Source: Bacteroidota bacterium | GTDB lineage: Bacteria > Bacteroidota > Bacteroidia > Bacteroidales > B18-G4 | Length of the DNA: 36,505 nucleotides | Direction: 5' to 3' | Assembly (NCBI GenBank): GCA_018831055.1 | Contig: JAHJRE010000110.1 | Span: forward strand, 1 to 36,505 | Shown here: positions 1-36,505 of the stretch, piece after piece | Layout of the letters: each line of letters starts with the position of its first letter | Position numbering within the stretch: the stretch's first letter is position 1 | Notes under the pieces: model-generated | Database searches by the model: none | What the model was told of the DNA's origin: nothing | What the model saw: only the letters and a program-made list of their open reading frames with translations | Position numbers and translations under genes: made by a program

Positions 1-3000
1 AGCAACGATTCGGTTACTCTGGTGCTGTTAATCGCAATGGCTTGTTGCAGATGACCACTGTTAACCGCTGGGTTATATTTTAATAAAAGGTTTACCACGA
101 TCGGCTCAGAAAAGTCACTTCCAGCAAAAGCAAAGTTTATATCATCAGGACAATACTTTGCATTATTAGCTATAAGAAAATTGACCATGTTTGCATCGCG
201 TTTCTGGATTGCCCGGGTCAGCAGGCATTCATTTTGAAGGTTACCTCCTTTATTCAACAGATCGGTCAACTCAGATGTACTACCATGCTCAATAGCAAGC
301 AGAAATTCACGTTCTCCGATCTTGTTGTAAAGTATGATTTTAACATCTACCTCAAAAGTCCCGGATCCTGAAGTTGTTATCTTTTCCTGAGACACACGTG
401 TATCTGTTCCCCACTGCCAGCCAGAGAGATCTATGTATTTACTTCCCCTGATTTTGTCGTCTTCAGCCACACTCCCTCCTTTGTCGCTATCCAATAATTC
501 TACTTTAACAGTGATGCCATGCTGCTGGCCATCCCGCACGTAAAAGTGTTTTGTTGCGTATTGATTTTTATATGTACCACTCGAAAACTTATTATTATCT
601 GAAGCATCCCTGTTTACACTGTACACAATATCATTGGTGTTGCGTGAAGTGGTCATATTGCTGGGAATAAAATAAATTCCGCCATATAATTCCACGGCAG
701 CGTCGCCCAGAAAAGCTTGATCATCAGCATTTATACATCTTATCCCGGTTAACTGGATTTCATAATGCCGGTAGTCCATAGGTATTTTACTGAGTTGCTC
801 TCCATTGAACGGGGCCGGCAGGCTTTTCCCATTCCAGAATTCATCCAATACTTTTGTTACCTGTACAATGCTTTCACCGGCATTCTGAGCAACATTCACG
901 ATTTCTTTACCAACATCCTCAAAGAATTTCCCAAGTTCCTGCGCCTGCTGAATGACACCTTTTCCCAAATCTGCGAATTCTGCAAGTATCTGCTTTTTTA
1001 AAATATCCGCTATCTGATTGAGTTGGCTTTGCAGATCCCCTTTCAAATTAATGTCTACATATACAGGATCCATAACCTGATTGCCGAGCTGCACCTGAAT
1101 ACCAAACCTCATGTTCGCACCACTCTTGTCGAGATTGCCCTTAAAAGTGATTTCTTTTATGCTTGGGATCATGTTTTTACTTACAAGAACTCCCAGAGTG
1201 GCTGTTTCGGTCGACATTGTTTTAATTGCGTCCAGAGTTCCGGCACCAATCTGGTCAATAACGGCATTTCCTGAGTTTATTCCCTTTTTCAGCTTCTCAA
1301 TTTCCTTTGCAGATTGAGCACCCTGCTGTTCCATCCATTGTGTGAGCTGGCTCTGAACGGAATTAATTATGGATGGGGATAAGCTCAGACTGGCGTAAAG
1401 GGAAGGAGAAGAATTCAGGTCCTTCCCCCAGGCTTCGAGATCACCGGTAAATGCCCCCCCAAATATTTTCCCCTGGGCTTTAACATAAAACCCGGAAGAA
1501 TTTATATCTACTAATGCACCACCCTCCATGGTTTCCAGCACCACCACGCGGCCATCGATCATTAAATGGGGGTTTGCACCCAATTCAACATGAAATGAAG
1601 GTTTAGGACCTGCTATCCCATAAATACCAAAGATCCTGAAATCACCTGCTTTTATTTCGAAAGGGTCCATGGTTCCCTTTGCAAAAACATTCTGTTCGTT
1701 CATTCCCATAGAGATGCTTGATTTTACACCCATCAAATTAAAATCACCCGAAGCAGAAAAAAGGTGCTCTTTTGGATTAAACTGAATATAAGCAGACTCA
1801 ATACCTGTACTTAACATTGTTCGAAGCTCACCATCAAGCTTCACCTCAGTTATGGCTTCCAGAAAACTGGCAATGTTTATTTGTTGCGCATATCCTTCTA
1901 TTTTAGAACTCCAAGGGTCAGTTACACTTAACATCATGTCTAATTGCACTATGATCGGCCTGTAGGAACCATCAAACTTTTTTGCAATGTGCAAATCACC
2001 GCCCAGACCAAGTTCTGAAACAATTATGGATGGAGACAGGCTGATAGCACCTTTTAAATTTTTGATTCCCAGGCATGGCATACCAAATGGGTTCTCCCAC
2101 ATGCCGTTGCCACCCTTTGCATCCAGTTCAATCCAGCCTCCTATCTGTAAAGGAGCAATTTGAGATTTCATTCCGGCAATAAAATCCAGGCTTTCGCTTT
2201 CGCTGATCTCCAGGTTTAAGGTCCCCTCCATGCCAATGCTCGGGGGTTTTGCCGGAGACGATTCTGTCGCAATCCTGAAATCCAGTTTCTTAAACCTTAA
2301 TTTAGATGTGCCCAAAGGGATATCATTCTTTGTCTCTCCTGTGAGCCTGATGTTTTTATTCTTACCAATGGAACCGTAAAAATAGATATGAGAGGTTTTA
2401 AAAATATTTTCAAAATCCCGGCCCAGATTAACACTGCTCATTACATTCAACCCTTTTGCAATGTCCATAGTACTGTTTTCATTAAGCAATAGGCTTGGAT
2501 ATTCCCGATCGGCAAAATTGCTCATAACAATTATCGGTGATTCAAAATCCATTGCATCGAGAAAAGAGCTTCCAACAATCTTGTCAAGCGTAGCGGGCGC
2601 AGCCTCAATAGCAATACTTCTGTTTTTTCCGGATTGCCTGAACAGGAATGCCATTTTCCCCGCAGAACTCATCCCCCTTACAATGATTAACTTCTCAAGG
2701 GGATACAATGCTACCTCTACCTGATCAATACTTACCTGTTTAATATTGTCATTCGGAAATAGCAACCAGAACTGCTGGGTATATGACCCGCCCAGCTTTG
2801 AAACAATTTCATCCACAGTGACGGCCTGGCTGAGCGTGCTTGTAATTACCGGCTCCTCTTCAGTGGAGAGTGTACATTGAGTTTCAAAAACCGCATTTCC
2901 AAAATTTGATGTTGAGGAGAGTGTTCCTCCATAGCCGCGGGGATTTCTAAATAACTTAATGGCAATTTCATTTATTTGAAAATCACCAAAACCTATGGCA

Positions 3001-3458
3001 TCCCAGTTTTTTCCTGTGAAATTGAACTCACAGGTGCTGACTGATTTTCCGTCATCAGCTATATCCATATCAAGATCTTTGATATAAAGTGATGATGATT
3101 TTCGCAGACTGATCGGGACCAATCTGCCAAGACTGCCACCGGAAAATTTGCTCAGTTTTAATAAATCAATGTTGGCCGAGGCTGGAAATATGGCCGCTAT
3201 TTTTTTGAGCTTAGAATCTGAAGCGTTTTGCAATATTCGCAATTGAACGTTTGAAATACCTAAAAAAGTTGCTGGTCCTTCTGAAATGATCTCTGTGTCC
3301 GATGTAGAAAAGTTTAAATTGGAAACGTCAAAATCATTCTTTATAAAAAAATGAAGTAACTCCTTTTCCAGTTCAGTAGGTGACTGTGCCATTCCTATGG
3401 AAGAGAAGAATAAGCAGGCAAGGAATGCCAGGATTTGACTGATTGATAATTTTTTCAT
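1..3458 (-). CDS. Large secreted hypothetical protein (more than 1150 aa), 5'-complete, 3' end runs off the window
   Basis: A minus-strand ATG (complement of 3456-3458) opens a frame I translated by hand as MKKLSISQILAFLACLFFSSIGMAQSPTELEKELLHFF..., a classic signal peptide. I verified the frame open for about 90 codons. The ORF track shows no complete minus-strand ORF of at least 60 aa anywhere in 1-3458 and only short plus-strand ORFs, as expected if a single long minus-strand ORF leaves the window (the track apparently lists only complete ORFs). I recognised no family. Confidence 0.55.
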   Translation of the reverse strand, partial: MKKLSISQILAFLACLFFSSIGMAQSPTELEKELLHFFIKNDFDVSNLNFSTSDTEIISEGPATFLGISNVQLRILQNASDSKLKKIAAIFPASANIDLLKLSKFSGGSLGRLVPISLRKSSSLYIKDLDMDIADDGKSVSTCEFNFTGKNWDAIGFGDFQINEIAIKLFRNPRGYGGTLSSTSNFGNAVFETQCTLSTEEEPVITSTLSQAVTVDEIVSKLGGSYTQQFWLLFPNDNIKQVSIDQVEVALYPLEKLIIVRGMSSAGKMAFLFRQSGKNRSIAIEAAPATLDKIVGSSFLDAMDFESPIIVMSNFADREYPSLLLNENSTMDIAKGLNVMSSVNLGRDFENIFKTSHIYFYGSIGKNKNIRLTGETKNDIPLGTSKLRFKKLDFRIATESSPAKPPSIGMEGTLNLEISESESLDFIAGMKSQIAPLQIGGWIELDAKGGNGMWENPFGMPCLGIKNLKGAISLSPSIIVSELGLGGDLHIAKKFDGSYRPIIVQLDMMLSVTDPWSSKIEGYAQQINIASFLEAITEVKLDGELRTMLSTGIESAYIQFNPKEHLFSASGDFNLMGVKSSISMGMNEQNVFAKGTMDPFEIKAGDFRIFGIYGIAGPKPSFHVELGANPHLMIDGRVVVLETMEGGALVDINSSGFYVKAQGKIFGGAFTGDLEAWGKDLNSSPSLYASLSLSPSIINSVQSQLTQWMEQQGAQSAKEIEKLKKGINSGNAVIDQIGAGTLDAIKTMSTETATLGVLVSKNMIPSIKEITFKGNLDKSGANMRFGIQVQLGNQVMDPVYVDINLKGDLQSQLNQIADILKKQILAEFADLGKGVIQQAQELGKFFEDVGKEIVNVAQNAGESIVQVTKVLDEFWNGKSLPAPFNGEQLSKIPMDYRHYEIQLTGIRCINADDQAFLGDAAVELYGGIYFIPSNMTTSRNTNDIVYSVNRDASDNNKFSSGTYKNQYATKHFYVRDGQQHGITVKVELLDSDKGGSVAEDDKIRGSKYIDLSGWQWGTDTRVSQEKITTSGSGTFEVDVKIILYNKIGEREFLLAIEHGSTSELTDLLNKGGNLQNECLLTRAIQKRDANMVNFLIANNAKYCPDDINFAFAGSDFSEPIVVNLLLKYNPAVNSGHLQQAIAINSTRVTESL

Positions 3459-3756
3459 ATTCTGAATTAGTTTACTTGGTTTCACTTCTTATCAAATGGT
3501 CGGCTTGCTTATGCCAATGCGCACGCCAAACAAATGAATACACTATTCCACACTAGTACTGGCAGAAGATTTCCAAGTAAATAAGACTATCTCTTCAGAA
3601 GATGAAAGCACTTTCAAATTGCTGCCGTATGATAAATATATACAATAATTTCAATTTCTAAATATTTTTTTCGGGGTAAGACTACTTTTTTTTATAATAC
3701 TGTGCCCTATTCCCGATTTTCATTGGGACAGGCTTTGCCTATTGTGGTTCAATCCC

Positions 3757-4788
3757 TCACTTCCCCCTCACAACCAACTTAATAACCAACACCAAAATCA
3801 ACAATACTAAAATCCCCCCCGATAACCAGTATGCCCATATATTCACTATTCTCGATTGAGCATACATCATATAGTCTTCAAACATAAACGACATGGGGTC
3901 AACCTTCCATTCCACTTTATTGCCTTCCAGCTTCGCGGAATTGGTTTCCATGATGATCCCCGGCAGTTCCGCTTCCACGGTATAGCTTTCCATTAAAAGA
4001 ACCTCTATTAAAAAATGCACCTTTTTGTTCAATTCCTGAAATATGGGAGGTTCAATGTCATTTAACTTCTTAACCGCAGGATTTTTTGTCCATTCATAAT
4101 AAAGCTCAATGTAATTGTCGGGATGATCCCAGTTATTGTCCAGATAATGCTTAATGCTATCCTGGTATAATATGACATCCTGTGACAACAACTCCTGATC
4201 ATCAAGTCCTGCAATAGCTTTTTGCAGCACCTTGATGATCTCCCGGCTCACCACATCCTCAAAGTACTCGTTCGCCCTTTCATCAGCCGATTCAAGCCTG
4301 GCCGAGTCAACTTTATTAAGCGCAATCTTCTGACCACTGAGCCATAAAATATCCTCCTGATCAAGGTAATCCTGATAATCATACTCCCTGAAGGGATTGG
4401 CGGCTTTGATAACTTCCCGGTATTTCGGGTATGAATAAAAGAAACCGAACGACTTTCCAATGTCGAAGTGCCGGTACAATTGTTTCCTCCATCCTGTGTC
4501 GGCCGCAACCTCATCGTTCAGCTCCTTCGACTTCCTGAAAGTCTTTGAATAGGTAAGGGAAAAATTATTGCTCCGGGTAGTATCTTTACTGTACTCTTTT
4601 ATCCAGGTGGAATCAACAGGATAAGGCAGGTTCTTACTAAAAAAAACATCCGAAGAATCACCCGTGATGGTGAATATCCTTGTGAAGGAGCCATCTTCGT
4701 GTATTACTGTGGTTACGGTCACCTCTCTGCAGGATGCGAGTGAAAACAGAAGTATGACCAATATGCTGAAAATTTGTTTTGCTTTCAT
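3757..4788 (-). CDS. Hypothetical lipoprotein with C-terminal transmembrane anchor (343 aa), co-operonic with the ECF sigma/anti-sigma pair
   Basis: N-terminus MKAKQIFSILVILLFSLASC matches a lipoprotein signal with a lipobox-like cysteine. The C-terminus IWAYWLSGGILVLLILVLVIKLVVRGK is a hydrophobic helix. The gene starts 11 bp after the upstream ORF's stop on the same strand. Confidence 0.6.
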   Translation of the reverse strand: MKAKQIFSILVILLFSLASCREVTVTTVIHEDGSFTRIFTITGDSSDVFFSKNLPYPVDSTWIKEYSKDTTRSNNFSLTYSKTFRKSKELNDEVAADTGWRKQLYRHFDIGKSFGFFYSYPKYREVIKAANPFREYDYQDYLDQEDILWLSGQKIALNKVDSARLESADERANEYFEDVVSREIIKVLQKAIAGLDDQELLSQDVILYQDSIKHYLDNNWDHPDNYIELYYEWTKNPAVKKLNDIEPPIFQELNKKVHFLIEVLLMESYTVEAELPGIIMETNSAKLEGNKVEWKVDPMSFMFEDYMMYAQSRIVNIWAYWLSGGILVLLILVLVIKLVVRGK

Positions 4789-4799
4789 GGTAATAGATT

Positions 4800-5252
4800 T
4801 TAATTGTAATTATTTAAGGCTAACATCCTGGCTTTCTCTATTCTTCCCTTGACAAATCCCTCCGGTTCGTGTTCCTGCCCGGCAGCCATCATAACCTTTT
4901 TAACATCAGTATTGCTTAAAATGAACTCTAATCCTTTCAGCTGGCCGGATTTCTGAGAAAGCGAAGCATTCCTGTTTTCCTGCTGAATGACTTTGTCGAC
5001 AAAGATGTACTGCTCTATCCCAAATACAACCAACAGTGTAATGGATGCTGCAGCAAGAAATCTCACTGCCATAGAAATTGCCGTGCCATATCTCAGGATA
5101 AAACGGGGTGTTATTTCTTCCACCTCATCCTGAATCCCTTGCATTATGCTATCGGTCAGCTTCTCCGGGTTGTCCAGCACCGGATCCCTTTTCAGATTAC
5201 CAATGATTTTAACGTAAGCAGAATCATCGGCTATGTTTTTATTTCTGCTCAT
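4800..5252 (-). CDS. Putative anti-sigma factor (150 aa, single-pass membrane protein)
   Basis: Its start codon overlaps the ECF sigma stop by 4 bp (ATGA). It has a cytoplasmic N-terminus of about 65 aa and one transmembrane helix, AISMAVRFLAAASITLLVVFGI. Position and topology are typical of an ECF anti-sigma, but no diagnostic motif is present. Confidence 0.5.
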   Translation of the reverse strand: MSRNKNIADDSAYVKIIGNLKRDPVLDNPEKLTDSIMQGIQDEVEEITPRFILRYGTAISMAVRFLAAASITLLVVFGIEQYIFVDKVIQQENRNASLSQKSGQLKGLEFILSNTDVKKVMMAAGQEHEPEGFVKGRIEKARMLALNNYN

Positions 5253-5818
5253 TTGTTTTTCCTTTCACCGTTAAGTATATAGTTTAACTTTTCTTTTACT
5301 GCTTTCCTGGCATGATAAAGATTGCTTTTAACCTGTGTTTCGTCAATTTCCAGGATGGCTTCCACTTCTTCTGAACTCATTTCCTGGAGATCCCTCATTG
5401 CAAATACCAGCCGTTGCTTTTCAGGAAGTTTATCTGCCAGGAGTCTGATAATTTGTCCCAATTCTTTATTGTCCAGGATTAATTCCATTGAGTCTTCCTG
5501 CATCTGCTGTAGTTTATCTCCCAGATCATCGATCTTCATGGTATTGGCCCGCCGGATGGATCTGAACCTGTCAATAGCAGTATTTGTTACGATCCGGTAC
5601 ATCCAGGTGGTTAATTTCATTCGGGTATCATATTCACCTATTTTTCGCCATATCTTTATAAAACTTTCCTGGACGCTGTCCTTTGCTTCCTCCTCGTCGC
5701 AAAGTATCCTGAAGGCAAGGTTGTAAGCGTATTGCCGTTGTTCTTCGACAAGCTTCCGGAAAGCTTCCTGACTGCCGTTCTTTATTTCATTGATGATATC
5801 TCTGGTCACTATTTGCAT
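5249..5818 (-). CDS. RNA polymerase ECF-type sigma-70 factor (189 aa)
   Basis: The sigma-70 region 2 (...IKIWRKIGEYD...TWMYRIVTNTAIDRFRS...) and region 4 (...LPEKQRLVFAMRDLQEMSSEEVEAILEIDETQVKSNLYHARKAVKE...) have the ECF subfamily layout. Confidence 0.85.
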   Translation of the reverse strand: MQIVTRDIINEIKNGSQEAFRKLVEEQRQYAYNLAFRILCDEEEAKDSVQESFIKIWRKIGEYDTRMKLTTWMYRIVTNTAIDRFRSIRRANTMKIDDLGDKLQQMQEDSMELILDNKELGQIIRLLADKLPEKQRLVFAMRDLQEMSSEEVEAILEIDETQVKSNLYHARKAVKEKLNYILNGERKNK

Positions 5819-5874
5819 ACCCTGTGTGTGGGATTTGGATATGATACGTTTGCACAGGTAAAAAGTAAAAAAAA

Positions 5875-6603
5875 ATGATGAAAATTAACATTCGTATTTC
5901 CATTTATGTCATTATTTTACTTTTGGCATCGCTTTTTCTTACTTCCTGTCAATATCAAAACAACCCTTATGGTTTGGATATTGTTACCGATGTTTCCCAA
6001 TACAAGGAACTCATCGAAACTGATCCTGACCAGGAACTCATTGACCTGGAAAAATATATCCCGGGAATTGTTTTGGATATCCGTTATGCCACGGATAACA
6101 ACTTCACCGGGCAGAAGATATATGAAGCTCCAATGGCTTTTGCCAGGAAACCGGTGGCTGAAGCCCTTTTCCTGATACAGGAAGAACTGGGGAAATCAGG
6201 ACTTGGCCTGAAGATTTACGATGCCTACCGCCCTTATTCTGCCACCCTGAAATTTTACGAGGTTTATCCCGACACGACCTTCGTGGCGGCACCCTGGAAA
6301 GGCTCCGTTCACAATACGGGCTGTGCCGTTGATGTTTCGCTCGTTGATCTTAACACAGGATTAGAAATCGAAATGCCAACCCTCTTCGATGATTTCTCTG
6401 ATAAAGCATCCCATTCCTGCATGGATCTGCCGGAAACGGCCATACACAACAGACAGCTGCTGAAAGAGATTATGACCCGTTTCGGCTTTTCAATTTATGA
6501 GCCGGAATGGTGGCATTATAATTTTGCAGATAAAGGTGACTTCGGGATCATGGATATTCCCCTTTTACAAATATCTAAGGCCTATTCTGCATCGCCACAC
6601 TGA
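5875..6603 (+). CDS. D-alanyl-D-alanine dipeptidase, VanX/DdpX-like (peptidase M15D), lipoprotein
   Basis: A lipoprotein signal (LLASLFLTSCQ) is followed by ...YIPGIVLDIRYATDNNFTGQKIY...DAYRPYS... and the zinc-ligand motif SVHNTGCAVDVSL (S-x-H-x-x-G-x-A-x-D), which is characteristic of VanX-family dipeptidases. Confidence 0.78.
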   Translation: MMKINIRISIYVIILLLASLFLTSCQYQNNPYGLDIVTDVSQYKELIETDPDQELIDLEKYIPGIVLDIRYATDNNFTGQKIYEAPMAFARKPVAEALFLIQEELGKSGLGLKIYDAYRPYSATLKFYEVYPDTTFVAAPWKGSVHNTGCAVDVSLVDLNTGLEIEMPTLFDDFSDKASHSCMDLPETAIHNRQLLKEIMTRFGFSIYEPEWWHYNFADKGDFGIMDIPLLQISKAYSASPH

Positions 6604-7178
6604 AGCCTGAGCATGAAATTAACCGTGTTCAGATCTAAAGCATTGAACATTGCTTCAACATTATTGGTATAAACTGCTTCGGGTCCAAGCATTGCATCCT
6701 TAACAAGAAAGGCTTCAAAATCATAATTCATAGCGTCAAAATAAGTAGCAAGAACACATCCTGTTGAACTTAAACCGCATATAAAAAGTGTGTTAATACC
6801 TTTTTCCTCCAGTAGATCAAATAAACCGGTTTTATTGAATGCGCTGGGATATGTTTTAACAATTTGTGGATCATTTTCAGTAACCTGGAGTGTATCCGGA
6901 AATTCAAATTCCGGTGTGCCCGGTATGGGACCGAATTCTTCGCTTGTATGATAAACCCTGATCACTGGCAGATCATACATCCTGAATACCATAATAGTCC
7001 AGTTCATCCAGTTAAGCGCCGATGCCTGGTCTTCCTGTGAAGCCATTGACAAAAACTGGTTCTGAACATCCACCACCAGCAATGCCGGCTTCATTTCAAT
7101 CTTTTCTGTCCAGGATGATTGTGCTGAAATAGCATGGAAAACCAGCACCAGACAGGTAAGCAAAAGTGTCTTTTTCAT
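6582..7178 (-). CDS. Secreted isochorismatase-family (cysteine) hydrolase
   Basis: It has a signal peptide (MKKTLLLTCLVLVFHAISAQ), an N-terminal ALLVVDVQNQF block and a ...LFICGLSSTGCVLATYFDA... catalytic-cysteine block, both typical of the isochorismatase-like fold. Its 3' end overlaps the convergent dipeptidase gene by 22 bp. Confidence 0.6.
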   Translation of the reverse strand: MKKTLLLTCLVLVFHAISAQSSWTEKIEMKPALLVVDVQNQFLSMASQEDQASALNWMNWTIMVFRMYDLPVIRVYHTSEEFGPIPGTPEFEFPDTLQVTENDPQIVKTYPSAFNKTGLFDLLEEKGINTLFICGLSSTGCVLATYFDAMNYDFEAFLVKDAMLGPEAVYTNNVEAMFNALDLNTVNFMLRLQCGDAE

Positions 7179-7245
7179 TGGTTAAATTGATATTTGGGTT
7201 TATTGCAATGTTAAATCTTTTTTTTTCAGGTATTCCTGTTAATGA

Positions 7246-8955
7246 CTATTTTTTTTGGTAACTCACAGGTCCGTTCTGATATCCAACTTCTTTTCTCCAC
7301 CATTCGGGATAACCGACTTCTTCAGCTATTTCAGGATTGTTGACATAGCCGTCGTCGTATTTTTGCACCAGGAACCAGCCCAGTTCCCACCACTGCTTTA
7401 CAACATTATCTGCGTTGCTGATGCAGGTTTCCGTGAGGATGCTTCTGGCCAGTTCAGGTGAAGAGGCATATGCTTCCTGTGCCTTTTTGTCCGTTTCCTG
7501 AGCAAGTAAAAATTCTTTCTCTTCAATTTCATTCTGGAGTTTCAGTATATCCTCTTTCATATATGAAAACTTCACGGCAGCCCAGTTTGCTACAAAATTG
7601 AAAGCCCACCAGGCAACATCCGTAGAAAATTTCTCGGTATTTCCGCTTTGGTATGATAAAGGCAGGTCGTTCATCCCTGTATAGAATGGCACAAAACAGG
7701 TAAGATATGGTTTATCCGGCCCGAACCAGCAAATTCCCCCAACAGCGTCCGGGAGCCAGCTCCTTCCCTGATTAACATATACATATCCTGCATAGAACAC
7801 CGAAATAGGTCTTTCCCAGGCACCGATCACCTCCTGTCCATCTTTGTTTGCATCATTCTGATTGCCATCGTATTTTCCGATCCAACGGTAAGGACAACCA
7901 AAGGGTCCGGCGGCCGGCCCCTGGGTCATGTCGAACTCCGTTCCTTCATAATGATCACGATGTAAAGACATTACATCTTTAGCATCCAGCTTTTGATCCG
8001 GGACAATGGAGAATGGATATTCGCGGGTATAACCATCTTCCACCCATGCACTGTATTTTGCTGAGGGTTTTACACGATCGTATATCCTCCAGACCCTGCG
8101 AAGGGAATAATAAGGATGGTTATATTCCCCGTAACTGACTGTTTTCAGCCAATCAAGTTTCCCTTGCGATGGATTCCACCATCCTCTTTTTTGCGCTGTC
8201 TCATGGAGATTTGCTGAAAACAACATATCAGGGTCTTCAGGATCTACATCTCTGATCCTGAATTCATTGGCGGCAGCGAATATCTGGCCATCCGGGACTT
8301 TTTTAGCTACCCACAGGCCGCCCAGGCTATCCATGGTTCCGCAACACATTTCTATTACCCAGCCTTCTTCAGGATCGCCGATGAGCAGGGTCTCGCCCGT
8401 ACCGTAATAGCCGTATGTATCAATCAGGTGCCCGATCAGTTCAACAGCCTCACGCGCTTTTGTGCACCTTTCCAGAGCAATACGCGACAACTCGGCGCTG
8501 TAAAAAATCCGCCGTCCGGAATCGGGTTGCAGCTCAATCTTCGCCCCGTCGGTGCACTCCCCTATCATAAGTTGATGCTCGTTCATTATGCCATAATTGG
8601 CATCGAAATAAGCATAGGTATGTGCAACCTGTGGAATAAAACCAATTGGTTTCGTGGCAGGCAGGCTGGGATCAAAATACCCCGGACCCCTGCTCATCCC
8701 TACATAACGGATATTGCCTCCTCCAAAACAACAAGGATCATAATAAACCGGCCGCATAGCACCTTCGGGGTGATCCATTGCCGGAACATAGATAATACGC
8801 TGGTCGCCCAGCTCATCATCATCAGAGTGGCTCACAAAAACGGAACCGTCTTTACTCGCCCCTTTTGTGACTAGAATGGTCGTGCATGGCATGGCAATTT
8901 CCGCCATTAACAGTAGCATAAATACTGCCAAAACATAATTACGAAGGTTTTTCAT
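7246..8955 (-). CDS. Peptidase C69 family dipeptidase (569 aa), secreted
   Basis: A signal peptide is followed immediately by CTTILVTKGASKDGSVFVSHSDD, the N-terminal nucleophile cysteine context of C69 / Ntn-hydrolase dipeptidases. Confidence 0.78.
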   Translation of the reverse strand: MKNLRNYVLAVFMLLLMAEIAMPCTTILVTKGASKDGSVFVSHSDDDELGDQRIIYVPAMDHPEGAMRPVYYDPCCFGGGNIRYVGMSRGPGYFDPSLPATKPIGFIPQVAHTYAYFDANYGIMNEHQLMIGECTDGAKIELQPDSGRRIFYSAELSRIALERCTKAREAVELIGHLIDTYGYYGTGETLLIGDPEEGWVIEMCCGTMDSLGGLWVAKKVPDGQIFAAANEFRIRDVDPEDPDMLFSANLHETAQKRGWWNPSQGKLDWLKTVSYGEYNHPYYSLRRVWRIYDRVKPSAKYSAWVEDGYTREYPFSIVPDQKLDAKDVMSLHRDHYEGTEFDMTQGPAAGPFGCPYRWIGKYDGNQNDANKDGQEVIGAWERPISVFYAGYVYVNQGRSWLPDAVGGICWFGPDKPYLTCFVPFYTGMNDLPLSYQSGNTEKFSTDVAWWAFNFVANWAAVKFSYMKEDILKLQNEIEEKEFLLAQETDKKAQEAYASSPELARSILTETCISNADNVVKQWWELGWFLVQKYDDGYVNNPEIAEEVGYPEWWRKEVGYQNGPVSYQKK

Positions 8956-9046
8956 GGTAACAGGCTTTTATATGATTCCCTTAAAATAGAAAGTAATCAA
9001 ATATAAGGCAAATCACATACGAAAGCAAGATTATTCTTTTACTCTG

Positions 9047-10111
9047 CTATTTGCCATACTCCAAACCATAACGGTTCAATATTTCGCTGTAAAGGGGCAA
9101 TTCTATCTTGCTGACCAAAACCGGATCAATTTCATGTATCAGGTCTTTATTGGTTGAAGCAAAAGAAAAATATTCCTTGGTATATGCGCTTGGTATCAAT
9201 AGAATTTTCTCTTCCAGGAATAAATGTTGTACCATGTACCTGAGTATGGCCTCATCGTATACAAAAGCCTGTAATATTTCTTTATTGACTGCATCCAGTC
9301 CTTTTCCAAGATCTTTCATGTTTTGTGATATGATACCGTATTCTTTCAGGAATTCTGCTGATGCCGAATTCTCAATGCTACCCACACTCACGCGTTGCAA
9401 ATCCTCCAGCCCCTTTACCGCTGATGATAAATTGTGTACCGTTAACGCTGAAGCAATGGCAGCAGTGAAACTGGATATCAAAACAATAGCCGTGAACATC
9501 CAGATTATGGAGATTATCCTGCCCATGATGGTTTTAGGTGTTTTATCCCCGTATCCCACCGTGGTCATTGTCACCGCCGACCACCAGATCCCATCACCAA
9601 GTCCCTTGATACCATCATTGAAATGATCTTTGTTTTTTCTCCTCTCAAGTAACCAGACTATGGTACCAAATATAACTATGATAAGAAAAAAAGCCGAGAC
9701 TATCCGAAGAAACTCCCATGACATCAATCCCCGGAAAATCGTAGTAAAAGTGCCTCCGGACTTTGCTTTCACCGCTATGGCCAGGTTGGTGACGTAAAAT
9801 GGTTGTGTGAAATAAAACTTCTTTATCCGTTCGGCAGTCACAGTCAATGGATTGATGCTAAGATCAACATCTCCATTCTCTATAGCCTGAAGTAACCCTC
9901 CCAGATCATATTCCCTGAATTCATAATCATAATGAAGATCCTCGGCTATTATTTTCCATAAATCAATAGATACTCCATTATATGTTTCACCATTTTTGAT
10001 TACAAACGGTGGCGCCTCCTTAATCCCTATTATCAGTTTCCTTTCCTGCGAATATCCTGAAAAACAACTAAAGATAACAGCGATGCCCAAAATCAAGACG
10101 TACCTTTTCAT
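9047..10111 (-). CDS. GluR0-like ligand-gated potassium channel: solute-binding lobe S1, then pore (M1–P–M2), then lobe S2
   Basis: It has a signal peptide. An SBP-family-3-like N-terminal lobe (KLIIGIKEAPPFVIK...GVSIDLW...) is followed by two hydrophobic helices flanking the K+ selectivity filter TMTTVGYGD, then a second binding-lobe segment. This is the split-SBP-plus-pore architecture of prokaryotic ionotropic glutamate receptor homologs. Confidence 0.72.
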   Translation of the reverse strand: MKRYVLILGIAVIFSCFSGYSQERKLIIGIKEAPPFVIKNGETYNGVSIDLWKIIAEDLHYDYEFREYDLGGLLQAIENGDVDLSINPLTVTAERIKKFYFTQPFYVTNLAIAVKAKSGGTFTTIFRGLMSWEFLRIVSAFFLIIVIFGTIVWLLERRKNKDHFNDGIKGLGDGIWWSAVTMTTVGYGDKTPKTIMGRIISIIWMFTAIVLISSFTAAIASALTVHNLSSAVKGLEDLQRVSVGSIENSASAEFLKEYGIISQNMKDLGKGLDAVNKEILQAFVYDEAILRYMVQHLFLEEKILLIPSAYTKEYFSFASTNKDLIHEIDPVLVSKIELPLYSEILNRYGLEYGK

Positions 10112-10230
10112 GAAAGATTTTTCGATAAAGATAATGAAGTTCTTTAAATGCTTCAGTTGACATTACCATCAAAATGTCCCTGGTTCAGGATTAATCAAGT
10201 AATTTTGCCCACAAAAAAAATAATAACTTT

Positions 10231-10641
10231 ATGGAAAAGATTAAAGAATTCATAAGCCACTGTAAAGACTTTGCCATCGCAACCGTTGATAACCATAATC
10301 ATCCACGGGTCCGGATGTTTCATCTTATGAAGTATGACAATCAAACCATGTACTTTGCAACTGCAAGAAACAAGGAAGTCTTCGGGCAATTGCAAAACAA
10401 TCCATTTATCGAACTGGTTGGCTGGAGCCAGGGTATTATGTTCCGTACCGGTGGAGCTGTTTCTTTTGATGTTGAAGGTTCATTATGCAGGGAGATATAC
10501 AACAGCAACACAATCCTGTCAAAGATATATGGCAGTTTTGAAAATCCCGAACTCGTTTATTTCAAACTCTCCCTCAGGAATGCTGAGCTTTTTAACCTGA
10601 CAAGTCTTCCTCCCACAAGGGAATTTATTGAAATGCAATAA
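10231..10641 (+). CDS. Pyridoxamine 5'-phosphate oxidase-like (FMN-binding split-barrel) family protein
   Basis: The N-terminal pattern ...FAIATVDNHNHPRVRMFHLMKYDNQTMYFATARNKEVFGQLQNNPFIELVGW... resembles PNPOx-like / general stress protein 26 proteins. The size (136 aa) fits. I am not certain of this call. Confidence 0.45.
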   Translation: MEKIKEFISHCKDFAIATVDNHNHPRVRMFHLMKYDNQTMYFATARNKEVFGQLQNNPFIELVGWSQGIMFRTGGAVSFDVEGSLCREIYNSNTILSKIYGSFENPELVYFKLSLRNAELFNLTSLPPTREFIEMQ

Positions 10642-10797
10642 CAATTCAGAGCCTGGCAAGCCATTTTGTCACATATACAAATCTAAATATGACTTTTTGT
10701 AAAGGAAAGATGAATACTTATTGATTTGGCATGTTATTCGCTTAAACCTCAGCCAAAATCCACAAAGTTTAACGATATTTGTAAAAAAGCCATTACC

Positions 10798-11745
10798 ATG
10801 AGCGAAACCACAGAAAAAGTACAATGCCTGATCATTGGATCGGGGCCTGCAGGTTATACCGCAGCCATTTATGCAGCACGTGCCGACCTAAAACCTGTTA
10901 TTTATGAAGGTTTACAACCGGGCGGGCAGTTAACCACAACCACAGAAGTCGAAAATTTCCCGGGATACCCTGAGGGCATCACAGGGCCGGTTATGATGGA
11001 AGATTTAAAAAAGCAGGCACTTCGGTTTGAAACGGATGTGCGTTTTGGTTTGATCACCGGGGTCGACTTTTCCCAAAGGCCATTTAAAGTCAAAGCCGAC
11101 GACGGGAAGACCATCCTGGCCGAAACCGTGATCATAGCTACCGGCGCAACAGCCCAATGGTTGGGATTACCATCTGAATCGGAATATAACGGTTATGGCG
11201 TGTCGGCCTGTGCCACCTGCGACGGGTTTTTCTACCGCGGAAAGGTTGTGGCCGTTGTTGGCGGTGGGGATACGGCAGCAGAAGAAGCTACCTATCTCGC
11301 CAAGCTTTGCAAAAAGGTTTATCTCATCCACCGCCGTGATGAGCTCCGCGCTTCCAAAGCCATGCAGAAGAAAGTCCTGGAAACACCCAATATTGAGGTG
11401 CTCTGGAGCCATGTCACCAAAGAGATCGTTGGGAAAAAAGAAGGTTTCGCCAAGGCTGTTACAGGTGCCATCCTGCAAAATGTAAAAACCGGGGAAGAAA
11501 AAACGATCGATATCGATGGTTTCTTTGTAGCGATCGGACATAAGCCCAACACAGAGATCTTCAAAGGACAGCTTGAAACCGATGATCTGGGATATATCCG
11601 TACGAAGCCTGATTCGACCAAAACCAATATTGAAGGGGTGTTTGCCTGCGGCGATGTACAGGATCACGTCTTCCGCCAGGCCATAACAGCGGCCGGAACA
11701 GGATGCATGGCCGCTATCGAAGCGGAACGCTTCCTGTCACACTAA
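10798..11745 (+). CDS. trxB: Thioredoxin-disulfide reductase
   Basis: The FAD-binding GSGPAGYTAA motif, the redox-active CATCDG motif and the NADPH-binding GGGDTAAEEA motif are all present. The start is placed at the internal ATG (MSETTEKVQCLIIGSGPAG...) rather than at the ORF-track start 10726. Confidence 0.9.
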   Translation: MSETTEKVQCLIIGSGPAGYTAAIYAARADLKPVIYEGLQPGGQLTTTTEVENFPGYPEGITGPVMMEDLKKQALRFETDVRFGLITGVDFSQRPFKVKADDGKTILAETVIIATGATAQWLGLPSESEYNGYGVSACATCDGFFYRGKVVAVVGGGDTAAEEATYLAKLCKKVYLIHRRDELRASKAMQKKVLETPNIEVLWSHVTKEIVGKKEGFAKAVTGAILQNVKTGEEKTIDIDGFFVAIGHKPNTEIFKGQLETDDLGYIRTKPDSTKTNIEGVFACGDVQDHVFRQAITAAGTGCMAAIEAERFLSH

Positions 11746-11781
11746 ATGCCGTATCCCGGATATCCTGAAGAAATTCTAAAG

Positions 11782-13473
11782 CTACCGGTGAATTTGCCCG
11801 AGATAAAACGATGGGCTCACACCGGTAACTTTTTTAAAGGCATTATAAAAAGTTACCCGGTTACTGAATCCCGCGTCGGAGGCAATGGCTTCAAGGGTAA
11901 GGTTTTCATGAGCATTTTCCGCGAAAAGCCTCAATACTTCATTTACACGGTACTCGTTGATCAGGGTATTGAAATTCCTGGAAAAGTGATTGTTGATCAG
12001 TCCTGACAAAACATTTTTATTGGTATTAAGCCGGGCCGCAAGGATATCCAGAGATAAACCAGGGTCAAGGTAGGCTTTTTCACTTTCAAGAACCGTCTGT
12101 AACCGGGAAATCAATTCCGTTCCGGCTTCATGATTGCATAAACCTGTCCTGGGTCTTCTTGATTTGCCAATCATCACCCCCCTTTCCACCAGATCCTGCT
12201 GCTTTTCAACCAGTAACCGGTGAGCTTTTACCAGTTTGTGGTTTCGCCACAAAAGCAGTATTAACAGAACCAACAAAGAAACAAGCAGGATGATCAGCAT
12301 GAGATTCCTGGAAAAATAGATCCTGTTCTTTTCTTCCAGGTTCCTGATCTCCCATTGTTTTTCATTGACCTCATGCCGGATCATCAATTGAGACAGTTCT
12401 GCTTCCCTTTCGCGGTGGTTCAGACTGTCGCTGATTTTCCGCTCAAGCTTGTAATATTTCAATGCCTGCAAAGGCTCACCGTTGGCCTCGTATGCCTCGG
12501 AAAGCACCTTTGCAATTTCCGCCTTATCTTCCGACATTTCACCCTTAACCGCCTGAACATAAGCCTGCAGTCCGGTTTCAATGGCTCTGACAGGTTGCCC
12601 CAGCTTCAGCCACACGTTGGCAATATTCTTGAGGGTTCCGGCTTGCCTTCCCGTGGCGTGGATATGCTCCATTACCGCCAGGGCCGAATCGTAATACATC
12701 AGAGCATTCGGGTATTGGCCCATTTTATAATATATCAAACCGTAGTTGTTGAGCCCCACCGCCAAATCATTAAGGTTTTTTGCTTTCCAGGAAATCATGA
12801 CGGAGCGCTCTGCATAATATAAAGCACTGTCGAATATTTCCTGCATCAGGTAAATATTGCTGATGTTCCCAAGAACAGAATACAGCAGGGATGAATCAGT
12901 CATATCACGGCAATAGGCGTATGCTTTGAAATAACACTTTAGAGCGGCCTCAAGGCTGTCGCTATTCATGTAAGTATTGCCGATATTATTGTAGTCAGAT
13001 GCAATCAATCGAATATCCCCGCTTTGTCTGTCTATCTCAAGTGATCGGATGAAATAATTCAATCCTGAACGATAATCACCCATTTGGGAATAAATGATCC
13101 CGATGTTTGCATACAAATCCGAAACACCGGCAGAATCCCCGGTCTCACGCATGAACATCAGAGCCTGGGAATAATAACCCAGGGCATTGGGGTACTCTCC
13201 CTTTACCAGGGCAGAAGTTCCCATCAGATGCTTTGCCCTGGCCAGTCCGCGTGAATAGCCCAGTTCATCTGAAAGTTTCTCTGCCTGCAGGGCCAATGCA
13301 TAAGTTGAGTCAGGATAGGAGAAGACAACCTGCCTTGCGTTATTTAAAATGGAGTTTATCCTTATCGTATCGTTGGAATTGACCGCTGTGGTTTCATTGG
13401 GTAAAGCGGCATTAAGGAAGGCGGAGGAGCCTGTCCATACGAAAATTATGAAAAAAACTATCCTATTCCGCAT
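11782..13473 (-). CDS. Membrane-anchored TPR-repeat / AraC-family HTH transcriptional regulator (563 aa)
   Basis: It has a signal peptide, a long TPR-like repeat region (recurring ...LG.Y..AL.YY..AL...) and a hydrophobic helix (LMLIILLVSLLVLLILLLW). The C-terminal AraC-type HTH reads ...LDPGLSLDILAARLNTNKNVLSGLIN...RVNEVLRLF...EAIASDAGFSNRVTFYNAFKKVTGVSPSFY. Confidence 0.75.
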   Translation of the reverse strand: MRNRIVFFIIFVWTGSSAFLNAALPNETTAVNSNDTIRINSILNNARQVVFSYPDSTYALALQAEKLSDELGYSRGLARAKHLMGTSALVKGEYPNALGYYSQALMFMRETGDSAGVSDLYANIGIIYSQMGDYRSGLNYFIRSLEIDRQSGDIRLIASDYNNIGNTYMNSDSLEAALKCYFKAYAYCRDMTDSSLLYSVLGNISNIYLMQEIFDSALYYAERSVMISWKAKNLNDLAVGLNNYGLIYYKMGQYPNALMYYDSALAVMEHIHATGRQAGTLKNIANVWLKLGQPVRAIETGLQAYVQAVKGEMSEDKAEIAKVLSEAYEANGEPLQALKYYKLERKISDSLNHREREAELSQLMIRHEVNEKQWEIRNLEEKNRIYFSRNLMLIILLVSLLVLLILLLWRNHKLVKAHRLLVEKQQDLVERGVMIGKSRRPRTGLCNHEAGTELISRLQTVLESEKAYLDPGLSLDILAARLNTNKNVLSGLINNHFSRNFNTLINEYRVNEVLRLFAENAHENLTLEAIASDAGFSNRVTFYNAFKKVTGVSPSFYLGQIHR

Positions 13474-13507
13474 GGGTTAAATTTTACGGAAAGATAGGGG
13501 TTTTTGA

Positions 13508-13540
13508 ACCACAATAGACACTTAGGACACATTAGTTTTT
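13508..13540 (-). promoter_or_regulatory. Copy 1 of the ctaatgtgt-n-cta-nn-gtg-n-ctattgtggt motif, about 35 bp upstream of the TPR–AraC regulator 11782-13473
   Basis: The minus strand reads aaaaactaatgtgtcctaagtgtctattgtggt, followed by ttcaaaaacccctatctttccgtaaaatttaaccc and then the ATG. It is in sense orientation relative to the regulator gene. Confidence 0.5.
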
Positions 13541-13557
13541 GCAGTTCTCATTAAATG

Positions 13558-16500
13558 CTAATTTATTAATACTCTATGAACCTGCATCTTTTCAGTCATA
13601 TGGATGCTAACAAAATAAATCCCCGAAGGCAAACCAAGCGTTTCCTGCTGATTGTGACTTCCGGTCAATGTGAACCTCAGCAACTCCCTTCCTGAAATAT
13701 CCGTCACAGAAGCCTCTCCCCTTTCACCATCCGGATTCAGGATATAGATGATGTCATTGTAATGAAATACCTGCAAAGGATGCATCATTACCGCGTCTTC
13801 TATCCCGGTTATATCCTTAAAATGCAGGAAGAAACGGCCCGTTCCGCTTTCATCCACCCAGGTGGTGTAACGCTCATTTTTCAGGTTGGTGAAGGTGTTT
13901 GTCTGGCGGTCTTCAAGGAAGAGGGGGATGCTTTCCAATTGCATTGTCTCGGCTGCAAACTCAATCTGCCGGGCCTCCGGAACATCTATACCAACATTGA
14001 CAACTATGGATTCTATGTTTTCCGGGGGCAGGGCCTGTATGGCAAAATCAACACCATTGTCTTCGATAAGCCGGGTATAGAGAGCGAGTTCAGGATTTCC
14101 CTTCATTTTTCCGACATCGTAGGATGGATCCAGGCCGGGCGTCATACCTGAAACTAATAAAATCTCAGTTTTGTTATATTGTTCTCCGGTACTTGCATAT
14201 AATCGCAAGCCCGGGTGATCGCTTTCAGTTTCATTTTTATAATAGGCGGATGTACCGTGTTTACGTATGCTCGTATTGAAATTCAGTGTTGCCCCGTTAC
14301 TGGCGGCCATAACCATAAAACCCTGGCCGGGTGAGGCGTAGAATGCAGCATCAGCGTTTGCAACCGCATCGTAATCGGCATTGCTTTTCCCGTCCCAGCC
14401 GGCGCTTTCATCCCAAAGGTAAATGGCTTCATATGAATCATTCAATGCAGCAGTATTTTGTGTCAGGAAATTATTGGTAGCATCTGCTCCGGTGTTAATG
14501 GCAATCGTTGAGCTGAAAGGATTACCAACAAGATTGGCACCCTCAAATGAACCTCCGGTTTTGGTGAGATTAATGCTCTGATTGGAAGTATGGAGGGGAC
14601 CGGATAAGGTAATGGTTTTATCTGTAGTCACATAATTTACTGCATATCCTTTGCAATCCGTAAAACCTTCTTCGTCCATTAACGTATTGGTTCCGCTGCC
14701 ATCCGCCCCATTCAGAATATCTATCCAGTAACCGGTATAAGAACCTGATGTATAGCTCTCTTCCCAGCGGTAGAATTGGTTGGATGAACTTCCGGGTGTC
14801 CCCAGCCCAAGATTTAATGCATCAAAATTTCCGCTGGTATTCACAGGATCTGAAATATAATGCCATCTGTCGTGGGTAAGAAAGCGCTCAGCTTTAATAC
14901 TTCCGTCGACTGTCCCGGTTAAGATCAGTGATCCCGTGCCTGTAGCATCCGATTCAAGGGTAAAATCACCTGGGCTGCTCAGGATATTATTATAAAGGTT
15001 ATGTCCGATAGACAACTGGCCACCGGGTTCCAGATCAAGGGAAGAGAGCGGGAGCATATACAACGACTTTGTTATGGTAAGTTTGTTCCCCGGATAAATA
15101 TTCGTATGGCCTATATTAAATACCGAACCATGAATGGTATGTGAACCCGAATAATTAAAGGTGAGGTCAACTCCGCTTCCTACCACCAGGTGATTACATG
15201 CAATGGCTGCACCAATGGTCGGATCACTCCCGCTTTGATTATGCACACCCACGTTATCTGTTGAAGTTGGTACACTCTCCCGGCTCCAGTTTGCGGCTGT
15301 GCTCCAATTGCTGGATGAGGTGTTGAGCCAGGTGTTGAAGGCGGTGGAGGTGGTCCAGGCGGGGCTATTCGTCAATGTCGCATCATTTGTGTTGCTAGTC
15401 AAATCCTGTAAAGCACTTCCTGAGTAATTGTCAAAGGTATAATAAGCAACCAGCCCTGCTTCATCGCCTTCCAGAGTTTTACACATGTTATCCCGGATCT
15501 CTTCTTCTGTGCGGACATCCGACCAAATACGAAGTTCGTCAAGCTTTCCATTGAAATATTGTTCATATCCATCTCGTTTCGCAATAATTATATTCCTGGA
15601 TAAAATACTTAAACTAACATTGGTAGAACCGCTCAGAACTCCATCAAAATAAAGATAAGCGGTTGTGCCATTATAGACGCCAGCTATATGGTGCCAGTTG
15701 TTATCATTCACTCCAAGCCATATTTCTGCTATACCACTCCCATTTCCAATACCGAAAATTATCGCAAGACTATTTGCAATTGTTAAAAAAAACCAATTAC
15801 TAGAAACATCTCTTCCATTATCTATAATTCCGTTAAAAGTTGATGTTGTTCCATCCATCTGCATCCAAAACTCAACAGTAAAATTTGAATTTTGAAGAGA
15901 AGCATTTGCCGGAATGGTTCCGTAATGTGATGATCCGTTAAAATCCAGGCAGTATTTCGGTCCGAAAAAAGCCGGGGAAGCTGACCACTCATTGCCATTC
16001 ATGTTTGTTAATGTACCATTAAGATTGTTGGAAGTAACATCATCCAGTGAGGTTCCGCTGGATTCATTAAAGTTATAATATGCAACCAGGCCGCTCTCTG
16101 AACCGGTAAATTCCTGGTACATTCCTGCCTGAATTTGTTCCTCCGTTTTTACAAAATCCCAAACCCGTACCTCATCGATCTTACCATTCCAGTAATATTG
16201 TGATACCCAAGGGTAAACACCTATTTTAAAAGACCCTGCATTTGCAATGGTACCTGAAAATGTTGAAGGCTGTGATCCGACATTTTTACCGTTTATATAT
16301 AGGATAATACTACCTCCACTGGTCCAGGTCATGGCCACATGCTGCCATAATCCGGTTGTCAGGGTTCCTGCCTGTATATATTTTTGTATACCGCTTGCAT
16401 CCCAGACTGACCCATATAATAATGTACCCGATGTTTCAAGGTCGAAAGCGGTTGAAGCCGGCAGCCATTCTACATTTGATTTTCCCATAATGGTGTGCGG

Positions 16501-16683
16501 TGCGGTTAAATCATCAGGGTAGATCCAGGCTTCAATTGTAAATGAAGTGAAATCAAAAACATCATCATCTGCAACCTCCACGTAATCATTTGCCCCATCA
16601 AAATCCAACGCGTTGTTCTGCGCCATCAAATGGGTGTTCAAACCAATAAACAATAGAATCAATAAAAAGACTTTGGCTTTCAT
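13558..16683 (-). CDS. T9SS-secreted LamG (concanavalin A-like lectin) multidomain protein (1041 aa)
   Basis: A signal peptide is followed by at least two LamG-type modules (LDFDGANDYVEV...EAWIYPD...DEVRVWDFVKTEEQI and LDFNGSSHYGT...DELRIWSDVRTEEEIRDNM). The C-terminal Por/T9SS sorting domain reads ...LPSGIYFVSIHMTEKMQVHRVLIN. Confidence 0.75.
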   Translation of the reverse strand: MKAKVFLLILLFIGLNTHLMAQNNALDFDGANDYVEVADDDVFDFTSFTIEAWIYPDDLTAPHTIMGKSNVEWLPASTAFDLETSGTLLYGSVWDASGIQKYIQAGTLTTGLWQHVAMTWTSGGSIILYINGKNVGSQPSTFSGTIANAGSFKIGVYPWVSQYYWNGKIDEVRVWDFVKTEEQIQAGMYQEFTGSESGLVAYYNFNESSGTSLDDVTSNNLNGTLTNMNGNEWSASPAFFGPKYCLDFNGSSHYGTIPANASLQNSNFTVEFWMQMDGTTSTFNGIIDNGRDVSSNWFFLTIANSLAIIFGIGNGSGIAEIWLGVNDNNWHHIAGVYNGTTAYLYFDGVLSGSTNVSLSILSRNIIIAKRDGYEQYFNGKLDELRIWSDVRTEEEIRDNMCKTLEGDEAGLVAYYTFDNYSGSALQDLTSNTNDATLTNSPAWTTSTAFNTWLNTSSSNWSTAANWSRESVPTSTDNVGVHNQSGSDPTIGAAIACNHLVVGSGVDLTFNYSGSHTIHGSVFNIGHTNIYPGNKLTITKSLYMLPLSSLDLEPGGQLSIGHNLYNNILSSPGDFTLESDATGTGSLILTGTVDGSIKAERFLTHDRWHYISDPVNTSGNFDALNLGLGTPGSSSNQFYRWEESYTSGSYTGYWIDILNGADGSGTNTLMDEEGFTDCKGYAVNYVTTDKTITLSGPLHTSNQSINLTKTGGSFEGANLVGNPFSSTIAINTGADATNNFLTQNTAALNDSYEAIYLWDESAGWDGKSNADYDAVANADAAFYASPGQGFMVMAASNGATLNFNTSIRKHGTSAYYKNETESDHPGLRLYASTGEQYNKTEILLVSGMTPGLDPSYDVGKMKGNPELALYTRLIEDNGVDFAIQALPPENIESIVVNVGIDVPEARQIEFAAETMQLESIPLFLEDRQTNTFTNLKNERYTTWVDESGTGRFFLHFKDITGIEDAVMMHPLQVFHYNDIIYILNPDGERGEASVTDISGRELLRFTLTGSHNQQETLGLPSGIYFVSIHMTEKMQVHRVLIN

Positions 16684-16792
16684 AAGTATTGATTTTAATA
16701 AAATTTGAGATAAAAGACCTGAAGCCGGATACTTGCAACCTGTAACCTGCAGCGCAAAAAATTAAGTGAATAGCCATCCCCCATGGCATTTG

Positions 16793-16870
16793 GCTTAATG
16801 ACTAATCTGGTTTGGCTTTCCGTCATAAAAGGAATCAGTATGTGACCCAAAAATATGAGAGAATAAAAAT
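16793..16870 (-). promoter_or_regulatory. Conserved 5' element upstream of LamG paralog 1 (copy A)
   Basis: The 34-nt core gcttaatgactaatctggtttggctttccgtcat (16793-16826) is identical at 31 of 34 positions to 20364-20397 upstream of the paralog. Weaker similarity continues through a shared tgacccaa block. The element lies about 105-190 bp upstream of the ATG at 16683. Confidence 0.55.
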
Positions 16871-17056
16871 AGGTAATTTTGTGTGGCAAATCAAGAGAAA
16901 ACTTTCATATATTATTAACATGAAATAAGGCTCCTAAATAACATTCCCAAGCAAGCATTATGTGAGGCAATTCTCCATTGAGTTTTTTACTTTAATCCGC
17001 TAACCAAACTACTCTGATTATTCTTGATAAATCAGGAAACGGGTAGTGATTAATTT

Positions 17057-17125
17057 ATTAATCTATCCACAATAGTCACAATAAAACACAGTAATAGACT
17101 TAAAAAACTAATGTGTGCTATTGTG
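17057..17125. repeat. Perfect 17-bp inverted repeat (ccacaatagtcacaata ... tattgtgactattgtgg) with a 35-nt spacer; the right arm is copy 2 of the ctattgtggt motif
   Basis: The arm 17057-17073 is the exact reverse complement of 17109-17125. The repeat starts about 24 nt past the stop of LamG paralog 2 (which ends at 17149). It lies about 375 bp upstream of LamG paralog 1. Confidence 0.6.
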
Positions 17126-17148
17126 ACTATTGTGGTGAAATACAATCA

Positions 17149-20100
17149 CTAATACGTCACCAACACCTTACGGCTCACAACTCCCTCGCTTGCCCGGAAA
17201 CACACCACATACAAGCCTCCGGGAAGGTTATGGGAATAGCTTTGTTCAGATTCTCCATCCAAAATGCCCGATAACACAGGTTTGCAGGTCATATCGAATA
17301 CGGCAAACTGCCCGGTAAGCTGTTCAGGATTGCTTATATGCAACGTATTACCACCGTTCCAGGCTAAAATATTTATAACCGAACCGGTAAACTGTTTTTC
17401 TCCGATCCCCACCGTGCTGAAATGCAGCAGGAAGCGCCCGGGATCATCGCCTTCGGTTGCGGTAAAGCTGTAAATGGGTTCATTGGTCAGGTTATGGGTA
17501 GTCTGGGTTTGGAGGTCGGTTAAGAAAACCGGAAGATCAGGATCAAGATCATCCGTTCCTTCAATCCGGATGTAAAATTGTGTTCCCTCATTTTTTATAA
17601 AATATAAGGGAATCTGTATGCTTTCACTAAGCTCCGGCAGACCGTTGGTCGATACTGCCTTCCCTTCGGTTTGCGTATAAAACTGAGGTGCATACCCCGG
17701 CAGATACCAGCAATCATAAGCAATATCATAACTCTGGCTTGCTTCAGGTATAAAACGGATCACCGTTTCCTGGGTAGTATGGTACTCAACATCATGAACC
17801 GTAAGCTTTAACGTGTTGACTCCTGTTGATTTATACCAAACATCCGTTTCATGACTTCTTAATGCCTTCGGGATGATCAGGCTTCCTGTCTGGTTTTCTG
17901 CCACATACACCATAAACCCTTGCATTGGCGGGATCATCTCTCCATTATCTATATCCGTATAGGAAGCGCTGCTTTCCTGCCAGATCTTTGCCGTGCTGCC
18001 TATATTCTGCTGCTGCCAATTGAGATCCCATTCAATGTCCCATGTCCAAATAACACCACACGGAAATGGATTTCCCAGCAAATGCCACCCTCTGTTCTCC
18101 GAAGTAAGGGTGTGTGTGAGGTTAGTGATGCTTACATTGGAATTATTCCAGGTTCCGCTGAATGACTTGGTCTGATCTGATCCGTAAGCCACCAGATATC
18201 CCTTTCCCACCGTGAAGGTGCTTTCAAAACTGCTGTTCCAGCTTCCATCTCCGGCCTTGGTGTTGATCCAGTAATTCGTGGGTTCATCCCAACTGTAAAA
18301 GTCCTCATTTACTGTGGGGGGATCGGATACAAAACCCGGCTGAATGGCCTGAGCTGAAACGGGAGAAGAAAGAAAATGCCAGCCATGATTAGCATCGGTC
18401 CATTGTGCAATATAGCGCTGAATTTCATAACTTCCGGATCCTGAATACGTACCGTCAGCAACAACGGAACCTGTTCCTGATGATGTACTTTCCAGAAGGA
18501 AAGTTCCCTCATTGACAATACCACTGTATATGTCGATCATCCCTCCCGGCCTGACCGTTAAAGTTTTTCCTGAGGTAATAACCGCCTTATCAACACGCAT
18601 TCCACAATTGTCGGGTATATCAAAATCTGAGTTTACCAGAAAGTTTTCATCCACATCCAATGGATTGGAAAAGGTAATATCCGCACTGGCGCCTATCACC
18701 AGGTTCCGGCATTCGATGTTCCAGTCATAGGATGGTTGTACCGAGGCCCCCCCGTAATAATAAACCCCGGTGTTATGGCCGGTTGTGGGGTATGATCCGA
18801 GGCTCCAGTTGGAGGTGGTACGCCAGTTGCTGTTGGTTGTATTCAACCAGGTGTTGAAGGCGGAAGAAGCTGTCCAGGATGGAATGGTATAAGAACCTCC
18901 ACCACTTCCCTGCCAGGTGCCGTCAATATCATTACCCGAGATATCCTGCAGGCTTGTCCCGGTAACATTATCAAATGTATAATAAGCAGCCAGGTTGCTT
19001 TCCTGGGTTACATCGAGCATCCGGCACATATTTTCACGAAGCTCCAATGGTGTTCTTACATCATTCCATATCCTGAGTTCATCAATGGAACCATTCATCA
19101 GACGGCCACCCGGTTCACCGGGTGAATCCCCGATCCTTGGATTTTGTGAAGAGGACAAGATCGATGTCGAATGGCTCGAGGAATACACTTCAACACCGTT
19201 AACATAAAGCCGGACATCAGATCCGTCGTAAGTAGCTGCGACATGCTGCCAGGTATTCAACGTCAATACCCCGGTGGCAATAGTGACTGCCCAGTTATAA
19301 CCCCCTGAATACGACATCGTAAAATCAAGGTCACCTCCAGCCCCTCCAAACCGGAATACATAACCCTCACTGTTCGCTCCCCCCCAATAATCATTTCCGA
19401 TGATCGTGTTCTTAAAATATTCATCCTTGAAATCAGTCGGGTATATCCAGGCTTCAATTGAAATATTGGTACCGGTAATATTTAATGCACTTTCTAATGC
19501 TACGTAGTCGTCAGTCCCATCAAAACCCAGGCACTGCTTTGGCCCGAAAAGTGCCGGGGATGTCTGCCATTCATTACCGCTCATATTTGTGAGGGTACCA
19601 TTAAAACTCCCTTTCGTGTCAATTGCAGTAGTTCCGGTGGTCTCGTTAAGCTTATAGTAAGCGACAAGATCCGAACCCGGACTGATGATCTCCCGGTACA
19701 TGTTCTGCCGGATCTCATCCTGGGTCCTGGCATCGTTCCATATCCTTACTTCATCCATCAATCCGTCAAAATATCTTTCGGTGCCCGATCCACCAATTTC
19801 CATAGTACTCATACCATTGGTAATATTCCCGGTATGGGCAACGGTTTTCTCCAGGATACCATTCACATATATTCTCAGATTCGATCCATCATAGGTACCT
19901 GCAATGTGATACCATTTGTTTACTAGCATTTGAGTTGTGCCGGTGCATTTTTTATTTCCGGAGCCTGTCGTAACTACAAATTGGGGAATATCATTGTCTT
20001 CCAGTTCGCCAGGATGGCTATCCCCAATCCTGAGTAAGGATGAAGCATCGTTGTGCCCGGCAACATTTGATATCCTGGCATCCGGAACCGGATCATTGAA

Positions 20101-20274
20101 TGAATGCGGATAAACCCAGGCTTCTATTGTGATTCCTGAAAATCCATTGGAACTTAAGCCTGTAATGCTTATATAATCATTATCGCCGGCAAAGTCGAGT
20201 AAGTTGTTCTGTGCCATGGAATTAATCCCTAAAATCCAAAGCAAAACAATTGACAATAATATTTTAGTCTTCAT
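17149..20274 (-). CDS. T9SS-secreted LamG multidomain protein, paralog of 13558-16683 (also 1041 aa)
   Basis: It has the same architecture and is collinear with its paralog, for example IDELRIWNDVRTPLELRENMCRML...AAYYTFDNVTGTSLQD...SAFNTWLNTTNSNW against LDELRIWSDVRTEEEIRDNMCKTL...VAYYTFDNYSGSALQD...TAFNTWLNTSSSNW. The T9SS C-terminal domain is ...GGLYVVCFRASEGVVSRKVLVTY. Confidence 0.75.
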   Translation of the reverse strand: MKTKILLSIVLLWILGINSMAQNNLLDFAGDNDYISITGLSSNGFSGITIEAWVYPHSFNDPVPDARISNVAGHNDASSLLRIGDSHPGELEDNDIPQFVVTTGSGNKKCTGTTQMLVNKWYHIAGTYDGSNLRIYVNGILEKTVAHTGNITNGMSTMEIGGSGTERYFDGLMDEVRIWNDARTQDEIRQNMYREIISPGSDLVAYYKLNETTGTTAIDTKGSFNGTLTNMSGNEWQTSPALFGPKQCLGFDGTDDYVALESALNITGTNISIEAWIYPTDFKDEYFKNTIIGNDYWGGANSEGYVFRFGGAGGDLDFTMSYSGGYNWAVTIATGVLTLNTWQHVAATYDGSDVRLYVNGVEVYSSSHSTSILSSSQNPRIGDSPGEPGGRLMNGSIDELRIWNDVRTPLELRENMCRMLDVTQESNLAAYYTFDNVTGTSLQDISGNDIDGTWQGSGGGSYTIPSWTASSAFNTWLNTTNSNWRTTSNWSLGSYPTTGHNTGVYYYGGASVQPSYDWNIECRNLVIGASADITFSNPLDVDENFLVNSDFDIPDNCGMRVDKAVITSGKTLTVRPGGMIDIYSGIVNEGTFLLESTSSGTGSVVADGTYSGSGSYEIQRYIAQWTDANHGWHFLSSPVSAQAIQPGFVSDPPTVNEDFYSWDEPTNYWINTKAGDGSWNSSFESTFTVGKGYLVAYGSDQTKSFSGTWNNSNVSITNLTHTLTSENRGWHLLGNPFPCGVIWTWDIEWDLNWQQQNIGSTAKIWQESSASYTDIDNGEMIPPMQGFMVYVAENQTGSLIIPKALRSHETDVWYKSTGVNTLKLTVHDVEYHTTQETVIRFIPEASQSYDIAYDCWYLPGYAPQFYTQTEGKAVSTNGLPELSESIQIPLYFIKNEGTQFYIRIEGTDDLDPDLPVFLTDLQTQTTHNLTNEPIYSFTATEGDDPGRFLLHFSTVGIGEKQFTGSVINILAWNGGNTLHISNPEQLTGQFAVFDMTCKPVLSGILDGESEQSYSHNLPGGLYVVCFRASEGVVSRKVLVTY

Positions 20275-20363
20275 TCTATATTATGTTTAAGTATATAAAA
20301 ATTGTAAAACCCTTAGGATAAAAGTTAACACGATACACCCAGGACAGGGCAATGCAGAAAATA

Positions 20364-20420
20364 GCTTAATGACTGATCTGGCTTGGCTTTCTGTCATTTA
20401 ATTAATCACAATTGACCCAA
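20364..20420 (-). promoter_or_regulatory. Conserved 5' element upstream of LamG paralog 2 (copy B)
   Basis: The sequence gcttaatgactgatctggcttggctttctgtcat (20364-20397) is the second copy of the copy-A element. It is followed by a conserved tgacccaa block and lies about 90-145 bp upstream of the ATG at 20274. Confidence 0.55.
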
Positions 20421-20596
20421 TTATATGAAGTTATAAAAATATATCATTTTTTAGATTAAATCAAGATTTTTTTCATGGAATAGACTCTTTCAATAAGCCA
20501 AAAATTTCAAATAAAACTTTCTATTGCATTTCTGCTTAATCAGTAAAGACAGCCAACTCTATAAATAAGAACCAGAAAAATAACGTATAATGCAAT

Positions 20597-20625
20597 CTAA
20601 TGTGTACTACTGTGACTATTGTGGT
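20597..20625 (+). promoter_or_regulatory. Copy 3 of the ctaatgtgt...ctattgtggt motif, 65-95 bp upstream of the TPR–AraC regulator 20719-22437
   Basis: The sequence ctaatgtgtactactgtgactattgtggt matches copy 2 at 27 of 29 positions. It is in sense orientation relative to the plus-strand regulator gene. Confidence 0.5.
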
Positions 20626-20718
20626 AAAAAAACCTTAAACCAATCCCATAGTATTTATAACTTTGGCAAGATTGGTAAATCTTAACAACATTTGGGATCA
20701 AAAGAAAAATCTCAGAGT

Positions 20719-22437
20719 ATGCTTAAAAGATTGTTGCACCTGTTAACCTTACTGCTTTTTGCTGGCATTCAAACGATTACATCTCAGAACAACACAGATG
20801 AAAGGCTATTCAGCCAACTTGATTCCCTGGAAGGGGAAGAGTTCAGGAAGAGTGTTGCTATTGTTCTTGACTCCATTTCCAGAATACCCGATTATCAATC
20901 TAAAAAAGCATACGTTAATTCTATCTTTACTATAACAGCTCAAAAGGATGAAATTGCACATATCCAGTCGTTGGTGCATACCGCCAGACTTACCGGCTCT
21001 TCCTCCAAAAAGCTTTTTGACAAGGCCTATCAAATTGCTTTCAAGCATAATCGTATCGACGATATGTGCCTTGTAGAACATGCCAGGGGATTGCATTATA
21101 TAGCAGAAAAAAAGTTCGACTCCGCTATGATCCATATTCTCAGGTACCGGGATATGACCCCGGAAGATACTAAAGGCGAAGGCTACAGAAATATCATTAA
21201 CCTCCTGGGAGATATTTATTACTATGCCGGATTGTATAACCAGGCAAGGGATATTTATTTTAACTTATACACACAATATAAAACAGATAATATCTGGAAC
21301 TTCTACAGGCCATACGTTATGATGAACAATCTCGGACAAATTGCCCTGTACTCCGGCGATATGTCTGAAGCAAAAAAATGGTTTATCCAATCGCTTGAAC
21401 GGGCAGACCAATATCTGCATACTTCCTACCGCAATAATACAATGGCCTATACGAGAATCAAACTTGCCGAAACAGAACTGGAATCGGGGAATCTGGACAG
21501 TGCCCGGATGCTGCTTGACGAAGTTGACAAATATCCTGAAACTACCCTTCATGAAGATGTTTTTCAGGAATATCTTTTCTGCAAAACAAAAATGCTGCTT
21601 GCTCAGGGAAAAGCAAACGAAGCCTTTAACACAGCCCATCTGCTGAAACCATCCGACTCTGTGTCATTTAACCAATATCGTTTTATTCCTGACATATATC
21701 TGCTGCTTTCGGATATTTACCTCCAGCAAAATGATTCTGCTTTGGCCTTTACGCATCTGCAGAAATATCAGAAAATCTCCGACTCCCTGCATAAAAGCGA
21801 AAACATCGCACAGTCAATGATTATCCTTGCCAACCGGAACCATGAACTTACCCGGAACGAACTGAAGTCAACAAAACAACGAAACCGGACACTCTACGGT
21901 GGACTGGTGGTTCTTTTAACCGTACTTCTCATTGTACTGTTCCAATACAGAAGCTTGTACCGGTCCAAACTTAAACTGGTCAGAAAATCGATGGAGAATA
22001 TTGGTGGTTTTGATTTACCTGAATTGAAAAAGGAAGCAGAACAATTACAAAACCATACAAATGAAACTGATTTACAAGAACAAAGAAAACTAATCAATAG
22101 GTTACGGGAATACATGGAATCCCAAAAACCATATTTGGATCCCGGGCTTAATATCCAGGAAACGGCAAAACAATTAACCACCAACCGGACTTACTTATCA
22201 CGAGCCATCAATACTCAACTGGGAACAACTTTTCCTAACTTCATCAACAACTACCGTATCCAGGAAGCCATCCGTCTCATCACGACCGGGTTTACCAAAA
22301 ACCACACTCAGGAAGCACTCGCCAAAAGATCGGGCTTTGCCAGCCGCACAGTCTTTACCTCCGCCTTTAAAAAAATCACCGGAGTAGTACCCTCGTTCTT
22401 TATTGCAAAGTATAAAGATGTTGAGAGGGAAGGGTGA
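20719..22437 (+). CDS. Membrane-anchored TPR / AraC-family HTH regulator, paralog of 11782-13473
   Basis: It has a signal peptide (MLKRLLHLLTLLLFAGIQTITSQ), a TPR-like region and a transmembrane helix (LYGGLVVLLTVLLIVLFQY). The C-terminal AraC HTH reads ...YLDPGLNIQETAKQLTTNRTYLSRAIN...RIQEAIRLI...EALAKRSGFASRTVFTSAFKKITGVVPSFF. An alternative upstream ATG lies at 20692. Confidence 0.75.
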   Translation: MLKRLLHLLTLLLFAGIQTITSQNNTDERLFSQLDSLEGEEFRKSVAIVLDSISRIPDYQSKKAYVNSIFTITAQKDEIAHIQSLVHTARLTGSSSKKLFDKAYQIAFKHNRIDDMCLVEHARGLHYIAEKKFDSAMIHILRYRDMTPEDTKGEGYRNIINLLGDIYYYAGLYNQARDIYFNLYTQYKTDNIWNFYRPYVMMNNLGQIALYSGDMSEAKKWFIQSLERADQYLHTSYRNNTMAYTRIKLAETELESGNLDSARMLLDEVDKYPETTLHEDVFQEYLFCKTKMLLAQGKANEAFNTAHLLKPSDSVSFNQYRFIPDIYLLLSDIYLQQNDSALAFTHLQKYQKISDSLHKSENIAQSMIILANRNHELTRNELKSTKQRNRTLYGGLVVLLTVLLIVLFQYRSLYRSKLKLVRKSMENIGGFDLPELKKEAEQLQNHTNETDLQEQRKLINRLREYMESQKPYLDPGLNIQETAKQLTTNRTYLSRAINTQLGTTFPNFINNYRIQEAIRLITTGFTKNHTQEALAKRSGFASRTVFTSAFKKITGVVPSFFIAKYKDVEREG

Positions 22438-22442
22438 AAAAT

Positions 22443-22561
22443 GGGGGCTGTGAGGCTGGGAGGCTGGGAGGCTGGGGGGCTGTGGATTTATCAGTGGGAT
22501 ATGGTATAATTATTAAAAAAGGTTACATAGGGTTCCCAGTCCCCAGCACCCCAGTCCCCAG
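22443..22561. repeat. Mirrored low-complexity repeat blocks: a G-tract block (tandem GGCTGGGA-like units) and a C-tract block (CCCAGTCC-like units) separated by a 47-nt AT-rich spacer
   Basis: The block 22443-22485 is gggggctgtgaggctgggaggctgggaggctggggggctgtgg. The block 22535-22561 is cccagtccccagcaccccagtccccag. The two blocks are imperfect reverse complements and each contains at least four G3+ or C3+ tracts. They lie between the regulator stop (22437) and the CDF start (22626). Confidence 0.6.
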
Positions 22562-22625
22562 TTTCCATTCCCCCTATACTTGCATCCTTTTTCATATTCC
22601 TTATCTTTGCACAAACATCACTTCC

Positions 22626-23555
22626 ATGTCAAACCGTAACCGTCAGATCATAAGGGCATCCTGGGTAGGGGTGTGGGGTAATGCCCTGCTGTCGGTATTA
22701 AAGATATCTGTAGGTTTGATCGCCGGCAGCCTTGCTGTTGTCGGGGATGGAATTGATTCAGCAGGTGATATTATCGCATCCGTTATCACCCTGCTTACTG
22801 CACGGCTGATGTCGCGCCCACCCAATATGAAGTTCCCGTATGGTTACGAAAAAGCCGATGCTCTCGCTTCCAAAGTGCTTTCGTTTATCATGTTCTTTGC
22901 CGGTGCGCAGTTGGGGATATCTGCGGTGAGTGGCCTTATCCGCGGTGTGGAAAGGGAGATGCCCGCAATGTTCGCAATCTATGCGACCCTGATCTCAATA
23001 GCAGGAAAACTGTTGCTCTCCTGGCATCAGCACAGAGCAGGCAAAAAACTCGACAGCCCCATGCTCGTTGCCAACGGCAGAAATATGCAAAATGATGTAA
23101 TCATCTCCGGGGCTGTTCTTGCAGGCTTGTTTTTTACCTTTTTTCTGAAACTTCCTGTTATCGATTCCATAACTGCCATCCTGGTCAGCCTCTGGATCAT
23201 GTATGCTGCCTATGGCATTTTCATGAAAACCAATCCTGAACTTCTCGACGGAGTGCACGATGAAAAAATCTACGACGATGTTTTCAGGGTGATATCCTCC
23301 ATCAAAGGAGTATATAATCCGCACCGGGCCAGGATTCGCAAAGTGGGGAACCAGTTCGTCATCGCCATCGATATCGAGGTCGATGGCAATAAAACCGTAC
23401 ACGAAGCCCACGATATTGCCCGCCAGGTTGAAGATGCTCTTAAGTCTTCCATTGCTAATGTGTACGACATCCTTGTCCACGTCGAACCCTATGGCAATAT
23501 TGAGAAAGACGAGAAATACGGTGTCTCGGGAAAGGATATCCACGGGATATCCTGA
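22626..23555 (+). CDS. Cation diffusion facilitator (CDF) family metal efflux transporter
   Basis: From the internal ATG (MSNRNRQIIRASWVGVWGNALLSVLKISVGLIAGSLAVVGDGIDSAGD...) the sequence shows the TM1–TM2 signature of CDF transporters, six predicted helices and a C-terminal cytoplasmic domain. The 5' extension from the ORF-track start 22434 runs through a G-rich/C-rich repeat and is unlikely to be coding. Confidence 0.8.
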   Translation: MSNRNRQIIRASWVGVWGNALLSVLKISVGLIAGSLAVVGDGIDSAGDIIASVITLLTARLMSRPPNMKFPYGYEKADALASKVLSFIMFFAGAQLGISAVSGLIRGVEREMPAMFAIYATLISIAGKLLLSWHQHRAGKKLDSPMLVANGRNMQNDVIISGAVLAGLFFTFFLKLPVIDSITAILVSLWIMYAAYGIFMKTNPELLDGVHDEKIYDDVFRVISSIKGVYNPHRARIRKVGNQFVIAIDIEVDGNKTVHEAHDIARQVEDALKSSIANVYDILVHVEPYGNIEKDEKYGVSGKDIHGIS

Positions 23556-23650
23556 ACATTTTCTCATCCCAACCCCCGAATTTTCCATTATTATTACCCC
23601 AAACTCACGCACGTTTCTTAATTTTGCAGGGTAAAGCAAAACCGGTGCAT

Positions 23651-26600
23651 ATGATCGTTTTTTATAAAATCAAACAAGACAGGTTTTATGTCGTGGATGC
23701 CGAACGTGGCCTGAAACCGCAGGATTACGATAAACTTCAATGGCTTTTCCACAACGGGGAAGTGATCCCTGAGGATATCCTGGAAGGTGTTTTCATCGGC
23801 CCCAGGAAGGAAATGGTCACTCCCTGGAGCACTAACGCGGTTGAGATCACCCAGAATATGGGCATCAAAGGAATCCGGAGAATAGAGGAATTCCACCTCG
23901 CCACGGAACAGCATCTTCATTACGATCCTATGCTTCAGGCCGTTTATCACGGTCTGTCCCAAAACGTCTTCACCATCGATAAAAAACCGGATCCTGTCAT
24001 GTTCATCGAAAAACCCGGTGATTTCAATGCAAAGGAAGGACTGGCCCTCAGCGAAGAGGAGATTGCATACCTGGAAAACCTTTCCCGCAAGCTCGGCCGG
24101 CATCTTACTGACAGCGAGGTCTATGGTTTTGCCCAGGTCAACAGCGAACACTGCCGCCACAAGATCTTTAACGGCACCTTTATCATCGATGGCAAGGAGA
24201 TGCCCGTCTCCCTGTTCGACCTCATCAAAATGACGTCCAAAGCCAATCACAACCGGCTGGTTTCCGCATACAAAGACAATGTTGCATTTTTTGAGGGCCC
24301 CGTCATCGAGCAGTTTGCTCCGGCCCGGCAGGATATTCCCGATTTCTTCATCATCCGTGATATTGAAACGGTATTATCACTTAAGGCTGAAACCCATAAT
24401 TTCCCGACAACCGTAGAGCCTTTTTACGGTGCTTCCACCGGCAGCGGAGGCGAGATCCGCGACCGCATGGCAGGAGGCAAGGCCAGCATCCCGCTGGCAG
24501 GAACTGCTGTTTACATGACCTCCTATCCTCGTCTGGCAGATGGCCGCATGTGGGAAAAATACACGCATCCACGCCCCTGGTTATATCAGACACCGGAAAG
24601 CATCCTCATCAAAGCCTCCAACGGTGCCAGCGACTTTGGGAACAAATTCGGGCAACCCCTCATCTGCGGCAGCCTGCTTACCTTTGAACACGGCGACGGC
24701 GTGTGGTACGGCTACGATAAAGTGATTATGCTGGCCGGCGGCATTGGTTTTGCCAGGAAGTCGGACAGCATGAAAGCCAAACCCGAAAAGGGAGACCTTA
24801 TCATCGTGCTTGGCGGCGACAATTACCGCATCGGGATGGGCGGAGGCGCCGTATCATCCGTTGATACCGGGCAATACAGCAATACCATTGAGCTTAATGC
24901 CGTTCAGCGCGCCAACCCTGAAATGCAGAAAAGAGTTGCCAACGCTATTCGTGCCCTGGCCGAATCGGAAGAAAATCCCATCATAGCCATCCACGACCAT
25001 GGCGCCGGCGGCCACCTCAACTGCATCTCAGAACTGGTGGAGGAAACAGGTGGAACCGTCGATACGGATAAACTACCCATCGGCGACCCTACCCTCTCCG
25101 CACGCGAAATAGCAGGAAATGAAAGCCAGGAACGAATGGGCCTCATCCTGAACAAAAAAGATTTCAAACTGCTGAAAGACATCGCGGAACGCGAACGCGC
25201 CCCGCTCTATGAAGCCGGTAAAGTCACCGGCGACCATAAACTGGTCTTTAAACAGAAAGATGGCAACACACCGATTAACCTCAACCTCGATGACTTTTTC
25301 GGGAAACCGCCCCGCACCATCCTGGAAGACAAATCTTTTTCCAATACCTTCGATGAGCCTGCATATAAGCAGGAGGACTTCCTGAAATACCTCGAAAGCC
25401 TGCTGCAAATGGAAGCTGTGGCTTGTAAAGACTGGCTTACCAATAAAGTCGACCGCTCCGTGACCGGCAAGGTAGCCAAACAGCAATGCACCGGAACCAT
25501 ACAGCTACCTCTGAACAACGTGGGTGTGGCGGCCCTCGACTATCGCGGTGTTAAAGGTATCGCTACTGCGATAGGCCATGCACCGGTGGCAGGACTGATC
25601 AATCCCGCTGCAGGCTCCGTTTTATCCGTGGCAGAAGCCCTTACCAACCTCGTCTGGGCACCCATCGAAGGTGGCCTGCAAGGTGTCTCCCTCAGCGCTA
25701 ACTGGATGTGGCCGGCGAAAAACCATGGGGAGGATGCACGCCTCTTTAAAGCTGTGGAAGCCCTGAGCCGTTTTGCTATTGGCCTGGGTATCAATGTCCC
25801 GACAGGAAAAGATTCGCTTTCGATGACCCAGAAGTACCCTAACGGACAAAAGGTGATGGCTCCCGGCACGGTCATCGTCTCCGCCGTTGGTGAGGTTACT
25901 GACATCAAAAAGGTCATCAGCCCCTTCCTGGCTTTCGATTTTCATTCAACCATGTATTATGTGGATTTTTCAGGATGCGGCTTTGAGCTTGGTGGCAGCA
26001 GCTTCGCCCAACTCCTCGGTCAACCCGGCTCCCACACCCCGATGGTGAACGACCCGGCCTACTTTAAGAAAGCATTCAACACCATACAACAACTCATCAG
26101 CGACGGAATGATCCAGGCAGGACACGACATCTCTGCCGGGGGGCTCATCACTGCCATCCTGGAAATGGTCTTTCCTGTGAACGATATCGGACTGAAACTC
26201 GATTTCAGCGCAATGCCCGAAAAAGACCCGGTCCGTCTGTTTTTTAGCGAAAAACCGGGTGTTCTCATTCAGGTAAGCGATACCGCTGCCGTGGAAAAAG
26301 CGCTTAAAGGCAACGATATCCTTTTTTACAGGATAGGACAGACCACGGAAGAGAAAAAAGTGGCTATTCAAAACGGATGGGATCTTGATATCGACCATTA
26401 CCGAGACGTATGGTACACAACGTCTTATTATTTCGACAGGAAGCAATCGGGGGAAAAGCTTGCCCTGGAACGTTTCAGCAACTATAAAAAGCAGGATCTG
26501 CGTTTCGACTTCCATAAATCCTTCAAAGGCAAGGCAAAGGATTACGGCATTGAACCGGGCCGCCGCAAGACCAGCGGCATCAGGGCTGCCATACTGCGTG

Positions 26601-27331
26601 AAAAAGGTGTGAATGGCGACCGGGAAATGGCTTATATGCTGCACCTTGCAGGATTCGATGTGAAGGATGTCCACATGACCGACCTTATCACCGGCAGGGA
26701 GACACTGGATGATGTGCATTTCATTGTTTATACCGGCGGATTCAGCAACTCCGACGTGCTGGGTTCGGCAAGGGGCTGGGCAGGCGCTTTCCTGTATAAC
26801 CCCAGGGCCAAGGAAACCCTTGATCGCTACTATGCCCGGGAAGATACACTCAGCCTGGGCGTGTGCAACGGATGCCAGCTCATGACCGAACTGGGTCTCC
26901 TCTACCCCGATCACGAAGAACAACCCATAATGCATGCAAACGACTCAGGAAAGTTCGAATCGGCATTCCTGAATGTTGACATCAGGGAAAACAATTCCGT
27001 GCTCCTGAGTTCCCTTGCAGGATCCAGGCTTGGTATCTGGGTAGCCCACGGAGAAGGGAAGTTTGAGTTCCCCTATGATGAAGATAATTATTGTATTCCC
27101 ATAAAGTATACCTATGAGGAATACCCGGGCAACCCCAACGGATCCGATTTCGCGGCAGCAGCCGTCTGTTCCAACGATGGCAGGCACCTCGCCATGATGC
27201 CGCACCTCGAACGGGCTTTCCTGCCCTGGCAATGGGCCTATTACCCGGAAAAACGAACCAGCGATGAAATCACCCCCTGGATGGAAGCTTTTGTTAACGC
27301 CAGGAAGTGGGTCAAAGAAAACCTCAAATAA
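23651..27331 (+). CDS. purL: Phosphoribosylformylglycinamidine synthase, single-chain (large) form
   Basis: The hallmark blocks [23 protein letters not shown], ...[25 protein letters not shown]..., ...[12 protein letters not shown]... are present. The C-terminal glutamine amidotransferase domain has ...[10 protein letters not shown]... and ...MMPHLERAF.... The length is about 1230 aa. An alternative start lies at 23624. Confidence 0.9.
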   Translation: [1226 protein letters not shown]

Positions 27332-27339
27332 ACCCTTAC

Positions 27340-28113
27340 ATGCCGAAAATCACTCTCATCACCGGGGCAACAGCGGGCATAGGAGAAGCCTGCGCCCAAA
27401 AGTTCGCCACGGAAGGCCACAATCTCATCATTACCGGCAGGCGCCGGGATAGACTGGAAAAACTTTCTGCCGGCCTGGTAAAAACATACCAAATAAAAGT
27501 CTGTCCCCTGGTTTTTGATGTCAGAGATAAAAATGAAGTTTTTAAAGCCATTGATTCCCTCGATGAAGATTGGAAATCAATCGACATCCTGATCAACAAC
27601 GCAGGATTATCGCAGGGACTTGACCCGGTGCAGGAAGGCAATCCCGACGACTGGGACACCATGATCGACACAAATGTAAAGGGTCTTTTATACGTTACCC
27701 GCGCAGTAGCCCCGCTCATGATGCAAAGAGGCCAGGGCCATATCATTAACATAGGTTCTATCGCCGGGAAGGAAGTATATCCTGGCGGTAATGTTTATTG
27801 TGCGACCAAACACGCTGTGGAAGCACTTTCCAAAAGCATGCGGCTTGATATGTTCCGTCATGGCATCAAAGTATCGCAGGTCTCACCGGGTGCCGTGGAA
27901 ACAGAATTTTCCATGGTCAGGTTTAAAGGCGACCGGGAAAGGGCGAAAAAAGTATATGAAGGATATAAACCGCTGACCGCTGAAGATATTGCCGAAGTAA
28001 CGTGGTTTATCGCTGCAGCTCCATCACACGTCAATATCCAGGATGTTCTCGTTATGCCCATGGCCCAGGCCAATTCTTCGACTTTTCATAAAAAGCAGAC
28101 GAATATTCAATAA
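27340..28113 (+). CDS. Short-chain dehydrogenase/reductase, YdfG-like NADP-dependent 3-hydroxy acid dehydrogenase
   Basis: The N-terminal Rossmann motif is ITLITGATAGIGEACAQKF...IITGRRRDRLEKL. The catalytic motifs are NNAG, S(IAG) and Y-x-x-x-K (YCATKHAV). Confidence 0.85.
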   Translation: MPKITLITGATAGIGEACAQKFATEGHNLIITGRRRDRLEKLSAGLVKTYQIKVCPLVFDVRDKNEVFKAIDSLDEDWKSIDILINNAGLSQGLDPVQEGNPDDWDTMIDTNVKGLLYVTRAVAPLMMQRGQGHIINIGSIAGKEVYPGGNVYCATKHAVEALSKSMRLDMFRHGIKVSQVSPGAVETEFSMVRFKGDRERAKKVYEGYKPLTAEDIAEVTWFIAAAPSHVNIQDVLVMPMAQANSSTFHKKQTNIQ

Positions 28114-28182
28114 AAGGCTGGTTTTGTAAATTTTATTTTTTTATTACCTTTGCTCTCCCCTCACCGGGGATAACCAATTTTA

Positions 28183-29958
28183 TTGCGTATGGAGGTAACT
28201 CGACTCTTTGACCTGTTGCCGTATCATAAAAATAAATTCCAGCCAAAAGACGATGTCCTGGCAGGAAAAGAAGACGGTGTATGGATCAAATACAGCATCG
28301 ACCAGTATATCGAAGCAGCTGAAAACATCAGCTACGGCTTTCTGAAACTGGGAGTCCAAAAGGGCGACAAGATCGCTACCATTTCCAACAACAGGCCCGA
28401 ATGGAATTTTCTGGATATGGGCATAGCCCAGACCGGCGCCATCCATGTACCGATCTACCCCACCATCAGCGAGGCCGATTACAAGTATATCCTGAATCAT
28501 GCTGAGGTTAAATATGTTTTCGTTGCCGGTCAGGAACTGCTCAGGAAAATTGAGCATATCCTGCCTGAAGTCCCCAGTTTGAAAGGCTTATATACTTTCC
28601 GGCATATCGATACGGTTAAGCATCTGAAAGACCTGATCGACCTTGGCAAAGCCAATCCCGTACCCGAAAAGCTACAGGAAATACGCGATTCCATCAAACC
28701 CGACGATATAACTACCCTCATCTATACTTCCGGAACCACAGGAGTTCCCAAAGGAGTGATGCTGACGCACGCCAACCTTCTCAGCAATGTGGAAGGGGTT
28801 TACCGTATCTTTCCCCTTGATGAGACCTGCATCGGACTAAGTTATCTGCCGCTGTGCCATGTGTATGAGCGCATGAACATTTACACCTACCAGTATCTCG
28901 GTGTTTCCATTTATTATGCTGAAAACATGGGGACTATCGGCGATAACATCAGGGAAATATCCCCGCATATCCTTACCACCGTGCCGCGCCTCCTGGAAAA
29001 GGTTTATGACAAGATACTCGCCAAAGGGCGCAAACTGAAAGGAGTTAAGAGAAACATTTTCTTCTGGGCGGTTAACCTGGCTAATGCTTACGAACTCAAG
29101 GGAAAGAGCCCTTTTTACAGGATGCAGCTCGCCATTGCCGATAAACTGGTATTCAGCAAATGGAGGGAAGCGCTCGGAAACCGCATGAGAGTGATCGTAT
29201 CTGGTGGAGCAGCATTACAGCCAAGGCTGGCCAGAATATACACCGCAGCCGGCATACCTGTCCTGGAAGGCTACGGACTGACAGAAACCTCACCGGTTAT
29301 CGCCGTGAACAACTTCGACCCCGGCGGACAAAAATTCGGAACCGTCGGCCCTCCCTTGCATAACGTGCAGGTGAAAATAGGCGACGACGGAGAGATCCTG
29401 GCCAAAGGACCCAATGTCATGGTTGGCTATTACAAGGAACCCGAACTGACAAAGGAAGTCCTTACCCCCGACGGTTGGTTCCATACCGGCGATATGGGCA
29501 TGATCGACGAAGACGGCCACCTGAAAATCACCGGAAGGAAAAAAGAGATCTTCAAGACTTCCCTCGGTAAATACATCAGCCCCCAGCTCCTGGAAAACCG
29601 TTTCAAAGAAAGTCCTTTCATCGATGCCGCAATGGTGGTCGGAGAACATCAGAAATATGCCGCTGCACTTATCGTACCCGATTTTGTCTACCTGCGCTCA
29701 TGGTGCGGCGTGAAAGGGATCCCCTACACATCCGATGAGGATATGATCACCCACAAAGAGATCAAAGACCGCATCAAAAAAGAAATCGACCATTACAACT
29801 CCTTCTTCGGAACCACCGAAAAAGTGATGAGCCACGATATCCTCGGGAAAGAATGGTCGGTCGAGAACGGAGAACTAACCGCCAGCCTTAAACTCAGAAG
29901 AAACTTCATCCACGAAAAGTACAAAGAGAATATTGAGAGGCTTTTTGCGGGGAAATAA
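28183..29958 (+). CDS. Long-chain fatty-acid–CoA ligase (AMP-dependent synthetase/ligase)
   Basis: The AMP-binding motif LIYTSGTTGVPKGVMLTHANL, the ...EGYGLTET... block and the ...GWFHTGDMGMIDEDGHLKITGRKKE... block are all present. Confidence 0.85.
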   Translation: MRMEVTRLFDLLPYHKNKFQPKDDVLAGKEDGVWIKYSIDQYIEAAENISYGFLKLGVQKGDKIATISNNRPEWNFLDMGIAQTGAIHVPIYPTISEADYKYILNHAEVKYVFVAGQELLRKIEHILPEVPSLKGLYTFRHIDTVKHLKDLIDLGKANPVPEKLQEIRDSIKPDDITTLIYTSGTTGVPKGVMLTHANLLSNVEGVYRIFPLDETCIGLSYLPLCHVYERMNIYTYQYLGVSIYYAENMGTIGDNIREISPHILTTVPRLLEKVYDKILAKGRKLKGVKRNIFFWAVNLANAYELKGKSPFYRMQLAIADKLVFSKWREALGNRMRVIVSGGAALQPRLARIYTAAGIPVLEGYGLTETSPVIAVNNFDPGGQKFGTVGPPLHNVQVKIGDDGEILAKGPNVMVGYYKEPELTKEVLTPDGWFHTGDMGMIDEDGHLKITGRKKEIFKTSLGKYISPQLLENRFKESPFIDAAMVVGEHQKYAAALIVPDFVYLRSWCGVKGIPYTSDEDMITHKEIKDRIKKEIDHYNSFFGTTEKVMSHDILGKEWSVENGELTASLKLRRNFIHEKYKENIERLFAGK

Positions 29959-30003
29959 CCTTGGGAGTGATAACGGTTTATTTCATGGAGGATTAACAAA
30001 GCG

Positions 30004-30062
30004 TTGCAGGGTGCAGGTTACAGGTTGCAAGTTGCAACCTGCCGCCTGCAACCTGCAACCTG
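30004..30062. terminator. Long imperfect palindrome with a 21-nt perfect core (caggttgcaa-g-ttgcaacctg, 30021-30041) between convergent genes; candidate bidirectional terminator
   Basis: Three GCAGG(G/T)T units on the left mirror three CAACCTG units on the right. The structure lies between the acyl-CoA ligase stop (29958, +) and the flotillin stop (30092, -). No clear U-tract follows, which is common in Bacteroidota. Confidence 0.45.
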
Positions 30063-30091
30063 AAATTAATCCTTCCCCATACTCAAATTCA

Positions 30092-31525
30092 TCATTTTAT
30101 ATCCGCATCCTCTTCCCCTTTATCTTTCTGATGCCCGTTATTTTCACTTTTTTTCTCTTCTTCCTTCTTTCCCTTCAGATACTCCGGCAACTCCATTCCT
30201 GCCTGGCGGAACAGATCCTGCAAGGGTGGGATGGCGGTCATCAGGCTGGAGAAAAAATTGGCTGTGGCTGAAGTATGGCCGTCTTTACCGCTTGACATGG
30301 TATCCCAAACGGTAACCTTGTCGATCTTCAGGTTCTTAACAGCTTCCACCTGGGTTCTCACCAGCTCGGGCAGTTTGTCGGCAATCATCATCATTACCGC
30401 TTTCTGTGCATCCTTTTCAGCTGCCTGTACAAGTTCTTTAAATCCCTCCGCCTGTTTGTCAAGGATCTCGAATATCCCTTTTCCTTCCGCTTCCATCTTC
30501 ATAAAAATGGCATCGGCATCTCCTCTGGCATGCCTGCGGGTTTGCTCCGCGATGGCCTCTGCAGCTATCTCCACCTTCTCCTTATCTATGATGGCAGGAA
30601 CGATGATATCGGCTTTACGGGTAGCTTCCTCCCTTTTCGCACGGACGGTCTCGGCTTCTCTTTCTGCTGCGTATGCTTCTTCAAGGGCTTTGGCCTCGTT
30701 GACCTTTTCGGCGGCAACCGCAAGTCGTTCGGCTTCAGCTTCTTTCTCTCGACGCGTGGCATTGGAATTGGCAATTTGTATCTTGGCCGTATTCTCACCT
30801 TCCACAGCACTGGCATCAGCCTGTGATACCTTGATACGCTGGTCTTTCAGGGCATTCGCTTCACCAATGGATCCGTCACGGTTCTTCTCAGCCACACTCC
30901 GCTTTGCATCGTTGATAGCTTTGGCAGCCGCTTCCTTACCCAGAGCCTCTATATAACCCGATTCATCATTGATATCGGTCACATTCACGTTGATCAGCTT
31001 CAACCCTACTTTCTTCAGTTCCGCTTCCACATTCCTGGAAACAGCATCCAGGAAAAGATCGCGGTTGCTGTTGATCTCCTCAATGTCCATGGTGGCAACT
31101 ACCAGACGAAGCTGTCCGAAAATAATATCCTTGGCCAGATTGCTGATGCTCTCCTGCGAAAGCCCCAGCAAACGCTCGGCAGCGTTCGACATAACACCTG
31201 CTTCCGTAGAGATCCCCACGGTAAAAATCGATGGAACATCAACCCGGATGTTCTGCTTGCTCAGCGCGCTGCGCAGATTGATCTCAATGGAAATCGGCGT
31301 CAGATCCAGGAACTCATAATCCTGGATGACCGGCCAGATAAAGGCTGCACCCCCATGGATGCACTTGGATGAACGGTACTCGGCAAGTCCTCCCCTGCCA
31401 ATTTTTCCGTAAACAACCAGAATACGATCCGACGGACAACGCTTGTACCTCCTGAGAAAGGTTACGATCAGGATAAAAACAAAAAGTGCCGCAAGAATTA
31501 CAATAATGACTAAATACTGTCCCAT
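30092..31525 (-). CDS. Flotillin-like SPFH/band-7 protein (FloT/YqiK type, 477 aa)
   Basis: It has an N-terminal membrane anchor and an SPFH domain (...GGAAFIWPVIQDYEFLDLTPISIEINLRSALSKQNIRVDVPSIFTVGI...). A long Ala/Glu-rich coiled-coil flotillin repeat region (...AEAERLAVAAEKVNEAKALEEAYAAEREAETVRAKREEATRKA...) is followed by a Lys/Glu-rich tail. Confidence 0.85.
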   Translation of the reverse strand: MGQYLVIIVILAALFVFILIVTFLRRYKRCPSDRILVVYGKIGRGGLAEYRSSKCIHGGAAFIWPVIQDYEFLDLTPISIEINLRSALSKQNIRVDVPSIFTVGISTEAGVMSNAAERLLGLSQESISNLAKDIIFGQLRLVVATMDIEEINSNRDLFLDAVSRNVEAELKKVGLKLINVNVTDINDESGYIEALGKEAAAKAINDAKRSVAEKNRDGSIGEANALKDQRIKVSQADASAVEGENTAKIQIANSNATRREKEAEAERLAVAAEKVNEAKALEEAYAAEREAETVRAKREEATRKADIIVPAIIDKEKVEIAAEAIAEQTRRHARGDADAIFMKMEAEGKGIFEILDKQAEGFKELVQAAEKDAQKAVMMMIADKLPELVRTQVEAVKNLKIDKVTVWDTMSSGKDGHTSATANFFSSLMTAIPPLQDLFRQAGMELPEYLKGKKEEEKKSENNGHQKDKGEEDADIK

Positions 31526-31543
31526 AAATATTTGATTTAAAGA

Positions 31544-32134
31544 TTATCTGCTAACTTTCACCAACAATGCATCATCGTTGATCACCCCGGTGACCACAAT
31601 CACCGATCCGGTAGGAATGCTTTCCGTTTCATCGGTGATGGCATCCAGCGTCTGGAAACCCTGAACGCGTATCTGCACCTTTCCCATCCCTTTCCTGGAA
31701 GGAGGAATGGTCAGGTAAACAGTACCGATTTTCCCCACTGCATTCTGCAGCTTCAGTGTCCCGTCTTCTCCAAGCTTTCCCAAATAATAGATCAGGGAAG
31801 CCATGATAAGCATCATCAGCAACCCTGCAAGCGAACTGATCAAAATGGTGAGTCCGAGCGACCATCCGGCCGACAAACAGAAAATACCCGTCCACCCGAA
31901 TATGGTGAAAAAGGCCATGAGGTTCTTGATGCTGATGAACTGAAAACCGATGCCTTCATCGGTGCCAACCGTCATATCGGGATCTCCATCCGAGGCGGTT
32001 GCCTCAAAATCACCCCCGATAAACGTCATTACAAGCATGATCAGAAATATCAGGGTAAAGGGAAGGGCAATCAGCCAGTAAACCTTTTCCGCGGTTTCCA
32101 TGGCTTGCCACCAGGTTTCAATGCTGAGTATCAT
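31544..32134 (-). CDS. NfeD-like membrane protein (YuaF/YqiJ-type partner of flotillin)
   Basis: A multi-helix hydrophobic N-terminal region is followed by a short C-terminal beta-rich domain. It lies immediately upstream of the flotillin gene on the same strand, as in the Bacillus subtilis yuaF–floT and Escherichia coli yqiJ–yqiK operons. Confidence 0.6.
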   Translation of the reverse strand: MILSIETWWQAMETAEKVYWLIALPFTLIFLIMLVMTFIGGDFEATASDGDPDMTVGTDEGIGFQFISIKNLMAFFTIFGWTGIFCLSAGWSLGLTILISSLAGLLMMLIMASLIYYLGKLGEDGTLKLQNAVGKIGTVYLTIPPSRKGMGKVQIRVQGFQTLDAITDETESIPTGSVIVVTGVINDDALLVKVSR

Positions 32135-32199
32135 GATGCAAGGGTTTTAATGAATGGGTAATAAAGATAAGGCAATTTTACCGTAAGTGAAGAAACAAA

Positions 32200-33399
32200 G
32201 TGTATTTTTATTCTGTTATCCGGAAAAAACCCTTGCATTACAGGAAATATGCAGACAGCCGTATGAAATATCCGCGTAATTCAACCTACCATGATTATGT
32301 CAGGATGGCGGCGGATTTTTTTATCCGCCACCCGGAGCTGCCCGGGCATCCCGGACTGATGACGGGAAATGCCGGTGTATGCCTCTTCCTGTTTCATGCT
32401 GCCAATTATCTTCAGGATGCAAAGCTTTACGACCATGCGGCAGACAGGCTGAACCGGGTTACCACTGCTGTCTGTAATAATATTTCGTTCACCGACGGTT
32501 TGCCGGGGATAGGATGGACTCTTGCTTTCCTGGCAAAGCGTGGATTTGTCAGGATAAACTCCACCGGTCTCCAATCCCTCTACGATGACCCGGTTATGGA
32601 GATCATGCTTAAAAACATGCATGAATCCGTTTATGAACTGCTGTATGGGTACCTGGGCTGCGGGGTCTACTTCCTGGAAAGAACAGATACGGATACAGGA
32701 AAAGAAGCCTTGCACAGGATAATCAGGCATCTGGCCGAAAATACCCCACCCGCTTCTGCCCTGCCGGGCATGGCACACGGCATTGCAGGTATCCTAAGCT
32801 TCCTGGCATCATGTTATAAGCACAACCTGAATCCTGAATCCTGCCGGGAGATAATGCATTCCCTCGTACCCCGTGTTAACGCGTTTGCGAAAAATTTTCC
32901 GGATTCCCCGGCCATACCCGGAAAACAAATTCCTGGAGACACATACCCCTACAACCCTTTCGGCTGGTGCCACGGGTTGGCAGGCATGGGCTGGGCGCTT
33001 TATAAGGCAGGATATGCAACCAAAAACAGGGAATGGATGTCTTATGCTTACTTTATCCTGAACAAACTCAGGAACTTGCTTCAAAAAAACGGGGAAATGC
33101 TTCCGGAATGCGGACTTTGTCACGGACAAGCAGGCGTTGCGCATATATTCAGGAAACTTTACCTTCATACCAAATCCAAAACTCATCTTCAATTTTCCCG
33201 TTATTGGCTCGAAAAATCATTGAAATGCCCCGCAGAACAAGCCATCGCTGATGACGGGGAATGCCCGTGTGAAAACGGCATATGGGAAGGAATACCCTAT
33301 GGACTGCTCACCGGGCCGGCCGGCAATGGTCTTGCCTGCCTTACTGTTATAAACAAAAATATGGAACCTGGTTGGGATGAATGCTTACTAATCGGCTGA
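32200..33399 (+). CDS. Class I lanthipeptide cyclase (LanC-like)
   Basis: The recurring alpha,alpha-toroid GxxG-type repeats (GNAGVCLFL, GLPGIGWTLAFL, GYLGCGVYFLE, GMAHGIAGILSFL, GWCHGLAGMGWAL, GLCHGQAGVAHIF, GLLTGPAGNGLACL) include the zinc-ligand/catalytic motifs H-G, W-C-H-G and C-H-G in the order found in NisC-type LanC enzymes. The start may instead be the internal ATG at 32263. Confidence 0.85.
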   Translation: MYFYSVIRKKPLHYRKYADSRMKYPRNSTYHDYVRMAADFFIRHPELPGHPGLMTGNAGVCLFLFHAANYLQDAKLYDHAADRLNRVTTAVCNNISFTDGLPGIGWTLAFLAKRGFVRINSTGLQSLYDDPVMEIMLKNMHESVYELLYGYLGCGVYFLERTDTDTGKEALHRIIRHLAENTPPASALPGMAHGIAGILSFLASCYKHNLNPESCREIMHSLVPRVNAFAKNFPDSPAIPGKQIPGDTYPYNPFGWCHGLAGMGWALYKAGYATKNREWMSYAYFILNKLRNLLQKNGEMLPECGLCHGQAGVAHIFRKLYLHTKSKTHLQFSRYWLEKSLKCPAEQAIADDGECPCENGIWEGIPYGLLTGPAGNGLACLTVINKNMEPGWDECLLIG

Positions 33400-33453
33400 T
33401 TTTCACAGAAAATCGGTCGTGGCTAAAACATTACTATTTGAACCAACCGGAAA

Positions 33454-35526
33454 ATGAACGAGAAGACCATTCGTCCCTTCGGGGATATTGTAGTGAGAAT
33501 TCCGCGTTTGCCCCTGCAAGTGGCGGAAGACCTGCTGAACGGAAACATTTCGGAAGAGAAGATCAAATCTTATCTCCTTGACCAGGATGTGCTGGAAGCT
33601 ATCGGATCCGCTTCAGCCTCCCTGAAATCTTCATTGGTGAAATGGCTCAATGGCCAGCCACTTCCTGATAAAAAGCGAAACTCGCTGCTGTTTAAAAGCA
33701 TGCAATACCTGATCCGCATGTCATCGCGCCCTACCCCTTTCGGATTGATGACCGGACTGACCACAGGATGCTGGTCTGATGAAAATATCATCGAGTTCAA
33801 TGGCAAGGAAAGGATTGATTCCCGCCCTGATATGCAATTCTGCCGCCATCTGGCCGGGGTCCTGGAAACATCGGAAGACGGGGAGAACCTGAAGTTTTTC
33901 CCTAACAGCAGTATATACAGGGTTTTTGAAGAGCTGAGGTTCTTCAGAGCAGGAAAATCCGGTAAAACGACGAAGCTACATTCAATCGAAGATCCCGGAA
34001 TCCTTGAAAAACTGGCTGAATTTTGCAGGAAAGGCAAAACCAAAGCGGAGATCAGACAGTTTTGGGATTCCGGTCACAAAGGTACTTTTTTCCCTGAGGG
34101 TTTTCCGGAGGATCTGTTTCGCATGGGATTCCTGGTTCCGGAACTGGAGCCTAATGTATGCGGGCAAACGTATTACACCAGGATCAACGGATATATGAAG
34201 AAGGGATTTCCTGCATCCTGTAATATTCGCAAATCAGGACACCTTCATACCAGTCTTGTCATGGAAAATAAGCGCTGTGAGGCAGATATGAACCTGATCC
34301 CGGAAATTGTCTCTGCCATCAAGGTAATGCTGCAGCTTTTTCCAAAAAAGCCTTCCTCATTCCTGCAAAATTTCATCACATCATTCCGGCAAAACTACGG
34401 AAACAGTGAGATACCGCTGATGCGGGCCCTGGATCCCGAAACAGGGATCATCATCCCTGCTCCGATGCCATTCGGCGATTCAATATTGAAAGTCAATGAC
34501 TCAGAATTATCTGGCCGGCAATCCGTTACGCTCGACCGGACGGACCTTTTCCTGCTGAAGAAAATCCAGGAATCGTGGATAAAACAGCTTCCAACTATAC
34601 ATATAAGAGCAGGTGAGCTGCCCTGTCTGGATGATTTTGCCGGGTTATCCCCTACGTTCAATGTTCTGTTCAGTATTGTCGAGGTCCCGGGGAACACCCT
34701 GATCCACCTGCATGGCATCGGAGGCTTTTCCGCTTGCCATCTCCTGAGCAGGTTCGGTCATGCCGATCCGCATATTCGCAGCATCCTGGAAAAAATAACC
34801 GGGAAAGAAAAAGCGCCGGACGGAGCCATAGCGGCAGAAATAGTATTTTGTCCGCCGGGCAGGGAGGCAGACCTATGCGTCAGACCCGAACTCAGGGAAT
34901 ATGAGATCCCGGTTATGACACATTCCTGTAAAGATGAACTGCACAGGATATACCCGGCCGATCTGCTGCTTTGCCTCCGTAACGGTGAGCTTGTCCTGAA
35001 ATCCGCTAAACTCAACAGGTATATCATACCTTATGCAAGCCATACCCTCAATTTCCAAAATTACGATCTCCCGTTGCACCGACTGCTGTGTGAACTGCAA
35101 ACGCAATACCTTGGGGGTGGAATGCTCTTCGACTGGGGTGCCCTGAGCAGGCTGTTTCCGGTACTGCCGAGAGTGATGACGGGTAGCACCATCCTCATGC
35201 CCGCCTCCTGGCGCTTTCATGATGATGATATCTCAAGGTTCTTCAGCATCCACGACAAGGAAGAACTGAAAAAATCCATCACCCGTTGGCGCTACCGTTT
35301 CAGGATTCCGGCTAAGGTCGTTTGGTCGGCAAATGACCAGGAACTGCTGCTAAACCTGAATTCTTTTGCCGGTATTGAGCTATTCCTAAGGCTTAGCAAA
35401 AACAGCCGGGAAATACTCCTGAAGGAATTTCTGATGGGAGGCTCACATCTCGTGAAAGGCAATAAGGGATATCACCTTCATGAAATCATTGCTCCGTTTT
35501 ATCTTGAAGGGAAAGAGAGAAAATGA
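33454..35526 (+). CDS. Lanthipeptide dehydratase LanB, N-terminal glutamylation domain (split LanB, 690 aa)
   Basis: The N-terminal ...VVRIPRLPL... block and the hallmark SSRPTPFGLMTGL block correspond to the R-x-TPFGLF core of Lant_dehydr_N domains (compare NisB RSTPFGLFS). The size fits a stand-alone glutamylation domain. The gene sits directly after lanC and overlaps the next gene by 4 bp. Confidence 0.8.
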   Translation: MNEKTIRPFGDIVVRIPRLPLQVAEDLLNGNISEEKIKSYLLDQDVLEAIGSASASLKSSLVKWLNGQPLPDKKRNSLLFKSMQYLIRMSSRPTPFGLMTGLTTGCWSDENIIEFNGKERIDSRPDMQFCRHLAGVLETSEDGENLKFFPNSSIYRVFEELRFFRAGKSGKTTKLHSIEDPGILEKLAEFCRKGKTKAEIRQFWDSGHKGTFFPEGFPEDLFRMGFLVPELEPNVCGQTYYTRINGYMKKGFPASCNIRKSGHLHTSLVMENKRCEADMNLIPEIVSAIKVMLQLFPKKPSSFLQNFITSFRQNYGNSEIPLMRALDPETGIIIPAPMPFGDSILKVNDSELSGRQSVTLDRTDLFLLKKIQESWIKQLPTIHIRAGELPCLDDFAGLSPTFNVLFSIVEVPGNTLIHLHGIGGFSACHLLSRFGHADPHIRSILEKITGKEKAPDGAIAAEIVFCPPGREADLCVRPELREYEIPVMTHSCKDELHRIYPADLLLCLRNGELVLKSAKLNRYIIPYASHTLNFQNYDLPLHRLLCELQTQYLGGGMLFDWGALSRLFPVLPRVMTGSTILMPASWRFHDDDISRFFSIHDKEELKKSITRWRYRFRIPAKVVWSANDQELLLNLNSFAGIELFLRLSKNSREILLKEFLMGGSHLVKGNKGYHLHEIIAPFYLEGKERK

Positions 35527-36413
35527 AAAGAGGACAATTCTATATCCCCGGTGATACCTGGATATATTACAAGATATATTTAATGCCCGGTTTGTCGGAT
35601 CCCTTCCTGGTCAGGGTGATGTATCCCTTATTATGCAGGTTTTACCAGGAAAAGAAGATCAGATTGTGGTACTTTATCCGTTATACGGATCCGGATTTCC
35701 ATCTGCGGATACGGATCCGGCTGGAGTCAACTGACTACCTTACGCCGGTATTGAAAGCCGTCAGGAAGGAATTGTACCCATGGCTCCAAAAGGGTAAAAT
35801 TAAAAATGTACAACTTGATACCTATCAACGCGAATACGACCGTTATGGCTCCCACACCATCCAGTGGTTTGAAGAGCTTTTCTTCCACGACAGCATTGCC
35901 ATAGCCATGCTTTTAACAAACCTCGACCTCGACAATGACCATGAACAGGACATGCGCTGGCTCTCGGCCATCAAATCAACCGACCGCTACCTTAACGACT
36001 TCGGGCTATCCTTCGAAACACGCAAAAACTTCCTGTATCAACTTTTCAGTAAGCTCTCGGACGAAATGCCCGGATACAGCGATTTCATCCATCGTATCAG
36101 TCTGCGCTTCCGGGTAAACCGGAAACAACTGGAAAGGGTGATGTATTCGAACGAAAAAAACGAACGGATCAATATTTTCGACGAACGCAGCCGCAACAAC
36201 CGGGATGCCGTGAAACATATACTGACACATGAAAGCCGTAAACGGCTGGAGGTACCCCTGCCGCGACTGATAGCCAGCATATTGCACCTCTCACTGAACA
36301 GACTCTTTGCCACGCATCAGCACCTCAACGAACTCGCCACCTATGTGCTGCTGTTCAGGTATTATAAGGCGAAGCTGGGGAGGGAGAAGTATGATAAGGG
36401 TTATAAGTTATGA
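35523..36413 (+). CDS. Lanthipeptide dehydratase LanB, C-terminal glutamate-elimination domain (SpaB_C-type, 296 aa)
   Basis: The block ...WIYYKIYLMPGLSDPFLVRVMYPLLCRFYQEKKIRLWYFIRYTDPDFHLRIRIRLE... matches the conserved core of the LanB C-terminal / thiopeptide-type dehydratase domain (compare NisB LYLKLYIS...NLFFLRYTDPKPHIRLRIK). Confidence 0.8.
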   Translation: MKRGQFYIPGDTWIYYKIYLMPGLSDPFLVRVMYPLLCRFYQEKKIRLWYFIRYTDPDFHLRIRIRLESTDYLTPVLKAVRKELYPWLQKGKIKNVQLDTYQREYDRYGSHTIQWFEELFFHDSIAIAMLLTNLDLDNDHEQDMRWLSAIKSTDRYLNDFGLSFETRKNFLYQLFSKLSDEMPGYSDFIHRISLRFRVNRKQLERVMYSNEKNERINIFDERSRNNRDAVKHILTHESRKRLEVPLPRLIASILHLSLNRLFATHQHLNELATYVLLFRYYKAKLGREKYDKGYKL

Positions 36414-36505
36414 GTTATGAGTTATTTTACATTTTAAAGTAACTGAAGTTTCGCATTAAAATATTGCTATTGTTTTTTGTACCCACCCCCTGGCCCCCTC
36501 CCTGC

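Follow-up and report, generated by a model that had tools for sequence, protein, structure and literature searches.

A gene for a GluR0-type channel subunit in a Bacteroidota contig: architecture, genomic context and probable ligand

The Locus and the Encoded Protein

The window analysed here is a stretch of 36,505 nucleotides of contig JAHJRE010000110.1, from a Bacteroidota genome assembly (GCA_018831055.1). On its minus strand, an open reading frame (ORF) of 354 amino acids plus a stop codon fills positions 9047 to 10111 exactly, with the ATG at 10111 and the stop codon at 9047-9049. A sequence-only reading of this DNA had placed an ORF here without stating its strand; the ORF is real, and the minus strand is the one that encodes it. 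Read on the plus strand, the same interval contains many stops. The only sizeable ORF on that strand, a shadow ORF of 172 amino acids (9108..9626), was dropped, its Pfam scan having returned no family match. The channel gene and the segments of its product are as follows.

9047..10111, minus strand: whole ORF, assigned to a GluR0-type ligand-gated K+ channel subunit (ORF list, translation, four Pfam families, AlphaFold2 model, Foldseek)
10046..10111, minus strand: signal peptide, aa 1-22, consisting of MKR, a hydrophobic core and SGYS, with cleavage before QE (hydropathy; cleavage site inferred on inspection by eye)
9752..10045, minus strand: S1 lobe, aa 23-120, with P88, T90, T92 and R95 (Lig_chan-Glu_bd at aa 28-116; N-terminal part of SBP_bac_3)
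9644..9751, minus strand: pre-M1 helix, aa 121-129, and M1 transmembrane helix, aa 132-156 (AlphaFold2 helices; hydropathy peak at 137-155)
9530..9643, minus strand: RRKNK loop (predicted cytoplasmic), pore helix (aa 168-184) and filter strand, together aa 157-194 (AlphaFold2, Ion_trans_2, Lig_chan)
9545..9562, minus strand: K+ channel signature TVGYGD, aa 184-189 (translation)
9434..9529, minus strand: M2 inner helix (equivalent to eukaryotic M3), aa 195-226, with the gate-region motif SSFTAAIASALTV (AlphaFold2 helix)
9050..9433, minus strand: S2 lobe, aa 227-354, with S249/S251 and D286, forming the C-terminal end of the protein (alignment to S2 of 2pyy)

Hydropathy analysis identifies only three hydrophobic segments: the signal-like segment at aa 1-22, M1 at 137-155 and M2 at 199-217. 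Approximately 100 hydrophilic residues separate the leader from M1, and approximately 130 residues lie between M2 and the C-terminus. Neither a third transmembrane segment nor an M4 helix after S2 is detected by hydropathy, and there is no amino-terminal domain, since S1 begins directly after the leader. The N-terminus itself is leader-like (MKRYVLILGIAVIFSCFSGYS, followed by QERK), and a variable start of MK plus a hydrophobic stretch is present in all 36 aligned relatives. Because Cys16 is not conserved among them, a type-I signal is judged by eye to be likelier than a lipobox. Downstream of M1, the basic loop ERRKNKDH is followed by GIWWSAVTMTTVGYGDKTPKT and then by the second hydrophobic helix at aa 199-217.

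Domain, Sequence and Fold Evidence

Four Pfam families match the protein, all above their curated gathering cut-offs. SBP_bac_3 gives a single match over aa 26-349 (9.8e-21) that is split by the pore, Lig_chan (PF00060) covers aa 142-242 (7.9e-19), Ion_trans_2 covers aa 141-224 (5.1e-16), and Lig_chan-Glu_bd covers aa 28-116 (5.8e-10). The NCBIfam collection returns partial, sub-threshold matches only, either to GlnH-type binding proteins (over S1 alone) or to K+ channels, and it holds no curated bacterial naming model for an S1-pore-S2 architecture.

Among solved structures, the whole protein is closest to the plant receptor GLR3.4 and the AMPA receptor GluA2 (E of about 1e-17), in an alignment that covers the end of S1, M1, the P-loop, M2 and the start of S2. 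The gate region SSFTAAIASALTV pairs residue for residue with GluA2 SSYTANLAAFLTV, with 8 of 13 positions identical. The ligand core was searched separately, using a query from which the pore had been excised and in which S1 was fused to S2. This fused core aligns over both lobes with the ligand core of Nostoc GluR0 (2pyy, 2e-18), where TAER and V(Y/F)D are matched, and with that of Synechocystis Slr1257 (1ii5/1iit, 9e-14), where the alignment spans query positions 5-168 and reaches into S2. The glutamine-binding protein GlnBP (1e-17) and the binding domains of GlnPQ (4e-21) are matched as well. S1 aligns with GlnBP, with NpGluR0 (2pyy) and with the 'PLTIT..R' segment of GluA2. For the pore region, the comparison covered eukaryotic ionotropic glutamate receptors (iGluRs) and K+ channel profiles.

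An AlphaFold2 model built from 36 relatives has a mean pLDDT of 85.9. The model was made without Met1, and protein numbering is therefore model numbering plus one. It contains an M1 helix, a 17-residue pore helix, an extended filter segment, an M2 helix and a bilobed alpha/beta domain assembled from both flanks of the pore. In a Foldseek search of the PDB with this model, the top 50 matches are all LBD-TMD chains of iGluRs, with AMPA-receptor chains the best (approximately 370 aligned columns, E of 1e-20 to 1e-19, TM scores of 0.5-0.6).

The GluR0-type S1-pore-S2 architecture is thus fully supported by the domain, sequence-to-structure and fold evidence. The sequence-only reading had proposed this architecture from the letters alone, with SBP-like lobes on either side of a pore loop carrying a TMTTVGYGD filter. 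The proposal is borne out by the order of the Pfam domains, by the matches to 2pyy and Slr1257, and by the model and its structural neighbours. Both SBP_bac_3 and the ion-channel families score above cut-off, the lobes are SBP-like, the filter is present, and in the model an extended filter segment comes after the 17-residue pore helix.

Conservation of Binding, Filter and Gate Residues

Conservation was assessed in 36 relatives that share 43-94% identity with the channel; numbering in their alignment is protein numbering minus one. In S1, P88, T92 and R95 are invariant. The invariant positions of the pore are W177, S178, V180, T181, M182 and the run from V185 to K190 (VGYGDK), and those of the gate region are T216, A217, L223 and T224. 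In S2, D286 is invariant and an 'S-x-S-A-E-F' segment is also conserved. By alignment, R95 is the arginine that contacts the alpha-carboxylate of the ligand and D286 the aspartate that contacts its alpha-amino group. Ger et al. (2010, PMC2950845) name an S1 arginine and an S2 aspartate with these two roles as the residues that bind glutamate and that all prokaryotic iGluR channels have kept, and they define 'Group 1' of these channels by a K+ filter. The present protein has both residues and the filter. Regular-expression motif counts over 80 related genome loci were left unused, being too strict and also partly circular, because the loci had been fetched with VGYGDK patterns.

Neighbouring Genes

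Three genes for putatively exported enzymes lie close to the channel gene.

7246..8955, minus strand: Peptidase_C69 dipeptidase (Pfam; leader by eye)
6582..7178, minus strand: isochorismatase-like hydrolase with a leader (Pfam Isochorismatase; leader by eye)
5875..6603, plus strand: DdpX/VanX-like D-Ala-D-Ala dipeptidase, Peptidase_M15, with a lipobox-like LTSC (Pfam and NCBIfam; leader by eye)

These neighbours are as the sequence-only reading had described them, their secreted or lipoprotein leaders being judged by eye. The C69 leader ends directly before a cysteine, which is presumably the N-terminal catalytic residue of the C69 family. The channel, C69 and isochorismatase genes are co-directional, with gaps of 91 bp and 67 bp. 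No terminator-like site is found in the 91-bp spacer between the channel and C69 genes, and a scan for sigma-70 promoters and terminators returned nothing above shuffled background. The spacer does contain a Bacteroidetes-type -7 box, TATATTTG, on the minus strand at 9005..8998, with the C69 start approximately 43 nt further downstream. This suggests that the C69 gene may have a promoter of its own; the indication is weak, because the -7 motif TANNTTTG shows no enrichment across the window (34 occurrences found against 28 expected).

The neighbourhood was compared across 80 related genome loci, whose channels share 38-56% identity with the present one. Up to 10 kb of flank was available on each side, and most loci had the full 10 kb. 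Nine flanking proteins of the window were searched against these loci with tblastn, with the channel itself as a positive control. A homologue of the C69 peptidase, the isochorismatase-like hydrolase or DdpX was found in none of the 80. For the 78 loci in which the channel ORF was called, its neighbours, four ORFs to either side, were also clustered all-against-all. This clustering shows genus-level synteny only (a block shared by Christiangramia, Salegentibacter and Gramella), with no peptidase and no family-wide partner gene. Adjacency to trxB recurs in a few lineages (four of the loci) and looks like residual synteny of a housekeeping gene.

Closer relatives show how far the local arrangement extends. 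A relative with 94% identity, on a contig that shows 89% nucleotide identity over 4.8 kb, keeps the order TrxB-PNPOx-channel-C69-isochorismatase; a 395-aa gene there separates the isochorismatase gene from a DdpX remnant. A relative with 59% identity is flanked by trxB and a DUF2937 gene, and one with 58% identity by genes for a histidine kinase and a GH106 glycosidase. Among the loci compared, the peptidase arrangement is therefore conserved only in the 94%-identical relative and is absent from the diverged ones. Its retention at such close range says nothing about function. Confined as it is to a single shallow lineage, the arrangement gives no guidance on the ligand, and the channel gene behaves as a stand-alone gene rather than as a member of a peptidase operon.

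Proposed Function and Alternative Readings

The gene very probably encodes one subunit of a prokaryotic iGluR homologue of the GluR0 type, for which amino-acid gating and K+ selectivity are proposed by homology. The assignment to the GluR0 type follows from the interleaved S1-pore-S2 order, a ligand core with the binding Arg and Asp, the TVGYGD signature of K+ channels, and the lack of both an amino-terminal domain and M4, all of which were found. By analogy with its characterised homologues, the channel is most likely gated by amino acids and selective for K+. Since the lobes are of the family-3 type, with the alpha-carboxylate Arg and the alpha-amino Asp intact, the ligand is most probably a free alpha-amino acid. 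A dipeptide is unlikely; SBPs that bind peptides fall into a different and larger family, which counts against it.

The proposed topology begins with the ligand core. S1 and S2 form one domain and must hence share one face of the membrane, so that the number of crossings between them is even. With M1 running through the membrane one way and M2 the other, the 17-residue pore helix and the filter between them are predicted to form a re-entrant loop. This reading draws on the secondary structure, on the topology argument and on how the model superposes in Foldseek. The N-terminal leader is likewise consistent with lobes that lie outside the cell. Basic residues follow M1 (R157, R158, K159 and K161) and also the filter (K190, K193 and R198), and under the positive-inside rule these charges would fit a cytoplasmic location. 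The orientation inferred for the channel would be that of iGluRs and GluR0, inverted with respect to KcsA. In the case of Synechocystis GluR0, K+ conduction, location in the plasma membrane and the placement of both termini outside the cell have been shown (PMC13099474).

In the proposed mechanism, four subunits would form a pore in the inner membrane, with both lobes in the periplasm and the P-loop re-entering from the cytoplasmic side. Binding of a free alpha-amino acid in the cleft between S1 and S2 would close the clamshell, and closure would pull on the M2-S2 linker and so open the bundle-crossing gate formed by SSFTAAIASALTV. K+ would then flow along its electrochemical gradient through a filter that faces the cytoplasm. 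The likely physiological use of such a channel would be to let K+ flux, membrane potential or cell volume follow the supply of amino acids outside the cell.

Other readings of the locus can be weighed against this one. The names under which related proteins are deposited would make the product the binding component of an ABC importer, and the partial NCBIfam matches to GlnH, HisJ and ArtJ point in the same direction, although they cover S1 only and fall far under their cut-offs (a score of 68 against a cut-off of 303, with equivalog scores 5- to 30-fold under theirs). This reading is refuted by the architecture, in which a complete pore module with TVGYGD breaks up the SBP fold. Moreover, no ABC permease or ATPase is present among the 27 ORFs of the window that were scanned with Pfam, a set that takes in all the large ORFs between 3757 and 13473, and annotations of this kind have already been flagged as errors (Ger et al. 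2010, PMC2950845). An importer component is thus almost certainly the wrong identity. In another reading the protein is a K+ conduit whose periplasmic domain is needed structurally rather than as a physiological amino-acid gate, and the channel would act mainly in volume responses to osmotic or high-K+ conditions or as a tension sensor, as has been discussed for Synechocystis GluR0. GluR0 is reported to support K+ uptake in Escherichia coli, to confer a volume phenotype at high KCl, to depend on its soluble domains and perhaps to respond to tension (PMC13099474), all of which is consistent with such a role. The binding Arg and Asp are nevertheless invariant in the 36 relatives, with the 'S-x-S-A-E-F' segment conserved alongside them, which argues for continued selection on amino-acid binding and leaves the conduit an improbable explanation.

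It was also proposed, in the sequence-only reading, that the C69, isochorismatase-like and DdpX enzymes supply the gating ligand of the channel, an amino acid or a dipeptide. The channel would then be functionally coupled to these enzymes, and a ligand such as D-Ala would be released by them in the periplasm. The strand that the channel, C69 and isochorismatase genes share, the short gaps and the lack of a terminator-like site between channel and C69 favour this, as do the N-terminal hydrophobic leaders and expected domains of all three enzymes and the gene order kept in the 94% relative; DalS (4dz1), a family-3 protein that binds D-Ala, is matched at 2e-8. The wider comparison tells against it, given that the three enzymes are absent from the flanks (up to 10 kb) of all 80 related loci, that the relatives at 58-59% identity have unrelated neighbours, and that clustering reveals synteny within genera only. 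The gene inserted before DdpX in the 94% relative and, weakly, the candidate promoter of the C69 gene point the same way. The claim that the neighbouring peptidases supply the ligand therefore did not hold up, and coupling of this kind is quite unlikely. A narrower version, in which the channel is co-transcribed in this lineage with the C69 and isochorismatase genes and senses an amino acid (possibly D-Ala or some other product of cell-wall or peptide breakdown) that their enzymes release in the periplasm, is very doubtful as well; if true, it would be a lineage-specific rewiring of a GluR0-type receptor and would couple extracellular peptide degradation to K+ flux and membrane potential. The preferred reading remains that of a stand-alone GluR0-type channel gated by a free alpha-amino acid.

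Distribution and Naming of the Family

The channel belongs to a family that is large, widespread and already recognised, and that is under-annotated rather than unknown. Of the 8,000 candidates scored in a word-indexed protein search, more than 5,175 reached E<=1e-5. All 120 of the matches listed carry SBP_bac_3, Lig_chan and Ion_trans_2 and are 335-374 aa long, and the source names among these matches are either 'transporter substrate-binding domain-containing protein' or 'polar amino acid transport system substrate-binding protein'. An exhaustive search of representatives of 50%-identity clusters returned 969 at E<=1e-30, a number that rises to 3,440 when the limit is relaxed to E<=1e-10. 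Relatives occur in at least 583 genomes in a scan of one genome per species, mostly of Bacteroidota (Bacteroidales, Flavobacteriaceae, Cytophagales and Saprospiraceae). The other carriers include Ignavibacteriales, Desulfobacterales, Pseudomonas, Verrucomicrobiota and Methylomirabilis.

Ionotropic glutamate receptors have their accepted prokaryotic prototype in the GluR0-type channels, and the current picture of the GluR0 family is unchanged by the present gene, the value of which lies in the correction of annotation and in a compact candidate for structural study. It is one more member of a very large, Bacteroidota-centred clade that is experimentally untouched and that most database entries label as binding proteins of ABC transporters. 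Members of this clade are compact (approximately 355 aa) and have a canonical K+ filter and a SYTANLAAF-like gate, and could thus suit structural and electrophysiological work.

Comparison with Known Systems

The closest characterised counterparts are the GluR0 proteins of Synechocystis sp. PCC 6803 (Slr1257; 1ii5/1iit/1iiw) and Nostoc punctiforme (2pyy), which have the same order of signal peptide, S1, M1, P, M2 and S2. Like the present channel, they have no amino-terminal domain and no M4, carry GYG in the P-loop, and bind their ligand in a family-3 SBP-type core with Arg in S1 and Asp in S2. At 354 aa, the channel is shorter than GluR0, which is approximately 397 aa long. It also differs from the surveyed GluR0s in coming from a Bacteroidota-centred clade. 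Bacteroidota are not mentioned in the text of the survey by Ger et al. (2010, PMC2950845), and only incidental mention of Bacteroidetes GluR0 homologues was found in the literature.

Eukaryotic iGluRs, such as AMPA GluA2 and plant GLR3.4, have the wiring of the ligand-binding domain to the transmembrane domain in common with the channel, and the gate motif is recognisably conserved between them. P88, T90 and R95 of the channel align with P478, T480 and R485 of GluA2. Identity is only about 18-20%, and the channel is without the amino-terminal domain, M4 and C-terminal domain of the eukaryotic receptors. It has a canonical K+ filter, whereas theirs is a non-selective cation pore with a Q/R/N site. 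Membership of the eukaryotic iGluRs (AMPA, kainate, NMDA or GLR) was accordingly rejected, the LBD-TMD core being all that is held in common.

The module of M1, pore helix, TVGYGD and M2 is also that of the two-TM K+ channels of the KcsA type. In the present protein, however, this module sits between two lobes that are predicted to be periplasmic, so that the pore is predicted to be inverted with respect to KcsA. Gating is predicted to be exerted by an extracellular clamshell rather than by pH, voltage or cytoplasmic domains.

The lobes themselves are homologous to periplasmic binding proteins, as seen in the matches to E. coli GlnH/GlnBP (1ggg/1wdn) and the substrate-binding domains of GlnPQ (6h30), with E values from 1e-17 to 4e-21. 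Unlike these proteins, the channel is not soluble and has no ABC partners, and a pore module takes the place of the first hinge strand between its two lobes.

Conservation of the channel gene neighbourhood

Only one neighbour of the channel gene (window 9047..10111, minus strand) was found again across lineages, the thioredoxin reductase gene trxB:

10726..11745, plus strand, thioredoxin reductase (trxB)

Besides the window itself, the 59% relative and two flavobacterial genomes (loci L085/L086, L074 and L080) have trxB adjacent or close to their channel gene, a recurrence that is probably residual synteny. The listed trxB start, a TTG at 10726, is probably placed too far upstream; the ATG of MSETTEKV is likely to be the true start.

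Beyond trxB lies a tandem pair of LamG paralogues with a regulator on each flank:

11782..13473, minus strand, TPR and AraC-HTH regulator
13558..16683, minus strand, LamG paralogue 1
17149..20274, minus strand, LamG paralogue 2
20692..22437, plus strand, TPR and AraC-HTH regulator

Both paralogues have two Laminin_G_3 (LamG) domains, a signal-like N-terminus and a length of exactly 1041 aa, and they share 32% identity. A LamG protein like this pair was also found near the channel gene at L082, a locus carrying another relative.

Other genes in the window

3757..4788, 343-aa ORF without a Pfam match
4800..5252, minus strand, 150-aa membrane protein without a Pfam match
5249..5818, minus strand, ECF sigma factor
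22434..23555, CDF cation-efflux transporter
23624..27331, PurL FGAM synthase
27307..28113, short-chain dehydrogenase
28183..29958, AMP-binding acyl-CoA ligase-like protein
30092..31525, minus strand, SPFH/Band-7 protein
32200..33399, plus strand, LanC-like cyclase
33454..35526, plus strand, lantibiotic dehydratase, N-terminal part
35523..36413, plus strand, lantibiotic dehydratase, C-terminal part

The sigma factor gene overlaps that of the membrane protein, a likely anti-sigma factor, by 4 bp, and after these two comes the 343-aa ORF. The five genes from 22434 to 31525 are a mix of housekeeping and other functions. The last three genes form a class-I lanthipeptide-type set (32200..36413), in which LanB is split into two separate genes.

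Proposed ligand-source enzymes

The sequence-only reading had proposed three neighbours as the source of the channel ligand:

5875..6603, plus strand, DdpX/VanX-like D-Ala-D-Ala dipeptidase lipoprotein (NCBIfam 1e-43, below cut-off)
6582..7178, minus strand, isochorismatase-like hydrolase
7246..8955, minus strand, C69-family dipeptidase (Pfam 3e-57)

The first two genes are convergent, with 22 bp common to their 3' ends. The relative with 94% identity (locus L081) carries an insertion between them, a gene for 395 aa (4846..6033) whose product has no Pfam match, and nucleotide likeness to the window ends at window position 6571 (compared region about 6571..6603). The isochorismatase-like hydrolase has an apparent signal peptide, which is out of the ordinary for its family.

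In the C69 dipeptidase, Cys24 comes right after the hydrophobic leader (…EIAMP|CTTILV). The C69 family is usually described as cytoplasmic, and its catalytic residue is an N-terminal Cys. If this holds here, signal-peptide cleavage would bare the nucleophile, and the product would be a secreted form of C69.

Follow-up and report, generated by a model that had tools for sequence, protein, structure and literature searches.

Putative membrane-anchored TPR-AraC regulators beside T9SS LamG surface-protein genes in a Bacteroidales genome

T9SS cargo, which includes adhesins, enzymes and motility proteins, shapes the attachment of Bacteroidota to substrates and the degradation of these substrates. 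To our knowledge, little is known about the control of individual T9SS cargo genes beyond PorXY/SigP. Membrane-tethered DNA-binding proteins such as ToxR and CadC convert a periplasmic cue into transcription, often of adjacent genes. Two described regulators provide precedents for the proteins studied here: SusR, which senses maltose in the periplasm (PMC10316084), and TfoS from Vibrio cholerae, in which a signal sequence and a periplasmic domain are followed by a transmembrane helix and an AraC helix-turn-helix (HTH), and which is activated directly by chitin oligomers (PMC3903286). The hybrid two-component systems of Bacteroidota (HTCS) likewise join an AraC HTH to a periplasmic sensor in one inner-membrane polypeptide.

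We analysed a stretch of 36,505 nucleotides of a Bacteroidales genome (contig JAHJRE010000110.1, hereafter the window), for which an earlier note had claimed two membrane regulators with TPR and AraC domains flanking T9SS LamG genes, one regulator gene co-directional and downstream and the other divergent. Coordinates, Pfam, hydropathy and the TIGR04183 profile bear out this description: all four genes were found where the note had placed them, RegA and RegB bracket the 1041-aa paralogues LamG1 and LamG2, RegA runs in the same direction as LamG1, 84 bp downstream, and RegB is divergent from LamG2, with 417-444 bp between them. The neighbours of the module are housekeeping genes, a trxB-like gene (10726-11745) on the RegA side and, on the RegB side, a gene for a cation-diffusion facilitator (CDF) transporter (22434-23555). 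The window annotations contain no SusC/D-like genes, so that the module does not qualify as a susC/susD polysaccharide utilisation locus (PUL), and no por, gld or spr genes were seen within these 36.5 kb. The four genes are the following:

11782-13473, minus strand: RegA, 563 aa (from Pfam, hydropathy and an AF2 model); signal peptide 1-22, predicted periplasmic TPR superhelix 33-330, coiled coil and transmembrane helix 334-430 (membrane segment 391-409), predicted cytoplasmic AraC two-HTH domain 449-562
13558-16683, minus strand: LamG1, 1041 aa (from Pfam, TIGR04183, a family CTD profile and a model); signal peptide, two LamG jelly-rolls ~24-440, family-specific beta-rich stalk ~441-960, T9SS type-A CTD ~970-1041
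17149-20274, minus strand: LamG2, 1041 aa, paralogue of LamG1 with the same architecture
20692 or 20719-22437, plus strand: RegB; signal peptide, TPR domain, one transmembrane helix, AraC HTH

Both regulators carry about 7.5 TPRs (TPR_12, 98 bits in RegA and 41 bits in RegB) and belong to the AraC/XylS family, with HTH_18 scores of 54.7 and 50.7 bits for a cutoff of 33.6. RegA is hydrophobic at residues 5-24 and presents a single strong transmembrane segment at 391-409. RegB starts either at TTG 20692 (581 aa) or at ATG 20719 (572 aa); hydropathy gives it a signal peptide, MLKRLLHLLTLLLFAGIQTITS followed by Q, and places its transmembrane segment at about 400-417. The AF2 model of RegA (pLDDT 84.7) places TPR helices at 33-330, a continuous helix crossing the membrane at 334-430 and then an AraC DNA-binding domain of seven helices at 449-562, in support of the one-component transmembrane design proposed earlier. 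Together, these features suggest that both proteins use a signal peptide to place the TPR domain in the periplasm and, beyond a single transmembrane helix, keep the HTH in the cytoplasm, although the positive-inside charge bias around the transmembrane segment is weak. The same note had suggested a duplicated sensor-regulator/lectin module, and this was not supported in that form: RegA and RegB are 36% identical across the coiled-coil/transmembrane/HTH part and 14% identical in the sensor domain, and they were assigned to different orthologous groups, so that they are not a recent duplicate pair. The protein class is widespread, with thousands of relatives, and a search of 1.84 billion proteins returned 87 representative relatives of RegB at E<=1e-30. 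A PDB sequence search gave no solved full-length relative, its matches being generic TPR and isolated AraC domains, and literature searches for a characterised TPR-TM-AraC regulator found none. Matches of RegA to 'FimS' and 'AfsR' were rejected as generic TPR similarity far under the cutoffs.

One likeness is to the SusR family (NF058541; TPR_SusR PF28559/DUF6377), which also combines a signal peptide, a periplasmic TPR-like sensor, a single transmembrane helix and a cytoplasmic HTH, and whose gene adjoins its target genes. However, the output of SusR is of the LuxR/GerE type, whereas that of RegA and RegB is an AraC two-HTH domain, and the genes at this locus adjoin T9SS LamG cargo instead of a susC/susD PUL. 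Neither protein belongs to the family by score: RegA reaches 23.9 bits with NF058541 (cutoff 480) through a local match at residues 280-430, covering the last TPRs and the transmembrane helix, and RegB has no match. TfoS resembles both in architecture, from the signal sequence through the periplasmic domain and one transmembrane helix to the AraC HTH, but comes from another phylum and acts on an sRNA gene, not on an adjacent gene for a secreted protein; an NCBIfam search gave no match named TfoS. ToxR and CadC have the opposite polarity, with an N-terminal cytoplasmic winged helix and a C-terminal periplasmic sensor, and they lack TPRs. Because Pfam detected no HisKA, HATPase or receiver domain in RegA or RegB, they would operate without a phosphorelay, and they fall outside the HTCS.

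LamG1 and LamG2 are 32% identical from end to end. Each contains two Laminin_G_3 domains scoring above the gathering threshold (184 and 195 bits), with a jelly-roll fold, and Sec signal peptides which, judged from hydropathy and motif only, end in MA before QNN. For the T9SS type-A CTD, TIGR04183 (cutoff 23) gave 30.8 bits for LamG1 and 23.3 bits for LamG2, which barely passes; Pfam Por_Secre_tail (PF18962) scored 19.7 bits on LamG1, under its 27-bit cutoff, and did not match LamG2. A family-specific CTD profile recognised both (6e-24 and 1e-23), and in the LamG1 model residues 971-1040 form a seven-strand beta sandwich. Most likely, the two are modular T9SS surface proteins acting as adhesins or carbohydrate-binding proteins; the resemblance of the LamG fold to CBM40 and pentraxins is at most suggestive of a lectin function. 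An NCBIfam match to the 'TafC fimbrial protein', a haloarchaeal Tat-fimbria subunit, was rejected because it covered only the LamG-like part of TafC.

If the regulators and the LamG genes form a unit, they should co-occur elsewhere, and this synteny check, which the earlier note had proposed, was positive when anchored from the cargo side and from the regulator side. Members of the RegB orthologous group, with sensor domains 40-56% identical to that of RegB, lie divergently beside LamG-family cargo, or clustered with it, at 10 or more other loci. The cargo-anchored genome scan found them divergent at five loci (L007, L011, L015, L026, L049) and clustered at L092, and the regulator-anchored metagenome scan found them likewise divergent from LamG-family cargo at L096, L097 and L103, with partial support at L098 and L102. 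Of 30 TPR signalling genes at the cargo-anchored loci, 22 are no more than 500 bp away from cargo, versus 5.5 expected from random placement within the same loci, and none of 200,000 simulations reached 22. Cargo beside RegB-type regulators scores higher against LamG2 than against LamG1, and the conserved pair is a RegB-type regulator with LamG2-type cargo. Orthologues of the LamG1 type usually have no TPR regulator next to them, as with the closest ones, at L001, L089, L090 and L094. The LamG1-to-RegA layout recurs in one close relative only (L095), and the RegA-type protein P0004 is encoded divergently from a LamG-family gene at L081. The output domain in Bacteroidota is AraC or LuxR: a TPR_SusR and GerE protein is encoded 141 bp upstream of a LamG orthologue at L093, and TPR-TM-LuxR proteins occur at L063 and L027. 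That the output is interchangeable while the pairing persists argues that the link between sensor and cargo is the conserved part. Since the pairing recurs in many other Bacteroidales genomes, it would represent a real regulatory module, and the comparative evidence supports a functional coupling of the regulators to the LamG cargo genes. The divergent neighbour at L091 (Reg_prop/Y_Y_Y) was considered as an alternative sensor-regulator and left out of the count because its output domain was undetectable.

The non-coding DNA of the module contains the following elements:

13499-13545, plus strand: Box1 copy in the interval from the LamG1 stop to the RegA start
16793-16826, minus strand: Box2 copy 1, ATGACGGAAAGCCAAACCAGATTAGTCATTAAGC, ~110 nt upstream of the LamG1 ATG
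16843-16896, minus strand: promoter-like block upstream of LamG1, containing TATTTTTG
17067-17136: Box1 inverted pair directly 3' of the LamG2 stop, with copies at 17067-17093 (plus) and 17108-17136 (minus)
20364-20397, minus strand: Box2 copy 2, ~90 nt upstream of the LamG2 ATG
20413-20466, minus strand: promoter-like block upstream of LamG2, with TATAATTG
20597-20625, minus strand: single Box1 copy between the divergent RegB and LamG2 genes, 67 nt before the RegB TTG
20670-20681, plus strand: leader motif GATTGGTAAATC just upstream of the RegB start

The paired conserved motifs reported earlier are real: Box1 and Box2 are confined to the module, with 0 chance matches expected (for Box2, 2 copies against 0). 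They are 84-89% identical between the two units, versus 32% for the LamG1 and LamG2 proteins, and by this comparison are under constraint; they are candidate operators. The two promoter-like blocks are 72% identical, and TATTTTTG fits the Bacteroidetes -7 motif TAnnTTTG; the block at 16843-16896 is a putative promoter. A generic sigma-70 promoter and intrinsic terminator scan, ill-suited to Bacteroidota promoters, gave no enrichment over shuffles. Neither box turned up in the intergenic DNA of orthologous loci in other genomes, so they may be confined to this lineage or may not be operators. What does recur there is limited to the GATTGGTAAATC leader motif, shared by RegB-type orthologues from four independent clades, and a TATTTTTA-like element.

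It is possible, at somewhat less than even odds, that Box1 acts as a short structured repeat (a terminator at the 3' end, an mRNA-stabilising hairpin or a REP-like element) and that the operators lie elsewhere, for example in the promoter-like block (16843-16896/20413-20466) or in Box2. The inverted pair right after the LamG2 stop would form a terminator-like hairpin with 27-bp arms (-34.7 kcal/mol, z -7.3), and unrelated hairpins of the CACAGAT type follow cargo stops in a similar position at L007, L013 and L015. However, the single copies at 13499-13545 and 20597-20625, the latter with 2 mismatches to 17108-17136, do not fold: they did no better than shuffles, nor did the Box2 regions, and a role in RNA structure is therefore unsupported except for the 17067-17136 hairpin. 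These single copies are also oriented alike relative to RegA and RegB, the one in the RegA leader stays with it in L095 (~95% conserved) across an adjoining 56-bp indel, and three tandem units of ~9-10 nt would suit a two-HTH protein. Scanned against Rfam with a permissive threshold, 13300-20900 gave no matches other than chance ones to miRNA hairpins, which fell on the Box1 inverted pair.

Our main reading, to which we give a probability of about 0.62, is that RegA and RegB are inner-membrane one-component regulators controlling the neighbouring LamG adhesin genes. A Sec signal peptide would send the N-terminal TPR superhelix of ~300 residues to the periplasm, and a single long helix (coiled coil, transmembrane and juxtamembrane parts) would join it to the cytoplasmic AraC-type two-HTH domain. 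Binding of a periplasmic ligand would shift the dimer or the helix register of this signalling helix and switch the AraC domains to a state that binds DNA and recruits RNA polymerase. The TPR fold suggests a peptide or protein as ligand; alternatively, it could be a glycan fragment, as with SusR. Being tethered to the membrane, the regulators are proposed to act on promoters close to where they are encoded, RegB on that of the divergent LamG2 and RegA on that of LamG1, on its own or on both. They would probably activate rather than repress the LamG genes, whose products combine a LamG-LamG head with a beta-rich stalk and a CTD anchor. Against this reading, more distant proteins built like RegA and RegB are encoded beside other T9SS cargo, a CHU_C/SprB protein at L087 and S74 fibre genes at L099, and the link may therefore concern surface or T9SS proteins broadly, not LamG in particular.

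One could also imagine that the periplasmic TPR domain, instead of sensing an environmental cue, recognises its cognate LamG protein during transit, the CTD of this protein or part of the T9SS, and tunes cargo transcription to secretion capacity. The nearest fold to the RegA model is the peptide-binding TPR of LGN/Pins, and the domain resembles other peptide- or protein-binding superhelices (kinesin light chain, Rap phosphatases), but such likeness among TPR folds is generic. The pairing of sensor and cargo under either output would fit this idea, as would the other T9SS cargo at L087 and L099. In Cloacimonadota, however, LamG genes lie next to genes for TPR-HK and TPR-sigma54 proteins whose TPR domain should be cytoplasmic, since they have neither signal peptide nor transmembrane helix, and we consider the idea unlikely. 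A related version, in which TPR sensor and LamG protein form a dedicated signalling pair, the TPR domain recognising the cargo CTD, a processed fragment or a lectin-delivered ligand, is improbable on present evidence; if true, every adhesin would have a private transmembrane feedback sensor, a cargo-coupled logic for T9SS substrates with interchangeable outputs, AraC or LuxR in Bacteroidota. Finally, the genes might be neighbours without regulation, the regulators controlling distant genes and the adjacency arising from shared horizontal mobility or an accessory-gene island. The position of the module between housekeeping genes, the often solitary LamG1-type orthologues and the mobile-element-like genes (AAA_14/DUF4143) at some loci point this way. 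Yet divergent adjacency is kept down to 40% sensor identity, in varied contexts and in searches from both sides, and the pairing extends to another HTH class (L093), which leaves this explanation with little likelihood.

On the preferred reading of local control by RegA and RegB, one subfamily of signal peptide-TPR-TM-AraC proteins would be tied by genome position to one defined family of T9SS surface proteins with LamG heads, providing a concrete regulator-target pair with candidate operators. The SusR/TfoS paradigm of direct periplasm-to-promoter signalling would thereby be extended from nutrient loci to surface-adhesin genes.

The two regulators and two type IX secretion system (T9SS) cargo proteins that the earlier note had described were borne out, open reading frames giving exact coordinates and Pfam/NCBIfam scans the domains. 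Together with two conserved non-coding elements, Box1 and Box2, they form the following module:

Features of the module (genes from the ORF listing and translation)
11782-13473, minus strand: RegA, regulator, 563 aa
13499-13545: single copy of Box1, oriented relative to RegA as the 20597-20625 copy is relative to RegB
13558-16683, minus strand: LamG1, cargo, 1041 aa
16793-16826 and 20364-20397: Box2, 34 nt, ~90-110 nt upstream of each LamG start
17067-17136: inverted pair of Box1, directly 3' of the LamG2 stop
17149-20274, minus strand: LamG2, cargo, 1041 aa
20597-20625: single copy of Box1, oriented relative to RegB as the 13499-13545 copy is relative to RegA
20692-22437, plus strand: RegB, regulator, 581 aa with a TTG start, 572 aa if the ATG at 20719 is used

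A thioredoxin-reductase-like gene flanks the module on one side and a cation-diffusion facilitator (CDF) gene on the other. Directly 3' of the RegB stop, five tandem 8-nt G-rich units (GGGAGGCTG-like, 22443-22482), a possible G-quadruplex or terminator-like element, sit within a doubtful N-terminal extension of the ORF for the CDF transporter, whose true start probably lies further downstream, near MSNRNRQ. Besides housekeeping genes, the rest of the window contains a lanthipeptide cluster (32200-36413), in which a LanC-like cyclase (32200-33399) is joined by a LanB dehydratase split between two genes (Lant_dehydr_N, 33454-35526; Lant_dehydr_C, 35523-36413). It also encodes a GluR0-like prokaryotic ligand-gated potassium channel (9047-10111, minus strand, 354 aa), uniting SBP_bac_3, Lig_chan and Ion_trans_2 in a single protein, and an ECF sigma factor (5249-5818, minus strand). 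The two ORFs that come next (4800-5252 and 3757-4788) match nothing in Pfam and may be an anti-sigma pair; just 3' of the second one lies a weak Box1-like 13-mer with 1 mismatch (3735-3747).

All four module proteins start with a signal-peptide-like segment by hydropathy, and their predicted mature N-termini begin with Q or come after an A|Q-type site, in agreement with the signal-peptidase-I 'Q-rule' known in Bacteroidetes. RegA and RegB are AraC-family proteins by their DNA-binding domain (Pfam HTH_18, 54.7 and 50.7 bits, gathering score 33.6), and several TPR families matched both in Pfam/NCBIfam scans. Each has only one strong internal transmembrane segment by hydropathy (RegA 391-409, RegB ~400-417), positioned between the TPR region and the HTH. 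Because the DNA-binding domain must be cytoplasmic and a single transmembrane segment follows the export signal, the TPR domain is predicted from sequence to be periplasmic. For this domain the earlier note had proposed an AlphaFold prediction; RegA, modelled with AlphaFold2 on a 22-sequence alignment (mean pLDDT 84.7), shows a TPR superhelix. A signal helix is followed by 15 TPR helices at 33-330 and then by an unbroken helix at 334-430, made up of the predicted periplasmic coiled-coil stalk, the membrane-spanning part and a juxtamembrane helix; residues 431-448 form a disordered linker, after which comes an AraC domain with seven helices. The folds nearest to the TPR part are the LGN/Pins, kinesin-light-chain and Rap-phosphatase superhelices, all of them extended-peptide binders; structure/PDB comparison found no full-length solved relative. 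The RegA orthologue P0002, from locus L095 (82% identical), is in its predicted form devoid of the transmembrane segment, ~30 residues being missing in the alignment; an error in assembly or gene calling could account for this, or the variant may be genuinely soluble.

LamG1 and LamG2, which share 32% identity over their full length, each present two Laminin_G_3 domains (184 and 195 bits, Pfam) and the TIGR04183 T9SS type-A sorting domain (NCBIfam, cutoff 23), scored at 30.8 bits in LamG1 and at 23.3 bits, barely over the cutoff, in LamG2; with the Pfam model of the C-terminal sorting domain (CTD), LamG1 stayed below threshold and LamG2 gave no match. Profile searches showed that the region ~441-960 and the CTD constitute a family-specific stalk-and-anchor, which carries other heads in relatives (C-type lectin, Glug/M26_N, G8). 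Since the stalk-and-anchor combines with such varied heads, the proteins fit a modular surface adhesin. The label 'lectin' used at the outset is overstated. The same applies to the idea of a duplicated module: RegA and RegB can be aligned only over their last ~250 residues (33% identity) and, when split at the transmembrane segment, are 14% identical in the sensor domains and 36% in the C-terminal parts, and they are therefore no recent duplicate pair.

What stood from that interpretation is the sensor-regulator/cargo module itself, which, under the comparative-genomics check put forward in the earlier note, is real and syntenic in both the cargo-anchored and the regulator-anchored scans. The former started from a 27-sequence alignment of full-length LamG orthologues, with one genome per GTDB species and flanks of at most 10 kb, and all ORFs of the resulting loci were searched with custom HMMs for the regulator, its HTH, the cargo head, the stalk and the CTD. 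Genes for TPR-TM-AraC proteins of 530-600 aa adjoin a LamG-family gene, mostly divergently and upstream, in L007, L011, L015, L022 (Melioribacteraceae), L026, L027, L031 and L049; further look-ups added L092, whose regulator is transcribed divergently from a group of S74 (Peptidase_S74) fibre, stalk-CTD, PID_CTERM and LamG genes, and in L081 the nearest RegA homologue besides that of L095 is divergent from a LamG-family gene. Within the cargo-anchored loci, a cargo gene is no more than 500 bp away from 22 of the 30 TPR-family hits (E<1e-20), against 5.5 expected from random placement inside the same loci (200,000 simulations, maximum 14, with 22 reached in 0). RegB forms one orthologous group with the regulators of L007, L011, L015, L026, L049 and L092 (sensor domains 40-56% identical), and RegA clusters with P0003 and P0004. 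When the RegB-group alignment was run against metagenome contigs, L096, L097 and L103 showed a directly adjacent, divergent LamG-family cargo gene, L098 both a stalk-CTD and an S74 gene at a distance of 1.7 kb, and L099/L100 divergent S74 fibre-like genes with a CTD protein downstream; L102 is the same contig as L092, and L101 is too short to inform. The cargo beside RegB-type regulators scores higher against LamG2 than against LamG1, and LamG1-type orthologues (L001, L089, L090, L091 and L094; 42-45% identity) mostly have no adjoining TPR regulator. More distant TPR-TM-AraC members adjoin other T9SS cargo, such as a CHU_C/SprB protein in L087.

The pairing survives a swap of the DNA-binding domain: in L093 a TPR_SusR+GerE protein is encoded 141 bp upstream of a LamG orthologue, and L063 and L027 have TPR-TM-LuxR proteins. 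In other lineages, the genes flanking those for two-LamG proteins encode TPR-histidine kinases, a TPR-sigma54 activator or TPR-CHAT proteins; the kinases and the activator of Cloacimonadota have neither signal peptide nor transmembrane helix.

These neighbourhoods contain further recurrent genes. Peptidase_S74 (endosialidase-chaperone) and PTL_trimer fibre-like proteins (L092 4585-5823; L098 6738-7925; L099 3640-6579) recur beside RegB-type regulators and stalk-CTD proteins, which suggests a wider surface-fibre gene neighbourhood. Small genes of ~75-80 aa lie between tandem cargo genes of related Bacteroidales loci (L007 5341-5833; L013 4240-4572; L015 9491-9997 and 14305-14811; L090 2774-3001; L092 7614-7856); their products have a signal peptide, then a Gly-rich stretch of PPEPNGG type and, at the C-terminus, a transmembrane segment followed by KK (Pfam PID_CTERM). 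No such gene stands between LamG2 and LamG1 in the window, and we found no mention of PID-CTERM in the literature.

Box1 (ACCACAATAGTCACAATAGCACACATTAG, ~29 nt) consists of three tandem units of ~9-10 nt each. Both elements are confined to the module, with a chance expectation of 0 matches each, and a 54-nt promoter-like block, 72% conserved between both copies, stands ahead of each Box2. The identity of the boxes between the two units reaches 84-89%, against the 32% of the LamG proteins, which implies selection on the non-coding sequence; in L095, Box1 and the RegA leader are ~95% conserved despite a 56-bp indel between them and the LamG1 stop. RNA folding predicts a very stable hairpin for the inverted Box1 pair (-34.7 kcal/mol, z -7.3), and the single Box1 copies and Box2 regions fold no better than shuffles; no Rfam family covers either element. 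Box1 may act as an operator, as a terminator or REP-like element, or in both roles. In related MAGs (L007, L013 and L015), long imperfect hairpins of tandem ACACAGAT units, immediately 3' of cargo stops, resemble the Box1 hairpin in position and style with a different sequence. The palindrome GATTGGTAAATC (GATT..AATC), found at 20670-20681 and in the regulator leaders of L007, L011, L015, L026 and L092, is conserved 10-40 nt ahead of the RegB-type start codon in four independent clades and could serve either autoregulation or translation initiation.

Two documented precedents support the proposed one-component design of RegA and RegB: SusR, a periplasmic maltose sensor controlling the adjacent sus genes (PMC10316084), and TfoS, in which a signal sequence, periplasmic domain and transmembrane helix are combined with an AraC HTH and which chitin oligomers activate directly (PMC3903286). 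RegA and RegB are likened to them in working mode; membership of the SusR family was rejected (23.9 bits versus 480, another HTH class and no polysaccharide utilisation locus), as was a hybrid two-component system, because kinase and receiver domains are absent. Their architecture is common: when 1.84 billion representative proteins were searched exhaustively with RegB, 87 matched at E<=1e-30 and 6,838 matched at E<=1e-10, and many lower-ranked matches among those listed are full-length (~550-600 aa, 25-30% identity). We found no characterised member of the TPR-TM-AraC class in the literature.

The best-supported reading is that RegA and RegB are membrane-tethered one-component regulators. A ligand would be bound by the periplasmic TPR superhelix, and the signal would pass via the uninterrupted helix to the AraC domains, which would act at promoters that adjoin the regulator's own gene; the ligand and operators, and whether control is positive or negative, are inferred. 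Dedicated feedback sensing coupled to the cargo seems improbable. What is new is that the coupling between one regulator subfamily and a defined family of LamG-headed T9SS cargo is conserved. Since only 84 bp, with no hairpin, separate RegA from LamG1, the two may be co-transcribed, which, if true, would create a feedback loop.

What the first reader, a model, noticed from the sequence alone, without database searches (positions are those of the whole stretch)
13558..20274. Tandem pair of diverged, exactly equal-length (1041 aa) LamG-domain T9SS cargo paralogs
The two genes are collinear over their whole length: signal peptide, two LamG modules ending in the recurring D/IDE(V/L)R(I/V)W(S/N/D)...E(I/L)R motif, a shared SAFNTWLNT(S/T)(S/N)SNW block, and a C-terminal T9SS sorting domain. 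The sequences are nonetheless heavily substituted. Retaining identical length despite that divergence suggests structural constraint on a duplicated surface or secreted lectin-like protein, possibly an adhesin or carbohydrate-binding module. Duplication with rapid divergence of secreted lectin-like proteins is a pattern expected for proteins involved in host, phage or competitor interactions.
Basis: partly seen in the sequence, partly recalled or inferred. Interest (0 to 1): 0.55.

Follow-up and report, generated by a model that had tools for sequence, protein, structure and literature searches.

The report
RemA-like surface adhesins with swappable heads
Two neighbouring genes encode secreted, lectin-headed surface proteins of a large Bacteroidota family whose rear half matches the gliding adhesin RemA; their identical length is a coincidence, and the family evolves by moving binding heads between conserved stalks.

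Summary
Two minus-strand ORFs of exactly 1041 aa (13558-16683 = A; 17149-20274 = B) are collinear end to end at 32% identity. Each has a signal peptide, two Laminin_G_3 domains, the NTWLNT..S.W block and a T9SS type A CTD.

- **Equal length is a coincidence.** The alignment needs about 40 indel runs, 64 residues on each side. 74 same-architecture homologs measure 1022 +/- 38 aa. B's closest relative is 1020 aa.
- **They are not fast-diverging recent duplicates.** Each has closer relatives in other genomes (A 44-46%, B 68%) than next door.

New findings:
- **RemA-like rear half.** The unannotated C-terminal ~560 aa is homologous to F. johnsoniae adhesins RemA and RemZ (profile E 2e-57) and to the unresolved half of P. 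gingivalis Mfa5. It models as a beta-helix stalk, two beta-sandwiches and the CTD.
- **Module reassortment.** B and P0070 share 94.6% nucleotide identity over stalk plus CTD (dS 0.1-0.2). Their heads are only about 40% identical, with saturated synonymous sites and sharp breakpoints.
- **Regulator pairing.** A transmembrane TPR-AraC regulator is conserved divergently beside B-type genes.

Verdict: new members of a known kind (RemA-type T9SS adhesins). Moderately interesting.

The parts
13558..16683 (-). Cargo gene A, 1041 aa: signal peptide, 2x LamG head, junction block, RemA-type stalk, type A CTD
   Evidence: ORF. Pfam and NCBIfam hits. Exact match to an NCBI MAG protein named 'T9SS type A sorting domain-containing protein'.
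15364..16620 (-). A head: two Laminin_G_3 domains (aa 22-440)
   Evidence: PF13385 E 2.5e-54 with two stretches. The nearest head is P0004 at 63-65% identity, although that protein's stalk is only 33% identical.
15259..15363 (-). A junction block (aa 441-475), TAFNTWLNTSSSNWSTAANWS...
   Evidence: 63% identical between A and B. It is the most conserved segment family-wide, with 59% mean pairwise identity. RemA carries the same block at residues 867-932.
13804..15258 (-). A stalk (aa 476-960): right-handed beta-helix followed by two beta-sandwich domains, the RemA/RemZ-type pre-CTD module
13558..13803 (-). A type A T9SS C-terminal sorting domain (aa 961-1041) plus stop codon
17149..20274 (-). 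Cargo gene B, 1041 aa, same architecture as A
   Evidence: ORF. Pfam and NCBIfam hits. Full-length AF2 model pLDDT 87.7, pTM 0.79. Exact match to an NCBI MAG protein named 'LamG domain-containing protein'.
18889..20211 (-). B head: two Laminin_G_3 domains (aa 22-462)
17159..18856 (-). B stalk plus CTD: the tract that is 94.6% nucleotide-identical to L001 (P0070). The 5' breakpoint lies in the junction block at about aa 483. The 3' breakpoint lies within the last four codons.
   Evidence: blastn. Sliding-window identity and junction alignment. dS 0.11-0.19 inside the tract, saturated in the head.
20719..22437 (+). reg2: TPR sensor, one TM helix, HTH_18/AraC regulator. It is divergent from B. 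The ORF opens at TTG 20692; the likely start is ATG 20719.
   Evidence: Pfam. TM helix at about aa 389-410. Full-length orthologs at 41-53% identity lie divergently beside a family member in L001, L002, L011, L045 and L087/88.
11782..13473 (-). reg1: signal peptide, TPR, one TM helix, HTH_18/AraC regulator. It starts 84 nt downstream of A on the same strand.
   Evidence: Pfam. 33% identical to reg2 over the C-terminal 254 aa. Hydrophobic segments at aa 5-23 and 385-405. A reg1-like fragment lies divergent from a family member in L054.
16793..16896 (-). Promoter/leader block upstream of A, with a -7 box TATTTTTG followed by ATGACGGAAAGCCAAACCAGATTAGTCATTAAGC
   Evidence: 76% identical over 104 nt to the block upstream of B, E 1e-18. 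The core occurs only at these two sites in the window, with 0 matches expected by chance.
20364..20466 (-). Promoter/leader block upstream of B, paralogous to the one upstream of A
   Evidence: (repeat D8). No stable RNA fold (z +0.75 and -0.57). No Rfam family.
17067..17135 (-). Long hairpin directly after the B stop codon (27-nt arms); probable terminator or insulator between B and A
   Evidence: Inverted repeat I2. RNA fold -34.7 kcal/mol, z -7.3. One arm recurs at 20594-20629, and a degenerate copy follows the A stop at 13499-13545.
20658..20688 (+). reg2 promoter: -7 box TAACTTTG followed by GATTGGTAAATCTTAACAA, an imperfect palindrome of the form TTGnTAAnnnTTAnCAA
   Evidence: The same element lies upstream of reg2 orthologs in L002, L011, L045 and L087/88. 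There is a single copy in the window.

Best explanation
A and B are two long-diverged members of a large modular family of T9SS type A cargo proteins. They most likely act as cell-surface lectin-type adhesins built like F. johnsoniae RemA and RemZ.

Proposed mechanism:
- A Sec signal peptide takes each protein to the periplasm.
- The C-terminal beta-sandwich CTD docks on PorV inside the SprA/Sov translocon and drives export. This is inferred from homology.
- Once outside, a conserved rear part holds out a pair of LamG lectin-like domains that bind a glycan or protein ligand. The rear part is a short right-handed beta-helix plus a two-sandwich module shared with RemA, RemZ and Mfa5.

The two genes are separate transcription units.
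- They share a promoter/leader block.
- A strong hairpin separates them.
- They probably respond to the flanking transmembrane TPR-AraC one-component regulators, whose TPR sensor lies outside the cytoplasm.

Evolution: the family diversifies by reassorting heads, stalks and CTDs at domain borders, above all at the conserved NTWLNT...NWS junction. Sometimes the head moves together with its regulator.

Status of each step:
- Shown: architecture, homology, mosaicism, synteny.
- Inferred: surface location, ligand binding, regulation.
For: Architecture:
- Two Laminin_G_3 domains plus TIGR04183 in both proteins.
- High-confidence models (A aa 441-1041: pLDDT 91.2, pTM 0.81; full-length B: pLDDT 87.7, pTM 0.79) showing LamG-LamG, beta-helix, two sandwiches and CTD.

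Homology:
- A 75-sequence family profile matches RemA residues 931-1435 and RemZ residues 519-1113 at E 1.8e-57 and 1.9e-57.
- They share the motifs GNPfPSai, yIpagQGFmV, mR..fYK, YDa.k, vyLeDk and RF.Lhf.
- Mfa5 matches at E 5e-17.

Literature on the relatives:
- RemA is a type A CTD lectin adhesin that is surface-anchored and partly released (PMC12618676).
- RemZ is a RemA homologue trapped in the translocon (PMC10994853).

The module is widespread and sits just before the CTD:
- 3101 representative clusters at E <= 1e-3 and 839 at E <= 1e-30.
- They carry varied heads.

Old paralogs:
- A's best hits are 44-46% identical and B's are 68% and 52%, against 32% between A and B.
- L087 has an A-type and a B-type stalk in tandem beside a reg2 ortholog.

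Reassortment:
-.
- Head-versus-stalk correlation is r 0.29 (rho 0.12), against 0.83 between the two sandwich domains.
- Only 14 of 77 proteins have the same nearest neighbour in head and stalk.

Regulation:
- reg2 orthologs lie divergent from family members at five other loci.
- A and B share a 104-nt upstream block.
- A hairpin with z -7.3 follows B.
Against: - No experiment exists on these proteins or on any close relative.
- No T9SS or gliding gene lies in the window, so the presence of the machinery in this genome is assumed.
- A single-sequence search of A aa 441-1041 against PDB sequences finds nothing. The RemA link therefore rests on the profile, although that profile match is long and strong.
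- B passes TIGR04183 by only 0.3 bits.
- A has Arg where type A CTDs have the conserved Lys that contacts PorV. B keeps the Lys (PMC10994853).
- RemA's own ligand-binding domain is a different lectin type, so ligand and role (gliding, aggregation, nutrient capture) cannot be transferred.
- A-type relatives often lack a neighbouring regulator.
- The shared upstream block is not found in other genomes.
- Most sequences come from metagenome assemblies, where chimeric contigs are possible.
Confidence: 0.62

Rival explanations
1. One reading: a recent tandem duplication followed by rapid, possibly positively selected divergence, with total length held constant by structural constraint.
For: The genes are adjacent, on the same strand, collinear and both exactly 1041 aa. 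A random pair of family members shares its length only 0.7% of the time. Three other family members are also 1041 aa.
Against: - 22 plus 18 indel runs separate A from B.
- B's nearest relatives are 1020 and 1022 aa.
- The corresponding pair in L087 is 1562 and 1467 aa.
- Each paralog is nearer to proteins of other genomes than to its neighbour.
- dN/dS is 0.08-0.44 where it can be measured.
- Divergent heads have saturated synonymous sites, so they are old sequences brought in, not fast-evolving ones.
Confidence: 0.04
2. They are secreted polysaccharide-degrading enzymes: a beta-helix lyase or hydrolase core with LamG domains acting as carbohydrate-binding modules, released into the medium by the T9SS.
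For: - LamG-like modules occur as CBMs in arabinanase AbnA and in sialidases.
- Many type A CTD cargos are soluble enzymes (PMC12618676).
Against: - No Pfam or NCBIfam enzyme family is hit at E <= 0.1.
- The best beta-helix matches are non-enzymatic adhesin passengers and tapirins.
- The helix is short, about 170 aa.
- The region is homologous to the adhesins RemA and RemZ.
Confidence: 0.1
3. They are Mfa5-like accessory or tip subunits of type V pili, exported by the T9SS and then built into a fimbria.
For: The family profile matches the pre-CTD half of Mfa5 at E 5e-17. There are weak partial hits to the NCBIfam TafC fimbrial family.
Against: - No vWA domain and no fimbrilin or mfa-like genes are present in the window.
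- The TafC hits score 33 and 67 bits against a cut-off of 410, and cover only the LamG-like part.
- The match to RemA and RemZ is much stronger and longer than the match to Mfa5.
Confidence: 0.05
4. The head/stalk mosaicism is an artefact of metagenome assembly, with chimeric contigs joined at the conserved junction block. On this view the family actually evolves as whole genes.
For: L001 is a 5.6-kb MAG contig. The 5' breakpoint lies in the most conserved nucleotide block of the family, which is where assemblers can cross over.
Against: - The pattern is family-wide. Only 14 of 77 proteins have the same nearest neighbour in head and stalk.
- Three head types sit on one stalk clade in proteins from different samples and sources. 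P0122 alone was seen on four contigs.
- The 3' breakpoint falls at the stop codon, not in a repeat.
- L001 also carries an internally deleted reg2 remnant at 75-91% identity, which fits real locus history.
- Some family members lie on megabase contigs.
Confidence: 0.08

Closest known systems
RemA (Fjoh_0808), Flavobacterium johnsoniae mobile cell-surface lectin adhesin; sequence of PDB chain 8gl6_D
   Same: - Sec signal peptide and type A T9SS CTD.
- A homologous ~500-aa region directly before the CTD, with shared motifs (RemA residues 931-1435).
- The W.G..S.W....NW...VP..D.V.I junction block (RemA residues 867-932).
- A lectin-type binding part carried at the N-terminal side.
   Different: - According to the literature, RemA's binding domain is a galactose-related lectin. 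Here the head is two Laminin_G_3 domains.
- RemA is 1436 aa and occurs in a gliding Flavobacterium.
- Identity is too low for a single-sequence search to find.
- Movement on the cell surface has not been tested here.
RemZ (Fjoh_0803), a RemA homologue trapped in the SprA-PorV translocon; PDB 8gl8, 8glm, 8gln
   Different: The N-terminal half is different, with no LamG. Only the CTD of RemZ is resolved (PMC10994853), so the stalk cannot be compared with an experimental structure.
Mfa5, tip protein of the Porphyromonas gingivalis Mfa1 fimbria; PDB 6to1
   Same: It is a T9SS type A cargo. Its pre-CTD half (chain residues about 700-968) matches profile positions 546-784 at E 5e-17.
   Different: The Mfa5 head is a vWA domain plus Ig-like domains with an isopeptide bond. 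It is encoded in a fimbrial operon. The matching part is not resolved in the crystal structure, which covers residues 99-664 (PMC7835359).
Beta-helical adhesin passengers (Pet 4om9, Hap 3syj, IcsA 5ke1, TibA 4q1q, Ag43 7koh) and Caldicellulosiruptor tapirins (6n2b)
   Different: They use a different secretion route (type V, or Gram-positive). There is no translocator barrel here. Sequence identity is 8-13%. This is an analogy of design, not family membership.
BACOVA_03559 putative carbohydrate-binding protein (4dqa) and other Laminin_G_3 / pentraxin / CBM40 modules
   Different: Those proteins lack the RemA-type stalk. Their ligands are unknown or diverse (sialic acid, phosphocholine, proteins), so specificity cannot be transferred.

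Membership tests
T9SS type A cargo | N-terminal Sec signal peptide | tested here: met
   Both proteins start MK.K, then a hydrophobic stretch, then MAQNN. Residues 2-17 form a helix in the B model. No dedicated signal-peptide predictor was available.
T9SS type A cargo | C-terminal TIGR04183 (Por_Secre_tail) domain above the curated cut-off | tested here: met
   A scores 30.8 bits and B 23.3 bits against a cut-off of 23. B is marginal. Pfam PF18962 is below its cut-off in A and absent in B.
T9SS type A cargo | CTD has the seven-stranded beta-sandwich fold of solved type A CTDs | tested here: met
T9SS type A cargo | Conserved Lys near the C-terminus that bonds to PorV (RemZ K1110, PMC10994853) | tested here: inconclusive
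   The column is at least 90% Lys in the family (K597, K1036). B has K1036. A has R1037 at that position.
T9SS type A cargo | The genome encodes the T9SS machinery (SprA/Sov, PorV, PorK-N/GldK-N, PorU/Z) | not testable with these tools
   No such gene lies in the 36.5-kb window. The source contig could not be retrieved.
RemA/RemZ-type adhesins | Homologous ~500-aa region between the binding part and the CTD | tested here: met
   The family profile matches RemA at E 1.8e-57 (positions 541-1019) and RemZ at E 1.9e-57 (positions 462-1019), with shared motifs. A single-sequence search does not detect them.
RemA/RemZ-type adhesins | RemA's own lectin domain | tested here: not met
   Pfam finds only Laminin_G-type domains in the heads. 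The profile alignment with the RemA N-terminal part is not significant (domains 1 and 2).
RemA/RemZ-type adhesins | Surface exposure, movement along the cell and a role in gliding or aggregation | not testable with these tools
   This needs experiments. It is known for RemA only (PMC12618676, PMC8481357).
Laminin_G_3 (PF13385) lectin-like domains | Pfam match above the gathering score, and a jelly-roll fold | tested here: met
Mfa5-like type V pilus tip proteins | vWA domain and location in a fimbrial (mfa-type) operon | tested here: not met
   No vWA hit. The neighbouring genes are regulators and housekeeping genes.
Type V autotransporter adhesins | C-terminal outer-membrane beta-barrel translocator | tested here: not met
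   The C-terminus is a T9SS CTD, and there is no autotransporter Pfam hit. Only the beta-helix design is shared.

The most novel reading that the evidence does not exclude
The family may be a natural plug-and-play adhesin system with two undescribed features.

(1) A roughly 390-aa two-sandwich module lies directly before the CTD.
- It is shared by RemA, RemZ, Mfa5 and more than 3000 protein clusters, and is absent from Pfam.
- It could be an undescribed domain that holds type A cargo on the cell surface or couples it to a surface track.

(2) Binding heads may be exchanged as cassettes at the conserved NTWLNT...NWS junction, sometimes together with a cognate transmembrane TPR-AraC sensor-regulator.
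- L001 illustrates this. A different regulator and a different head sit between a decayed reg2 remnant and a stalk that is 95% identical to B's.
- On this reading, what the cell senses and what it sticks to would change together.
Probability: 0.25. Interest if true: 0.65.

Novelty: new member of a known kind. Interest (0 to 1): 0.4.

Why it matters
- **Annotation.** Hundreds of 'LamG domain-containing' or 'T9SS sorting domain-containing' proteins in uncultured Bacteroidales get a more precise reading: RemA-type surface adhesins with a lectin head on a beta-helix stalk.
- **An unnamed module.** A widespread ~390-aa module before the CTD links RemA, RemZ and Mfa5. It is a candidate for the still unknown way in which some type A cargos stay on the cell surface.
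- **Evolution.** The sharp recombination breakpoints show how such adhesins change specificity, by head replacement rather than point mutation. That matters for reading adhesin repertoires in metagenomes and for engineering T9SS surface display.
- **Method.** It is a caution against reading meaning into equal gene lengths.

Tried and rejected
I measured it on B versus P0070 and P0122 instead.
- **Single-sequence phmmer of A aa 441-1041 against PDB sequences:** no hit. Only the profile works.
- **The look-up of encoding contigs for A itself:** not on record, so the source genome and its T9SS genes could not be examined.
- **The search for related loci with the 75-sequence alignment:** A 14-sequence alignment worked.
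- **Metagenome scan with the reg2 promoter element GATTGGTAAATCNTAAYAA:** 61 matches, but only one real locus, and it duplicates L088. The rest are chance matches.
- **Shared A/B leader block as a structured RNA:** no Rfam family, no stable fold, and not found in other loci. It is more likely a DNA-level site.
- **Rfam miRNA-type hits at 17060-17152:** they only reflect the long hairpin.
- **Conservation of the whole four-gene layout:** only partly conserved. The downstream TPR protein in L087 ends in a LuxR/GerE-type HTH, not an AraC type.
- **The large left-end ORF as a third family member:** rejected.

Full report
**Observation.** BLASTP aligns them end to end at 359/1105 identities (32%), E 8e-131. 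Identity by region is signal peptide 43%, LamG1 36%, LamG2 40%, the NTWLNT block 63%, the middle thirds 34/38/30% and the CTD 25%. Similarity is therefore not confined to the generic ends, and the CTD is the least similar part. Pfam finds two Laminin_G_3 stretches in each protein (E 2.5e-54 and 1.3e-57). TIGR04183 passes its 23-bit cut-off in both, A at 30.8 bits and B at a marginal 23.3. The DE(V/L)R(I/V)W...E(I/L)R motifs are the normal end of a Laminin_G_3 domain.

**Equal length.** This is the one feature that made the pair look special, and it does not survive.
- The alignment has 1105 columns, with 22 gap runs in A and 18 in B. These happen to sum to 64 residues on each side.
- 74 homologs of the same architecture measure 1021.6 +/- 38.2 aa (range 916-1095). 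A random pair shares its length 0.7% of the time.
- B's nearest relatives are 1020 and 1022 aa.
- The corresponding tandem pair in another genome is 1562 and 1467 aa.

Length is not conserved in the family, so the match is a coincidence.

**What the proteins are.** Residues ~440-960 had no Pfam or NCBIfam annotation. I built a profile of 75 family members and searched PDB chain sequences.
- It matches F. johnsoniae RemA (chain residues 931-1435) and RemZ (residues 519-1113) at E 1.8e-57 and 1.9e-57, running up to the last residue.
- The shared motifs are GNPfPSai, yIpagQGFmV, mR..fYK, YDa.k, vyLeDk and RF.Lhf.
- P. gingivalis Mfa5 matches at E 5e-17 in its pre-CTD half.

A single sequence finds none of these. 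Only the CTDs of RemA and RemZ are resolved (PMC10994853), and only residues 99-664 of Mfa5 (PMC7835359). No experimental structure of this region therefore exists.

**Predicted structures.**
- AlphaFold models are confident. A aa 441-1041 gives pLDDT 91.2 and pTM 0.81. Full-length B gives pLDDT 87.7 and pTM 0.79.
- They show LamG-LamG, a short right-handed beta-helix, two beta-sandwich domains and a CTD.
- Foldseek gives TM 0.82 and rmsd 1.9 A for the RemZ CTD.

RemA is a type A CTD lectin adhesin that is anchored on the surface and partly released (PMC12618676). It mediates cell-cell adhesion through a polysaccharide (PMC8481357).

**How common the module is.**
- An exhaustive phmmer search with the A stalk alone finds 3101 representative clusters at E <= 1e-3, and 839 at E <= 1e-30.
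- The proteins are 205-2492 aa long, and the module always ends ~80 residues before the C-terminus. The conserved core is A residues ~566-960.
- Other carriers have one, two or four LamG domains, GLUG or Chlam_PMP repeats, or nothing known.
- Full-length relatives come mostly from uncultured Bacteroidales and Lentimicrobiaceae MAGs.
- The double-LamG head alone is spread through the FCB group.

**Not recent duplicates.**
- A's best full-length relatives are 44-46% identical, and B's are 68% and 52%. A and B are only 32% identical to each other.
- In contigs L087/L088 a reg2 ortholog (52-53% identical) lies divergent from two tandem family members.
- The stalk of the first (P0002) is 51% identical to A's and 25% to B's. 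The stalk of the second (P0099) is 43% identical to B's and 26% to A's.
- The two stalk types were therefore already neighbours before these lineages split.

**Mosaic evolution (unexpected).**
- Per-domain comparison of B with P0070 (L001) gives 84-97% amino-acid identity with dS 0.11-0.19 and dN/dS 0.10-0.44 across the beta-helix, both sandwiches and the CTD.
- Both LamG domains are only 42% identical, with pS 0.74-0.80, which is saturated.
- At nucleotide level, window 18856-17159 is 94.6% identical to L001 over 1698 nt.
- The 5' breakpoint falls inside the conserved block at B residue ~483, and the 3' breakpoint falls within the last four codons.
- P0122 keeps the stalk at 66-81% identity, while its head is 33-43% identical and its CTD 22%.
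- The B-stalk clade (68-94% identical stalks) carries three unrelated head types.
- A's head is nearest to P0004 (63-65% head, 33% stalk). B's head is nearest to P0127 and P0128 (58% head, 25-28% stalk).
- Over 77 full-length members, head and stalk pairwise identities correlate weakly (Pearson 0.29, Spearman 0.12). The two sandwich domains correlate at 0.83.
- Only 14 of 77 proteins have the same nearest neighbour in head and stalk.
- The junction block is the most conserved segment, at 59% mean identity against 24-37% elsewhere.

Saturated synonymous sites in the swapped parts point to replacement by recombination rather than rapid substitution.

**Regulators and cis elements.**
- The pair is flanked by two paralogous proteins, each with a TPR region, one TM helix and a C-terminal HTH_18/AraC domain. 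NCBIfam gives only partial matches.
- Full-length reg2 orthologs (41-53% identical) lie divergently next to a family member in L001, L002, L011, L045 and L087/88. A-type relatives often lack one.
- L001 holds an internally deleted remnant of a reg2 ortholog (91% and 75% nucleotide identity). After it come a different regulator, a different head and the B-type stalk. This suggests that regulator and head were replaced together, which is an inference.
- A and B share a 104-nt upstream block at 76% identity (E 1e-18). It contains a Bacteroidota-type -7 box.
- The block's core is unique to these two sites in the window. It does not fold as RNA and matches no Rfam family.
- A hairpin of -34.7 kcal/mol (z -7.3) follows the B stop codon, so the genes are probably transcribed separately.

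**Verdict.** The finding is real but ordinary in kind. These are two old members of a large, generically annotated family of T9SS cargo, and I read them as RemA-type lectin adhesins. The equal length is chance. What goes beyond the finding is the link to RemA, RemZ and Mfa5, the unnamed pre-CTD module, and clear evidence for head/stalk/CTD reassortment with a conserved regulator partner. Surface location, ligand and regulation remain inferred.

Noticed in passing
window 20658-20688 (+); L002 1937-1955, L011 4079-4097, L045 3838-3856, L087 8826-8844: Upstream of reg2-type regulators, a TAnnTTTG -7 box is followed at once by GATTGGTAAATCTTAACAA, an imperfect palindrome of the form TTGnTAAnnnTTAnCAA. 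It is nearly identical in five genomes whose regulator proteins are only 41-53% identical. It may be an operator at the transcription start.
   Followed up: partly
window 16793-16896 and 20364-20466 (minus strand): A 104-nt block upstream of A and B is 76% identical (E 1e-18), at least as conserved as the coding DNA. Its core is ATGAC[GA]GAAAGCCAA[AG]CCAGAT[TC]AGTCATTAAGC. It has no stable RNA fold, no Rfam match, and is not seen in other genomes.
   Followed up: partly
window 17067-17135; copies at 20594-20629 and 13499-13545: A CCACAATAGTCACAAT-type element forms a very stable hairpin right after the B stop codon (z -7.3). One arm recurs just upstream of reg2, and a degenerate copy follows the A stop codon. 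It may be a terminator or a small locus-specific repeat.
   Followed up: partly
L001 1-463 (GCA_018401355.1, JAGYLD010000132.1): An internally deleted remnant of a reg2 ortholog. L001 1-139 matches window 22343-22205 at 91%, and L001 135-463 matches window 20980-20652 at 75%. It lies beside a different, intact regulator.
   Followed up: partly
window 20692-20719: The reg2 ORF opens at TTG 20692. The signal-peptide-like sequence MLKRLLHLLTLLLF and the orthologs both point to ATG 20719 as the real start.
   Followed up: partly
window 1-3458 (minus strand): A large ORF of at least 1152 aa has a signal peptide and runs off the left end of the window. It has no Pfam hit and no PDB sequence hit, and it is unrelated to A and B.
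   Followed up: partly
window 32200-36413 (+): Lanthipeptide-type genes: a LanC-like cyclase (399 aa) followed by a split LanB dehydratase (Lant_dehydr_N, 690 aa; Lant_dehydr_C, 296 aa). I did not look for a precursor peptide.
   Followed up: no
window 9047-10111 (minus strand): A 354-aa protein combines a solute-binding domain (SBP_bac_3, Lig_chan-Glu_bd) with an ion-channel pore (Lig_chan, Ion_trans_2). It looks like a prokaryotic glutamate-receptor-type channel.
   Followed up: no
window 3757-5818 (minus strand): An ECF sigma factor (189 aa) is followed by two ORFs of 150 and 343 aa with no Pfam hit. These may be an anti-sigma factor and a partner, lying next to the large secreted ORF.
   Followed up: no
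L086 285-11195 (JGI 3300079579): Another contig carries at least two family members (1003 and 1048 aa) on one strand. Between and after them lie a small PTL_trimer/Lcl_C protein, a PID_CTERM protein and a 977-aa ORF. So arrays of this family occur elsewhere, without a visible regulator.
   Followed up: no
L087 18227-20056: The TPR protein downstream of the tandem pair in L087 ends in a LuxR/GerE-type HTH instead of an AraC type. The position (a TPR regulator after the pair) is kept, but the DNA-binding domain is not.
   Followed up: partly

What the first reader, a model, noticed from the sequence alone, without database searches (positions are those of the whole stretch)
16793..16870. Noncoding 5' element conserved at 31 of 34 nt upstream of both LamG paralogs although the proteins have diverged extensively
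The sequence gcttaatgactaatctggtttggctttccgtcat (16793-16826) matches gcttaatgactgatctggcttggctttctgtcat (20364-20397). Both lie at a similar distance, roughly 90-140 bp, 5' of their respective start codons. A downstream tgacccaa block is also shared. The element begins atgac and ends gtcat, a 5-bp inverted repeat spanning 29 nt. In the gene sense it starts with ATGAC(A/G)GAAAGCCAA and opens a short ORF (MTESQ(A/T)R(S/L)VIK...) whose sequence diverges immediately after the conserved block. That argues for a DNA or RNA element rather than a conserved peptide. Noncoding sequence far better conserved than the adjacent coding sequence implies purifying selection. The candidates are a shared operator, a promoter, or a 5'-UTR structure.
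Basis: seen in the sequence. Interest (0 to 1): 0.6.

Follow-up and report, generated by a model that had tools for sequence, protein, structure and literature searches.

The report
Shared promoter-leader cassette of LamG paralogs
Two anciently duplicated secreted-protein genes in an uncultured Bacteroidetes genome carry the same ~104-bp promoter-plus-leader cassette, and the reported 34-mer is its best-kept part; it is most likely an ordinary, lineage-specific regulator-binding site that keeps both genes under common control.

Summary
The two 34-mers match at 31/34. They are the only copies in the window, and none is expected by chance. The LamG/T9SS proteins behind them are about 32-36% identical, and their synonymous sites are saturated, so this is not an undecayed recent duplication.

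The 34-mer is the 3' end of a larger block: 16793-16896 and 20364-20466, 79/104 identical, with one 1-nt indel. The block also carries Bacteroidetes-type promoter boxes: TTG-N20-TATTTTTA, and TATTTTTG/TATAATTG. That places the 34-mer at about +17 to +67 of an unusually long leader of 139-176 nt.

A second conserved island, a triple 'TGTG' repeat, lies 200-280 nt further upstream. It also precedes both TPR-AraC regulator genes.

Neither element occurs in orthologous loci (B orthologs at 52-68% amino-acid identity), nor in the public genome and metagenome collections. Those orthologous loci share a different palindrome instead.

There is no support for an RNA structure: the fold is weak, nothing covaries and Rfam gives no hit. 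The upstream ORF (uORF) is no longer than chance allows.

Best reading: a lineage-specific protein-binding operator just downstream of a shared promoter (confidence about 0.4). A leader-RNA element is the main rival. Interest is modest.

The parts
16793..16826 (-). 34-mer, copy A (ATGACGGAAAGCCAAACCAGATTAGTCATTAAGC); imperfect dyad ATGACnGA-N13-TYnGTCAT
20364..20397 (-). 34-mer, copy B (ATGACAGAAAGCCAAGCCAGATCAGTCATTAAGC)
16793..16896 (-). Conserved promoter-leader block upstream of LamG-A (104 nt; 79/104 identical to the B block, one 1-nt indel)
20364..20466 (-). Conserved promoter-leader block upstream of LamG-B (103 nt)
16888..16896 (-). TCTTGATTT, contains the candidate -33 TTG (A); B counterpart at 20458-20466
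   Evidence: identical in both copies
16863..16871 (-). TATTTTTAT, candidate -7 box P1 (TTG-N20-TATTTTTA) (A); B counterpart at 20433-20441
   Evidence: 9/9 conserved, spacing conserved
16848..16855 (-). TATTTTTG, perfect TAnnTTTG -7 box P2 (A); B counterpart TATAATTG at 20418-20425 (5/6)
16843..16850 (-). TTGGGTCA block (A); B counterpart at 20413-20420; overlaps the predicted P2 start site
16695..16826 (-). uORF of 43 codons starting at the ATG of the 34-mer (A); B counterpart 20287-20397, 36 codons; not significant
17108..17136 (+). TGTG element (CTAATGTGTGCTATTGTGACTATTGTGGT; three direct repeats of about 9-10 bp, AWTGTGnCT). Forms a 27-nt-arm inverted pair with 17066-17094
17066..17094 (-). 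TGTG element, copy pointing toward LamG-A
20597..20625 (+). TGTG element between LamG-B and reg2, pointing toward reg2
13508..13535 (-). TGTG element (28 nt, 1-nt deletion), 34 nt upstream of the reg1 ATG, pointing toward reg1
20666..20685 (+). Palindrome GCAAGATTGGTAAATCTTAA next to the reg2 promoter; 20/20 conserved in orthologous loci L006, L007, L009
13558..16683 (-). LamG-A, 1041 aa, two Laminin_G_3 domains plus a T9SS type A sorting domain
17149..20274 (-). LamG-B, 1041 aa, paralog of A (32-36% identity)
11782..13473 (-). reg1: TPR + transmembrane segment + AraC-type HTH_18 regulator
20719..22437 (+). reg2: TPR + transmembrane segment + AraC-type HTH_18 regulator, divergent from LamG-B; this arrangement is conserved in orthologous loci

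Best explanation
The 34-mer is the best-conserved, 3'-terminal part of a lineage-specific cis-regulatory cassette of about 104 bp that sits in front of both LamG/T9SS paralogs. Its role is to place the two anciently diverged genes under the same control. The upstream part of the cassette supplies a Bacteroidetes sigma-A-type promoter: TTG-N20-TATTTTTA, followed by TATTTTTG/TATAATTG. The 34-mer follows at a fixed distance of 20-21 nt after the second -7 box, at about +17 to +67 relative to the predicted start sites.

I think the 34-mer most likely acts at the DNA level, as the binding site (operator) of a sequence-specific protein sitting just downstream of the start site. The site would span about three helical turns and have an imperfect dyad, ATGACnGA-N13-TYnGTCAT. 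Occupancy would gate transcription of both genes together.

Shown: the conservation, its extent and rigid spacing, the promoter-like boxes, the absence from orthologs, and the weakness of the RNA folding.

Inferred: the transcription start sites, that a protein binds, which protein it is (possibly one of the two locus-encoded TPR-AraC regulators, possibly another factor), and the sign of regulation.
For: (1) The conservation is island-like. The block is 79/104 identical with a single 1-nt indel, and the 34-mer is 31/34. The flanking leader and the upstream spacer are unalignable. The coding sequence is saturated at synonymous sites.
(2) Differences outside the 34-mer run 6 transitions to 15 transversions, as expected at saturation. 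They cluster in short patches between invariant boxes, which is a footprint pattern.
(3) Promoter boxes that fit the Bacteroidetes consensus are conserved in sequence and spacing immediately upstream. The consensus is -33 TTG and -7 TAnnTTTG spanning -12 to -5 (PMC9723704).
(4) All 34 positions are conserved, including the would-be hairpin loop. The predicted RNA hairpin is marginal, at -3.6 and -4.8 kcal/mol with z = -0.4 and -1.6. That pattern suits sequence readout by a protein better than a structure.
(5) The 34-mer is a GC-richer island (41-44% GC) in a 17-30% GC surrounding.
(6) The locus encodes two AraC-type DNA-binding regulators. Linkage of regulator and LamG gene is conserved: it is seen directly in L005-L010 and inferred from shared contig lengths in at least 8 further cases.
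(7) The element is conserved within this genome but absent from orthologous loci and from 596 Gb of genomes plus the metagenome collection. This is what a fast-evolving, genome-specific factor/site pair would show.
Against: There is no binding data and no mapped transcription start site.

AraC-family activators normally bind upstream of or over the -35/-33 region, not downstream of the start site. If the local regulators bind here they would be acting atypically, as repressors or roadblocks, or else the binder is an unknown protein.

Two other conserved elements are better placed to be the regulators' sites. One is the TGTG triple repeat upstream of all four genes. The other is the palindrome conserved across genomes next to reg2.

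The dyad is short, and 10-13% of random 34-mers have one.

The three substitutions are all compatible with an RNA hairpin: G-U versus G-C, an internal-loop position, and a loop position. The predicted location is transcribed, so an RNA-level role is not excluded.

There are only two copies and no orthologs, so no covariation or turnover analysis is possible. Within the 104-nt block, 31/34 is only modestly above the block average (P about 0.01 per window at 74% identity).
Confidence: 0.4

Rival explanations
1. The element acts as RNA in the 5' leader. The 34-mer is transcribed as part of a 139-176-nt leader. It works either as a small hairpin (AUGAC-n-GA / UY-a-GUCAU) presenting a conserved 13-nt loop (AAGCCAARCCAGA), or as a single-stranded landing site for an sRNA or RNA-binding protein. 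Either way it would control stability, elongation or translation of both LamG mRNAs.
For: The 34-mer lies downstream of the only conserved promoter-like boxes. The predicted leaders are 5-6 times the median 5' UTR reported for Bacteroidetes, which is 24-32 nt (PMC9723704). All three substitutions are compatible with the hairpin: position 23 U/C pairs with G7 as G-U or G-C, position 6 sits in a 1x1 internal loop, and position 16 sits in the loop (structures). A second mini-hairpin, GGUCA/UGAUU, has conserved arms. Its variable loop contains the only indel, and its G-U pairs exist only on the sense strand.
Against: The folding energies are marginal and no better than shuffles: -3.6 and -4.8 kcal/mol, z = -0.4 and -1.6. 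The whole-leader folds differ between A and B (z = +1.0 and -1.05). RNAalifold gives -4 kcal/mol with a covariation term of zero. Rfam gives no match at the gathering threshold or at E <= 5. The rest of the leader is not conserved. With only two sequences, covariation cannot be demonstrated.
Confidence: 0.25
2. The element is an upstream activator site for a weak promoter located downstream. The real LamG promoters would be the poor -7-like boxes TAATTTTT (A) and TAACTTTT (B) that lie between the 34-mer and the ATG. The 34-mer, at about -41 to -82, would then be a classical AraC-type activator site of 2 x 17 bp.
For: -7-like boxes scoring 5/6 exist 28 nt (A) and 36 nt (B) downstream of the 34-mer. 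They would give ordinary leaders of about 68 and 40 nt. A 34-bp site matches the footprint of a dimer of two-HTH AraC-family domains (established knowledge of AraI1-I2). The neighbouring regulators carry HTH_18. Activator-dependent promoters typically have weak core elements.
Against: The spacing between the 34-mer and these boxes differs by 8 nt between A and B, and sequence homology stops exactly at the end of the 34-mer. Spacing to the upstream boxes, in contrast, is fixed to within 1 nt. Both downstream boxes lack the conserved terminal G. This model also leaves unexplained why 70 nt of promoter-like sequence upstream of the 34-mer is conserved.
Confidence: 0.1
3. The similarity has no function of its own. 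It would be the residue of a later copy event, such as gene conversion or promoter swapping, or of a dispersed short repeat that landed in front of both paralogs and has not yet decayed.
For: The element is absent from all orthologous loci, although the B orthologs (52-68% identity) are much closer to B than A is. The B-reg2 intergenic region is 417 nt, against 147-237 nt in the orthologs. All 5 differences in the two best-conserved islands are transitions, as expected at low divergence (P = 0.004-0.08). This genome does carry other short dispersed repeats: a 21-nt exact match between 16731-16751 and 30012-30032.
Against: A recent copy should decay uniformly. Instead, near-perfect islands alternate with positions that are saturated (6 transitions to 15 transversions), and the regions between the islands are unalignable. 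That requires constraint on the islands whatever their origin. Both copies lie at the same position relative to paralogous genes. No terminal repeats or target duplications were seen. No copies were found in plasmid or phage collections, or in the genome and metagenome collections.
Confidence: 0.12
4. The element is the start of a translated upstream ORF (leader peptide MTESQxRxVIK...). Translation of this ORF, which ends 11-12 nt before the LamG start codon, would couple to or gate translation of the main ORF.
For: An ATG-initiated ORF of 43 codons (A) and 36 codons (B) starts at the first base of the 34-mer. In both genes it stops 11-12 nt before the main ATG.
Against: ORFs of this length arise in about 24% of shuffled leaders for each gene. 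Only the first 11 codons are similar. The changes are 1 synonymous to 2 nonsynonymous, and 10 of 11 third-codon positions are unchanged, which points to nucleotide-level rather than peptide-level constraint. The peptides share nothing further along.
Confidence: 0.05

Closest known systems
AraC/XylS-family operator sites (e.g. araI1-I2, two 17-bp half-sites bound by a dimer of two-HTH domains)
   Same: The length of about 34 bp fits. AraC-type (HTH_18) regulators are encoded on both sides of the locus, and regulator-LamG linkage is conserved in related genomes. A distal repeat element (TGTG) plus a proximal site is loosely reminiscent of AraC O2/I1 looping.
   Different: The symmetry is a weak inverted dyad, not direct repeats. 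The element lies downstream of the conserved promoter boxes rather than over the -35/-33 region. The regulators here are membrane-anchored TPR sensors and are uncharacterised. No binding has been shown.
Bacteroidetes sigma-A promoter (-33 TTG / -7 TAnnTTTG; PMC9723704, PMC7366714)
   Same: The conserved block contains TTG-N20-TATTTTTA in both copies, plus TATTTTTG (A) and TATAATTG (B).
   Different: These boxes lie upstream of the 34-mer. The 34-mer itself contains no such motif, so it is not the promoter.
Structured 5'-leader cis-regulatory RNAs of Bacteroidetes (Rfam families; structured 5' transcribed regions in Flavobacterium psychrophilum, PMC9723704)
   Same: It is predicted to be transcribed at the start of an unusually long leader. 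A small hairpin is possible, and the three substitutions are compatible with it.
   Different: There is no Rfam hit, no thermodynamic signal, no covariation, and no conservation outside this genome.
Target sites of dCas12f-sigmaE RNA-guided transcription in Bacteroidetes (PMC12259090)
   Same: These too are short, genome-specific sequences repeated in intergenic regions upstream of genes in Bacteroidetes, absent from orthologous regions elsewhere. An ECF sigma gene is present in the window (5249-5818).
   Different: No Cas12f-like protein or guide RNA was found in the window. The ORFs downstream of the sigma gene are 150 and 343 aa with no family match. No match of 14 nt or longer to the block exists elsewhere in the window. 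Known targets are about 14 nt and lie upstream of susCD or two-component loci.
Divergent regulator/target intergenic operators (the palindrome TTAAGATTGGTAAATCTTAA of the reg2 family, found here)
   Same: It belongs to the same locus family and is also a conserved noncoding element between the TPR-AraC regulator and the LamG gene.
   Different: The palindrome is conserved across genomes (20/20 in L006, L007, L009; a covarying version in L005) and sits next to the regulator promoter. The 34-mer is confined to this genome and sits next to the LamG promoter.

Membership tests
AraC/XylS-type operator | A cognate AraC-family (HTH_18/HTH_AraC) regulator is encoded in the locus | tested here: met
   reg1 (11782-13473) and reg2 (20719-22437) carry HTH_18, with E = 1e-14 and 2e-13. 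Orthologous loci keep the regulator next to LamG.
AraC/XylS-type operator | Two repeated half-sites about 17-21 bp apart | tested here: inconclusive
   There is only an imperfect dyad, ATGACnGA-N13-TYnGTCAT (7/8 in B, 6/8 in A). 10-13% of random 34-mers have an inverted repeat of at least 5 bp. A direct repeat AAGCCAAA spaced 22 bp apart occurs in A only.
AraC/XylS-type operator | The site lies upstream of or overlapping the -35/-33 element of the regulated promoter | tested here: not met
   Relative to the conserved promoter boxes, the 34-mer lies at +17 to +67. The feature is met only if weak, non-conserved downstream boxes are used, and their spacing differs by 8 nt between A and B.
AraC/XylS-type operator | Demonstrated binding of the regulator | not testable with these tools
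   Needs EMSA, footprinting or DAP-seq.
Bacteroidetes sigma-A promoter | -33 TTG and -7 TAnnTTTG with a spacer of about 19-21 nt, inside the element | tested here: not met
   There is no such motif within the 34-mer. The motifs lie 20-60 nt upstream of it, within the same conserved block.
Curated cis-regulatory RNA family (Rfam) | Match to a covariance model | tested here: not met
   0 hits at the gathering threshold for the whole window. At E <= 5 there is nothing over either 34-mer; only generic miRNA-hairpin hits appear on the TGTG inverted pair.
Structured leader RNA (generic) | A fold more stable than shuffled sequence, shared by both copies | tested here: not met
   Energies are -3.6 and -4.8 kcal/mol, z = -0.4 and -1.6. 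The leader folds differ between A and B. The consensus fold is -4 kcal/mol.
Structured leader RNA (generic) | Compensatory base-pair changes | tested here: inconclusive
   0 of 10 predicted pairs show double changes. There is one G-U versus G-C change by inspection. Only two sequences exist.
Leader peptide / uORF | Peptide conserved beyond the nucleotide conservation; ORF longer than chance | tested here: not met
   Only 11 codons are shared, with 1 synonymous and 2 nonsynonymous changes. The probability of the ORF length is about 0.24 for each gene.
Dispersed repeat / MITE | Many copies in unrelated contexts, with terminal inverted repeats and target-site duplications | tested here: not met
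   There are only two copies, both upstream of paralogous genes. No true copies were found in the genome, metagenome, plasmid or phage collections. No terminal repeats were seen by inspection. The rest of the source genome could not be searched.
dCas12f-sigmaE RNA-guided transcription target | A linked rpoE-dcas12f locus and a guide RNA matching the site over about 14 nt | tested here: not met
   No Cas12f-like ORF lies next to the ECF sigma gene. The longest matches to the block elsewhere in the window are 12-13 nt, inside coding sequence. Only 36.5 kb of the genome was searchable.

The most novel reading that the evidence does not exclude
The 34-mer is a genome-specific address sequence read by a trans-acting RNA. 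Two forms are conceivable. It could be a target site for an RNA-guided transcription system of the dCas12f-sigmaE kind recently described in Bacteroidetes. Or it could be the seed-binding site of an sRNA that co-ordinates T9SS LamG cargo paralogs. Either would explain why the sequence is near-identical at two promoters within one genome yet absent from orthologous loci in every other genome searched.
Probability: 0.05. Interest if true: 0.6.

Novelty: new member of a known kind. Interest (0 to 1): 0.25.

Why it matters
If the reading is right, this is a clean natural example of regulatory rewiring. Two paralogs that diverged to about a third amino-acid identity are kept in one regulon by a young, shared promoter/operator cassette. 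That cassette has displaced or supplemented the ancestral palindromic operator still found in related genomes. It also gives concrete, testable sites (the 34-mer, the TGTG repeat and the palindrome) for an uncharacterised but widespread family of membrane-anchored TPR-AraC one-component regulators linked to T9SS LamG surface proteins in Bacteroidales. Beyond that it is an ordinary cis-regulatory element in an uncultured organism, with no evidence of a new mechanism.

Tried and rejected
(1) Recent duplication. Rejected: third codon positions are 33% identical, four-fold sites 30.6% identical, and the best coding 34-nt window is 28/34.

(2) Conservation in orthologs. I looked in four A-homolog loci (L001-L004) and six B-ortholog loci (L005-L010). 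There is no match at up to 11 mismatches and no significant local alignment apart from the unrelated reg2 palindrome.

(3) Further copies elsewhere. I scanned genome contigs and metagenome contigs with the core pattern GAAAGCCAANCCAGATNAGTC. Each gave 3 hits, all chance matches inside coding sequence with unrelated flanks. The source genome is not in either collection, so its other contigs could not be searched.

(4) Extending the contig or finding strain variants. The other assemblies found (L017, L018, L021; SRR6514730, ERZ27247117) are 100% identical to the window. One look-up found nothing.

(5) Rfam at the gathering threshold and at E <= 5. Nothing lies over the element.

(6) RNA folding of the 34-mers and the leaders on both strands, plus RNAalifold. 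No signal.

(7) uORF significance by shuffling. Not significant.

(8) Tandem LamG paralogs in other genomes (L019, L020). They are in operon-like arrays with gaps of 68-82 nt, so there are no comparable paralog promoters to compare.

(9) The L005 inverted repeat TGTCAGAAT-GTACCA-ATTCTGACA at first looked like a 34-mer relative. Alignment shows it is the L005 version of the reg2 palindrome.

(10) Similarity between the 34-mer and the TGTG element (TGACTAATCTGG versus TGACTATTGTGG, 10/12). My own post hoc estimate gives P about 0.17, so it is not significant.

(11) Plasmid and phage collections. No match.

(12) dCas12f-type system in the window. Not found.

(13) Literature search for TPR-AraC/LamG/T9SS regulation. 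Nothing relevant.
Full report
**Setting.** The window comes from a metagenome-assembled 'Bacteroidetes bacterium'; the exact proteins are on a 54,239-bp NCBI contig. The locus reads as follows.
- reg1, 11782-13473, minus strand.
- LamG-A, 13558-16683, minus strand.
- LamG-B, 17149-20274, minus strand.
- reg2, 20719-22437, plus strand.

A and B are both 1041 aa, with two Laminin_G_3 domains and a T9SS type A sorting domain. reg1 and reg2 have a signal or transmembrane segment, TPR repeats, a second transmembrane segment and a C-terminal AraC-type HTH_18 domain. They look like membrane-anchored one-component regulators.

**Check of the observation.** The two 34-mers are at the stated coordinates on the gene-sense (minus) strand and match at 31/34. 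They are the only matches in the window at up to 3 mismatches, with 0 expected, and remain the only ones at up to 11 mismatches. The tgacccaa block and the ATGAC/GTCAT inverted repeat are present. The distances to the start codons are 109-143 nt (A) and 89-123 nt (B).

A and B are 32% identical by BLASTP and 36% over 977 aligned codons. Third codon positions are 33% identical. Four-fold degenerate sites at identical residues are 30.6% identical, against 25% expected at random. No 34-nt window in the 3-kb codon alignment exceeds 28/34. The noncoding match is therefore better than anything in the coding sequence, and the duplication is ancient.

**What the conserved unit really is.** An anchored alignment of the two upstream regions shows two islands of similarity in otherwise unalignable sequence.

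*Island 1* is a 104/103-nt block, 16793-16896 and 20364-20466. It is 79/104 identical with one 1-nt indel, and its last 34 nt are the reported element. In gene sense it reads: TCTTGATTT - 16 nt - TATTTTTAT - 4 nt - TCATAT(TT/AA)TTGGGTCA - 5/4 nt - TGATT - 6 nt - the 34-mer. Outside the 34-mer the block is 48/70 identical. The differences are bunched in short patches and run 6 transitions to 15 transversions, as expected at saturation. Inside the 34-mer the three differences are all transitions.

*Island 2* is a 'TGTG element', CTAATGTGTnCTAnTGTGACTATTGTGGT, made of three direct repeats of about 9-10 bp (AWTGTGnCT). It lies 201 nt (B) and 283 nt (A) upstream of the 34-mer and is 27/29 identical between the two. 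It has four copies in the window:
- one upstream of reg1 (13508-13535);
- one upstream of reg2 (20597-20625), in the same orientation relative to its regulator gene;
- an inverted pair with 27-nt arms (17066-17094 and 17108-17136) just after the stop codon of B.

The sequence between the islands shows no significant local similarity (p = 0.64), and neither do the leaders downstream of the 34-mer (p = 0.55). Homology stops exactly at the end of the 34-mer.

**Promoter context.** The Bacteroidetes sigma-A consensus is a -33 TTG and a -7 box TAnnTTTG spanning -12 to -5. Median 5' UTRs are 24-32 nt (PMC9723704). In both copies the block contains TTG-N20-TATTTTTA, with sequence and spacing fully conserved. 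Sixteen nt further on lies TATTTTTG in A, a perfect TAnnTTTG and the only perfect one in the whole A upstream region, and TATAATTG in B. The predicted start sites are 16859 or 16843 for A and 20429 or 20413 for B. That places the 34-mer at +33/+34 to +66/+67, or at +17/+18 to +50/+51, and makes the leaders 139-176 nt long. Weak -7-like boxes also exist downstream of the 34-mer (TAATTTTT, TAACTTTT), but their distance from it differs by 8 nt between A and B and they lie in non-homologous sequence. I therefore regard the 34-mer as tied to the upstream promoter.

**Comparative evidence.** The closest homologs of A are only 43-46% identical. Their loci (L001-L004) have no adjacent regulator and no similar upstream sequence. 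B has closer orthologs, at 68, 56, 54 and 52% identity. All of them (L005-L010) have a divergently transcribed TPR-HTH_18 regulator next door. reg2-family regulators and LamG homologs also share contigs of identical length in at least eight further cases (this is an inference). The regulator-LamG pair is therefore a conserved module.

None of these loci contains the 34-mer, the 104-nt block or the TGTG element. What they share with the window is a different element, the palindrome TTAAGATTGGTAAATCTTAA. It is 20/20 in L006, L007 and L009, and 18/20 in the window at 20666-20685, next to the regulator's -7 box. In L005 it appears as a version with covarying arms. The orthologous intergenic regions are 147-237 nt, against 417 nt in the window.

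Scans of 596 Gb of species-representative genomes and of the metagenome collection with the 21-nt core found only six chance hits, all inside coding sequence. The plasmid and phage collections gave nothing. Other assemblies of the same organism are 100% identical, so there is no population variation to exploit.

The element is thus specific to this lineage. Since B is far closer to its orthologs than to A, the simplest history is that the cassette arose, or was copied between the two paralog promoters, after the lineage split from those relatives. That is long after the A/B duplication. The island pattern shows that unconstrained positions have since saturated while the islands were held.

**RNA, peptide or DNA?**

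*RNA.* The 34-mer alone folds at -3.6 (A) and -4.8 (B) kcal/mol, with z = -0.4 and -1.6. The antisense strand is no better. The whole-leader folds differ between A and B. RNAalifold gives -4 kcal/mol with no covariation, and Rfam gives nothing. In favour of RNA: the three substitutions are all hairpin-compatible; a second small stem (GGUCA/UGAUU) has conserved arms around a variable loop that holds the indel; and the leaders are unusually long.

*Peptide.* A uORF starts at the first base of the 34-mer and ends 11-12 nt before the main ATG in both genes, at 43 and 36 codons. Such lengths occur in about 24% of shuffled leaders for each gene. Only 11 codons are shared, with 1 synonymous and 2 nonsynonymous changes.

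*DNA.* All 34 positions are conserved, including the would-be loop. The spacing to the promoter boxes is rigid. The GC content is locally raised (41-44% against 17-30%). The length is about three helical turns, and DNA-binding regulators are encoded in the locus. All of this fits a protein-binding site. The dyad itself is not significant.

An operator downstream of the start site is atypical for AraC-type activators. The TGTG repeat, present at all four transcription units, and the cross-genome palindrome are at least as good candidates for the local regulators. The identity of the binder is therefore open.

**Verdict.** The 34-mer belongs to a shared, lineage-specific promoter-leader cassette. 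My estimates are:
- a protein operator just downstream of the promoter, about 0.4;
- a leader-RNA element, about 0.25;
- a non-functional remnant of a later copy event, about 0.12;
- an upstream activator site for a downstream promoter, about 0.1;
- a translated uORF, about 0.05.

It matches no curated family. It is a new instance of a familiar kind of element, of modest general interest. It is useful mainly as a handle on an uncharacterised TPR-AraC/LamG-T9SS module.

Noticed in passing
window 20666-20685; L006 1940-1959; L007/L008 2042-2061; L009 7897-7916; L010 1735-1754; L005 about 2322-2345: The 20-bp palindrome TTAAGATTGGTAAATCTTAA is perfectly conserved next to the promoter of reg2-family TPR-AraC regulators, in genomes whose LamG orthologs are only 52-56% identical. 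In L006 and L007 it lies 44 nt upstream of a conserved -7-like box of the LamG gene. L005 has a version with covarying arms, TGTCAGAAT-GTACCA-ATTCTGACA. It is probably the ancestral operator of this regulator/LamG module.
   Followed up: partly
window 13508-13535, 17066-17094, 17108-17136, 20597-20625: The 'TGTG element' consists of three direct repeats of about 9-10 bp (AWTGTGnCT). It lies upstream of both regulator genes in the same relative orientation. It also occurs as an inverted pair with 27-nt arms right after the LamG-B stop codon, where it could double as a terminator-like hairpin. It is absent from orthologous loci.
   Followed up: partly
window 16731-16751 and 30006-30063: There is a 21-nt exact match (TGCAGGTTACAGGTTGCAAGT, three GCAGGTT-type heptamers) between the LamG-A leader and one arm of a long heptamer-repeat palindrome lying between two convergent genes. 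The match is in the same RNA sense in both places. It suggests short dispersed repeats in this genome.
   Followed up: partly
window 16811-16820 versus 16672-16681: The 34-mer of copy A shares the 10-mer GAAAGCCAAA with the first codons of LamG-A (ATGAAAGCCAAAG). The L005 ortholog also starts ATGAAAGCCA. This may be chance.
   Followed up: no
L002 2774-3001; L006 5233-5460; L007 5336-5563; L019 7476-7757; L020 8724-8951: Small genes of 75-93 aa (PID_CTERM, PF28310, where a Pfam hit is on record) lie directly downstream of LamG homologs in several other genomes. No such gene follows LamG-A or LamG-B in the window.
   Followed up: no
window 33454-36413: Adjacent genes carry Lant_dehydr_N and Lant_dehydr_C domains (690 and 296 aa). 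This points to a lanthipeptide- or thiopeptide-type dehydratase locus at the window edge.
   Followed up: no
window 9047-10111: A 354-aa protein combines a periplasmic solute-binding domain (SBP_bac_3 / Lig_chan-Glu_bd) with an ion-channel pore. This is a prokaryotic glutamate-receptor-like channel.
   Followed up: no
window 3757-5818: An ECF sigma factor gene (5249-5818) is followed by ORFs of 150 aa and 343 aa that match nothing in Pfam, NCBIfam or PDB sequences. They are presumably an anti-sigma module. They are not Cas12f-like by size or by any match.
   Followed up: partly

What the first reader, a model, noticed from the sequence alone, without database searches (positions are those of the whole stretch)
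22443..22561. Mirrored G-tract and C-tract tandem-repeat blocks, quadruplex-capable on opposite strands, in the promoter region of the CDF transporter
Immediately after the regulator stop lies gggggctgtgaggctgggaggctgggaggctggggggctgtgg, which is GGCTGGGA-like units carrying GGGGG, GGG, GGG and GGGGGG tracts. A 47-nt AT-rich spacer follows (atttatcagtgggatatggtataattattaaaaaaggttacataggg). Then comes cccagtccccagcaccccagtccccag, which carries four C3-4 tracts. The blocks are imperfect reverse complements. They can therefore form either a long imperfect hairpin or a G-quadruplex on the plus strand together with a second G-quadruplex on the minus strand. Such GC-rich low-complexity sequence stands out in this AT-rich genome. 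A similar C-tract string, acccaccccctggccccctccctgc, ends the window at 36481-36505. That hints at a dispersed element family. The site could act as a terminator for the upstream regulator gene, a structured promoter element for the metal-efflux gene, or a footprint of a repeat element.
Basis: seen in the sequence. Interest (0 to 1): 0.5.

Follow-up and report, generated by a model that had tools for sequence, protein, structure and literature searches.

The report
Mirrored short-repeat hairpin between two genes
The G-rich and C-rich repeat blocks are real and form a long hairpin at the end of a regulator gene; it is a gene-less copy of a widespread, poorly understood class of intergenic repeat hairpins that in other bacteria often enclose a small "four-helix-bundle" gene.

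Summary
An 8-nt array, (GGCTGGGA)~5, lies at 22442-22485, 6 nt after the regulator's stop. A 49-nt AT-rich spacer follows, then a 7-nt array, (CCCCAGT)~4-5, at 22535-22575, ending just before the CDF gene's Bacteroidetes-type promoter. The sequence is identical in three assemblies and far beyond chance.

It is not unique. The window holds similar arrays or hairpins at three other gene 3' ends, and related Bacteroidales loci have many. The exact octamer array occurs in 86 species across many phyla. It often follows a stop codon, and any mirrored partner is almost always downstream.

In an unbiased sample of 60 TIGR02436/PF05635 (23S rRNA IVS protein) genes, 63% sit between such mirrored arms. 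This is the architecture of the Coxiella IVS, whose stem RNase III cuts.

Best reading: a gene-less member of the known hepta/octanucleotide repeat class (STRR, Xanthomonas/Nostoc G-rich repeats). It most likely acts as an RNA hairpin (-68 kcal/mol) that marks or processes the regulator transcript's 3' end.

G-quadruplex capacity is real but probably incidental. Function is inferred, not shown.

The parts
22442..22485 (+). 5' arm: G-rich 8-nt tandem array (GGCTGGGA-like, about 5 units). It begins 6 nt after the TGA stop (22435-22437) of the TPR + HTH_AraC regulator gene 20692..22437.
   Evidence: TRF period 8, 5.2 copies, score 61. Direct-repeat family D1. G4Hunter +1.96. Coordinates checked.
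22486..22534 (.). Spacer or loop: 49 nt, AT-rich, with no ORF.
   Evidence: Sequence. Exact-match search of both spacer halves over all loci.
22535..22575 (+). 3' arm: C-rich 7-nt tandem array (CCCCAGT / CCCCAGCA units, core 22535-22561, degenerate tail to 22575). The complement is GGGGACT, the heptamer that Rehm et al. (PMC4692102) describe in Nostoc.
   Evidence: TRF period 7, 5.4 copies, score 41. Canonical C3+ x4 motif and G4Hunter -2.2. Literature.
22441..22577 (+). Whole predicted RNA hairpin: 37 base pairs between the G arm and the C arm. The full fold has 50 pairs (26 G-C, 11 G-U, 13 A-U) and an energy of -68.2 kcal/mol.
   Evidence: ViennaRNA folds. Plus-strand RNA is -68.2 and minus-strand RNA is -53.3 kcal/mol. 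It is the second strongest 120-nt fold in the window.
22579..22609 (+). Context only, not part of the element: Bacteroidetes-type promoter of the CDF gene. It has a -33-like TTG near 22580 and the -7 box TATCTTTG at 22602-22609. The CDF ATG is at 22626.
   Evidence: Sequence. The block CTTATCTTTGC plus ATG spacing is conserved upstream of the CDF gene in L003 and L004. The consensus TAnnTTTG is from my own background knowledge.
30003..30062 (.). Sibling element: (GTTGCAG)~5 directly followed by (CTGCAAC)~4. It is a near-perfect hairpin between the convergent genes 28183..29958(+) and 30092..31525(-).
   Evidence: TRF. Fold -54.9 kcal/mol, z = -10.7. Strongest fold in the window.
17067..17135 (.). 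Sibling element: a hairpin whose 27-nt arms contain CACAATAGT-type repeats. It lies 14 nt beyond the stop of the LamG/T9SS gene 17149..20274(-). The outer stem is conserved in relative L003.
   Evidence: Inverted repeat I3, 89% complementary. Sequences.
36400..36425 (+). Sibling array (GTTATGA)x3.7 that overlaps the stop codon of gene 35523..36413.
   Evidence: TRF score 45. Sequence.
36481..36505 (+). C-tract string at the window end. The window and two independent assemblies all end within 3 nt of this point, as expected for a repeat that breaks assemblies. Its partner, if any, is unseen.
16733..16753 (+). Solo half-array TTGCAACCTGTAACCTGCAGC, of the same unit family as 30003-30062. The orthologous site in L003 is an expanded (AACCTGC)x5.4 array at the contig start.

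Best explanation
The element is a gene-less member of a widespread class of intergenic "mirrored short-tandem-repeat hairpins".

Anatomy. A purine/G-rich 7-8-nt array starts a few nucleotides after the stop codon of the upstream gene. Its approximate reverse complement lies ahead of the next gene.

Proposed mechanism. Transcription of the regulator gene runs into the element, and the two arms pair into a roughly 37-bp imperfect double-stranded RNA stem (about -68 kcal/mol). That stem most likely defines the 3' end of the regulator transcript. It would block 3' exonucleases and/or serve as an RNase III processing site. This keeps the regulator message separate from the CDF transporter gene, which has its own promoter immediately downstream.

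Shown here: the anatomy, the predicted fold, the position, the recurrence of the class, and its link to 4HB/IVS cassettes.

Inferred: that the hairpin forms in vivo, and that it is processed or stabilising. This rests on analogy with the Coxiella 23S rRNA IVS, where a heptamer-containing inverted-repeat stem around a 4HB ORF is cut by RNase III, and with REP elements.

The quadruplex potential is a by-product of this particular unit sequence.
For: 1. Anatomy and fold. A quadruplex-aware fold keeps the hairpin.

2. All five strong arrays or hairpins in the window lie within 0-45 nt of gene 3' ends.

3. The class recurs:
- (GGCTGGGA)n was found in 86 species' genomes.
- The array starts within 30 nt of the stop of a same-strand ORF in 23 of 60 loci, against 7 of 60 for the opposite arrangement.
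- A mirrored partner lies downstream in 16 of 76 loci and upstream in 2 of 78.

4. Related Bacteroidales carry 7-8-nt arrays at gene junctions. This includes the region downstream of paralogous LamG-regulator pairs.

5. In an unbiased sample, 38 of 60 TIGR02436/PF05635 genes have reverse-complementary flanks. The cross-locus control gives 3.2% and far flanks give 3 of 45. Arrays of period 7-8 occur in 45% of upstream and 42% of downstream flanks, against 2.5% of control windows.

6. Literature:
- The Coxiella IVS has a 28-bp terminal inverted-repeat stem and tandem GACAGAT heptamers around an S23p (4HB) ORF. RNase III cleaves it in vitro within the stem (PMC4990558).
- 23S rRNA IVSs in general are cut by RNase III.
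- STRR heptamers form hairpins in cyanobacteria and have been proposed to stabilise transcripts (PMC2670836).
- Convergent G-rich heptamer pairs lie close to stops in Xanthomonas (PMC4692102).

7. The plus-strand (sense) RNA folds 15 kcal/mol better than the antisense RNA, through 11 G-U pairs.
Against: - There are no transcript data, so no hairpin, end or cleavage has been observed.
- There is no U tract, and related Bacteroidales do use canonical hairpin + T10 terminators. Termination as such is therefore doubtful.
- Arm-to-arm covariation across loci was not detectable (own 0.751 against cross 0.735).
- At 38 4HB cassettes the antisense stem was slightly more stable than the sense stem (25 against 12, p = 0.007). 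This gives no support for selection on sense-RNA pairing.
- The sense advantage at other (GGCTGGGA)n loci is confounded by how those loci were ascertained.
- Arrays and whole cassettes also sit in frame inside coding genes. That fits a selfish or mutational origin better than a host function.
- The closest relative (L003, CDF 82% identical) lacks the whole segment and the CDF gene is still present. The element is therefore dispensable for the CDF gene.
Confidence: 0.45

Rival explanations
1. Neutral or selfish repeat with no host function. The arrays arise by replication slippage and inverted duplication, or they are the empty site or excision footprint of a hairpin-associated mobile cassette (4HB gene, toxin-antitoxin pair). 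The element is simply tolerated between two genes.
For: - Unit sequences differ from site to site while the architecture stays the same.
- Cargo in the loop varies: nothing, a 4HB gene, an RHH+ParE pair, a tRNA.
- Arrays and cassettes occur in frame inside a leuS-like and a methylase-like gene.
- Relative L003 lacks the segment.
- Contigs break at arrays (also reported in PMC4679880).
- Published studies found no function.
Against: - Arrays are tightly placed next to stop codons and show a strict G-first polarity. This needs a targeting rule or selection.
- The sequence is identical in three assemblies, with no length variation.
- No second copy of the spacer and no transposase are seen.
Confidence: 0.3
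2. G-quadruplex / i-motif switch. The G block on the plus strand and the G-rich complement of the C block on the minus strand fold into quadruplexes in DNA or RNA. These pause RNA polymerase at the end of the regulator gene, or modulate the adjacent CDF promoter.
For: - G4Hunter gives +1.96 and -2.2, the window extremes.
- There are four tracts per block, matching the preference for four units reported for GGGNATC/GGGGAYT repeats.
- CD spectroscopy showed that such repeats form quadruplexes in vitro (PMC4692102).
- The position after a stop on the sense strand, and before an ORF on the antisense strand, matches that paper.
Against: - Sibling hairpins in the same window, and most arrays flanking 4HB genes, have no G tracts. 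Variants such as GGCTGGAA cannot form three-tetrad quadruplexes.
- With both arms in one RNA, the hairpin wins by more than 40 kcal/mol.
- The plus-strand block needs a 10-nt loop.
- Rehm et al. could not find a regulatory role.
Confidence: 0.1
3. Canonical Rho-independent terminator of the regulator gene.
For: A stable GC-rich stem starts 6 nt after the stop codon.
Against: - The consensus scan found no terminator-like site in 22000-23000.
- The loop is 49 nt, and the stem is followed by TTTCC rather than a U run.
- A related genome shows ordinary hairpin + T10 terminators.
- Cassettes with the same stems sit inside operons, for example between cmr3 and cmr2 (PMC3936711), and inside ORFs.
Confidence: 0.05
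4. Protein-binding or phase-variable promoter element. The tandem units are operator sites for the adjacent AraC-type regulator, or a contingency repeat that changes CDF promoter strength by slippage.
For: - The arrays lie between a regulator gene and the next promoter.
- Geobacter authors annotated similar paired hepta/octamer arrays as putative global-regulator sites (PMC2700814).
- Heptamer copy number varies between Coxiella strains.
Against: - There is no length variation among three assemblies.
- The arrays lie outside the -33/-7 spacer.
- The same arrays occur next to unrelated genes in many phyla.
- A period of 7-8 nt does not match helical phasing. This last point is inference.
Confidence: 0.05

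Closest known systems
G-rich heptameric SSRs of Xanthomonas (GGGAATC) and Nostoc (GGGGAYT), Rehm et al. 2015 (PMC4692102); cyanobacterial STRR heptamers
   Same: - They are 7-nt tandem units with a G tract and a preference for about four units.
- They are intergenic. They lie within about 50 nt after a stop on the sense strand, or before an ORF on the antisense strand.
- They often form convergent inverted pairs (70-75 per Xanthomonas genome) that can form stem-loops.
- The window's C-block unit is the complement of the Nostoc GGGGACT unit.
- Their function is unknown.
   Different: - The host here is a Bacteroidales MAG.
- One arm has an 8-nt unit (GGCTGGGA), so the arms have unequal periods.
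- The genome-wide copy number is unknown here.
- Sibling elements in the same window are not G-rich.
ORF-bearing 23S rRNA intervening sequence (Coxiella burnetii IVS with the S23p / PF05635 ORF, PMC4990558)
   Same: - Terminal inverted repeats form a long stem.
- Tandem heptamers lie at the 5' end.
- This is the same architecture I find around 63% of PF05635 genes outside rRNA.
- RNase III cuts the stem in vitro.
   Different: - The window element lies between protein-coding genes, not in rRNA.
- Its loop is 49 nt and carries no ORF.
- RNase III cleavage has not been tested.
REP / BIME / REPIN elements of enterobacteria and pseudomonads
   Same: - They are intergenic imperfect palindromes at gene 3' ends.
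- They often occur as inverted doublets that form long hairpins.
- They are known to protect upstream mRNA from 3' exonucleases.
   Different: - REPs are one conserved sequence family per genome, mobilised by RAYT transposases.
- Here each site has its own unit sequence, the arms are tandem repeats, and no RAYT is seen.
TAACTGA and other heptamer direct-repeat arrays in Beggiatoaceae, Cyanobacteria and Bacteroidetes (MacGregor 2015, PMC4679880); Geobacter metallireducens paired hepta/octanucleotide arrays (PMC2700814)
   Same: - They are heptamer or octamer arrays at gene boundaries, including in Bacteroidetes.
- Contigs end inside the repeats.
- In Geobacter the arrays are mostly in pairs on opposite strands.
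   Different: - TAACTGA arrays are mostly solo and lie just upstream of start codons.
- Their authors proposed translational or regulator-binding roles, not hairpins.
Canonical intrinsic terminator
   Same: A GC-rich stem lies directly after a stop codon.
   Different: There is no U tract. The loop is 49 nt and the stem about 37 bp. The scan was negative.

Membership tests
Intergenic hepta/octanucleotide SSR arrays (STRR; Rehm-type G-rich repeats) | Head-to-tail units of 7 nt (occasionally 8), with at least 2-4 copies | tested here: met
   TRF: period 7 x5.4 (22535-22573) and period 8 x5.2 (22442-22482). Shuffles give 0.02 such arrays per window.
Intergenic hepta/octanucleotide SSR arrays (STRR; Rehm-type G-rich repeats) | Intergenic and close to an ORF end. 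The G-rich strand is the sense strand after a stop, and the antisense strand before a start. | tested here: met
   The G array starts 6 nt after the stop at 22437. The C array ends 51-65 nt before the ATG at 22626.
Intergenic hepta/octanucleotide SSR arrays (STRR; Rehm-type G-rich repeats) | Many dispersed copies per genome | tested here: inconclusive
   The window has five strong arrays in 36.5 kb, and related Bacteroidales loci have many. The rest of this genome could not be read, and contigs end at the arrays.
Intergenic hepta/octanucleotide SSR arrays (STRR; Rehm-type G-rich repeats) | Quadruplex formation of the G-rich strand in vitro | not testable with these tools
   Only sequence-based scores are available: G4Hunter +1.96 and -2.2, and a canonical motif on the minus strand only.
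Mirrored-array cassette around a TIGR02436/PF05635 gene (IVS-like) | A purine-rich tandem array 5' and its reverse complement 3', forming a stem | tested here: met
   37 inter-arm pairs, -68.2 kcal/mol. The polarity is the same as in 16 of 76 (against 2 of 78) octamer loci and 38 of 60 4HB genes.
Mirrored-array cassette around a TIGR02436/PF05635 gene (IVS-like) | A four-helix-bundle (23S_rRNA_IVP) ORF in the loop | tested here: not met
   The spacer is 49 nt with no ORF. A jackhmmer search with 4HB seeds found no hit in any window ORF.
Mirrored-array cassette around a TIGR02436/PF05635 gene (IVS-like) | The stem is cleaved by RNase III | not testable with these tools
   This is shown only for the Coxiella IVS in the literature.
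Canonical intrinsic terminator | A short GC-rich stem, a loop of 3-8 nt, and a U tract directly after the stem | tested here: not met
   The scan of 22000-23000 found none. The loop is 49 nt and the tail reads TTTCCATTCC.
REP/REPIN or MITE | Multiple near-identical copies of the same sequence (for a MITE, also target-site duplications) | tested here: inconclusive
   No second copy of the spacer or arms exists in the window or in any locus held, except the same locus in other assemblies. No flanking duplication was seen. The whole genome was not available.
Phase-variable (contingency) SSR | A repeat inside a promoter spacer or a 5' coding region, with unit-number polymorphism between isolates | tested here: not met
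   The arrays lie upstream of the -33 element. The length is identical in three assemblies from different samples.
Described RNA families (Rfam 15) | A match at or above a family's gathering score | tested here: not met
   None at gathering score. At E <= 1 there are only far-sub-threshold matches to eukaryotic miRNA-precursor hairpins, at 17-24 bits against 60-97 required.

The most novel reading that the evidence does not exclude
Mirrored hepta/octanucleotide hairpins may be the chromosomal stems of a widespread, so far unformalised cassette system. Small genes ride in the hairpin loop: mostly TIGR02436/PF05635 four-helix-bundle genes, and occasionally a toxin-antitoxin pair or a tRNA. The stem lets RNase III cut the cassette out of whatever transcript it sits in, whether rRNA (the classical ORF-bearing IVS), operon mRNA or even a coding region. 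On this reading, gene-less hairpins such as 22441-22577 are the empty or ORF-less form, the mRNA counterpart of short ORF-less IVSs. They would be either landing pads or footprints of that system.
Probability: 0.3. Interest if true: 0.8.

Novelty: new member of a known kind. Interest (0 to 1): 0.5.

Why it matters
Hepta- and octanucleotide arrays at gene boundaries have been reported piecemeal, without an accepted function, in cyanobacteria (STRR), Xanthomonas, Geobacter, Beggiatoaceae and a few Bacteroidetes.

This locus adds a Bacteroidales example. Following it outward gives a testable unifying lead. The same mirrored arrays bracket most members of the enigmatic "23S rRNA intervening-sequence protein" family far from any rRNA gene. 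That ties the repeats to a structure for which RNase III cleavage has been shown experimentally.

If the lead holds, it would explain three things: what these repeats are for, why they break assemblies, and how IVS-like cassettes can sit in rRNA, operons and ORFs without killing them.

For the two genes at hand the consequence is modest. The element probably separates the regulator transcript from the metal-efflux gene, which has its own promoter.

Tried and rejected
- Rfam at gathering score, and a tRNA scan of the window: nothing found. The permissive Rfam search gave only generic long-hairpin (miRNA precursor) noise.
- The sigma-70 promoter and terminator scan gave nothing relevant.
- Orthologous comparison of the element itself failed. 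The nearest CDF relatives have other upstream genes: L003 lacks window ~17180-22570, and L004 has a pyridine-nucleotide oxidoreductase upstream. The regulator has no homologue above 55% identity.
- Extending past the window end failed. The other two assemblies stop within 3 nt of it.
- Arm covariation between loci gave no signal.
- The comparison of sense and antisense stem stability at other octamer loci always favoured the ascertained strand. I judged it an ascertainment artefact. At 4HB cassettes the trend was weakly opposite.
- Open host reading frames through 4HB cassettes are only 3 of 65, and a second open frame is not rare in controls. I therefore report this as individual cases, not as a rule.
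- The MITE reading found no support: no second copy of the spacer.
- The CRISPR, riboswitch and small-ORF readings were dropped. There are no spacers of constant length, no Rfam hit and no ORF.
- The literature searches for the exact octamer string returned nothing. Those for TIGR02436/PF05635 returned papers, but none of the hits I read describes the general link between 4HB genes and mirrored arrays.
Full report
**What is there**

The window comes from an uncultured Bacteroidetes/Bacteroidales genome. The CDF protein is named "MAG ... [Bacteroidetes bacterium]" by NCBI. The genes have T9SS tails and TAnnTTTG-type promoters.

The gene at 20692..22437 (+) encodes a TPR + HTH_18/AraC regulator. 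The gene at 22626..23555 (+) encodes a cation-diffusion-facilitator transporter.

Between them, in order, lie:
- the TGA stop at 22435-22437;
- an 8-nt tandem array at 22442-22485 (TRF 5.2 copies, score 61);
- a 49-nt AT-rich spacer;
- a 7-nt array at 22535-22573/5 (5.4 copies, score 41);
- the CDF promoter (-7 box TATCTTTG at 22602-22609) and the ATG at 22626.

**Is it more than chance, and is it real?**

- In 100 dinucleotide shuffles, arrays of period 6-9 with TRF score 40 or more appeared twice in total. The window has five.
- The two blocks are the G4Hunter extremes of the window. Together they form its second most stable 120-nt fold.
- The 161-nt fold is -70.7 kcal/mol, with z = -3.5 against dinucleotide shuffles.
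- The locus is base-for-base identical in two other assemblies from different samples. It is therefore neither an assembly artefact nor visibly length-variable.

**Structure**

Folded as RNA, 22438-22578 gives one long imperfect stem with 37 pairs between the G arm and the C arm. The full fold has 50 pairs (26 G-C, 11 G-U, 13 A-U) and an energy of -68.2 kcal/mol. The arms alone, joined by a tetraloop, give -66.7 kcal/mol.

A quadruplex-aware fold returns the same hairpin. The isolated G block reaches only -15.7 kcal/mol, and the complement of the C block -24.5 kcal/mol. The plus-strand RNA is 15 kcal/mol more stable than the minus-strand RNA, because of the G-U pairs.

A canonical G3+ motif with loops of 7 nt or less exists only on the minus strand. 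The plus-strand block needs one 10-nt loop. No terminator-like or sigma-70-like site was found. No Rfam family matches.

**It is one of several in the window**

- 30003-30062 is (GTTGCAG)n directly followed by (CTGCAAC)n. It lies between two convergent genes, folds at -54.9 kcal/mol with z = -10.7, and is the strongest fold in the window.
- 17067-17135 is a hairpin with CACAATAGT-type repeated arms, 14 nt past the stop of a LamG/T9SS gene. Its outer stem is conserved in the relative L003.
- 36400-36425 is (GTTATGA)x3.7 and overlaps a stop codon.
- 16733-16753 is a solo CTGCAAC-type half-array. Its orthologue in L003 is expanded and is where that contig begins.
- The C-tract at 36481-36505 is where the window and both independent assemblies end, within 3 nt of each other.

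All of these lie within 0-45 nt of gene 3' ends. Only the element under study is G/C-rich, so quadruplex potential is not what these elements share.

**Relatives**

The element itself could not be compared across species. The closest CDF relative (L003, 82% identical) lacks window ~17180-22570 altogether. It keeps a remnant of the LamG 3' end and the CACAATAGT hairpin directly upstream of the conserved CDF promoter. L004 (74% identical) has a different upstream gene and no repeats. The regulator has no homologue above 55% identity.

Loci with paralogous LamG-regulator pairs in related Bacteroidales show the same habit:
- In L173 the regulator is followed by heptamer arrays that flank a tRNA-Gln gene. 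Three more 7-8-nt arrays lie at gene junctions within 17 kb.
- In L175 the regulator's stop is followed by 17-nt arrays, 146-181-nt modules and a PF05635 gene. That locus also has a (AGGTTGC/CAGGGGG)x13 array.
- L176 has (ACTGCGA)x12.6.

**The same octamer elsewhere**

GGCTGGGAGGCTGGGAGGCTG occurs in 86 stretches of species-representative genomes from many phyla. These include Desulfobacterales, Acidobacteriota, Planctomycetota, Verrucomicrobiota, Actinomycetota and one Bacteroidales. Several MAGs hold 3-4 separate loci.

- The array begins within 30 nt of the stop of a same-strand ORF of 100 aa or more in 23 of 60 usable loci. The mirror arrangement occurs in 7 of 60.
- A reverse-complement partner array lies within 300 nt downstream in 16 of 76 loci, but upstream in only 2 of 78. 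Within 700 nt downstream, 22 loci have one. The polarity "G-rich arm first" is therefore a rule, and the window element obeys it.

**What sits between widely spaced arms**

Where the arms are 300-600 nt apart they enclose small genes:
- TIGR02436 / PF05635 "four helix bundle / 23S rRNA intervening sequence" proteins in L007, L048 and L081, and at a second, independently located site in L019;
- an RHH + ParE toxin-antitoxin pair in L037.

I then took an unbiased sample of this protein family from metagenomes, retrieved by peptide motifs and so blind to the flanks. For 60 genes with 150-nt flanks on both sides:

| Measure | 4HB gene flanks | Control |
|---|---|---|
| Upstream flank reverse-complementary to downstream flank | 38 of 60 (63%) | 3.2% of cross-locus pairs; 3 of 45 flanks 150-300 nt away |
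| Tandem array present, period almost always 7 or 8 | 45% upstream, 42% downstream | 2.5% of control windows |
| Mean purine fraction of the array | 0.58 upstream, 0.41 downstream | not computed |

The unit differs from locus to locus. Examples are GGCTGGAA, GTTGCAAG, GTGAATA, GTCACAA and GGGGACT, the last being the unit of the window's C block.

Gene-less pairs with the same unit occur nearby in the same contigs, for example in L104 and L143.

**Link to the literature**

- Rehm et al. (PMC4692102) describe G-rich heptamers in Xanthomonas and Nostoc with the positional rules seen here, a preference for four units, 70-75 convergent inverted pairs per Xanthomonas genome, quadruplex formation in vitro, and no identified function.
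- STRR heptamers form hairpins in cyanobacteria (PMC2670836).
- Geobacter metallireducens has families of four tandem hepta/octanucleotide repeats, mostly in inverted pairs (PMC2700814).
- Heptamer arrays occur in a few Bacteroidetes, and contigs end inside them (PMC4679880).
- The Coxiella 23S rRNA IVS carries an S23p (PF05635) ORF, a 28-bp terminal inverted-repeat stem and 2-3 tandem GACAGAT heptamers at its 5' end. RNase III cuts within that stem in vitro (PMC4990558). IVSs in general are removed by RNase III without re-ligation.
- PF05635 genes have been noted between genes of operons, for example between cmr3 and cmr2 (PMC3936711).

None of the hits I read describes the general association of PF05635 genes with mirrored hepta/octamer arrays outside rRNA. 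The library does not hold most subscription-journal papers, so I cannot exclude prior description.

**Interpretation**

The element is a gene-less member of this class. I put about 0.85 on class membership.

For mechanism I commit to an RNA-level hairpin. The regulator transcript ends in, or is cut within, a roughly 37-bp imperfect dsRNA stem. This stabilises or defines its 3' end and separates it from the CDF unit, which has its own conserved promoter. That is inference by analogy with the IVS stem and with REP elements. I give the full statement 0.45.

Arguments against are listed with the best explanation above. The most important are:
- there are no transcript data;
- no arm covariation was detected;
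- the test of sense against antisense stability at 4HB cassettes was negative;
- arrays and cassettes occur inside ORFs.

These keep a "selfish or neutral repeat" reading alive at about 0.3. A quadruplex switch (0.1), a canonical terminator (0.05) and an operator or phase-variable repeat (0.05) are less likely, for the reasons given with each rival.

**Novelty and score**

The finding itself is a new member of a known, poorly understood kind. The wider pattern that came out of following it is the interesting part and is directly testable: most IVS-protein genes lie in the loop of mirrored short-repeat stems, with gene-less copies around them. Overall interest is 0.5.

Noticed in passing
L093-L172 (metagenome loci), L007, L019, L048, L081: TIGR02436/PF05635 four-helix-bundle (23S rRNA IVS protein) genes are usually bracketed by a purine-rich 7-8-nt tandem array upstream and its reverse complement downstream. 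This holds for 38 of 60 genes, against 3% of controls. The unit sequence differs from locus to locus. I found no general description of this in the searchable literature.
   Followed up: yes
L143 306..3239 (4HB gene 1486..1851); L164 15..2207 (4HB gene 1495..1863): A 977-aa leuS-like ORF and a 730-aa DNA-methylase-like ORF each read straight through a complete 4HB cassette with its mirrored arrays, in another frame and without a stop. The leuS ORF also carries two further in-frame (GGGGACT)/(CCCCAGT) arrays. Cassettes can therefore sit inside protein-coding genes.
   Followed up: partly
L037 (oriented on the G array; about 600 nt between the arms): Mirrored (GCTGGGA)n arrays enclose a ribbon-helix-helix (TraY-like, PF05509) antitoxin gene plus a ParE toxin gene (PF05016), instead of a 4HB gene.
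   Followed up: partly
L173 7485-7654: Heptamer arrays (ACTTCGT)x8.7 and (AATTACG)x4.6 flank a tRNA-Gln(TTG) gene (7546-7617, minus strand), just downstream of a paralogous TPR-AraC regulator. A canonical hairpin + T10 terminator lies next to them, so this clade does use ordinary terminators.
   Followed up: partly
L175 10351-11686: Downstream of another paralogous regulator lies a complex of 17-nt arrays (CTCATCCATCACNCAAT) and 146-181-nt tandem modules, with a PF05635 gene (10730..11083, minus strand) embedded. Here the flanking arrays are direct, not inverted.
   Followed up: no
window 36400-36505; L005 and L006 ends: The window and the two independent assemblies all end within 3 nt of one another, inside the C-tract ...CCCTCCCTGC, 92 nt after gene 35523..36413. 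The (GTTATGA)x3.7 array overlaps that gene's stop codon. What lies beyond is unknown.
   Followed up: partly
window ~17180-22570 compared with L003 1-560: The 82%-identical relative lacks about 5.4 kb: one LamG/T9SS gene, the regulator and the G/C element. It retains about 45 nt of the LamG 3' end and the CACAATAGT hairpin, which carries a 21-nt insertion in one arm, directly upstream of the conserved CDF promoter. This is a deletion in that lineage.
   Followed up: partly
window 22654-22678: A G-rich stretch inside the 5' part of the CDF coding region (GGGCATCCTGGGTAGGGGTGTGGGG) is the only canonical plus-strand G4 motif in the window. It is 75-83% complementary to the C block (inverted repeats I6 and I10). 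In a read-through transcript it could compete with the G arm for the C arm.
   Followed up: no
window 11782-22437: Two paralogous pairs, each a TPR-AraC regulator plus a 1041-aa Laminin_G_3 protein, are arranged as regulator(-) LamG(-) LamG(-) regulator(+). The same LamG-regulator pairing recurs in L173, L175 and L176, which suggests a conserved regulator-target module. Homologous LamG proteins in L173 carry a T9SS Por_Secre_tail domain.
   Followed up: no
window 32200-36413: The right end carries lanthipeptide-type dehydratase genes: Lant_dehydr_N at 33454..35526 and Lant_dehydr_C at 35523..36413. Upstream is a 399-aa ORF that is probably LanC-like, by synteny with L004. This may be a natural-product cluster cut off by the contig end.
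   Followed up: no
L035, L067: Some octamer-array loci in Deltaproteobacteria MAGs also contain GTAGGGGCGA...TCGCCCCTAC palindromes, a different REP-like repeat. In L060, long degenerate purine-rich arrays are followed by pyrimidine-rich arrays over about 500 nt.
   Followed up: no

What the first reader, a model, noticed from the sequence alone, without database searches (positions are those of the whole stretch)
32200..36413. Class I lanthipeptide modification operon: lanC followed by a split lanB (glutamylation and elimination domains as separate genes)
Three consecutive co-directional genes carry the defining motifs of lanthipeptide biosynthesis. The first has LanC motifs (GMAHGIAG, GWCHGLAG, GLCHGQAG and a run of GxxG helical repeats). 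The 690-aa second gene has the LanB N-terminal R-x-TPFGL core (SSRPTPFGLMTGL). The 296-aa third gene has the LanB C-terminal FIRYTDP-x-x-HLRIR core. The last two genes overlap by 4 bp (ATGA at 35523-35526), which indicates translational coupling. Splitting LanB into separate glutamylation and elimination proteins is typical of thiopeptide pathways and of the few characterised Bacteroidota lanthipeptides, and is much rarer than fused LanB. The cluster sits at the very edge of the window. It is divergent from a flotillin operon, and no transporter, protease or immunity gene is visible. The rest of the system, and probably its product, is therefore undescribed from this view.
Basis: partly seen in the sequence, partly recalled or inferred. 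Interest (0 to 1): 0.78.

Follow-up and report, generated by a model that had tools for sequence, protein, structure and literature searches.

The report
Bacteroidales split-LanB lanthipeptide modification operon
Three adjacent genes at the end of this uncultured Bacteroidales contig encode the enzymes that turn a ribosomal peptide into a ring-containing lanthipeptide; this type of system is already well known from genome mining, and the peptide it modifies is not in view.

Summary
Window 32200/32263-33399, 33454-35526 and 35523-36413 encode LanC (Pfam LANC_like 2e-36), a stand-alone LanB glutamylation protein (Lant_dehydr_N 2e-83) and a stand-alone LanB elimination protein (Lant_dehydr_C 5e-54), the last two overlapping by ATGA. 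Catalytic residues are conserved with one exception. LanB-N has Ser267 where NisB has Asp299 (Asp in 142 of 151 relatives), and beside it the segment is about 40 residues shorter than in relatives. A sister contig at 87-89% nucleotide identity (L027) shares both features. dN/dS against it is 0.27, 0.18 and 0.05 for the three genes, so they have been under constraint. L027 itself carries two disruptive deletions. It also shows what probably lies beyond the window: holA, then a C39-peptidase ABC exporter and an HlyD-like protein. No precursor gene was found in the window or in five relatives sharing this chromosomal site. The contig ends in a dispersed GC-rich hairpin repeat, which explains why assemblies break there. 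Split LanB with LanC is the majority form among the nearest relatives (95 of 149) and is documented for Bacteroidota (pinensin; Walker 2020). Verdict: a divergent new member of a known kind, of modest interest.

The parts
32135..32262 (+). Divergent intergenic region between the NfeD-like/flotillin pair (minus strand) and lanC; presumed lanC promoter region
   Evidence: The alignment with L003/L005/L010-12 LanCs starts near Met22 of the GTG-started ORF, so ATG 32263 is the likelier start. No promoter was demonstrated: the sigma-70 scan is at background level and does not cover Bacteroidota promoters.
32263..33399 (+). lanC: LanC-type lanthionine cyclase (378 aa from ATG 32263; the mechanical ORF starts at GTG 32200, 399 aa)
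   Evidence: Pfam LANC_like 2.1e-36, full-length. phmmer alignment to LanCL1/GCR2 places GMAHG (His193), GWCHG (Cys257) and GLCHG (Cys307-His308) on LanCL1 His219, Cys276 and Cys322-His323, which are the acid/base His and the Zn ligands. dN/dS against L027 is 0.27.
33454..35526 (+). lanB-N: stand-alone LanB glutamylation protein (690 aa)
   Evidence: Pfam Lant_dehydr_N 1.8e-83. AF2 model pLDDT 87.7, pTM 0.89. Foldseek TM 0.82 MadB, 0.80 MibB, 0.77 NisB, 0.65-0.67 TbtB. R15, Y85, R88, R92, T94, D126 and R433 correspond to NisB R14, Y80, R83, R87, T89, D121 and R464 and are conserved. dN/dS 0.18.
34195..34242 (+). Shortened segment of LanB-N (residues ~248-263), where relatives carry about 40 more residues (a helical stretch between the leader-binding RRE and the strand bearing the Asp299-equivalent)
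   Evidence: 17 residues here against a median of 56 in 150 relatives; the next shortest, apart from sister P0200, is 41. Low-pLDDT loop in the model. The RRE region (MadB 164-222; PMC12241602) lies upstream and is retained.
34252..34254 (+). Codon for Ser267 of LanB-N, at the position of NisB Asp299 / MadB Asp308
   Evidence: The profile-vs-PDB alignment puts NisB D299 on this column. The column is D in 41 of 42 sequences, and D142/N5/T2/S2 in 151. The Ser is shared with sister P0200/L027. The DNA is identical in the window, L001 and L002.
35523..36413 (+). lanB-C: stand-alone LanB elimination protein (296 aa), overlapping lanB-N by ATGA (35523-35526)
   Evidence: Pfam Lant_dehydr_C 4.9e-54, TIGR03891 3.8e-55. 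R64, E104, R107, H255 and R260 correspond to NisB R786, E823, R826, H961 and R966. dN/dS 0.05. Overlap read.
36481..36505 (+). 5' half of a dispersed GC-rich palindromic (REP-like) element at the contig end; probably also the operon's terminator hairpin
   Evidence: The exact 25-mer occurs in 13 unrelated metagenome contigs, where it is usually followed by a short loop and the complementary arm ...AGGGAGGGGG. The window, L001 and L002 stop within 2 bases of each other here. No Rfam match.

Best explanation
This is the enzyme core of a class I lanthipeptide pathway in an uncultured Bacteroidales bacterium. The inferred mechanism is as follows. A precursor peptide (LanA), probably with a double-glycine leader, binds the RRE of LanB-N. 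LanB-N transfers glutamate from Glu-tRNA(Glu) to Ser/Thr side chains of the core peptide. The translationally coupled LanB-C eliminates the glutamate to give dehydroalanine or dehydrobutyrine. LanC, a zinc enzyme, adds Cys thiols to these residues to form (methyl)lanthionine rings. A C39-peptidase ABC exporter with an HlyD-like partner then removes the leader and exports the product. Shown here: gene identities, the fold of LanB-N, conservation of catalytic residues (with one exception) and purifying selection. Inferred from relatives: the exporter pair lies a few kb downstream. Not shown: the precursor, which is not next to the enzymes in this lineage and is probably encoded elsewhere, and the product. 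The operon sits at a fixed chromosomal site (CDF transporter - purL - SDR - acyl-CoA ligase ... holA - exporter - HlyD). At that site the lan genes diverge several-fold faster than their neighbours and are being lost in a sister lineage, which is the behaviour expected of a bacteriocin-type accessory locus.
For: Family assignment. LanB-N fold matches class I dehydratases better than thiopeptide TbtB. Catalytic residues conserved in LanC (H193, C257, C307, H308), LanB-N (R15, Y85, R88, R92, T94, D126, R433) and LanB-C (R64, E104, R107, H255, R260). ATGA coupling. Purifying selection against sister contig L027: dN/dS 0.27, 0.18 and 0.05 at dS 0.32-0.40, with the Ser267-bearing N-terminal half at 0.19. 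Exporter context: L027 has C39-ABC (Peptidase_C39 2e-38) and HlyD_3 1.7 kb after the lanB-C remnant, and L011/L012 have them directly after lanB-C. Model precursors upstream of LanC in relative L010 have leaders ending in GG (LKGG, VKGG) followed by Cys/Thr-rich cores. This matches the Bacteroidetes LxLxKx5L/GG leaders and C39 proteases in Walker 2020 (PMC7268733). Syntenic site with unequal divergence: purL 72-78%, FACL 84-87% and SDR 75% identity, against LanC 31-42%, LanB-N 29-39% and LanB-C 34-53%. GC and GC3 resemble the neighbours, so the genes were not recently imported. Host: the related contig is titled 'MAG: Bacteroidales bacterium'.
Against: No precursor gene was found in the window, or within the available flanks of L003, L005, L011, L012 or L027. 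The searches used only L010-type leaders and a GG/Cys-Ser-Thr heuristic, and the Pfam scan failed its own positive control. LanB-N lacks the Asp that corresponds to NisB Asp299; D299A abolished activity in vitro (Garg 2013, as cited in PMC4341554). LanB-N also has the shortest post-RRE segment of 151 relatives. Sister L027 has frameshifting or truncating deletions in both lanB genes, so the locus is dispensable. The exporter was not observed in the window's own organism: homology to L027 ends 12 bp after the lanB-C stop.
Confidence: 0.8

Rival explanations
1. The operon is a decaying relic. The enzymes no longer make a product, LanB-N is catalytically dead (Asp299 replaced by Ser plus a 40-residue loss), and the ORFs are intact only because inactivation was recent.
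For: Ser267 at a 94%-Asp position and a uniquely short adjacent segment. D299A is inactive in vitro (cited in PMC4341554). No precursor is nearby. The closest relative, L027, has a ~115-bp frameshifting deletion in lanB-N and a ~226-bp deletion in lanB-C.
Against: Both anomalies are shared with L027 and so predate the split, yet dN/dS since then is 0.19 for the N-terminal half of LanB-N, 0.18 overall, 0.27 for lanC and 0.05 for lanB-C, with no in-frame stops. NisB D299A is nearly wild-type in vivo (PMC4341554 Table 1). Seven other family representatives carry Asn or Thr at this position. The AF2 model is confident around the site.
Confidence: 0.1
2. The split LanB pair belongs to a thiopeptide, goadsporin-like or other dehydroamino-acid RiPP pathway and not to a lanthipeptide pathway.
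For: Split glutamylation and elimination proteins are the rule in thiopeptide pathways. NCBIfam names the third protein 'thiopeptide-type bacteriocin biosynthesis protein' (TIGR03891). TbtB and GodF are detectable structural relatives.
Against: A full-length LanC cyclase with intact Zn ligands is the first gene of the operon. No YcaO/cyclodehydratase, azoline dehydrogenase or second Lant_dehydr_C-like [4+2] enzyme occurs in the window or in L003, L005, L011, L012 or L027. The fold is closer to MadB, MibB and NisB (TM 0.77-0.82) than to TbtB (0.65-0.67) or GodF (0.58). TIGR03891 is a domain-level model that also covers lanthipeptide LanB C-termini.
Confidence: 0.03
3. The enzymes are functional but serve a non-antibiotic, unclustered substrate, such as a signalling or cell-envelope peptide or several dispersed precursors. 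This would account for the fixed chromosomal site and the absence of LanA and immunity genes.
For: The same chromosomal position is used in at least five lineages. No precursor or immunity gene is adjacent in any of them. The neighbouring C39-ABC exporter family is highly conserved and abundant (>8000 proteins at E<1e-100; 120 clusters at 71% identity or more), as if it were a general GG-peptide exporter. In L003 and L005, lanC abuts or overlaps the housekeeping acyl-CoA ligase gene.
Against: The lan genes diverge far faster than their neighbours and are deleted in a sister lineage, which fits a dispensable competition factor better than a core function. Related cluster L010 has ordinary clustered precursors. 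Nothing here bears directly on bioactivity.
Confidence: 0.07

Closest known systems
Bacteroidota class I lanthipeptide clusters with split LanB (pinensin cluster of Chitinophaga pinensis; the genome-mined groups of Walker et al. 2020, PMC7268733)
   Same: LanC plus separate glutamylation and elimination proteins. The phylum is the same. Relatives have leaders ending in Gly-Gly and a C39-peptidase ABC exporter.
   Different: Sequence identity to anything outside its own small clade is 32% or less. No precursor is adjacent. Ser replaces the Asp299-equivalent and the post-RRE segment is shortened.
NisB / MadB / MibB (fused class I LanB dehydratases with solved structures: 4WD9, 9G04, 5EHK)
   Same: Same fold for the glutamylation part (TM 0.77-0.82). 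Same catalytic Arg/Thr/Asp/Arg set except one residue. Same elimination-domain Arg/Glu/Arg/His set.
   Different: Here the two domains are separate, ATGA-coupled genes. About 40 residues are missing after the RRE. Asp299 is replaced by Ser. Sequence identity is only 15-20%.
NisC / LanCL1 (LanC-like zinc cyclases)
   Same: Full-length LANC_like match. The GxAHG, WCHG and CHG motifs with the His and Cys-Cys-His zinc site are present.
   Different: The window clade lacks a ~23-residue insertion present in the LanCs of L010-L012. It has WCHG (as in LanCL and LanM) where the LanCs of L010-L012 have WCY. NisC itself was not retrieved by phmmer, and the single-sequence AF2 model was too poor for a fold comparison.
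Thiopeptide split dehydratases (TbtB/TbtC of thiomuracin, 6EC7/6EC8)
   Same: Glutamylation and elimination activities are on separate polypeptides, and both are Glu-tRNA dependent.
   Different: No azole-forming or pyridine-forming enzymes are present, and a LanC is. Structural similarity is lower (TM 0.65-0.67).

Membership tests
Class I lanthipeptide biosynthetic system (LanB + LanC) | LanC-type cyclase with a zinc site (Cys-Cys-His) and a catalytic His | tested here: met
   LANC_like 2.1e-36, full-length. His193, Cys257 and Cys307-His308 align to LanCL1 His219, Cys276 and Cys322-His323. Equivalence to NisC His212/Cys284/Cys330/His331 rests on established knowledge.
Class I lanthipeptide biosynthetic system (LanB + LanC) | Glu-tRNA-dependent glutamylation domain (Lant_dehydr_N) with the LanB fold | tested here: met
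   Pfam 1.8e-83. AF2 pLDDT 87.7; Foldseek E 1e-45 to 1e-36 and TM 0.77-0.82 to MadB, MibB and NisB.
Class I lanthipeptide biosynthetic system (LanB + LanC) | Complete set of glutamylation residues (NisB R83, R87, T89, D121, D299, R464) | tested here: not met
   Five of six are present (R88, R92, T94, D126, R433). The Asp299 position is Ser267. The significance is uncertain: NisB D299A is inactive in vitro but nearly wild-type in vivo (PMC4341554); 9 of 151 relatives lack Asp; the gene is under purifying selection.
Class I lanthipeptide biosynthetic system (LanB + LanC) | Glutamate-elimination domain (Lant_dehydr_C) with NisB R786, R826 and H961 equivalents | tested here: met
   Pfam 4.9e-54, full-length. 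R64, R107 and H255 (plus E104 and R260) are conserved.
Class I lanthipeptide biosynthetic system (LanB + LanC) | Precursor peptide (LanA) with a leader and a Ser/Thr/Cys-containing core | tested here: inconclusive
   None in the 36.5 kb window or in the flanks of L003, L005, L011, L012 or L027, by phmmer with L010 precursors, motif scans and inspection of 22 intergenic ORFs. The Pfam scan missed its positive control. The rest of the genome is not available.
Class I lanthipeptide biosynthetic system (LanB + LanC) | Product containing dehydroamino acids and (methyl)lanthionine rings | not testable with these tools
   Requires expression and mass spectrometry or NMR.
Bacteroidota GG-leader class I subgroup (Walker 2020) | C39-peptidase ABC exporter associated with the cluster | tested here: inconclusive
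   Not visible in the window. Present 1.7 kb downstream in sister L027 and adjacent in L010-L012. The window's own downstream DNA is cut off by a repeat.
Thiopeptide pathway | YcaO-type cyclodehydratase and a [4+2] pyridine synthase alongside the split dehydratase | tested here: not met
   No such domains in the window or in any related locus. A LanC is present instead.
PEARL / small LanB (peptide aminoacyl-tRNA ligases) | Lant_dehydr_N-like protein acting without an elimination domain | tested here: not met
   A translationally coupled elimination protein under strong purifying selection (dN/dS 0.05) follows directly.

The most novel reading that the evidence does not exclude
The Ser267 substitution and the loss of the ~40-residue post-RRE segment are both fixed in this lineage and kept under purifying selection. 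They could mark a LanB-N with altered chemistry or substrate handling, such as a different activation geometry, a different aminoacyl-tRNA, or action on several unlinked precursors exported by the conserved neighbouring GG-peptide exporter. That would make this a functionally distinct sub-type of split class I dehydratase rather than just a divergent copy.
Probability: 0.1. Interest if true: 0.55.

Novelty: new member of a known kind. Interest (0 to 1): 0.3.

Why it matters
The finding adds a divergent, uncultured-Bacteroidales lineage to a class of peptide natural-product pathways that is already known to be abundant but barely characterised in this phylum. Three points are useful in practice. 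First, the precursor is not clustered with the enzymes in this lineage, so cluster-based mining tools would call the locus incomplete. Second, a naturally occurring Ser at the NisB Asp299 position, maintained by selection, bears on the unresolved disagreement between in vitro and in vivo results on whether that Asp is essential. Third, the locus shows how lan genes turn over next to a conserved exporter at a fixed chromosomal site. None of these changes how lanthipeptide biosynthesis is understood.

Tried and rejected
(1) Recovering the window's own downstream DNA. Exact-protein look-ups gave only contigs ending within 2 bases of the window's end. Genome and metagenome scans with the protein and with a clade alignment found only the L003 MAG or nothing.
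(2) Testing whether a hidden tandem precursor array or an RNA gene causes the break. I rejected this: there is no Rfam or tRNA match, and the terminal 25-mer belongs to a dispersed GC-rich hairpin element found in 13 unrelated contigs.
(3) Fishing for the window organism's exporter with L012's LanT. This was a dead end because the family is too abundant and conserved (>8000 hits at E<1e-100).
(4) Pfam scan of 22 intergenic small ORFs for leader domains. It was uninformative because the L010 precursor included as a positive control was not detected.
(5) Single-sequence AlphaFold model of LanC. pLDDT was 53.9 and no Foldseek match reached E <= 0.001.
(6) The relic/pseudogene reading, which I considered seriously after finding Ser267 and L027's deletions. 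I downgraded it after the dN/dS result and the Asn/Thr variants in other family members.
(7) A functional link to the adjacent acyl-CoA ligase (lipidation). I rejected this because the ligase is an 84-90% conserved housekeeping neighbour, and in the window it is separated from lanC by the flotillin pair.

Full report
**Observation.** The three co-directional ORFs exist as described: 32200-33399 (399 aa from GTG), 33454-35526 (690 aa) and 35523-36413 (296 aa). Alignment with relatives suggests that lanC really starts at ATG 32263, giving 378 aa. Pfam gives LANC_like 2.1e-36 (full-length), Lant_dehydr_N 1.8e-83 and Lant_dehydr_C 4.9e-54 (full-length). NCBIfam gives TIGR03891 3.8e-55 for the third protein. 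The ATGA overlap at 35523-35526 was read directly. The upstream divergent pair is a Band_7/flotillin gene plus a small membrane ORF. The rest of the window is ordinary chromosomal content: a CDF transporter, purL, an SDR, an acyl-CoA ligase, regulators and peptidases. No tRNA or Rfam family is present.

**Catalytic positions.**
- LanC: His193, Cys257 and Cys307-His308 align to LanCL1 His219, Cys276 and Cys322-His323.
- LanB-C: R64, E104, R107, H255 and R260 align to NisB R786, E823, R826, H961 and R966.
- LanB-N: R15, Y85, R88, R92, T94, D126 and R433 match NisB R14, Y80, R83, R87, T89, D121 and R464.
- An AlphaFold model of LanB-N built on a 42-sequence alignment is confident (pLDDT 87.7, pTM 0.89). 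It superposes on MadB (TM 0.82), MibB (0.80) and NisB (0.77), and less well on the thiopeptide enzyme TbtB (0.65-0.67).

The column corresponding to NisB Asp299 (mapping verified by a profile-vs-PDB alignment) is Ser267 in the window. It is Asp in 41 of 42 aligned relatives. In a 151-sequence set it is D142/N5/T2/S2. Immediately upstream, the window has 17 residues where relatives have a median of 56. This segment lies after the leader-binding RRE (MadB 164-222; PMC12241602), and the RRE is retained. The literature on Asp299 is divided: D299A abolished activity in vitro (Garg 2013, as cited) but gave near-wild-type dehydration in vivo (PMC4341554).

**Relatives and context.** The family's nearest full-length members are only 37-39% identical (P0001 and P0002). 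Among 185,579 species genomes the only hit was one contig, titled 'MAG: Bacteroidales bacterium'. Those relatives (L003, L005) share the neighbourhood purL - SDR - acyl-CoA ligase - lanC - lanB-N - lanB-C. More distant ones (L011, L012; ~30% identity) share CDF - purL upstream, and a C39-peptidase ABC exporter, HlyD, HSDR_N_2, GYD, DUF3822 and RsmD downstream. Flanking genes are 72-87% identical to the window's, but the lan proteins only 29-53%. The same contrast holds between L003 and L005: 90% for the ligase against 48-68% for the lan proteins. GC and GC3 of the lan genes match their neighbours. The lan genes are therefore long-resident at a fixed site but turn over much faster than the backbone.

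**The contig end.** The window, L001 and L002 are identical over their shared sequence and stop within 2 bases of each other. Contigs of the two other species also stop 94-163 bp after lanB-C. The window's last 25 bases occur in 13 unrelated metagenome contigs. There they are usually followed by a short loop and the complementary arm (...AGGGAGGGGG), mostly in non-coding sequence and sometimes in nested copies. This is a dispersed REP-like element. The break is most simply a technical consequence of that repeat and does not point to a hidden gene array. In L003 and L005 a different hairpin followed by a T-run sits at the same place. Transcription therefore probably terminates after lanB-C.

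**The sister contig.** The exhaustive representative search returned two fragments at 83% and 89% identity. Both lie on one JGI contig, L027.
- Nucleotide identity to the window is 87-89%, and 98% over the last 252 bp.
- L027 shares Ser267 and the short segment. These are therefore lineage features and not sequencing errors.
- L027 also has a ~115-bp frameshifting deletion in lanB-N and a ~226-bp deletion in lanB-C.
- Nei-Gojobori dN/dS over the aligned codons is 0.27 (lanC), 0.18 (lanB-N; 0.19 for residues 1-270) and 0.05 (lanB-C), at dS 0.32-0.40 and with no in-frame stops.
- The genes, including the unusual LanB-N, were therefore under purifying selection for most of the divergence, and L027's inactivation is recent.
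- Downstream of the remnant, L027 has holA (minus strand), a repeat-rich spacer, a C39-ABC exporter (Peptidase_C39 2e-38), an HlyD-like protein and HSDR_N_2. This is the best available prediction of what follows the window.
- In L012, holA lies upstream of lanC rather than downstream of lanB-C. The lan cassette therefore sits on different sides of holA in different lineages.

**Precursor.** Relative L010 has classic precursors upstream of LanC, with leaders ending in GG (LKGG, VKGG) followed by Cys/Thr-rich cores. This matches the Bacteroidetes LxLxKx5L/GG type of Walker 2020. Nothing similar was found in the window, L003, L005, L011, L012 or L027 by phmmer, motif scans or inspection of the intergenic ORFs. 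These searches are weak against hypervariable peptides, and the Pfam attempt failed its control. The supportable statement is that the precursor is not adjacent in this lineage. It may lie elsewhere in the genome.

[quoted passage not shown] Among the 149 nearest representatives, 95 are split-size and 53 fused-size. The thiopeptide and PEARL readings fail their defining features: there are no YcaO or pyridine-synthase genes, and both an elimination partner and a LanC are present.

**Verdict.** This is a divergent new member of a known kind. It has three minor peculiarities: Ser at the Asp299 position together with a shortened segment, an unclustered precursor, and fast turnover and recent loss at a fixed chromosomal site. 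Interest is about 0.3.

Noticed in passing
window 36481-36505; L014-L026: The contig ends inside a GC-rich palindromic element (ACCCACCCCCTGGCCCCCTCCCTGC, then a short loop and the complementary arm ...AGGGAGGGGG). It is dispersed in many unrelated metagenome contigs, sometimes in tandem or nested copies, and matches no Rfam family. It looks like a REP-like element shared across taxa.
   Followed up: partly
window 22434-36413 compared with L003, L005, L012, L027: The chromosomal backbone is conserved (CDF - purL - SDR - acyl-CoA ligase ... holA - C39-ABC - HlyD - HSDR_N_2) at 64-90% protein identity, while the lan genes at the same site are 29-53% identical. The lan cassette lies on opposite sides of holA in L012 and in L027.
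   Followed up: partly
L027 1-3663 (window 32422-36425): The sister contig carries ~115-bp and ~226-bp deletions that disrupt lanB-N and lanB-C. The last 252 bp of lanB-C are 98% identical to the window, against 87-89% elsewhere, which hints at recent recombination at the 3' end.
   Followed up: partly
window 30092-32134 (minus strand): A flotillin (Band_7) gene and a 196-aa membrane ORF with no Pfam hit lie between the acyl-CoA ligase and lanC. In L003 and L005, lanC directly abuts or overlaps the ligase gene, so this pair is either an insertion in the window lineage or a loss in the others.
   Followed up: no
window 32200-33399 (LanC), about residues 175-185: LanC of the window clade (window, L003, L005) lacks a ~23-residue insertion present in the LanCs of L010-L012. 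It has WCHG where those have WCY.
   Followed up: no
window 13558-16683 and 17149-20274 (minus strand), with 11782-13473 and 20692-22437: Two 1041-aa proteins of equal length, each with tandem Laminin_G_3 (concanavalin-like) domains, sit side by side. They are flanked by two TPR + AraC-type HTH regulators.
   Followed up: no
window 22442-22482: An 8-bp tandem repeat (TGGGAGGC x 5.2) lies at the 5' end of the CDF transporter ORF. The L012 orthologue aligns only from residue 65, so the repeat probably lies upstream of the true start codon.
   Followed up: no
L012 7643-7780; L011 position 1: In the more distant relatives the assembly is also interrupted just upstream of the lan genes: an N-run scaffold gap in L012, and in L011 a contig start 142 bp before the MBL-fold gene that precedes lanC. 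Precursor genes could be hidden there.
   Followed up: no
L007/L008 10001-13940: A contig whose LanB-N is annotated as Candidatus Aminicenantes has split LanB-N and LanB-C followed by a metallo-beta-lactamase-fold gene, with no LanC. This may be a different RiPP chemistry.
   Followed up: no
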